Below, in pieces: positions 1-32,000 of a stretch of DNA of 32,000 nucleotides. Every line of letters starts with the position of its first letter. The first letter of the stretch is position 1. The translations under genes and the position numbers were made by a program. Source of the DNA: Pirellulaceae bacterium (lineage in GTDB: Bacteria; Planctomycetota; Planctomycetia; Pirellulales; Pirellulaceae); assembly GCA_030681235.1 (NCBI GenBank), contig JAUXWY010000270.1:24643-56642 (forward strand). The letters run 5' to 3'. The notes beneath the pieces are model-generated. The model did no database searches and had not been told where the DNA came from. It was given only the letters and a program-made list of their open reading frames with translations.

Positions 1-2834
1 CCGAACCCGGATCGGCGACGGAGACCCGTGCGGCGGACGTTGTCTGGACGGCGCAATCGTTGGCGCATCGCTTGGCACCCGAACTCGCAAAATCCAACCC
101 GGCTCCGTCGATGAAGCGCATCTTGCAGTGGGCCTTGGATCTCGCCACTGGATTGACCGAGTTGCACGAACGAGACTTGGCTTTGGGGTATTGGAATCCC
201 ACAAGCGTGATGATCACTGCCAACAAACGAGCGGTCCTCTGCTCGTTGCCTGGTGCGTTCCTACAAACTCCGTTTCTCGCGAGCACTCTCTTCGATGGAG
301 CATCGCCGGCGGGTGATGCGAACTCCCTGCATCAAGCACTGGGTGAAGGAACGACGCCGAAGTCGACGTGGCTGCCACTCGATTTCCTACCGCCGGAGAT
401 TGTCGAACGGCTGGACCAATCCGAGGCGGCTCGAAGAGAAACGGCGATAAAGGAAGCGATCGGCGTAGTACGCGGTTGGGCGACTCCCGCGGCGGATTTG
501 TATTGTTTGGGCAGCCTGTTGACATTATTGTTCTCGGAGCCATCAGCAACGGAGACCTTCGAGCAAAGGCTAGGGGCAAAACGACGCTGTGAATCAAGGG
601 CTTTGCCCCCAACCGTTCCGGGGCCAATTCGTTTGCTGGTCGAGAAACTGATGTCTCCGAACCCGCTACTGCGCCCGGGAGCAACCGATGCGGTGCAAAG
701 TCTTCGCGGCCTTTTGAAACAGAGCGTCGAGCCGTCGCAGGCTTTGTTTGTGGTTTCGCCAGAGGCCAATCAACTTCGGAAAACGTGCCGAGAGTGGCCG
801 GGCACCCGCTGGACCAAAGACGTCGAGACCATCAAGGCCAGCGAGATTCCCGAACTGATTAAGACGGTGCAAGCCCCGGCGATTCTCATCAACACGTCGG
901 GCAGTACAGCCGAAAGCACCGCCGGGATCGAGGGGCCGACAGAGTTCGCCGGGAAAGATCCTTCGAATCCGAAGCCCTCAACAGGCGGGTTCCGTCAACG
1001 ACAGCGCCCGAAAAACTTCTGGTCCCCACCGATCATCGCCTGTTTCATTTCGGGAAGTGCGGCTCTCGTGGTTTTGGTTTGGTGGATCGTGGCTGGACCC
1101 GCGGGCACGGATTTGACGGAACGAGACGCCCCGAAGAAGGCGGATGTACCGCCACAGAATCCGGCGGACGTCGTTCCGAGTCAACCGATCGCCTGGAATC
1201 AAGAAGTTGTCCCCGACGACGGACGACTGTTGTGGGAGTCGCCGACCGTCGGCCTACCGTTGGACGTAAGCCATTTGCCAAACAATCCTTCCGGACTACT
1301 GATCCTGCATCAGGATTTCTGGAGGTCGGCTGAGGTTGATTCGCTGCTGAGGGCGCTGGAGGGACCCGTTCCGTCTGGCTACGCGGCCGCGATCCAGGCT
1401 TGGCGAGAGGCCTATCAGGTCGATGCGTTCACTCGGACTTCGATCGGCCAGTATCAGGCATTGGATCGGGTACATCACGTGTTCTTGTTGGAGGGCGAAC
1501 AGCCCGTCGAGGTCTCGCTGGCGGGTTGGAAGTTGATTGCTTGTTGTGAGATGCCCGCGATTGTCGCAACCGAACAAACCGAAGAAACCGAAGCGAAACC
1601 AGAGCTCTACCACTACCTATTGGCTCGGACGGCGGGCGAATCCGTCGAGGCGGCTTGGCTGCAGTTGGCAAAACCCTTGCCAACCGATTTGGCAGAAGGG
1701 CTCGCGACGGCTCCGACGGACAGTGTGTCAGAAGATACGTTCGATCCGACCCTTTCCGATATCGTACTGGACGAGCGAAAGCTTCCTGTCCAGCGGTTGC
1801 TGGTGGGGACAACGGCACTGGTTAGCTCGGCGGTTCAAAACCATGGACAAACGCAGTTCGCGGGAACCATGGCCAGTCTCCTGACTTTTTCGGACGAACA
1901 GCGACATTTGCAGCTGTTTATCAACCCCGTCACCGTCTGGAACGCTCAAGGCCAGGACTGGCTAGGAGGACGGTGGCAATGGTTGGGACAATGGATCAAG
2001 GATCGCATTCCTACGGCGGTGAGAATGCTGTATTTGTCGATCCATGTGTTGGACGGTGGGGAGACCTATGTCGAAGTGAAGGTGGTCGGCGATCGGGCCC
2101 GACCCGTCGGCGAAGTCTTGGGACCAATGTTGGACGATTTGTCGAACATGTCCGAGCCGGTCAAACGCAGCATGTTAGGACTGCCGCGAGTTCCCTATTG
2201 GGAGAACGCCTTGTTGCGTTACGACACCATGTTGCAGGACGTCGGCGGATTGACGCGAGCCGGTCAACACGATCGAGTGCCGACGCTCAACGCGTGGCTC
2301 CGACCCCGAGCCCTCAGTAACCTGTTGGCCACCACTGAGATCTACTTCATGGCCATTGGCGGAGGCGGAGGAGGAGGAGGAGCGACAGTCGCAAACAACC
2401 CATCGACCACGCCGACGACCTCGATGCCGAAGGATTTGGCCGAATTGTTGCGGTCCCCGCTGAGCTTGAATGTCCCCGAGCAGGATTTGATCAACGCATT
2501 GGTGGAATTGGAAACGGAAATCAAAACGGCACATCCCGAGCTGCCGTTTCAGTTCTCGATCGAGTTGGACGGCAATTCACTGCGGTTGGACGGGATCACT
2601 CAGAACCAAAAGATCACCAACTTCAATCAGCAGGACCAGTCCCTGGCCGAGATCTTGACCGCCTTGGTCTTGAAGGCCAACCCCGATCCAGCGGTCACCA
2701 GCGCGCGGGACCCGAAGTGCAAATTGATTTGGCTGATTGATCCGGCCCGGCCCGCGGGACAGATTAGGATCACGACCAGGGCGGCGGCCGAAGAAAACGG
2801 CTGGACATTGCCGCCCGAGCTCATGCCCGAATGA
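1..2834 (+). CDS. Membrane-anchored protein-kinase-like protein (probable pseudokinase); 5' end outside window
   Basis: The frame is open from nt 3 to the stop at 2832-2834, with no in-frame stop upstream of the TTG at 60. The N-terminus (kinase N-lobe) therefore probably lies left of the window. nt 165-200 encode HERDLALGYWNP, which aligns with the kinase catalytic loop HRDLKPxN with the Lys replaced. The position expected for DFG reads CSLPGAF (nt 240-260). LPPEIV aligns with APE. There is one hydrophobic helix, PPIIACFISGSAALVVLVWWIVAG (~nt 1026-1097), followed by ~580 aa I cannot assign to a named family. Confidence 0.6.
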   Translation, partial: EPGSATETRAADVVWTAQSLAHRLAPELAKSNPAPSMKRILQWALDLATGLTELHERDLALGYWNPTSVMITANKRAVLCSLPGAFLQTPFLASTLFDGASPAGDANSLHQALGEGTTPKSTWLPLDFLPPEIVERLDQSEAARRETAIKEAIGVVRGWATPAADLYCLGSLLTLLFSEPSATETFEQRLGAKRRCESRALPPTVPGPIRLLVEKLMSPNPLLRPGATDAVQSLRGLLKQSVEPSQALFVVSPEANQLRKTCREWPGTRWTKDVETIKASEIPELIKTVQAPAILINTSGSTAESTAGIEGPTEFAGKDPSNPKPSTGGFRQRQRPKNFWSPPIIACFISGSAALVVLVWWIVAGPAGTDLTERDAPKKADVPPQNPADVVPSQPIAWNQEVVPDDGRLLWESPTVGLPLDVSHLPNNPSGLLILHQDFWRSAEVDSLLRALEGPVPSGYAAAIQAWREAYQVDAFTRTSIGQYQALDRVHHVFLLEGEQPVEVSLAGWKLIACCEMPAIVATEQTEETEAKPELYHYLLARTAGESVEAAWLQLAKPLPTDLAEGLATAPTDSVSEDTFDPTLSDIVLDERKLPVQRLLVGTTALVSSAVQNHGQTQFAGTMASLLTFSDEQRHLQLFINPVTVWNAQGQDWLGGRWQWLGQWIKDRIPTAVRMLYLSIHVLDGGETYVEVKVVGDRARPVGEVLGPMLDDLSNMSEPVKRSMLGLPRVPYWENALLRYDTMLQDVGGLTRAGQHDRVPTLNAWLRPRALSNLLATTEIYFMAIGGGGGGGGATVANNPSTTPTTSMPKDLAELLRSPLSLNVPEQDLINALVELETEIKTAHPELPFQFSIELDGNSLRLDGITQNQKITNFNQQDQSLAEILTALVLKANPDPAVTSARDPKCKLIWLIDPARPAGQIRITTRAAAEENGWTLPPELMPE
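2358..2381 (+). repeat. Run of eight consecutive glycine codons (GGC GGA GGC GGA GGA GGA GGA GGA)
   Basis: Read directly from the sequence. It encodes GGGGGGGG, followed by a Thr/Pro/Ser-rich stretch, and looks like a flexible linker in front of the last ~150 aa of the kinase-like protein. Confidence 0.9.
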
Positions 2835-2897
2835 GATCCGCTCGAGCCAAGACACGTAAGTCTGGGCCTCGGGTGGGTGAAACCAACGGAGCATGGA

Positions 2898-2922
2898 ACG
2901 ACCCATTCGAAAAATGGGTCGT
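2898..2922 (+). terminator. Candidate intrinsic terminator after the kinase-like gene
   Basis: Perfect 10-bp inverted repeat ACGACCCATT / AATGGGTCGT (2898-2907 and 2913-2922) with a 5-nt loop, 64 nt after the stop at 2834. A T-rich stretch (GTCGTTATTCTTT) follows a few nt later, so the U-tract is not immediately adjacent. Confidence 0.35.
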
Positions 2923-2991
2923 GGTCGTTATTCTTTAACGGATGACGGAAGTCATTCCCTGCCTGGCCATTCCCTCTCCCATGTGTCGGAC

Positions 2992-4605
2992 ATGACTGAA
3001 AAGAAACTATACATCGAAACGGTCGGCTGCCAGATGAATATTCTGGACAGCGAAATGGTCGTGGCCAGCCTGCGGCGGGAAGGGTACGTGCTGACGGATT
3101 CGACAGCCGATGCGGACACGGTCCTTTTTAATACCTGCAGCGTCCGTCAACATGCGGAAGACAAGATCTATAGCGCTCTCGGACGATTGCGACAGCATAA
3201 ACTGAAGCACCCCGAACAGATCATCGGTGTCATGGGCTGCATGGCCCAGAAAGATCAGCAGCTGATCTTTCAACGAGCCCCCTACGTTGACTTTATTGTG
3301 GGACCTGGCCAATTGCGGCAAGTTCCCGAGTTGATTCGCCAATCGCAGACCCAACCCGGCGGCCAACACATCGCCATCAGCAAAGAGCGAACGGATGGCT
3401 CCACCGATACGATCAAACGGAGTCACGAGACGTTTGACCCGCTGCGTGATCCCACGATGCGACCAACTCCGTTCCAGGCATATTTGCGAATCCAAATCGG
3501 TTGCGACAAGTTTTGCACGTATTGCATAGTGCCGATGACGCGCGGGCCAGAGCAGGGTCGCGATCCGCAGTCGATTTACGAGGAAGCCAAAATCTTGGCG
3601 GACCAAGGCGCGAAAGAAATCACACTTTTGGGCCAGACCGTCAATAGCTACAAATACCAAAATGCCGATGGGATCACTCGGTTTAGCGATTTGTTGTACA
3701 AATTGCACGACATCGAAGGCTTGCGTCGGATCAAATTCGTCACCAACTATCCCAAGGACATGACCGAAGACGTCCTGATGGCGGTTCGCGACTTGCCGAA
3801 GGTATCGAATTATCTTCATGTTCCGCTACAAAGCGGCAGCAACGATGTGCTGAAGCGAATGAAACGCGGTTACACCGTCGAGGACTATCGCGAGATGATG
3901 CACCGAATCCGCGAATGGTTGCCGACGGGCTCGGTTAGTAGCGACTTCATTGTGGGCTTCAGTGGTGAAACGGACGCGGAGTTCCAGATGACCTGCGATG
4001 TCGTCCGAGAGTTTCGCTTCAAGAATAGCTTCATTTTCAAATACAGCGAGCGGCCGGGTACGGTCGGCGCCAAACGCTACGTCGACGACATCAGTGAAGA
4101 AGTCAAGAAACGCCGCAACAACGAACTATTGGCCATCCAGAATCAAATTAGCGAAGAAGACAATCATGTTTTCTTGGGCCGTACGGTCGAGATTCTGGTA
4201 GAAGGTCCCAGCAAGTGGAGCGAAAAAGGCAAGAGTTCGCCGTCCGGACCAACGTCTTCCGTCGGTGAATCCACACCAGCTCCCGAGGGGCATTTGGCAG
4301 CGGCCGACTCGGACAACCAATGGTCATTGGGACAACCCGGCGCGGCGTCCGAGGGTTGGAATGGCCATGAAGCGACAAACGATTTGGCGGCGGCTAATCC
4401 AACGCCGGCGGCGAAAACGGAAGACGAACAACACCTCATCCAATTGACCGGCCGCACGCTTTGCGATCGCATCGTTGTGTTTCAAGGCCAAACTCGCTTG
4501 ATTGGCCAGTTCGTCGACATTGGCATTTACGATGTGTCGCCGTTCACTTTGTTGGGAACGATCTTGACCCATCACCAGACCCCGCAACTCATGCAGTTGC
4601 AGTAA
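2992..4605 (+). CDS. miaB: tRNA-2-methylthio-N6-dimethylallyladenosine synthase (MiaB-type radical-SAM methylthiotransferase)
   Basis: N-terminal MTTase domain (KKLYIETVGCQMN ... FNTCSVR). Radical-SAM CxxxCxxC motif as GCDKFCTYCIVP. TRAM-like C-terminus (LTGRT...GQFVDIGIYD). The start is set at ATG 2992 (MTEKKLYIE). The ORF-track extension 2893-2991 has no homologous look and contains the 2898-2922 hairpin. Confidence 0.9.
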   Translation: MTEKKLYIETVGCQMNILDSEMVVASLRREGYVLTDSTADADTVLFNTCSVRQHAEDKIYSALGRLRQHKLKHPEQIIGVMGCMAQKDQQLIFQRAPYVDFIVGPGQLRQVPELIRQSQTQPGGQHIAISKERTDGSTDTIKRSHETFDPLRDPTMRPTPFQAYLRIQIGCDKFCTYCIVPMTRGPEQGRDPQSIYEEAKILADQGAKEITLLGQTVNSYKYQNADGITRFSDLLYKLHDIEGLRRIKFVTNYPKDMTEDVLMAVRDLPKVSNYLHVPLQSGSNDVLKRMKRGYTVEDYREMMHRIREWLPTGSVSSDFIVGFSGETDAEFQMTCDVVREFRFKNSFIFKYSERPGTVGAKRYVDDISEEVKKRRNNELLAIQNQISEEDNHVFLGRTVEILVEGPSKWSEKGKSSPSGPTSSVGESTPAPEGHLAAADSDNQWSLGQPGAASEGWNGHEATNDLAAANPTPAAKTEDEQHLIQLTGRTLCDRIVVFQGQTRLIGQFVDIGIYDVSPFTLLGTILTHHQTPQLMQLQ

Positions 4606-4631
4606 CCGTTTAGATCGGCGATCAACCGCTC

Positions 4632-5438
4632 ATGAAGACATTGATCCTGCGTGGACCAGGGACCAATTGCGACCAAGAAACTGCCTACGCGTTCCAATTG
4701 GCCGGTAGCGAAACCGAAACGCTCCATCTCAATCAACTTCTGGCGCAACCCTCACGCTTGCACGACTTCCAAGTGATGTGTCTGCCGGGCGGGTTCAGCT
4801 TTGGCGATGACTTGGGTGCCGGACGAGTCTTCGGATACAAGCTGGAGCAACAACTGGGCGAGATCCTGCGACAGTTCCATGACGACGGCAAGTTGATCTT
4901 GGGGATCTGCAACGGCTTCCAGATTTTGCTGAGCTGTGGACTGTTGGTGTCGCCGCGCGCGGATGGAGTTCGCCGAGCCACGCTGGCCACCAACGACTGT
5001 GGGCACTTCTTGAATCGGTGGGTGTATTTGGAGACGGCGTCCTCCTGTTGTGTTTTCCTGAAGGGAATTCAACGGATGGTCATGCCAATGGCCCACGCTG
5101 AAGGGAAGTTCTTGACCGACGGACCGGAAACGACAGCGGAACTGGTGGCACAGGATCAAATGGCATTGCGTTACGTGGGCCCGCGACCCGACGAACCCTC
5201 GTTGGGTGATTGGCCCGCGAACCCCAACGGCTCCTTGCAGGATCTGGCCGGAATTAGCGATTCTTCGGGGCGAATTCTTGGGCTGATGCCACATCCGGAG
5301 CGTCACATCACAAGAACACAACATTTTCAGTGGACTCGATTGGCGGCCCGTGGGCTGAGCGAGGAGACTTCCTGGCCGGCGGATTGGGCCCAAGATGGAC
5401 TGGGCGTCTTTCGTAACGCGGTGGAATATTTTCGGTAG
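4632..5438 (+). CDS. purQ: Phosphoribosylformylglycinamidine synthase, glutamine amidotransferase subunit
   Basis: Collinear with PurQ: GPGTNCD, LPGGFSFGDD, nucleophile Cys in GICNGFQIL, AHAEGKF, NPNGS...IAGI, MPHPER. Starts 26 nt after the miaB stop. Confidence 0.85.
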   Translation: MKTLILRGPGTNCDQETAYAFQLAGSETETLHLNQLLAQPSRLHDFQVMCLPGGFSFGDDLGAGRVFGYKLEQQLGEILRQFHDDGKLILGICNGFQILLSCGLLVSPRADGVRRATLATNDCGHFLNRWVYLETASSCCVFLKGIQRMVMPMAHAEGKFLTDGPETTAELVAQDQMALRYVGPRPDEPSLGDWPANPNGSLQDLAGISDSSGRILGLMPHPERHITRTQHFQWTRLAARGLSEETSWPADWAQDGLGVFRNAVEYFR

Positions 5439-5447
5439 GTGAGAGGA

Positions 5448-7631
5448 ATGAACGAGATCAAAAAGCCAGAGCCGGATCAACTGTTGAATCGCGAGATGAG
5501 TTGGTTGGAGTTCAACCAGCGAGTGCTCAATCAGGCCCAAGATCCGGCGAATCCCTTGCTGGAGCGCGTCAAGTTTCTGGCGATAACCGGTTCCAATCTC
5601 GATGAGTTCTTCATGGTGCGGATTGGAAGTTTGCAGATACTAATTGGGTCCAAACACGAACGACCCGACGTGACCGGCTATCGCCCGCAAAAATTGCTGC
5701 AAGTCGCCGGTGATCGTGTTCGACGGTTGATGGCCGAACAGTACCAATGTTTTGAACAACTTCAAGCGGGTTTGCTTCAGCATGGCATCACGCAACTGGA
5801 ACCCGATCGGTGGTCGCGAAAACAGCAGGCTTTTTTGCGTCATTGGTTCGAAGAAAACGTCGTTCCGTTGATCAGTCCCATTGCGATCGATCAACCGCAG
5901 AATTTTCCGTTGTTGAACGATTCGGAAATGGCTTTGGCCGTTCAATTGGACTGGGATCCAACCAAGATGTTGGGCGGTGACTGGCATCAGCCTTCCGAAG
6001 CGTCTTCGGCCGAAGAGCAACCAAAACGACGCTATGCGATCCTGCCGTTGGGCCGAAAGTTGGACCGTTTTGTGACGGTCCCGGTCGATGGTGGCCATGG
6101 GTACGCGCTATTGGAGTCGGTGGTTAAGAAATTTATTGGCGATTTTTTTCCTGGGCAAGTCATCCGCGACTGCACCGCGTTTCGGATCACGCGAAATGCC
6201 GACATGCGAGTCGACGAAGACGGAGCTTTTGATTTATTGCATGGGATGCAGGAAATTTTGGCCGAGCGAAAAGAGAGCAGCTGCGTCCGGCTGGAGCTGG
6301 AAGCTTCGGTCGACTCGGCGACGCGCGAATTCCTGATGCAATGCCTGCATGTCGATGGCTTGCACGTGTTTGAAACTCATGGCCCGATCCGCTTGAAGGA
6401 TTGGTTCAAGATTGCTGGCTTGCCTGGGAACGATGGCTTGAAATTTGAGACCTGGTCGCCACAGGATTCACCCTGTTTTTCGGTCGATCGAAACATCTTT
6501 GATGTGATTCGCGATGCGGATCGGATCTTGTTGCATCCCTATCAAGCCTACGATCCCGTCGTACGGTTCTTGGAGACGGCAGCGGAAGACCCGGATGTAT
6601 TGGCCATCAAACAAACTTTGTATCGGACCAGCAGCCGCAGTCAAATCGTCAAAGCGTTGGAACGAGCGGCGTTGAATCAAAAGCACGTGACGGCCATCGT
6701 GGAACTCAAAGCTCGTTTTGACGAGGAACGCAACATCAAATGGGCGCGAAGTTTGGAACAGGCCGGCGTCAATGTCATTTATGGTGTGCGCGGGCTGAAG
6801 ACTCACGCCAAAATCTGCGTCGTGGTCCGGCGCGACCCGGACGGTATTCGGCAATACTGCCACATTGCCACCGGAAACTACAATGAAGCCACGTCGACAC
6901 TCTATTCGGATCTGAGTTATTTCACATGCAACGACGTCATCGGTGGAGACGCCATCAACTTCTTCAATGCCGTCGCGGGCATGTCGATCCCGCAGCCTCT
7001 TCAGAAACTAGCGATGGCTCCGTTGGGCTTGCGACAACGGCTCCTGGAAATGATCATGGTGGAGGCGCAAAATGCTTCCAATGATTTGCCCAGTGGGATT
7101 CGCCTCAAAGTTAATTCGTTGGTGGACACGACGCTGATCGGAGCTTTGTATCAAGCCAGCCAAGCCGGAGTGCCTATCGACTTGAACGTGCGTGGTATTT
7201 GCTGCTTGCGGCCGGGAGTCCCAGGACTCAGCGACAAAATCAATGTCACCAGCATTGTTGATCGATACCTCGAACACTCGCGAATCTTCTACTTTCATCA
7301 CGGTGGCGACCGGCGAGTGTTCATTTCCAGCGCCGACATGATGGCCCGCAACTTGGATCGACGCATCGAACTGTTGACCCCGATTGAAGACGAAACCTGC
7401 AAGCGTCATTTGCTCGATATGTTGGACTATTATTTTCGGGATAATGTCAAAGCCAAGCGACTTCTGCCCGATGGTTCTTACGTGCCGGTGCTACCGGGAG
7501 ATCAACCTGAGTTCCACTGCCAGAAACAATTATACAAATACGCGGTCCAGCAACGCTCCGAGCAATTCACCGCCGAAACCTCCATGTTTCACTCGCATCG
7601 GCGCGATACCGAATTGGGGATTTTCTCGTAG
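5448..7631 (+). CDS. ppk: Polyphosphate kinase 1
   Basis: N-terminal signature LNREMSWLEFNQRVL...RVKFLAITGSNLDEFFMVR, phospho-His loop RGLKTHAKI, and two PLD-like C-terminal domains (…VDRYLEHSRIFYF…). ATG 5448 is preferred over the GTG at 5439, which directly abuts the purQ stop at 5436-5438. Confidence 0.92.
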   Translation: MNEIKKPEPDQLLNREMSWLEFNQRVLNQAQDPANPLLERVKFLAITGSNLDEFFMVRIGSLQILIGSKHERPDVTGYRPQKLLQVAGDRVRRLMAEQYQCFEQLQAGLLQHGITQLEPDRWSRKQQAFLRHWFEENVVPLISPIAIDQPQNFPLLNDSEMALAVQLDWDPTKMLGGDWHQPSEASSAEEQPKRRYAILPLGRKLDRFVTVPVDGGHGYALLESVVKKFIGDFFPGQVIRDCTAFRITRNADMRVDEDGAFDLLHGMQEILAERKESSCVRLELEASVDSATREFLMQCLHVDGLHVFETHGPIRLKDWFKIAGLPGNDGLKFETWSPQDSPCFSVDRNIFDVIRDADRILLHPYQAYDPVVRFLETAAEDPDVLAIKQTLYRTSSRSQIVKALERAALNQKHVTAIVELKARFDEERNIKWARSLEQAGVNVIYGVRGLKTHAKICVVVRRDPDGIRQYCHIATGNYNEATSTLYSDLSYFTCNDVIGGDAINFFNAVAGMSIPQPLQKLAMAPLGLRQRLLEMIMVEAQNASNDLPSGIRLKVNSLVDTTLIGALYQASQAGVPIDLNVRGICCLRPGVPGLSDKINVTSIVDRYLEHSRIFYFHHGGDRRVFISSADMMARNLDRRIELLTPIEDETCKRHLLDMLDYYFRDNVKAKRLLPDGSYVPVLPGDQPEFHCQKQLYKYAVQQRSEQFTAETSMFHSHRRDTELGIFS

Positions 7632-7948
7632 CAAAACTCAATGAGCGAACCGTTACGGGAAGTTGGGCAATGCGCCCAGAACTTTCAACGGCTGACGGCG
7701 AAACTGAAATAGGCCGAGTAACTTCCGGACGCTTGCGAGAATCGGCGGTCTTTACGTGCTGCCAATTTGCAACTAAATTGCAAATAATCCGGCCTGGGAA
7801 TGGGGGCGGGAGTCCCTGGTGGGCCGCACCCGCTGGGGCTGATGTAGCGATCGACTCCTGCACCCGTTCCTGACTGACGATTCGAGTCTTGTTGGTGGAA
7901 GGCCAATTCAGAATTTCTCTGATTGGCGTCCCGAATTTGAGAAAATAC

Positions 7949-8923
7949 ATGAGCCATGCTGCCGTACAAAAGACGTCCGATTCACACGACGAGTACCATT
8001 TTGCCCTGGATCAGTTGCGACAGAGGCTTAACGCGACTTTGGTGGGCAAGTCCGATGTGATCGAGTTGGTCTTGGTGTGCTTGTTGGCACGCGGCCACTT
8101 GTTGTTCGACGACTTGCCGGGATTGGGAAAAACCACTTTGGCCAAGGCGATTGCAAACGGCATCGGAGCCAAGTTTTCGCGAGTTCAATGCACCCCAGAT
8201 CTCTTGCCCGCCGACATCACCGGTTTCAACGTCTTCAATCAAAAGGACCGGGAATTCGAATTTCGCCCGGGACCTTTGTTTGCCGACATTTTGTTGACGG
8301 ATGAAATCAACCGGACCACACCGCGTACCCAAAGTGCCTTGTTTGAGGCCATGGCGGAACGACAAGTCACGATCGATAGCCAATCGCTTCCATTAAGCCC
8401 CTCGTTTTTTGTCATCGCTACGCAAAATCCCGTTGAAAGTCACGGAGCGTATCCGCTGCCCGAAGCCCAATTGGATCGGTTCACCATGCGTTTGAGTATT
8501 GGGTACCCGGACCGGGCATTTGAAGTACTGATGTTGGACCGAAACATCGAGGGTCAGGCTGCCGGCACGTCAAATGCGTCCGGCGAACCCGCCATCTTGC
8601 CATTGGCAATGTTGAGCGAGCTTCAGCACCAAGTGGCCGCCATCGCCGTGCATGAAAACTTGCGAGGTTATCTGATCGACTTGTGTCGGGTGACTCGGCA
8701 ACACCGGGATGTTCCGATGGGTATTAGTCCGCGCGGAGCGATCACCTGGATGCGATGTGCTCAGGCGAGCGCGTATTTGTCGGGGCGGCGGTTCGTTATC
8801 CCCGACGACATCCAGCGGGTCGCACCGGCGGTCTTATCTCTGCGTTTGAGTCCTTTTTCGGAGAAACCCGAAGCGTTTGTGCAGAAACTGTTACAAGCGG
8901 TGCCCGTGCCCATTTCCCCTTGA
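7949..8923 (+). CDS. MoxR-family AAA+ ATPase
   Basis: Walker A DLPGLGKTTLAK, Walker B ILLTDEINR, FFVIATQNP, and the PEAQLDRF motif typical of MoxR/AAA_3. The start is set at ATG 7949 (MSHAAVQK) rather than 7889. Confidence 0.9.
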   Translation: MSHAAVQKTSDSHDEYHFALDQLRQRLNATLVGKSDVIELVLVCLLARGHLLFDDLPGLGKTTLAKAIANGIGAKFSRVQCTPDLLPADITGFNVFNQKDREFEFRPGPLFADILLTDEINRTTPRTQSALFEAMAERQVTIDSQSLPLSPSFFVIATQNPVESHGAYPLPEAQLDRFTMRLSIGYPDRAFEVLMLDRNIEGQAAGTSNASGEPAILPLAMLSELQHQVAAIAVHENLRGYLIDLCRVTRQHRDVPMGISPRGAITWMRCAQASAYLSGRRFVIPDDIQRVAPAVLSLRLSPFSEKPEAFVQKLLQAVPVPISP

Positions 8924-8969
8924 AACGCCCCGTTTCTGAATCCGTTCGTGGTGATACCCCACGACTAAT

Positions 8970-9087
8970 CGGTCTGTTGATTTAGTCGTTTAACAGTCAG
9001 CCGCAGGCGTACTCGTACGGTGGCGAGTACGCCTGCGGCTGACTGTTAAACACTAATTTCGCCAACAGATACTAAATCAACAGACCG
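8970..9087. repeat. 118-bp nested palindromic element (MITE/REP-like) flanked by TAAT direct repeats
   Basis: Outer perfect 16-bp inverted repeat CGGTCTGTTGATTTAG (8970-8985) / CTAAATCAACAGACCG (9072-9087). Inner perfect 28-bp stem (8988-9015 pairs with 9024-9051) with the 8-nt loop TACGGTGG. TAAT lies immediately outside both ends (8966-8969 and 9088-9091). The element sits in the 284-nt gap after the MoxR gene. Confidence 0.7.
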
Positions 9088-9207
9088 TAATCTTGGGGGG
9101 ATAATTCATTGCGACGGCACCAAATGCCGAACTGCCTATCGAGCCCTCGGTGAGGTTCCGTTACAATGGCTCCGGTGCGCCTCTACACCCTCGCAAGGTT
9201 CCAGCCC

Positions 9208-9750
9208 ATGTCTGCGTCTGATTTCGTGTCTTGTGTTCAAGGAAGCATCCGCTGTGGGCTCGGCATCACACTTCTCATTGGCCTGTTCAGCGTCTTTGGT
9301 TGCAGCAACGATCCCGCCGGTGATGATCACACTGGCGACGTTTACGACCACGAGGAAATTCCGGCCCACAAGCCGCTCCACTTCGCAGCTGCCATCGACG
9401 CTTTGCAAAAGAAGATGACACAGGGCACCTGGACCCAAGAAGATTTCAACGTCGTGATCGATCTAGTCAAATGGATCCCCGAATTGGCAGCCGAAAGCGA
9501 TTTGCTAGAGGCCGAATGGTTGCAAATCAACGACTTGACGAAACAATTGCTCCAACCGTTGCAAGCGTTGCAGGCCTCAACGGCCCAAGCCAAAGAGCGG
9601 ACACCGGCCAGTCTTAACTTGACGGCTGCGGACCGACAAACACTGCAAACGCTGCTGGATGAACTACAGACTTGGTGTCGCTACAAAACATTGCATGAGC
9701 CGATCTACGATGGTCGAGACGCGCACGATCACGCTGGGCACGATCACTAA
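9208..9750 (+). CDS. Putative lipoprotein with His/Asp-rich termini (possible metal-binding protein)
   Basis: ATG 9208 gives MSASDFVSCVQGSIRCGLGITLLIGLFSVFG-C, a signal peptide with a lipobox-like VFGC. The mature N-terminus SNDPAGDDHTGDVYDHEE and the C-terminus DGRDAHDHAGHDH are His/Asp-rich, and the middle looks helical. The alternative start at ATG 9166 adds 14 aa. No named family recognised. Confidence 0.5.
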   Translation: MSASDFVSCVQGSIRCGLGITLLIGLFSVFGCSNDPAGDDHTGDVYDHEEIPAHKPLHFAAAIDALQKKMTQGTWTQEDFNVVIDLVKWIPELAAESDLLEAEWLQINDLTKQLLQPLQALQASTAQAKERTPASLNLTAADRQTLQTLLDELQTWCRYKTLHEPIYDGRDAHDHAGHDH

Positions 9751-9790
9751 GCTCATCAATTACAACCATCAACCGTAGAGGGACTCATCC

Positions 9791-11416
9791 GTGGAGAATC
9801 AACTGTGGGGCATGCTGTTTCGCTTGTTGCAAGTAACGGCTCAAGCGGGGCCCACGATCTTGGTCGGCTTTTTGGTCGCCGGGGTTATGCGACGGTTGAT
9901 GGGCTACGAACTGACGAAGAAGATGTTCGGCGGCGATTCCTTACGGAGTATTCCTCAGGCTTGGTTGATTGGAATGTTGCTGCCTGTATGTAGCTTGGGC
10001 GCCATTCCGGTGATCCGCCAGATGCACAAAGCGGGTGTTCCCGGCGGTGCGATTTTGGCGTTTGCGTTATCCGCGCCGCTGTTCAATCCGATCAGCTTGA
10101 TGTACGGGTTGTCTCTATCGACGCCGGTTGTGATTGTGACCTTCGCGGCCTTGTCGCTGTTGATTGTCACGATCGTGGGCTTGCTGATTGAAAAATGTTT
10201 TCCATTTCTCGATCGTCCTACCGAGGTCGTGCCGCCCGTTAGCTATGGTGTTCGGAGGATGTTGTCGGTTGGTGACGCCGCTTGTCGCGATGCCTTTCAT
10301 GGGCTGTGGATTTATTTGGCGTTGGGGTTGATCGGTTCTGCCTCGCTGTGCTTGTTCTTGCCTTACGGATTCCTGCAAGACAAGGCCGAGCGAACCGATG
10401 TCTGGGCGCCTTTGTTTATGGCGGTCGTTTCCTTGCCCGTCTACGAAACACCGATGACCATGATCGTCAAATTGGGCGAGATGTTTCAACACGGCAATTC
10501 CGTGGGAGCGGCATTTGCGCTGATGATTTTGGGGGCGGGTGTAAACATCGGCGTGATCGTTTGGTTATGGCTGCACTACGGAAAACTACGGACGTTTGGG
10601 TGCGTGGGAGCCTTGTTCCTGATCGTGGTTGGCCTGTCCTATCTGGTCGACAAACCATTGACACCGGTGGGTGTGGCTCCGGTTGGGCACACGCATGCGT
10701 TTGATGCTTATTGCACACCGTTCGCCCCAAATACAGAGGTGTCCTTCCAAATCGTGTTACAACGATTCTTCCAAAACCTGCAATTGTACGAAGCGGCCAG
10801 TCTCGTCGGCTGGGCTGTTCTGATTCTGGGGGGCTGGCTTCTCTCAATCGATCGCCATGGGAAGATCGAACGGTGGCTGGAGAAGCCGGTGAATCGTTCA
10901 GGAACTTGGGACGTCGAATTATCCGCGAAGTTCTTGAGTGGCACAGTTTTCGCCGGACTTGTCGCTGCCAGTGTCCTCGGTTGTTATTTGTACTACCAAC
11001 CCGTCGAAGAAGTTTTCGCAGAAATGAAGACAGCTCATACGCCGTTGGCCACTGCGGGTAACACGAAAGATTGGGACGGTGTTCAGTACTGGTTACCCAT
11101 TGTCAACGATTGGTCCAGGCGTGTTCAAGTGAGCGCTTACTTGCGACGTGTCCCACAAACAGAATTCCATGAAATGCAGGCGAAGATCTTCCGCGACAAA
11201 CTGGACTTGCTGAGACACGCAGCCGAGGACCGCGAGCCGGAAGTGGCCCAGAAAGCCAGTCTTGCGATGCAGAAGTCGTACCGGCGATTCCGAGCAGCTT
11301 ACTTTCCCTTGCCTCGCGTCAAGCCATTGCCGACCATCGACGAAACGAGCGAAAAAGCGGAGGAATCCAATGAACCCGATTCAGAACCCCTCCACTCCGA
11401 CGAGACTACTTTTTAA
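9791..11416 (+). CDS. UPF0718/COG0701-type (YraQ/ArsP-like) permease with an extra C-terminal membrane-plus-soluble extension
   Basis: Polytopic membrane protein. The N-terminal ~330 aa are collinear with predicted permeases of this family (LLPVCSLGAIPVIRQ, LSAPLFNPISL, GAGVNIG). A further ~200 aa contain two additional helices and a charged tail. GTG 9791 is preceded by AGAGGGA about 8 nt upstream and lies 40 nt after the lipoprotein stop. Confidence 0.72.
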   Translation: MENQLWGMLFRLLQVTAQAGPTILVGFLVAGVMRRLMGYELTKKMFGGDSLRSIPQAWLIGMLLPVCSLGAIPVIRQMHKAGVPGGAILAFALSAPLFNPISLMYGLSLSTPVVIVTFAALSLLIVTIVGLLIEKCFPFLDRPTEVVPPVSYGVRRMLSVGDAACRDAFHGLWIYLALGLIGSASLCLFLPYGFLQDKAERTDVWAPLFMAVVSLPVYETPMTMIVKLGEMFQHGNSVGAAFALMILGAGVNIGVIVWLWLHYGKLRTFGCVGALFLIVVGLSYLVDKPLTPVGVAPVGHTHAFDAYCTPFAPNTEVSFQIVLQRFFQNLQLYEAASLVGWAVLILGGWLLSIDRHGKIERWLEKPVNRSGTWDVELSAKFLSGTVFAGLVAASVLGCYLYYQPVEEVFAEMKTAHTPLATAGNTKDWDGVQYWLPIVNDWSRRVQVSAYLRRVPQTEFHEMQAKIFRDKLDLLRHAAEDREPEVAQKASLAMQKSYRRFRAAYFPLPRVKPLPTIDETSEKAEESNEPDSEPLHSDETTF

Positions 11417-13892
11417 ATTGCTGCCGAACCTCACGGTAGAAATCGCGACAAACGGTGATGGCGGGACGTGAATCGCGAAAGTCCTTCGCGTCAGTGTCGT
11501 AGCAGCGCTGATGAAACGATTCGATAAATTGATTCAATAGACTTGGGGAACTGTTCGCGAAACAAGTTCGCAACCAAGTCGCCGGTGGTTGATGAGCGGG
11601 TCGGGGACGCCCCAGTCTCCGGGCCAATCGCTCCAGTAGCCGAAACGTTGCAACCTCCGCCTGCTGTGGCCAAATCCATAAACCGAATCGCCACCTCAAA
11701 CAAACGAACTGATCGACGATCCAATGTCGAATCCATACCAGCCCAGTCATCAACAACAAACCGACCAGTGCAACGCCCCAATTCTTGAGGCACCATGCCA
11801 CCCAAGCCAACAATCCTTGAATCAAATAATCCGCAACAGTCAATGATTCGGGTGTCGGAGCATAACCGGGTGTCGGTTCGATTGGAATCCAATTGTTCTC
11901 GCCGACGTGTACTTCAGCCCAGAAATGAGCATCCTGCTTGACCACGGCCGTCTTCCCCGTTTTGGCGTTAAAATTCTCGGGATTCACATAGAAGCCAGAA
12001 ACGAATCTCGCCGGGATTCCTTGCGATCGCAACATGAGCACAGCGGCCGTGGCGAACATATAGTCCGGGCCTTGTCGTTCGGTCAAGAACTGAGCCAACG
12101 ATGTTTCCGCGACATCTTGTACTTGAAACTCACGACGCAGACCATTGACGATCCGCTCCACTTGCTCCCACCCCGGCGATGAATCTTGCGTCCAGTCTGC
12201 GGCCAATTCCCGCGCTCGCATGACGGCTTCATCACCAAGGGGCCATTCTAATTCACTTGCCAAGGATGGCGTGGGATTGCCTTCCGAGTCAAGGTTCGTT
12301 GCAGTACGAGGGGATCGAATCTGAGGCCAAAAATTTTTTCGCGGCAAGTCGCCGAGACGAAACCCGCGTCGGATCATTCGAACCAAGGTGAATTCCGGGA
12401 TATCGCTGCCGATCGGCATTTCCAGGCCATCGTCTGGAGTCGTCTGGTAGAACCGTGATTGATTGATCTGTCCAATGGACCAGGCTTCCAAAAGCGGCGG
12501 TGTGGGAATACGAGCGCTCTGCAGGTGTACGAACGCCACTTGATAGTGATGCAGGCTCTGAAAAAGCGAACTCGGATCCATGCGGTTGTAGCAATACCAT
12601 TCGTTGCTGTCACCGGGCATCACGCCGTAGAATTTACGTCGCTCATTGGACTCCGTCTTGAACCAAGTCTCTCCGTCGTACAGGTCAAATGTTTCCAGGG
12701 CCAAATGCGTGGGTGCCGCGCCAGTCACCAACAGGAGGGCATCCGACAACACATCGTCTGGCTTGGGCTTGGGTTTGGCAGAGCCCGTTCGAGTCGTTTG
12801 AAAAGAGGAGCTGTTCTTTTCGACTTTGGCGACCCGGCCGTGATTTTGAATGAAGTTCTCCGTGTGAATTCCTATCGCTTGAGTGGTTTCGGTTCGCGGC
12901 GTCGACTTTTTGTCGCCATGCATTTCCGTGATCACGTCGTACAACGAGCGTTTCTTGGACTCGATAAACATATCGCTGTCGATCGGGCCCTCCGATTGAG
13001 CGGATTTTGTCGCAGCAACCAAGTTTTCACCGTCGCCAACTCCCGAAGTGGCGTACGGATCGCTCCATTGATCACCACCCGAGAAAAAGCTCCACGCCGA
13101 GGTCCAACCCAAAGCGTCTCTGGCCAATCCGGTTGCTAACAGCGCCAATAACAGAACGAGAATTGAAGTCAGACCGAGAATTGAAAACCGAAACGGCAGT
13201 TGGCGGCTCACGCTGCCAATGGCTTTACTTTCGACGCCTTCCCAATAAGTGGTCATCATTCGCCACAGCCCGACAACCCCGAACACACAGGCGAAAAGGT
13301 AGACGGCTGGATCCGGTTTAGCAAACGTGACCATCAACGCCGTGAAGGCGCTGCTGACCAATGCGGCTTGTCGCAGGCGTCGTGAGTGCGCGACCGCCAA
13401 TAGCATGGAGACCGCCAATACCGCGTCGAACGCCAAAAACTCCGGTGGGTCGCCGGTTTGAAATTGGCGATTGATGAACTCCACTACGGGAGCCGCCAAG
13501 ACAACCAAAGCGCCGGCAACGAAACCGATGCTTTGCACCCGGAATATTTCGCCAGGCGTGGCTTGCCCTCGAGCAACGCTCAACTTTGTGTTTCGCCATC
13601 GCCACACAATCATAAAGACTGCCCAACACAGGACGACGGCCAACGGTTTAATGAAGTAGTACTGCGGCTGTAAGTAAATCGACCACCGCGCCGCTTGCAG
13701 CACCAACAAACTTAAAAAAACCACGGTGGCTGCGCCCAACCAATACTCGGGAAGTCCCGCCCGCGACTCCGTCCCCCGGAGTCCCGTTGACGGGCTCTCC
13801 GGCCCGTTGTCCGACAAACGGTTCTCGAAGTTGGAACCTGAAGTGTCGAGTTCTCGGCCCAAAGCTTGGAGATAATACCGTGGGTGCTTCAT
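11406..13892 (-). CDS. Transglutaminase-like membrane protein (TgpA-like architecture) with a non-canonical catalytic triad
   Basis: N-terminal multi-helix membrane region and a C-terminal transglutaminase core, GPDYMFATAAVLMLRSQGIPARFVSGFYV ... DAHFWAEVHV ... WIPIEPTPG, followed by a helix and a DUF4129-like tail. The start is set at ATG 13892 (MKHPRYY), which overlaps the DUF58 stop as ATGA. The ORF-track start at 14027 would overlap DUF58 by 139 nt. Confidence 0.85.
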   Translation of the reverse strand: MKHPRYYLQALGRELDTSGSNFENRLSDNGPESPSTGLRGTESRAGLPEYWLGAATVVFLSLLVLQAARWSIYLQPQYYFIKPLAVVLCWAVFMIVWRWRNTKLSVARGQATPGEIFRVQSIGFVAGALVVLAAPVVEFINRQFQTGDPPEFLAFDAVLAVSMLLAVAHSRRLRQAALVSSAFTALMVTFAKPDPAVYLFACVFGVVGLWRMMTTYWEGVESKAIGSVSRQLPFRFSILGLTSILVLLLALLATGLARDALGWTSAWSFFSGGDQWSDPYATSGVGDGENLVAATKSAQSEGPIDSDMFIESKKRSLYDVITEMHGDKKSTPRTETTQAIGIHTENFIQNHGRVAKVEKNSSSFQTTRTGSAKPKPKPDDVLSDALLLVTGAAPTHLALETFDLYDGETWFKTESNERRKFYGVMPGDSNEWYCYNRMDPSSLFQSLHHYQVAFVHLQSARIPTPPLLEAWSIGQINQSRFYQTTPDDGLEMPIGSDIPEFTLVRMIRRGFRLGDLPRKNFWPQIRSPRTATNLDSEGNPTPSLASELEWPLGDEAVMRARELAADWTQDSSPGWEQVERIVNGLRREFQVQDVAETSLAQFLTERQGPDYMFATAAVLMLRSQGIPARFVSGFYVNPENFNAKTGKTAVVKQDAHFWAEVHVGENNWIPIEPTPGYAPTPESLTVADYLIQGLLAWVAWCLKNWGVALVGLLLMTGLVWIRHWIVDQFVCLRWRFGLWIWPQQAEVATFRLLERLARRLGRPRPAHQPPATWLRTCFANSSPSLLNQFIESFHQRCYDTDAKDFRDSRPAITVCRDFYREVRQQFKK

Positions 13893-15346
13893 GGAGTTTT
13901 CTCCAGCAACGCACCACCCATGTGCGATGTCGAGTTTGTTGCCTGAGGAATTGGCAACGGACCGGACGGCAAGCGGTTTTCTTGTTCGACGGTGGACGGT
14001 TGACTGTTCGCGGCGGAAACCTCCCAAAACTTAACATTCGGTTTCGGGGAGCAACAAGAGATCAAGTTCAGTGTCGATGCGCGATAGTCGAGATCGTGCC
14101 GAAGCAGAATGACCGCCTGTGAAGGTTCAGACAAGTGAACATTTCCTGTATCTTGGTGCCAAGTTTTCCAATCGCCGATGACAAAATCGGGACGCAAATT
14201 GATGGTCCGCTGCTGATTCCAACGTTCGAAAAAGTCCGCCCAAGACCATTCCGCAATTTGGTCCATCAACTTCTGTACTTGCCGCACATCACCTTGCGTT
14301 TCCCAAATCTGATAGCCCAATTGAATTCGAACGCTGTATCCGGCGGCCCAAAGGGACTCCGCAACCGACAATGCCACCCGGAGTCGGTGTTCGGCACGAG
14401 TGTGGGTTGTTCGGCTGGAGCGGCCCCCATCCGGCTGAAGTCCTTCTAACCAACTCCGCGAGTCGTCGGTGGATACGCTCAAGTCGGAAACATCGATCAA
14501 CAGAGATAGTTGCCGACTCACGGCCTTCTCCGATTCGCGGACCACCAGATTTCCGCTCCGCACGCTTTGTGGCCAATGAATTTTTCGGATCGGATCGCCT
14601 TCTCGGTAAGGCCGAAGCCCCAGAAAATCGCCCTCATCCCCCGCGCGACTTTCGAAACAACGTTCTCCCACGGCCCTCAAGTCTCGGATAGCCAACGAAT
14701 CCGACAACGCGGGAACCGACGGCCAGACGATGCAGGTCTGTTCGAAGTTCAGCCAGCGACTGGAAAGCCAGACGCCGAAGGGAAAGCCCGTCGCGATGGT
14801 GGCACCGGTTTGTGGAAATCGCCCGCGGCGTGTTGGGATATATTCCCAGTGAAACTCGGTGATTGAAAACCCAGGCACTCGGGCCAATGCCGCCATCGGC
14901 TCGTCCGCCACACTAGATAGTGGCTCAGCGGATTGGGAGTCCGATTGGCGATCGTCCAAGAACCGTTGACCAATCATGAGGCCCCACAACGGGAACGGCA
15001 AACGATTGGTGATTCGTAAAGTAATTCGCAAGGCCTGGCCCTCCATGCCTCGCGATTGTTGGACGAGGATGGTTCCGCGACAGGCCCACATTTGAATCCC
15101 GGGCCACCAGACGCCCAACAAAATCACCGCCGTCACAACACTTAGAACAAACCATCCCTGCGGGCCGATCGAAACTCCGACCAAAATCGACGCCAAGGCC
15201 GCCGTGAGCAACCATCCGATCGGTCGCTTCAACCAATAGACGTACTTATTGACTCCGGGACAAAAATCATGATTGCCCGCATAGAACAGACGTTTGACGT
15301 TGATCCAAAACGCTGTCAGCCGTCGCCACTTCGATGCCATGATCAA
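13889..15346 (-). CDS. DUF58-family protein (MoxR-associated)
   Basis: Two N-terminal helices, then the DUF58 signature LGLRPYREGDPIRKIHWPQSVRSGNLVVRE. Sits immediately upstream of, and is translationally coupled to, the transglutaminase-like gene. Confidence 0.85.
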   Translation of the reverse strand: MIMASKWRRLTAFWINVKRLFYAGNHDFCPGVNKYVYWLKRPIGWLLTAALASILVGVSIGPQGWFVLSVVTAVILLGVWWPGIQMWACRGTILVQQSRGMEGQALRITLRITNRLPFPLWGLMIGQRFLDDRQSDSQSAEPLSSVADEPMAALARVPGFSITEFHWEYIPTRRGRFPQTGATIATGFPFGVWLSSRWLNFEQTCIVWPSVPALSDSLAIRDLRAVGERCFESRAGDEGDFLGLRPYREGDPIRKIHWPQSVRSGNLVVRESEKAVSRQLSLLIDVSDLSVSTDDSRSWLEGLQPDGGRSSRTTHTRAEHRLRVALSVAESLWAAGYSVRIQLGYQIWETQGDVRQVQKLMDQIAEWSWADFFERWNQQRTINLRPDFVIGDWKTWHQDTGNVHLSEPSQAVILLRHDLDYRASTLNLISCCSPKPNVKFWEVSAANSQPSTVEQENRLPSGPLPIPQATNSTSHMGGALLEKTP

Positions 15347-15446
15347 TCATTGCCAGTCTACGATGGTCGAAAATAAGCACGTCCCACAAACCGTTCCGAC
15401 CCATTGATTCGCGATCGCCGGACGGTCTGCTGCCCTCTGCGAGTTC

Positions 15447-15452
15447 ATTATA
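15447..15452 (-). promoter_or_regulatory. Candidate -10 box (TATAAT on minus strand) upstream of the DUF58 gene
   Basis: The minus strand reads ...TGTGATCAAGGTATAATGAAC..., about 100 nt upstream of ATG 15346. I found no convincing -35, and promoter consensus in this lineage is uncertain. Confidence 0.2.
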
Positions 15453-15550
15453 CCTTGATCACAGAAGCGGAGGCCATTGGTCCGCTGGAAATCTCGCCAT
15501 AGCAACGCCAAATGTCGCGGCCGGTTTTGGTGGGGCGATTGTGAACATCG

Positions 15551-16303
15551 CTAAAGGGCCTCATCTAGCGGCTTGATGCATTCCGCTCCTTCATGTCGGG
15601 CATTGTTGACGTAATCGGAAACTGGCTCGACGGTAAACGCTTGGCGATCGGTGACAGACAAGACATGGTCCAGTACTTGGCGGCCGTCGGGTTCGTGTGA
15701 CAACCAGGAGTCGTAAAATTCAGGTGGAACAAAGACGGGCATACGGTCATGGATGGCGGCGAGATCGGAGCGGGCGGCTGTGGTCAGGACGGTGCAGGAC
15801 AACAACGCGGACGAGCCGGGGTTCAATTGCTTGTTGGAATCCCACAGCCCGGCAAAGAACAATGTTCGTCCATCGCTGGCACGAATCTGAAATGGCTGCT
15901 TGATTTTGCCGTTTCGGTGCCATTCGTAGTACCCGTCGACGGGAATCAGGCAACGGCGAACAGAGAGCGGTTTGCGAAACGAAGGTTTTTCGTGGGCCGT
16001 TTCGCTGCGGGCGTTGATCATGGAAGCCCCAATGCGGAGTTCTTTGGCCCAACCGGGAACCAGCCCCCACTTCATGAAACTTAGCTCGCGAACGTCCGTT
16101 CCGCCGGGCAGTTGCACCGCTGCGGGGGAGAAGAGCCCGTCGTGGGTCAACGGCCCGCCCAATTGCCGTACGACAGCAATCACTTGCGTGGGCGCGACGT
16201 TGTAGCGTGGCCGAATTTCTGGGAGCAAATCCAGGCCGAGGCCTGCCAACAACGCCGTTGCCCATTCGCGGGGTGATGTGTGCAGGTTGAATCGACCACA
16301 CAT
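15551..16303 (-). CDS. SOS-response-associated peptidase (SRAP/YedK-HMCES family) abasic-site processing protein
   Basis: MCGRFNL at the N-terminus, MINARSETAHEKPSFR, RCLIPVDGYYEW, FFAGLW and HDRMPV are collinear with the SRAP family. The start is set at ATG 16303 so that Cys is residue 2, as the family chemistry requires. The ORF-track GTG at 16312 adds 3 aa. Confidence 0.88.
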   Translation of the reverse strand: MCGRFNLHTSPREWATALLAGLGLDLLPEIRPRYNVAPTQVIAVVRQLGGPLTHDGLFSPAAVQLPGGTDVRELSFMKWGLVPGWAKELRIGASMINARSETAHEKPSFRKPLSVRRCLIPVDGYYEWHRNGKIKQPFQIRASDGRTLFFAGLWDSNKQLNPGSSALLSCTVLTTAARSDLAAIHDRMPVFVPPEFYDSWLSHEPDGRQVLDHVLSVTDRQAFTVEPVSDYVNNARHEGAECIKPLDEAL

Positions 16304-16573
16304 TATTGGCACCTTCGGTCGAAGTCGACTGACGCCCTCGACTCGATCTTACCGCAAAACTTGTCGCCCGTGGGGCTCAGAGTCTCGTGTCAATGAGTCG
16401 TCCGGGCCGACTTCGAGCCAATCCACGACCAGGTCTGACTTGGACTCGACCGATTGAGGCGTCGAGCTGAAACTCACCAAGCTTGGAAGGAACCGATTCT
16501 TCAAGATGTTACAATTTTGACGATTGCATAGGTTGTAGCACCGCGTGGGTCCAATTAGAGTAATCGGGTCCTT

Positions 16574-19500
16574 ATGCCCGCGTTGGCGGGAGTTCCGTTG
16601 CTTTTGTCGCCCAAAACGAGCCCATCCATGAACAATTTCTACAAGCCGCGCGTCAACGTCAACAACTTTTCCTTAATGTATGCGGAATCGGTTCTGCTGA
16701 GGGACTTTATTAGTTTCTCGGACCAAGACCATGACGGTCAGTTCTACCATGTGCGGTTTCGGGACAATTCACCTGGCGGGACCGGATTCCGCCTGGGGAA
16801 TGCCGTAACGAATTTGGCGGCCAACGTTTGGCATTCGATCACCTTCAATCAATTCACCAATGAACTGAGAATGGTGGGTGGTAGTGGGGCTGCGAATGAC
16901 AACTTCAGCATTCAAGTATACGACGGCAAACAGTGGAGTGACATTTCGGCCTTTGCGGTCCACACGATTGCGTCCAATGCCAACCAGCCGAATATTGCGG
17001 GTATTACTCCTATTGATCGGCCAATCTATGAGTTGGTCATGGTTGGCAATCACTTCCAAGTCCAGGATGCCGACAATTCGACTCCGCGCAAGTACCGTTT
17101 CCGTGACTCGGCGGTGGGCGGTGGGCACTTGTTGCTCAACGGAGTCATGCAAGCTGAAAACACGGTGTTCGAAATCACGGCTGGCCAATTGGGGCAACTG
17201 GAGTACTACACCGGTAATCAAGCCTCGGCTGAAGACATTATGGTCTCGGCTTATGATGGCCGGTTCTGGAGCAATTGGGGGAAGATTGCGGTGACCAATC
17301 GCGCCAACAATGCGGCGCCCATGCTGACCTACGCCAATCCGCTGCTCCGTTTGGAGCAACGCTTGGAATTAGCCAAGTTAGTCAATTTTGCGGATCCCGA
17401 TGGCAACTCGATGAAGAAGTTGCGAGTTCGCGATATGTCGCACGCCGACCCATCGGGCTTTTTGATGATGGACGACACTCGTCTGGCAAACAGCGTTTGG
17501 CACGAAATCGACGCCCGAGATCTATTCCGCATGACTTTTGTAGGAGCCAAACAGGCGTGGCGGGACCTGCTTGAGTTTCAAGCCTATGATGGAAGTCTGT
17601 GGAGTTCGACGCTGTTCGTCAGTCAGTTGACGGTCAATAACCGTTACGCCCCAACCTTGAAAGCGATTTCGCATTCGACCAACGAGCGTGCTTTCCGCGG
17701 ATTGACAGCCTTGTACGAGTTTAGTGACCAGGACGGTGATCTGTTGCAAATGCTGCGAGTTCGCGCCTACGGGACGGGCACGCTGCACGGCCGATTCTTC
17801 CGCAGTGGCGTGGAAATGACTGGAAATGTTTGGCATACGATCAGCCGAACGGATATTGGTCTGTGGGAGTTCCAAGCTGGGAAGGTTGGAATCACGACCC
17901 AGGTTGGCATTCAAGCCTCGGATGGTTTTTCGTTTACTCCCAACCAAGTGTTGGACTTCAAGGCTGTTTCGTCGACACCGGTGGTGACCGGGATTGATCG
18001 CACGATTCTGCCCGAGTTCACGATTGCTGCCAGTAGCTTGTTTAGCTACGTCGACAAAGAGAACCATCCGATGCTGTTGGTTCGAATCCGCGACACCAAC
18101 ACCTTCGTTGGATCCGGCTCGTTGTACCGCAATGGCGTCAAGCAAGATGCGGGAGTCTGGTACGAATTTGCCGGAAACACCCTGAACACTTGGACCTTCC
18201 GTTCCAACGAACACAACCGCAAGGACCGGATTCAGATTCAGGCTTATGACGGGTACGCTTGGAGCAACGTGGGCGAGTCGTGGGTGACTGGCTTCTCGAA
18301 TAAACCCGTGGTGACGACCGATGTTTCGATCACCGTCAAACCCGGAACGGTATTCCAATTGGCCGATCTGTTTTCGTACAGCGATATCGACAACCATTCG
18401 ATGAAGAAGATCCGCGTGACGGAAGGCAATGCCGACGTCCCAAGCGGTTTCTTGGCCAACGACGGCGTGCGACAGGACCCGTTCTTATGGTACGACATCG
18501 AGGCCAGCGATCTATCGAAGTGGACGTACACGGCCCACAGTTTGATCGGCATGGATCAAGTTCGCATCGCGGCTTACGACGGTTATGTTTGGAGCGACAT
18601 TGCGAATTTGGACGTGAACACCACGACCACAGCCCCGACAGTGACGCCGATCAACCGGACGGTGTTGCCGATCACGACCATGAATCTTTCCTCGCTGTAC
18701 AGCTATTTTGATGCGGACGGTGATCCGATGAATAGCCTCCGCGTGCGTGACGAGAACGCGGACGGCAACAGTGGTTACTTCACTCGCGACGGCGTGGCTC
18801 AAGCGGCCGGCGTTCAGTACGTTATCTCTGCAACGGACATTCATCGTTGGCGATTTGTCTCGGGAGACTTCTTAGGTTCTGACAACATTTCATTTTGGGC
18901 CAATGACGGCTTTGTTTGGGGCAATTTGGCCACAGGGACCGTCACTTCGGACACCCGTACCCCAACAGCGACACCTTTTAACTACACGTTGTTGCCAAGC
19001 ACGTCGATTGGTTTGGTCAATCTGTTTGGTTACTCAGACCCAGATAACCTGCCGATTCGTTGGGTGCGGGTCCGGGATACCAACGCGAACTTGAGTTCGG
19101 GCAATTTCATTAGCTCGGGCGCTCCGCAGAGCCCCAACACTTGGCTACAGGTTTCCGCATCCGATTTTGCCAACTGGTCCTTCATGGCTGGGGCTCATTC
19201 GTTCCAGGACTCGTTGCAGATCCAGGTATCGAACGGCTACAAGTGGAGCAGCGTGGTGACCGCCGTGGTCAACAGTTTCTCGTCGACACCGACTTTGGAA
19301 GTTTGGGACCGCGCCGTCAACAACAAAGATCAAATTCGGCTGCGTTATTTGTTCAATTACATGGACATCGACAACGACCCGTTGGCACGAATCCGGATTA
19401 TTGACCGCAGCGACAACGTGAGCACAGGTGTTTTGACTCGAAATGGCATCGCCATGCAGTCCAAAGTGTGGCACGAAATTGATGCGGCTGACTTGGACAA

Positions 19501-21403
19501 TTGGACGTACAAAGGCGGTGTTTATTTATCTCAAGACTCGTACTCAGTGCAAGTCTCTGACGGACACACGTGGAGCGATATCGGCGATGCCACGATCTAT
19601 TGGAGAAACTTGTACGATCCGAAACTGAGCAAGAGTTCACGACCCGCGTGGCGTGAACCAGCGTTTTCCAATGACTTTGCCTTGAATCATCTGTTCGATT
19701 TCAATCAGGGCGACAATTTCCAGGTCATGGGCGAGCACTTGTTTTTCAACGGCGATTGGCTAAATCCGAATCGTGTGTACACCTTTACACGGGCTCAATT
19801 TGGGCAAGTGAAGGTGGCGGGACGATCTTCCGATAACGGCTCGCCGATTCTCAACATTGCCGATGTTCGCGTCCGAGCGCAAATCGACAATGTCTGGAGT
19901 CAATGGTCAAGTGTGAACGTGTTGGACGCCCCTCGAATTCACGACGCTTTGAACACGGTACTCGGCACGGACGAGGTCTGGTTGGATCTCGATGGCTTTG
20001 TGGCACATCGACTAGAGTACGCGTTCGTCAGCAGGTTGGCGTTTTACTACGGGCCTAGTTCGGTTGAACGAGTCCATGGCCACGGGTTCATGGCGCCAAA
20101 CGCGAAAACACGAGCCGCGGTTCGCGAGATCTTGAACGTTTACGAGAGCATGATCGACATGAGGTTCGTCGAGGTTTCGGAGTTTGTAGATTTCGATCTT
20201 GGCATCGGTTGGATGGACATGACGGACTACCCAACTTCGCAATATGCCTACACCGTGCGTAATGCCGCTGTGTTTCATGATCCGGACGTGCCCTTTGACC
20301 ATACGCTGGACGGCGATATGTGGTTCAACACGGCGTTTAGCGGTGCCGGCACTCTGTCGCTTACCGATCCAGATCAAGGCGAATGGGGTTACACGACCTA
20401 CATTCGCGAAATCGGTCGCTCGTTGGGATTGGCTTACACCAACGCCGGATCCGTGATTCTGAATGAGACCCCCTTCTTGAGTCCTGATTGGTTGGGGATC
20501 AGTCACAGCTACAACTCGGTTTTGTCCCGGGAAGCGGATTACCATCCGAACCCGATCACTCCTATGCTCTACGACGTTCTTGAGCTGCAGTCGCGGTACG
20601 GAGCAAATAGGTTCCATGCGACCGGTGATAATTTGTATGTCTTCGATGACACGCAACCGAGAGTGCGTTTGATTTGGGATGCAGGTGGAAACGACACGCT
20701 CAGTTTTGAGAGTGCGAACTTGGTCTCAGGCGATGGGTTTAAAGCGATCATCGACCTCCGCGAAGGTGGCAGTAGCTTTATTCTCGATCCGTCCATCCCG
20801 ACCAACAACCGCGACTTCTACCGATTTGGCAGAATGACCATCGCAATCAATACCCACATCGAACGCGCTTTAAGCTCGAATGGTGACGACGTGCTGATTG
20901 GCAGCAACCGTAACAACTCGTTGTTCGGTGGTCTGGGTAACGACGTGTTGATTGGTGGTGGCGGCGACGACTTCCTAGACGGTGGCTTGGGAGACGATCG
21001 CTACATCGTCGGTTTTGGTCACCAAGGTGTGATTGCCTTCGGCCATCGCGCTGCGACGATCTTCGAAAACGCTGGCGGTGGACATGATCGTTTGGAAGTG
21101 TACGACACGGATCCATTCTTCGAAATCATGAAGCGTCCAGTCATTTTCCAACGAGATCTCGCGTTCCATCGCGATGACCAAAATCTGTCGATCGAATTGA
21201 CTCTGGACAACAATGCGGCTGAGTCCACAGTTCTCGTGCGCCGCATGGACTTGGCGGAATCGCAGATCGAGACATTGGCATTCGGCACGACCAACGTGGA
21301 CTTGGTCCACATCTTCAACAGCTTGGCCACTGATGGAGTTTGGACCCGGTTCCAACTGAGTGGTGCCTCCAGTGCCAATGGCTTGTTGGTAGCCCCGCTG
21401 TAG
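16574..21403 (+). CDS. Giant leaderless RTX protein: ten tandem ~110-aa modules, a degenerate serralysin-like (M10B) domain, an RTX beta-roll and an HCBP-like tail
   Basis: Single 1609-codon ORF with no N-terminal signal peptide. The alternative start at ATG 16628 (MNNFYK) puts module 1 almost at the N-terminus. The C-terminal 460 aa are collinear with serralysin/AprA (see sub-features). Confidence 0.85.
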   Translation: MPALAGVPLLLSPKTSPSMNNFYKPRVNVNNFSLMYAESVLLRDFISFSDQDHDGQFYHVRFRDNSPGGTGFRLGNAVTNLAANVWHSITFNQFTNELRMVGGSGAANDNFSIQVYDGKQWSDISAFAVHTIASNANQPNIAGITPIDRPIYELVMVGNHFQVQDADNSTPRKYRFRDSAVGGGHLLLNGVMQAENTVFEITAGQLGQLEYYTGNQASAEDIMVSAYDGRFWSNWGKIAVTNRANNAAPMLTYANPLLRLEQRLELAKLVNFADPDGNSMKKLRVRDMSHADPSGFLMMDDTRLANSVWHEIDARDLFRMTFVGAKQAWRDLLEFQAYDGSLWSSTLFVSQLTVNNRYAPTLKAISHSTNERAFRGLTALYEFSDQDGDLLQMLRVRAYGTGTLHGRFFRSGVEMTGNVWHTISRTDIGLWEFQAGKVGITTQVGIQASDGFSFTPNQVLDFKAVSSTPVVTGIDRTILPEFTIAASSLFSYVDKENHPMLLVRIRDTNTFVGSGSLYRNGVKQDAGVWYEFAGNTLNTWTFRSNEHNRKDRIQIQAYDGYAWSNVGESWVTGFSNKPVVTTDVSITVKPGTVFQLADLFSYSDIDNHSMKKIRVTEGNADVPSGFLANDGVRQDPFLWYDIEASDLSKWTYTAHSLIGMDQVRIAAYDGYVWSDIANLDVNTTTTAPTVTPINRTVLPITTMNLSSLYSYFDADGDPMNSLRVRDENADGNSGYFTRDGVAQAAGVQYVISATDIHRWRFVSGDFLGSDNISFWANDGFVWGNLATGTVTSDTRTPTATPFNYTLLPSTSIGLVNLFGYSDPDNLPIRWVRVRDTNANLSSGNFISSGAPQSPNTWLQVSASDFANWSFMAGAHSFQDSLQIQVSNGYKWSSVVTAVVNSFSSTPTLEVWDRAVNNKDQIRLRYLFNYMDIDNDPLARIRIIDRSDNVSTGVLTRNGIAMQSKVWHEIDAADLDNWTYKGGVYLSQDSYSVQVSDGHTWSDIGDATIYWRNLYDPKLSKSSRPAWREPAFSNDFALNHLFDFNQGDNFQVMGEHLFFNGDWLNPNRVYTFTRAQFGQVKVAGRSSDNGSPILNIADVRVRAQIDNVWSQWSSVNVLDAPRIHDALNTVLGTDEVWLDLDGFVAHRLEYAFVSRLAFYYGPSSVERVHGHGFMAPNAKTRAAVREILNVYESMIDMRFVEVSEFVDFDLGIGWMDMTDYPTSQYAYTVRNAAVFHDPDVPFDHTLDGDMWFNTAFSGAGTLSLTDPDQGEWGYTTYIREIGRSLGLAYTNAGSVILNETPFLSPDWLGISHSYNSVLSREADYHPNPITPMLYDVLELQSRYGANRFHATGDNLYVFDDTQPRVRLIWDAGGNDTLSFESANLVSGDGFKAIIDLREGGSSFILDPSIPTNNRDFYRFGRMTIAINTHIERALSSNGDDVLIGSNRNNSLFGGLGNDVLIGGGGDDFLDGGLGDDRYIVGFGHQGVIAFGHRAATIFENAGGGHDRLEVYDTDPFFEIMKRPVIFQRDLAFHRDDQNLSIELTLDNNAAESTVLVRRMDLAESQIETLAFGTTNVDLVHIFNSLATDGVWTRFQLSGASSANGLLVAPL
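16650..19935 (+). repeat. Protein-level tandem array: ten divergent ~109-111-aa modules
   Basis: A conserved (Y/S/N)-D/N-G anchor recurs at nt 16919, 17252, 17585, 17918, 18245, 18575, 18902, 19229 and 19556, with a degenerate copy at 19883. The spacing is 333, 333, 333, 327, 330, 327, 327, 327 and 327 nt. Each module follows the pattern F.Y.D.D(G/N)..[x]..RVRD...G.F...G.......W..I.A.DL..W.F..G......I.IQAYDG..WS. Confidence 0.85.
20006..20608 (+). other. Serralysin-like metzincin domain with a degenerate active site
   Basis: Collinear with serralysin/AprA. RLEYAFVS matches LSYSFLT. MWFN matches SWYL. YIREIGRSLGLAY (nt 20405-20437 for REIGRSLGLAY) matches THEIGHxLGLSH. SVLSR (20516-20530) matches the Met-turn SVMSY. 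MLYDVLELQSRYGAN matches LLDDIAAIQxLYGAN. Confidence 0.8.
20873..21010 (+). other. RTX (GGxGxD) calcium-binding nonapeptide repeats
   Basis: SSNGDDVLIGSNRNNSLFGGLGNDVLIGGGGDDFLDGGLGDDRYIV, preceded by LIWDAGGNDTLSF as in the serralysin C-terminal domain. A segment resembling the haemolysin-type calcium-binding-protein related domain follows (DLAFHRDDQNLSIEL...QIETLAFG). Confidence 0.85.
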
Positions 21404-21423
21404 TCGTGTACTTGGTTGGATTG

Positions 21424-22278
21424 ATGGCCGTCCAGTTTTCGCAAACGTTAACCCGCCGCGTGTTCGGTTTTGCCGATCAGCGGCGGTTTTTTTCGTGGGT
21501 TGGCGTCGTCTTATCGGGTAGCGCTGTCTCCGTGTGTCTGCTAACTTTTTTAAGTTCTGCGGTAGTTGGCCAAGAACGCAACGGCCAAACGACCTCAAAC
21601 GCACTCTTGACACCATCAGACGACCTGCTGCGTCAAGCGTCTCGCGAACGGTGGTCTCAGGATGTGGAGCGTCTTCGGCAATTGGACGATTTGGAAACCT
21701 ATCCCGACAACGCGGTGCTGTTTATCGGCAGCAGTAGCATTCGATTGTGGGACAACATCCAGGAAGATCTGGCTCCAATCATTCCGATCCGTCGCGGATT
21801 CGGAGGTGCCAAGAGCGTGGATTTGGCCGTTTTTTCGGCGGAATTGATGCAATCCCATCGTTACTCGGCGTTGGTTGTCTTTGTGGCAAACGACATTGCC
21901 GGAGAAGCTGACAAAGTGGGTCAAGATCCGGAAAAAGTGGTCGCGTGGCTCAAGGAGGTCTGGCTGGTTTCCCGGCAACATCAGCCCAACGCTCCGTTAT
22001 TGCTGATCGAGATCACGCCCACCGCGAGTCGACGCCATGTTTGGGAGCAGCAACGGGAGCTCAATCATCGGCTGCGAAACTGGACTCTACAGGAACCCAA
22101 CGTTTATTTCCTGCCCACGGCCGAGTATTTCTTAGATGCTCAGGACGAGGTGCGCCACGAGTTGTTTGTCGAGGATCGACTGCACTTGAATCGCGAGGGG
22201 TATCGCGTGTGGGGGAGCTTGATTCGACGCCGATTGAAAGAGTTGCTGCCCGGTAATCCCGCGTCCACCGGAAAATAG
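21424..22278 (+). CDS. SGNH/GDSL-family hydrolase with an N-terminal membrane anchor or signal
   Basis: Block I VLFIGSSSIRLWD (nucleophile Ser), block III VVFVANDI, block V EDRLHLNREGY (DxxH). Hydrophobic N-terminus FFSWVGVVLSGSAVSVCLLTFLSSAVVG. ATG 21424 lies 21 nt after the RTX gene stop. The ORF-track start at 21340 would overlap that gene. Confidence 0.7.
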   Translation: MAVQFSQTLTRRVFGFADQRRFFSWVGVVLSGSAVSVCLLTFLSSAVVGQERNGQTTSNALLTPSDDLLRQASRERWSQDVERLRQLDDLETYPDNAVLFIGSSSIRLWDNIQEDLAPIIPIRRGFGGAKSVDLAVFSAELMQSHRYSALVVFVANDIAGEADKVGQDPEKVVAWLKEVWLVSRQHQPNAPLLLIEITPTASRRHVWEQQRELNHRLRNWTLQEPNVYFLPTAEYFLDAQDEVRHELFVEDRLHLNREGYRVWGSLIRRRLKELLPGNPASTGK

Positions 22279-22366
22279 CCTGGTTTCAAACGGCCCGGCA
22301 TCTGTTACAACTGAGCGGCCAGCCCAGCAAAGTTCGGGCTGCTGTTTCGAACTCATTTGGCACAGG

Positions 22367-23800
22367 ATGCGTCGTTTTATGAGTGGCAAGGTCAAACCCA
22401 TCCAGTACCGTTGGAACGGTGCTCTGCTCCCGCATTATGGGATCTCCAGCGGTGATATTGAAGGCTTGTACCCGGAATTGGCCAAGATCCGCGATCAAGT
22501 ATTCTCTCACGAACTGCCGCTCTACTACGCGAATTCGGGTGTGCCGGACGCGTGGCAACCACTAGACGCAGGGTTCATCGAACTGCCTCAGCGTTTGCTG
22601 AGCGACTACCAGACGCAACGCGAGGCCAGTGAATTGGGCCGAATTTTGTCCGTCGCGAAACGTCTTCGCGACCAAGTGGATCGAGTCGTCGTGTTGGGCA
22701 TCGGCGGCAGCTACATGGGGGCTCGCGCGATTCTCGAATCGTGTTGCCAACCGTATTACAACGAATGGAGTCGCGCCGAACGAGGCGGTCGCCCGCGCAT
22801 CTATTTTGAAGGCAACAATGTCGACAATGACCACAGTCAAGCGTTGTTGCAGTTCTTGGGCAATGGTCAACCAGCCCAGTCGGTGGATGAGCGTTGGGCG
22901 TTAGTCGTGATCAGCAAAAGCGGCGGGACGATGGAAACAGCCGTGGCGTTCCGACAGTTCCTTCGTGCTTTAGAAAGCTCGTTGGGAGCGGAAAAACATC
23001 GTTTGCCTGAATTTGTGATTCCGGTGACTGGCGAAACCGGCAAGTTGGCGTCTTTGGCTGACGCGATTGGCTGCCAAGAGCGATTTCCGGTGCCGGACGG
23101 AGTCGGCGGCCGCTTCTCCATATTTAGTGCGGTCGGATTGTTGCCGGCGGCGTTGATGGGCGTGGATATCGTGGCCATGTTGCAAGGCGCTGTGGCCATG
23201 ACCGAGCGGTTCAAGACACAAGGGTTGGGGAATAACCCGGTGCTGGATTATACGGCGGTATGCCATTTGACCGAGAAGCTCCGCGGGCACCATACTCGCA
23301 TCATGTCGGTTTGGTCCAAGTCGTTGGAAGCCGTCGGTTTGTGGTACGACCAATTGTTGGCCGAGAGTATCGGGAAGCAAGAAGTCGGCGCTTTGCCTCT
23401 AACGGTGGTCAACACGCGAGATTTGCATTCCCGAGCCCAACAACATCAAGAGGGGCGGCGCGACAAATTGATTACGAATGTCGTTTTGGACTCGTGGCGC
23501 TACGATCCGCTGCCGGTTGGCAGTAGCGTGAACGACCAGGACGGACTAAATGAAATTGCGAACAAGTCGTTACCCGAATTGATGACCGCCGCGATCGCCG
23601 GAACGAATCAAGCTTACTTGGAAGATTCTCGCCTGACGACAGATTTACATTTGCCGGCGTCCGACGAATCCAGCATCGGACAATTGTTTCAAATGTTGAT
23701 GTTGGCCACCGTGGTCGAGGGACGATTGCTAAACATCAATCCCTACGGTCAACCTGGAGTCGAGAAGTACAAAACCAACATGAAACGACTTCTAAAGTAG
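22367..23800 (+). CDS. pgi: Glucose-6-phosphate isomerase
   Basis: VVVLGIGGSYMGARAI, VVISKSGGTMET, GGRFSIFSAVGLLPAALMG, ESIGK and the conserved C-terminal NPYGQPGVEKYK. The start is ambiguous between ATG 22367 and ATG 22379. Confidence 0.9.
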   Translation: MRRFMSGKVKPIQYRWNGALLPHYGISSGDIEGLYPELAKIRDQVFSHELPLYYANSGVPDAWQPLDAGFIELPQRLLSDYQTQREASELGRILSVAKRLRDQVDRVVVLGIGGSYMGARAILESCCQPYYNEWSRAERGGRPRIYFEGNNVDNDHSQALLQFLGNGQPAQSVDERWALVVISKSGGTMETAVAFRQFLRALESSLGAEKHRLPEFVIPVTGETGKLASLADAIGCQERFPVPDGVGGRFSIFSAVGLLPAALMGVDIVAMLQGAVAMTERFKTQGLGNNPVLDYTAVCHLTEKLRGHHTRIMSVWSKSLEAVGLWYDQLLAESIGKQEVGALPLTVVNTRDLHSRAQQHQEGRRDKLITNVVLDSWRYDPLPVGSSVNDQDGLNEIANKSLPELMTAAIAGTNQAYLEDSRLTTDLHLPASDESSIGQLFQMLMLATVVEGRLLNINPYGQPGVEKYKTNMKRLLK

Positions 23801-23834
23801 GTCCTGTCCCTGGTTCGAGGTTGGAGAAGCCATC

Positions 23835-24539
23835 GTGAGTTCAAGCGAATCGTTCACCACCGATTTGACATGGTATGGTCACGCCACGTGGCGTTTGCGA
23901 GTCGCCGGGAAATCGATTTGGATCGATCCGTTTCTAAATGACAATCCGAGCTGTCCGGTTGGAGTGGCGGACGTTGAAGCGTGCCATGCCGTTTTGTTGA
24001 CGCACGGGCATTTCGACCATGTGGCTAATGCCGCCGAATTGGTCAATCGATTCGCGGCCACCTTGGTTGCCAACTACGAGATTGTTCAATGGTTTTCGAC
24101 CAAATACGGTGTGACCAATGGCATTGGTATGAATGTCGGTGGTCGAACCAGTGTCGCCGGCGTATCGGTCAAGATGGTACCCGCAATCCACAGTTCGTCT
24201 CTGCCCGATGGAAGCTACGGCGGCATCGCCAGTGGTTTTTTGGTTGAAACAGGGCCAACCAACGTCTATATTGCGGGTGATACTTGTGTCTTTTCTGACA
24301 TGTCCCGAGTCGCGACGCGGATCGACTTGGCGATTTTGCCGATTGGAGACTTGTTCACGATGGGACCAGGGGACAGTATCGAAGCCATTCAATTACTGAA
24401 ACCGACTCAGGTCGTTCCGTCTCATTACAATACTTGGCCCCCAATTGCGCAGGATGTGCAAAAATGGGCGCGAGATGTCAAATCGCAAACAAATGCCTTA
24501 CCAATCACCCCGACGATTGGCAGCCCCTTTTTGATTTGA
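23835..24539 (+). CDS. UPF0173-family metal-dependent hydrolase (metallo-beta-lactamase fold)
   Basis: LTWYGHATWRL...IWIDPFL, VLLTHGHFDHV, YIAGDTCVFSDM, LAILPIGDLFTMGP and VVPSHYNTWP are collinear with UPF0173 proteins. The GTG start is preceded by GGAGAAG about 8 nt upstream. Confidence 0.85.
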   Translation: MSSSESFTTDLTWYGHATWRLRVAGKSIWIDPFLNDNPSCPVGVADVEACHAVLLTHGHFDHVANAAELVNRFAATLVANYEIVQWFSTKYGVTNGIGMNVGGRTSVAGVSVKMVPAIHSSSLPDGSYGGIASGFLVETGPTNVYIAGDTCVFSDMSRVATRIDLAILPIGDLFTMGPGDSIEAIQLLKPTQVVPSHYNTWPPIAQDVQKWARDVKSQTNALPITPTIGSPFLI

Positions 24540-24577
24540 TAGCGATAGTCCCAGGATTATTTTTGAAAGCGTTTCCG

Positions 24578-24727
24578 ATGTCTCAGAGCAGTCGTTTCTT
24601 TTCGACTGGGACTTTGATGATTGCCATGGTGTTGTTTTCGACGGGTAAAATACTTGCCAGTCCGAAACTCGAATCAGCGCCACAAGAAGATCCCTCGACG
24701 GTCAAAAGTCACACTTGTGTTGGATGA
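24578..24727 (+). CDS. Hypothetical small protein (49 aa) with a signal-peptide-like N-terminus
   Basis: ATG 24578 gives MSQSSRFFSTGTLMIAMVLFSTGKILASPKLESAPQEDPSTVKSHTCVG. The only support is the ORF and the hydrophobic segment. No family recognised and no clear RBS. Confidence 0.2.
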   Translation: MSQSSRFFSTGTLMIAMVLFSTGKILASPKLESAPQEDPSTVKSHTCVG

Positions 24728-24839
24728 AGAACATACATTTGATAAAGAAACGGACCATCAGCGAGAAAGAGTGGTTTGGTTCGCAACACTTGGTCGCAAG
24801 ATATTTGCGGCCGATTAGTGGTTTGTCGAGATCCTCACC

Positions 24840-24861
24840 GTCGCGTTCGGGCGAACGTGAC
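24840..24861 (-). terminator. Candidate hairpin downstream of the Ser/Thr kinase gene
   Basis: GTCGCGTTCG GG CGAACGTGAC is a 10-nt inverted repeat with one G-T pair, about 20 nt beyond the kinase stop (24882-24884). There is no U-tract on either strand. Confidence 0.25.
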
Positions 24862-24881
24862 TGCAAGGCCAACCGCCATTG

Positions 24882-32000: not shown

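Follow-up and report, generated by a model that had tools for sequence, protein, structure and literature searches.

The gene described here encodes a large secreted-type protein of Pirellulaceae (Planctomycetota) with a serralysin-type domain in which Arg, Arg and Tyr stand in place of the three zinc-binding His residues of the metzincin motif. Strong purifying selection acts on the altered site throughout a clade of related proteins (hereafter the R/R/Y clade), in which the zinc ligands are gone and the fold is retained. Because the three zinc His are lost and conservation is nevertheless tight, the protease-shaped domain is probably kept for a job other than cutting, such as binding. The gene was analysed together with its surroundings in a 32-kb window (the whole stretch of DNA under study), and the features are collected in Table 1.

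Table 1. Features of the pseudo-metzincin gene and its downstream neighbor, in window coordinates
Feature	Position (nt)	Strand	Basis and remarks
Gene for the 1591-aa protein	16628..21403	+	Start ATG 16628 (MNNFYKPRV), conserved and annotated; mechanical ORF from ATG 16574
Ten tandem ~110-aa repeats, divergent Ig/cadherin-like beta-sandwich	16631..19939	+	Repeat alignment, AF2, Pfam
Serralysin-like (M10B-like) catalytic-domain homologue without zinc site, aa 1141-1365	19994..20668	+	HMMER, Foldseek, alignments
Former zinc motif, HExxHxxGxxH to R1278-E-I-G-R1282-S-L-G-L-A-Y1288	20405..20437	+	Translation, HMMER, profile
Met-turn candidate, register B, I1309-S-H1311-S-Y1313	20498..20512	+	HMMER, phmmer, MAFFT; Met to His, Tyr kept
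Met-turn candidate, register A, S1315-V-L1317-S-R1319	20516..20530	+	hhalign; Met to Leu, Tyr to Arg; followed by invariant E-A-D-Y
Serralysin C-terminal-type beta-roll with RTX nonapeptide repeats	20669..21013	+	Pfam, HMMER, AF2
Family-conserved C-terminal beta domain and tail ending in ANGLLVAPL	21014..21400	+	Family alignment; AF2 pLDDT 82-93
GDSL/SGNH hydrolase gene	21424..22278	+	20 nt past the stop codon; membership in the feature uncertain

The mechanical open reading frame is uninterrupted over 1609 codons (4.8 kb), and the whole protein contains no Cys. The true start most likely lies 18 codons downstream of the first ATG, since this position agrees with the N-termini of the homologues and with NCBI MDP1562267.1, a 1591-aa ‘hypothetical protein’ from a Pirellulaceae MAG to which the shorter product is an exact match. 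The GDSL/SGNH gene adjoins the pseudo-metzincin gene in three orthologous loci and, given this adjacency, may be co-transcribed with it; the gene order SRAP / gene / GDSL / PGI / MBL is conserved in three related MAGs. Promoter and terminator scans gave signals at background level. In neither the 32-kb window nor the flanks of the orthologous loci was a gene for type I secretion (ABC transporter, membrane fusion protein, TolC-like) or an inhibitor gene found. Linked secretion and inhibitor genes are not strictly required for serralysin (M10B) membership.

The protein opens directly with repeat 1, with no hydrophobic leader or N-terminal signal peptide, and no distinct N-terminal domain of the kind that serves as a retention module in RTX adhesins was recognised by sequence inspection before repeat 1. 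The ten repeats share a mean pairwise identity of 25% and follow the pattern P...F.Y.D.DG...R.RD....SG.F...G......W..I.A.DL..W.F..G....D.I.I.A.DG..WS. in the repeat alignment; a DNA-level tandem repeat search within the gene found none, which is explained by their age and divergence. An AF2 model of repeat 6 was all-beta (pLDDT 96.6), Pfam searches with 65 repeat sequences matched Big_9 in 20, Cadherin_4 in 7 and Cadherin_3 in 7, and Foldseek against the PDB returned generic, weak Ig-like matches only (best E 1.7e-3). Within the beta-roll, the RTX repeats proper occupy aa 1436-1476 (nt 20879-21001; Pfam HemolysinCabind, E 2e-11). The C-terminal domain that follows is conserved in all 17 family members, whose tails share the pattern G.LVxPV, and this domain with its tail is the presumed carrier of a type I secretion signal. 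Read from these predicted parts, the overall layout is that of a type I-secreted RTX protein.

Profile searches and an AlphaFold model, which the initial annotation had proposed as checks on its serralysin assignment, were run, and NCBIfam and Foldseek both pointed to serralysins. The region aa ~1122-1480 aligned to serralysin, AprA and PrtC by HMMER and Foldseek. NCBIfam Zn_serralysin placed aa 1122-1480 on profile positions 29-370 (E 2.4e-26), sequence matches to PDB entries of PrtC, AprA and serralysin ranged from E 1e-17 to 1e-13, and Foldseek of the AF2 model (pLDDT 71, pTM 0.66) against PrtC, serralysin and AprA gave E ~5e-21 with target TM-scores of 0.61-0.72. These matches bear out the claimed collinearity with serralysins from ‘LEYAF’ through to the RTX repeats, and Foldseek and Pfam together show a serralysin-type fold and, after it, an RTX beta-roll of the Ca2+-binding type. 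The protein stays below the curated serralysin family cut-offs in both NCBIfam (92.9 bits, far under the Zn_serralysin cut-off of 500) and Pfam (Peptidase_M10_C, E 0.027, 14.7 bits against a cut-off of 20.7), and it has no match to Pfam Peptidase_M10. The rest of the fold signature is conserved, as had been proposed: the clade keeps 35 of the 46 columns that are ≥70% conserved in canonical homologues, and the three His and the Met-turn Met are among the 11 that have switched.

HMMER places REIGRSLGLAY on HEIGHALGLAH of PrtC and on HEIGHTLGLSH of AprA. In a comparison profile of 174 canonical homologues, His occupies all three ligand positions in 100% of sequences, and the clade has Arg, Arg and Tyr; translation, alignment and profile thus agree with the replacement first read from the sequence, and HExxH is indeed absent everywhere else in the protein. 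A single transition separates each replacement from a His codon. The catalytic-base Glu (E1279), whose survival the initial annotation had noted, is retained, as is the motif Gly; in one register of the Met-turn the fifth-ligand Tyr is kept as well. The HExxHxxGxxH motif of serralysin (M10B) metallopeptidases is therefore missing from a protein with clear homology to that peptidase family, the combination that defines a pseudoprotease, and from its residues the domain must be regarded as unable to bind zinc in the canonical way.

Two registers were obtained for the Met-turn, both at low confidence, in a stretch (aa 1288-1324) that AF2 modelled at pLDDT <50. In register A, given by hhalign, S-V-L-S-R is set on TVMSY, and the homologue P0001 (60% identity) still has a Met there (SIMSR). 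Register B was given by the HMMER profile (posterior ~0.4-0.6), by phmmer against PrtC and by MAFFT; its S-H-x-Y does not vary within the clade. The top PDB sequence match was the PrtC M226H mutant 3hbu, whose SIHSY resembles ISHSY of the query. A third MAFFT run set Asn1314 on the Met position, and phmmer, MAFFT, a 174-sequence HMM and hhalign did not converge on one register. The query has no Met in either register; the earlier claim that both the Met and the fifth-ligand Tyr are gone depends on SVLSR being the Met-turn, the register favored by hhalign, as the ISHSY alignment of HMMER and MAFFT keeps the Tyr.

The clade was surveyed by an exhaustive representative search, a genome scan and exact look-ups. 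R-E-I-G-R-x-L-G-L-x-Y was found in ~14 sequences that are complete or nearly so. They represent five lineages, each of them Planctomycetota wherever a name is given, and reach down to 60% identity, so that the R-E-x-x-R variant is conserved as a clade, which the initial annotation had put forward as a point to be surveyed. REIGRxLGLxY is present in the orthologues from three Planctomycetota MAGs (82-86% identity) and in the 60% homologue, and all further cluster members covering the site carry the same motif. The clade is monophyletic in the tree (100% bootstrap) on a long stem branch. A word-indexed protein search with the peptidase-like domain as query returned nothing (the index seems to miss such long proteins), the same type of search with a 17-sequence family profile returned short canonical M10 proteins only and no repeat-bearing member, and a metagenome scan for further clade members returned two distant relatives only.

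Selection on the domain was assessed against the orthologues. The peptidase-like domain has a dN/dS of 0.036-0.041, and no other part of the protein is as well conserved (91-92% identity versus 84% for the repeats). The most invariant segments of the protein are the blocks next to the former site (68-72% invariant when all five lineages are compared). The codons of the former His positions vary synonymously (CGC/CGT/CGA and TAC/TAT) with the residues unchanged, and the general-base Glu is present in every clade member. Beside the former site, the clade has an invariant polar cluster of its own, G-[IV]-S-H-x-Y-x-x-x-x-S-R-E-A-D-Y. The dN/dS, the synonymous turnover and the synteny are those of a pseudoprotease under purifying selection and not of a pseudogene. 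A decaying pseudogene, a lone recent mutant or an assembly artefact, for which the missing catalytic residues and nothing more would speak, is refuted and has next to no probability, given an intact 4.8-kb ORF that recurs in separate NCBI, JGI and Logan assemblies, a dN/dS of ~0.04, and a motif that is identical in all members covering the site. The refuting case named in the initial annotation, a lone recent mutant among close homologues with an intact HExxH, is thus excluded; the earlier view of a maintained gene is upheld.

Among the repeat-bearing relatives, 13 of 17 have an intact HExxHxxGxxH, and their repeats number 3-5, against 10 in the R/R/Y clade. With most relatives intact and the clade monophyletic on its long stem, the comparison indicates that the R/R/Y domain descends from active repeat-bearing metzincins. 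Two other lineages (P0131 and P0008) also lack an intact zinc site and have lost the general-base Glu as well. P0131 lies directly downstream of an intact-HExxH paralogue (L005:7271-9958, HEIGHALGFEH), and so does P0008 (L007:7305-9644, HELGHAMGEKH). These site losses are apparently independent of that in the R/R/Y clade.

We favor, with moderate confidence, the reading of the protein as a type I-secreted-type RTX protein whose pseudo-metzincin serves as a binding module. The ancestor would have been an active repeat-bearing metzincin in which the three His then changed to Arg, Arg and Tyr, with no loss of the general-base Glu, of the active-site helix and edge strand, or of the residues that define the fold. 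The serralysin-fold domain would no longer cleave peptides and would act as a ligand-binding head, its former cleft taking a peptide-like or anionic ligand, and the Ig-like repeats would form a stalk that holds the head outward. Export would proceed through a type I system and folding of the beta-roll would be driven by Ca2+, as suggested by the RTX repeats together with a conserved C-terminus and the lack of a signal peptide at the N-terminus. Architecture and precedent make a non-catalytic role in binding or adhesion a reasonable supposition; since the active relatives have the same repeats, the repeats by themselves are no sign of an adhesin.

The domain and beta-roll could instead be a mere platform for folding and secretion, the cargo end of a protein whose functional part is the repeats and whose cleft holds no ligand. 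Conservation of the beta-roll and tail across the family, retention of the fold-defining residues and the rise in repeat number within the clade are all in keeping with such a role. We nevertheless consider it unlikely, because a pure scaffold needs no fixed residues at the ligand positions, whereas Arg, Arg and Tyr stay invariant through synonymous codon turnover and down to 60% identity, and nowhere is the protein more invariant than on either side of the former site.

The protein could also have stayed an enzyme whose active site has been rebuilt, using either a new metal site or metal-free chemistry by E1279 with Arg, Tyr and His, on a substrate that may be non-peptide. H1168, H1311, E1279, E1320 and D1322 are conserved residues that could be considered as candidate metal ligands. 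The general-base Glu, kept in every clade member and gone from both other degenerate lineages, argues for catalysis, as do the polar cluster that is the clade's own and the position of that cluster in one of the most conserved regions of the protein. Against this, Arg is normally no zinc ligand, the literature searches turned up no precedent for a metal-free metzincin, a binding site would be expected to conserve its polar residues just as well, and the stretch concerned is the one modelled at low AF2 confidence; we judge a retained enzymatic activity to be distinctly improbable. The retained Glu with the invariant His/Tyr/Arg/Glu/Asp cluster (SH.Y....SREADY) could mean altered chemistry and not mere binding. 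A more specific and similarly doubtful proposal is that R1278, E1279, R1282 and Y1288 together with SH.Y....SREADY form a new site on the metzincin cleft, either for metal-free catalysis or as a specific anion pocket in which Arg guanidinium replaces zinc (its ligands might be sulfated or carboxylated polymers), and that zinc loss is recurrent, having occurred in at least three independent-looking cases, two of them as tandem active/inactive pairs.

A pseudoenzyme that works alongside an active paralogue or regulates it, by presenting or sequestering substrate, as an inhibitor decoy or within a heterocomplex, would fit the two other degenerate lineages, both of which lie directly downstream of an intact paralogue, but for the protein studied here it is very unlikely, as no paralogue is present in the 32-kb window or in the ~10 kb flanks of two orthologous loci (L002 and L003).

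The binding-module reading was compared with known systems. With the serralysins (MEROPS M10B: serralysin, AprA, PrtC) the protein shares the catalytic fold, a collinear sequence that begins at the first strand and continues to the RTX beta-roll, the Glu and Gly of the motif, the blocks GDxWxN, TPMLYD and YGAN, the RTX repeats and the lack of an N-terminal signal peptide; it differs from them in the replacement of the three His, the altered Met-turn, the ~1100 aa of Ig-like repeats at the N-terminus, the extra conserved C-terminal domain and the lack of adjacent type I secretion or inhibitor genes. The repeat-bearing relatives (for example P0003, P0017 and P0023; 800-1000 aa; from planctomycete-type genomes) have the same Ig-like repeat, pre-protease segment, beta-roll, C-terminal domain and G.LVxPV tail, but most of them keep HExxHxxGxxH and SxMSY, and they have fewer repeats. 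The PrtC Met226 mutants (3hbu, M226H; 1go8, M226L) are similar in having His (register B) or Leu (register A) at the Met position, but they are engineered single mutants with an intact zinc site.

Protease-derived pseudoenzymes are well known in eukaryotes, among them iRhoms and the non-catalytic ADAMs (such as ADAM22, ADAM23 and ADAM11), which have a metzincin fold without HExxH, are under selection and bind protein ligands. The ADAMs are eukaryotic membrane proteins of another metzincin family with another domain context, and any kinship would be at the superfamily level only. To our knowledge, conserved bacterial pseudo-metzincins have hardly been described, and full-text literature searches found no report of one of the serralysin type. 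The clade offers a clean natural experiment, in which the fold and the general-base Glu were kept and selection preserved the new residues once the three ligands had been exchanged; active relatives of the same architecture are at hand for comparison, as are the two further losses beside intact paralogues. It also illustrates a risk in annotation, since one of the orthologues, whose domain cannot bind zinc in the canonical way, has been entered as ‘M10 family metallopeptidase C-terminal domain-containing protein’.

In the RTX adhesins MpIBP, FrhA and an Aeromonas RTX adhesin, as described in the abstracts of PMC5550230, PMC7493085 and PMC12077191, ligand-binding domains stand just before the RTX repeats. 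Compared with these adhesins, the protein is alike in its long run of tandem beta-sandwich extender repeats (ten here), in a distinct domain before the RTX repeats and, presumably, in a C-terminal secretion signal. It is much shorter, has no recognised N-terminal retention module, shares its repeats with active relatives, and has a protease-derived head in place of the sugar-, peptide- or ice-binding domains described there. If the cleft binds a defined ligand, this head would be a new kind of head domain for type I-secreted surface proteins of Planctomycetota.

Translation of nt 20006-20608 (HRLEYAF...RYGAN) reads R-E-I-G-R-S-L-G-L-A-Y (nt 20405-20437, CGC GAA ATC GGT CGC TCG TTG GGA TTG GCT TAC) where HExxHxxGxxH is expected, and no HExxH occurs anywhere in the protein. 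The homology to serralysin and AprA proposed in the initial annotation was recovered by profile, sequence and structure searches. The NCBIfam Zn_serralysin model aligned to aa 1122-1480 (profile positions 29-370 of 462, E 2.4e-26; 92.9 bits, below the cut-off of 500), and Pfam returned RTX repeats (2e-11), a sub-threshold Peptidase_M10_C match and nothing else. By phmmer against PDB sequences we retrieved PrtC, AprA and serralysin (E 1e-17 to 1e-13), with REIGRSLGLAY opposite HEIGHALGLAH (PrtC) and HEIGHTLGLSH (AprA). For aa 1040-1609, the AF2 model derived from a 17-sequence family alignment (pLDDT 71.4, pTM 0.66) matched the same three proteins by Foldseek (E ~5e-21, target-normalised TM 0.61-0.72). 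Columns were scored as conserved at ≥70% in a profile of 174 canonical homologues (46 columns). The REIGR clade (the query and homologues with R-E-I-G-R-x-L-G-L-x-Y at the motif) keeps 35 of these, including Y.F, GD.W, the motif Glu and Gly, LGL, TPMLYD, Q, YGAN and Y, and has changed at the other 11, among them all three His (100% in the 174 sequences) and the Met (98%). The core observation therefore holds and is specific, in that the fold signature is kept and the metal site removed: this is a serralysin-fold domain in which the canonical zinc site cannot exist.

The Met-turn had been read as S1315-V-L-S-R1319, with both Met and Tyr gone. Hhalign gave this register at low confidence; phmmer against PrtC, the family MAFFT alignment and the 174-sequence HMM instead placed I1309-S-H-S-Y1313 on S-x-M-S-Y (posterior ~0.4-0.6), by which Met becomes His and Tyr is kept, and another MAFFT run gave a third register. 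The top PDB sequence match is the engineered PrtC mutant M226H, in which SIHSY resembles the ISHSY of the query. Spacing is compatible with both ISHSY and SVLSR, and aa 1288-1324 of the AF2 model have pLDDT <50. The SVLSR register is favored by P0001, a homologue of 60% identity with SIMSR at this position, and by several intact-HExxH relatives with Leu at the Met position. The query lacks the Met under either of these two registers, and loss of the Tyr holds only for SVLSR. Two of the intact relatives, P0017 (L008:10001-12781, SVLST) and the paralogue at L005:7271-9958 (TVLGE), carry the full HExxHxxGxxH, yet have neither Met nor Tyr at the turn; evidently the family can dispense with the Met-turn, or lets it drift, even where the His ligands are present.

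The zinc-less domain is strongly constrained across a clade centred on Pirellulaceae. When 1.84 billion cluster representatives were searched exhaustively (E up to 0.001), 2674 relatives were found, among which only P0001 is close (1587 aa, same architecture, REIGRALGLEY). A one-genome-per-species scan added three orthologues from Planctomycetota MAGs, at loci L002 (Pirellulaceae, 85%), L003 (82%) and L004 (86%), all with REIGR[SA]LGLAY, and exact look-ups added three 90% clusters (17 members, from NCBI, JGI, Logan and ENA), in which every member covering the site has the same motif. A JGI metagenome scan yielded no additional clade member. The query is thus not a lone recent mutant beside close homologues with intact HExxH. 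A word-indexed protein search returned none of the long repeat-bearing relatives, though exact look-ups place them in the collection, and appears blind to such proteins. Gene order is conserved (SRAP, the gene itself, GDSL, PGI, MBL, Ser/Thr kinase, ECF sigma).

Against L002 and L004, dN/dS was ~0.04 for the whole protein and 0.036-0.041 for the peptidase-like domain, the best-conserved region (91-92% identity vs 84% for the repeats); against P0001 synonymous sites are saturated, and identity is 62% in the domain vs 53% in the repeats. Across five lineages the blocks aa 1241-1280 (68% invariant) and aa 1321-1360 (72%) have the highest values in the protein. The replaced residues persist through synonymous change between lineages (1278 CGC/CGT; 1282 CGC/CGT/CGA; 1288 TAC/TAT), and a single transition separates CGY, and likewise TAY, from the His codon CAY. 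Together, low dN/dS, domain conservation and synonymous codon turnover show that the gene is neither a pseudogene nor an artefact and the altered site no recent accident, in agreement with the earlier view that the gene is not decaying.

The single long ORF (16574..21403, +, 1609 codons) is intact, as initially described, and its length is probably overstated: the mechanical ORF adds 18 codons (window 16574-16627) before ATG 16628 (MNNFYKPRV...), the likely true start, with which the N-termini of all homologues coincide. The resulting 1591-aa product is identical by exact look-up to NCBI MDP1562267.1 ('hypothetical protein', Pirellulaceae MAG). G+C is even along the window (~0.54), and the query contains no cysteine. 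The zinc-less domain is embedded between Ig-like and RTX repeats. The ten repeats show no detectable tandem repetition at the DNA level and are, by sequence, old. AF2 predicted repeat 6 as all-beta (65-sequence repeat alignment, pLDDT 96.6), Foldseek matches to this model were weak throughout (Ig-like, cadherin, PKD and FN3; best E 1.7e-3), and Pfam assigned Big_9 to 20/65 repeat sequences and Cadherin_4 and Cadherin_3 to 7 each. The C-terminal beta domain and its G.LVxPV tail are common to every family member. This predicted domain order matches the layout of a type I-secreted RTX protein; the protein has no N-terminal hydrophobic leader, and no genes for an ABC transporter, a membrane fusion protein or a TolC-like component lie within the window or the orthologous flanks.

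Features of the protein, its window and paralogous loci
Feature	Position	Description
Ten repeats	aa ~20-1122	~110 aa each; mean pairwise identity 25%
RTX nonapeptides of the beta-roll	aa 1436-1476	C-terminal to peptidase-like domain
Beta domain	after beta-roll	~120 aa, ending ...ANGLLVAPL; AF2 pLDDT 82-93
924-aa ORF	window 60-2834	No Pfam match; weak kinase-like NCBIfam match (MADS6/LanL region, E 4e-6)
Five-gene block	window 7889-15346	MoxR-type AAA ATPase, 194-aa ORF, ArsP-type permease, transglutaminase-core protein (-), DUF58 protein (-)
GDSL/SGNH hydrolase gene	window 21424-22278	Starts ~20 nt past the stop of the large gene; N-terminal hydrophobic stretch
Ser/Thr kinase-TPR gene	window 24882-28597 (-)	1003 aa; 4-nt overlap with upstream ECF-type sigma factor gene
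Paralogue pairs	L005:7271-12748; L006:6699-12176; L007:7305-12436	Degenerate plus intact motif

Because its adjacency to the GDSL gene is kept in L002, L003 and L004, the large gene may be co-transcribed with it. The kinase-TPR and sigma factor pair is likewise conserved in L002-L004, and the 924-aa ORF has 68% identity in L002. The five-gene block separates the polyphosphate kinase and SRAP genes, which adjoin in L002, so either an insertion in the window or a deletion in L002 is indicated.

In the wider family, a repeat HMM found the module in ~20 of the 150 best representatives, usually as 3-5 copies N-terminal to the serralysin-like domain. P0076, P0094 and P0134 have the reverse order, with ten C-terminal copies in P0094 (1715 aa). 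The motif HExxHxxGxxH is intact in 13/17 sequences of the family alignment. In two other lineages the site is degenerate: over the 11 motif positions P0008 reads RLILEGMGLKI (H->R, E->L, H->E, H->I) and P0131 EDLGTALGLKE (H->E, E->D, H->T, H->E), the motif Glu being lost as well. Each lies directly downstream of an intact paralogue (L007:7305-9644, HELGHAMGEKH, NTVMSY; L005:7271-9958, HEIGHALGFEH), in what look like tandem active/inactive gene pairs. Their contigs carry PSCyt1/PSD1, DUF1501 and sulfatase genes, which are common in planctomycete genomes. A neighbor-joining tree gave the REIGR clade 100% support on a long stem and placed P0131 and P0008 elsewhere, among HExxH-bearing members; with internal support weak, the topology fits three or more independent zinc-site losses.

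We suggest that peptidase activity was lost and that the former cleft would be reused as a putative binding site, borne on an Ig-like stalk of a protein probably exported by a type I system. Alternatively, the cleft may hold a rebuilt catalytic or anion-binding site, as the retained motif Glu and an invariant SH.Y....SREADY segment would favor; the domain could also be a mere secretion scaffold, or the protein a partner of an active paralogue. Pseudoproteases as such are already known, and non-peptidase homologues have entries in peptidase databases. Full-text literature searches turned up no account of either a serralysin-type pseudoprotease or this planctomycete family, and public records carry the names 'hypothetical protein' or 'M10 family metallopeptidase C-terminal domain-containing protein'. 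For a zinc-less domain that would be reused for binding, non-catalytic ADAMs are one of the two closest functional analogies. The other is offered by RTX adhesins with ligand-binding heads (PMC5550230, PMC7493085 and PMC12077191). By sequence, the window protein lacks the N-terminal retention module of these adhesins, and its repeats also occur in active relatives.
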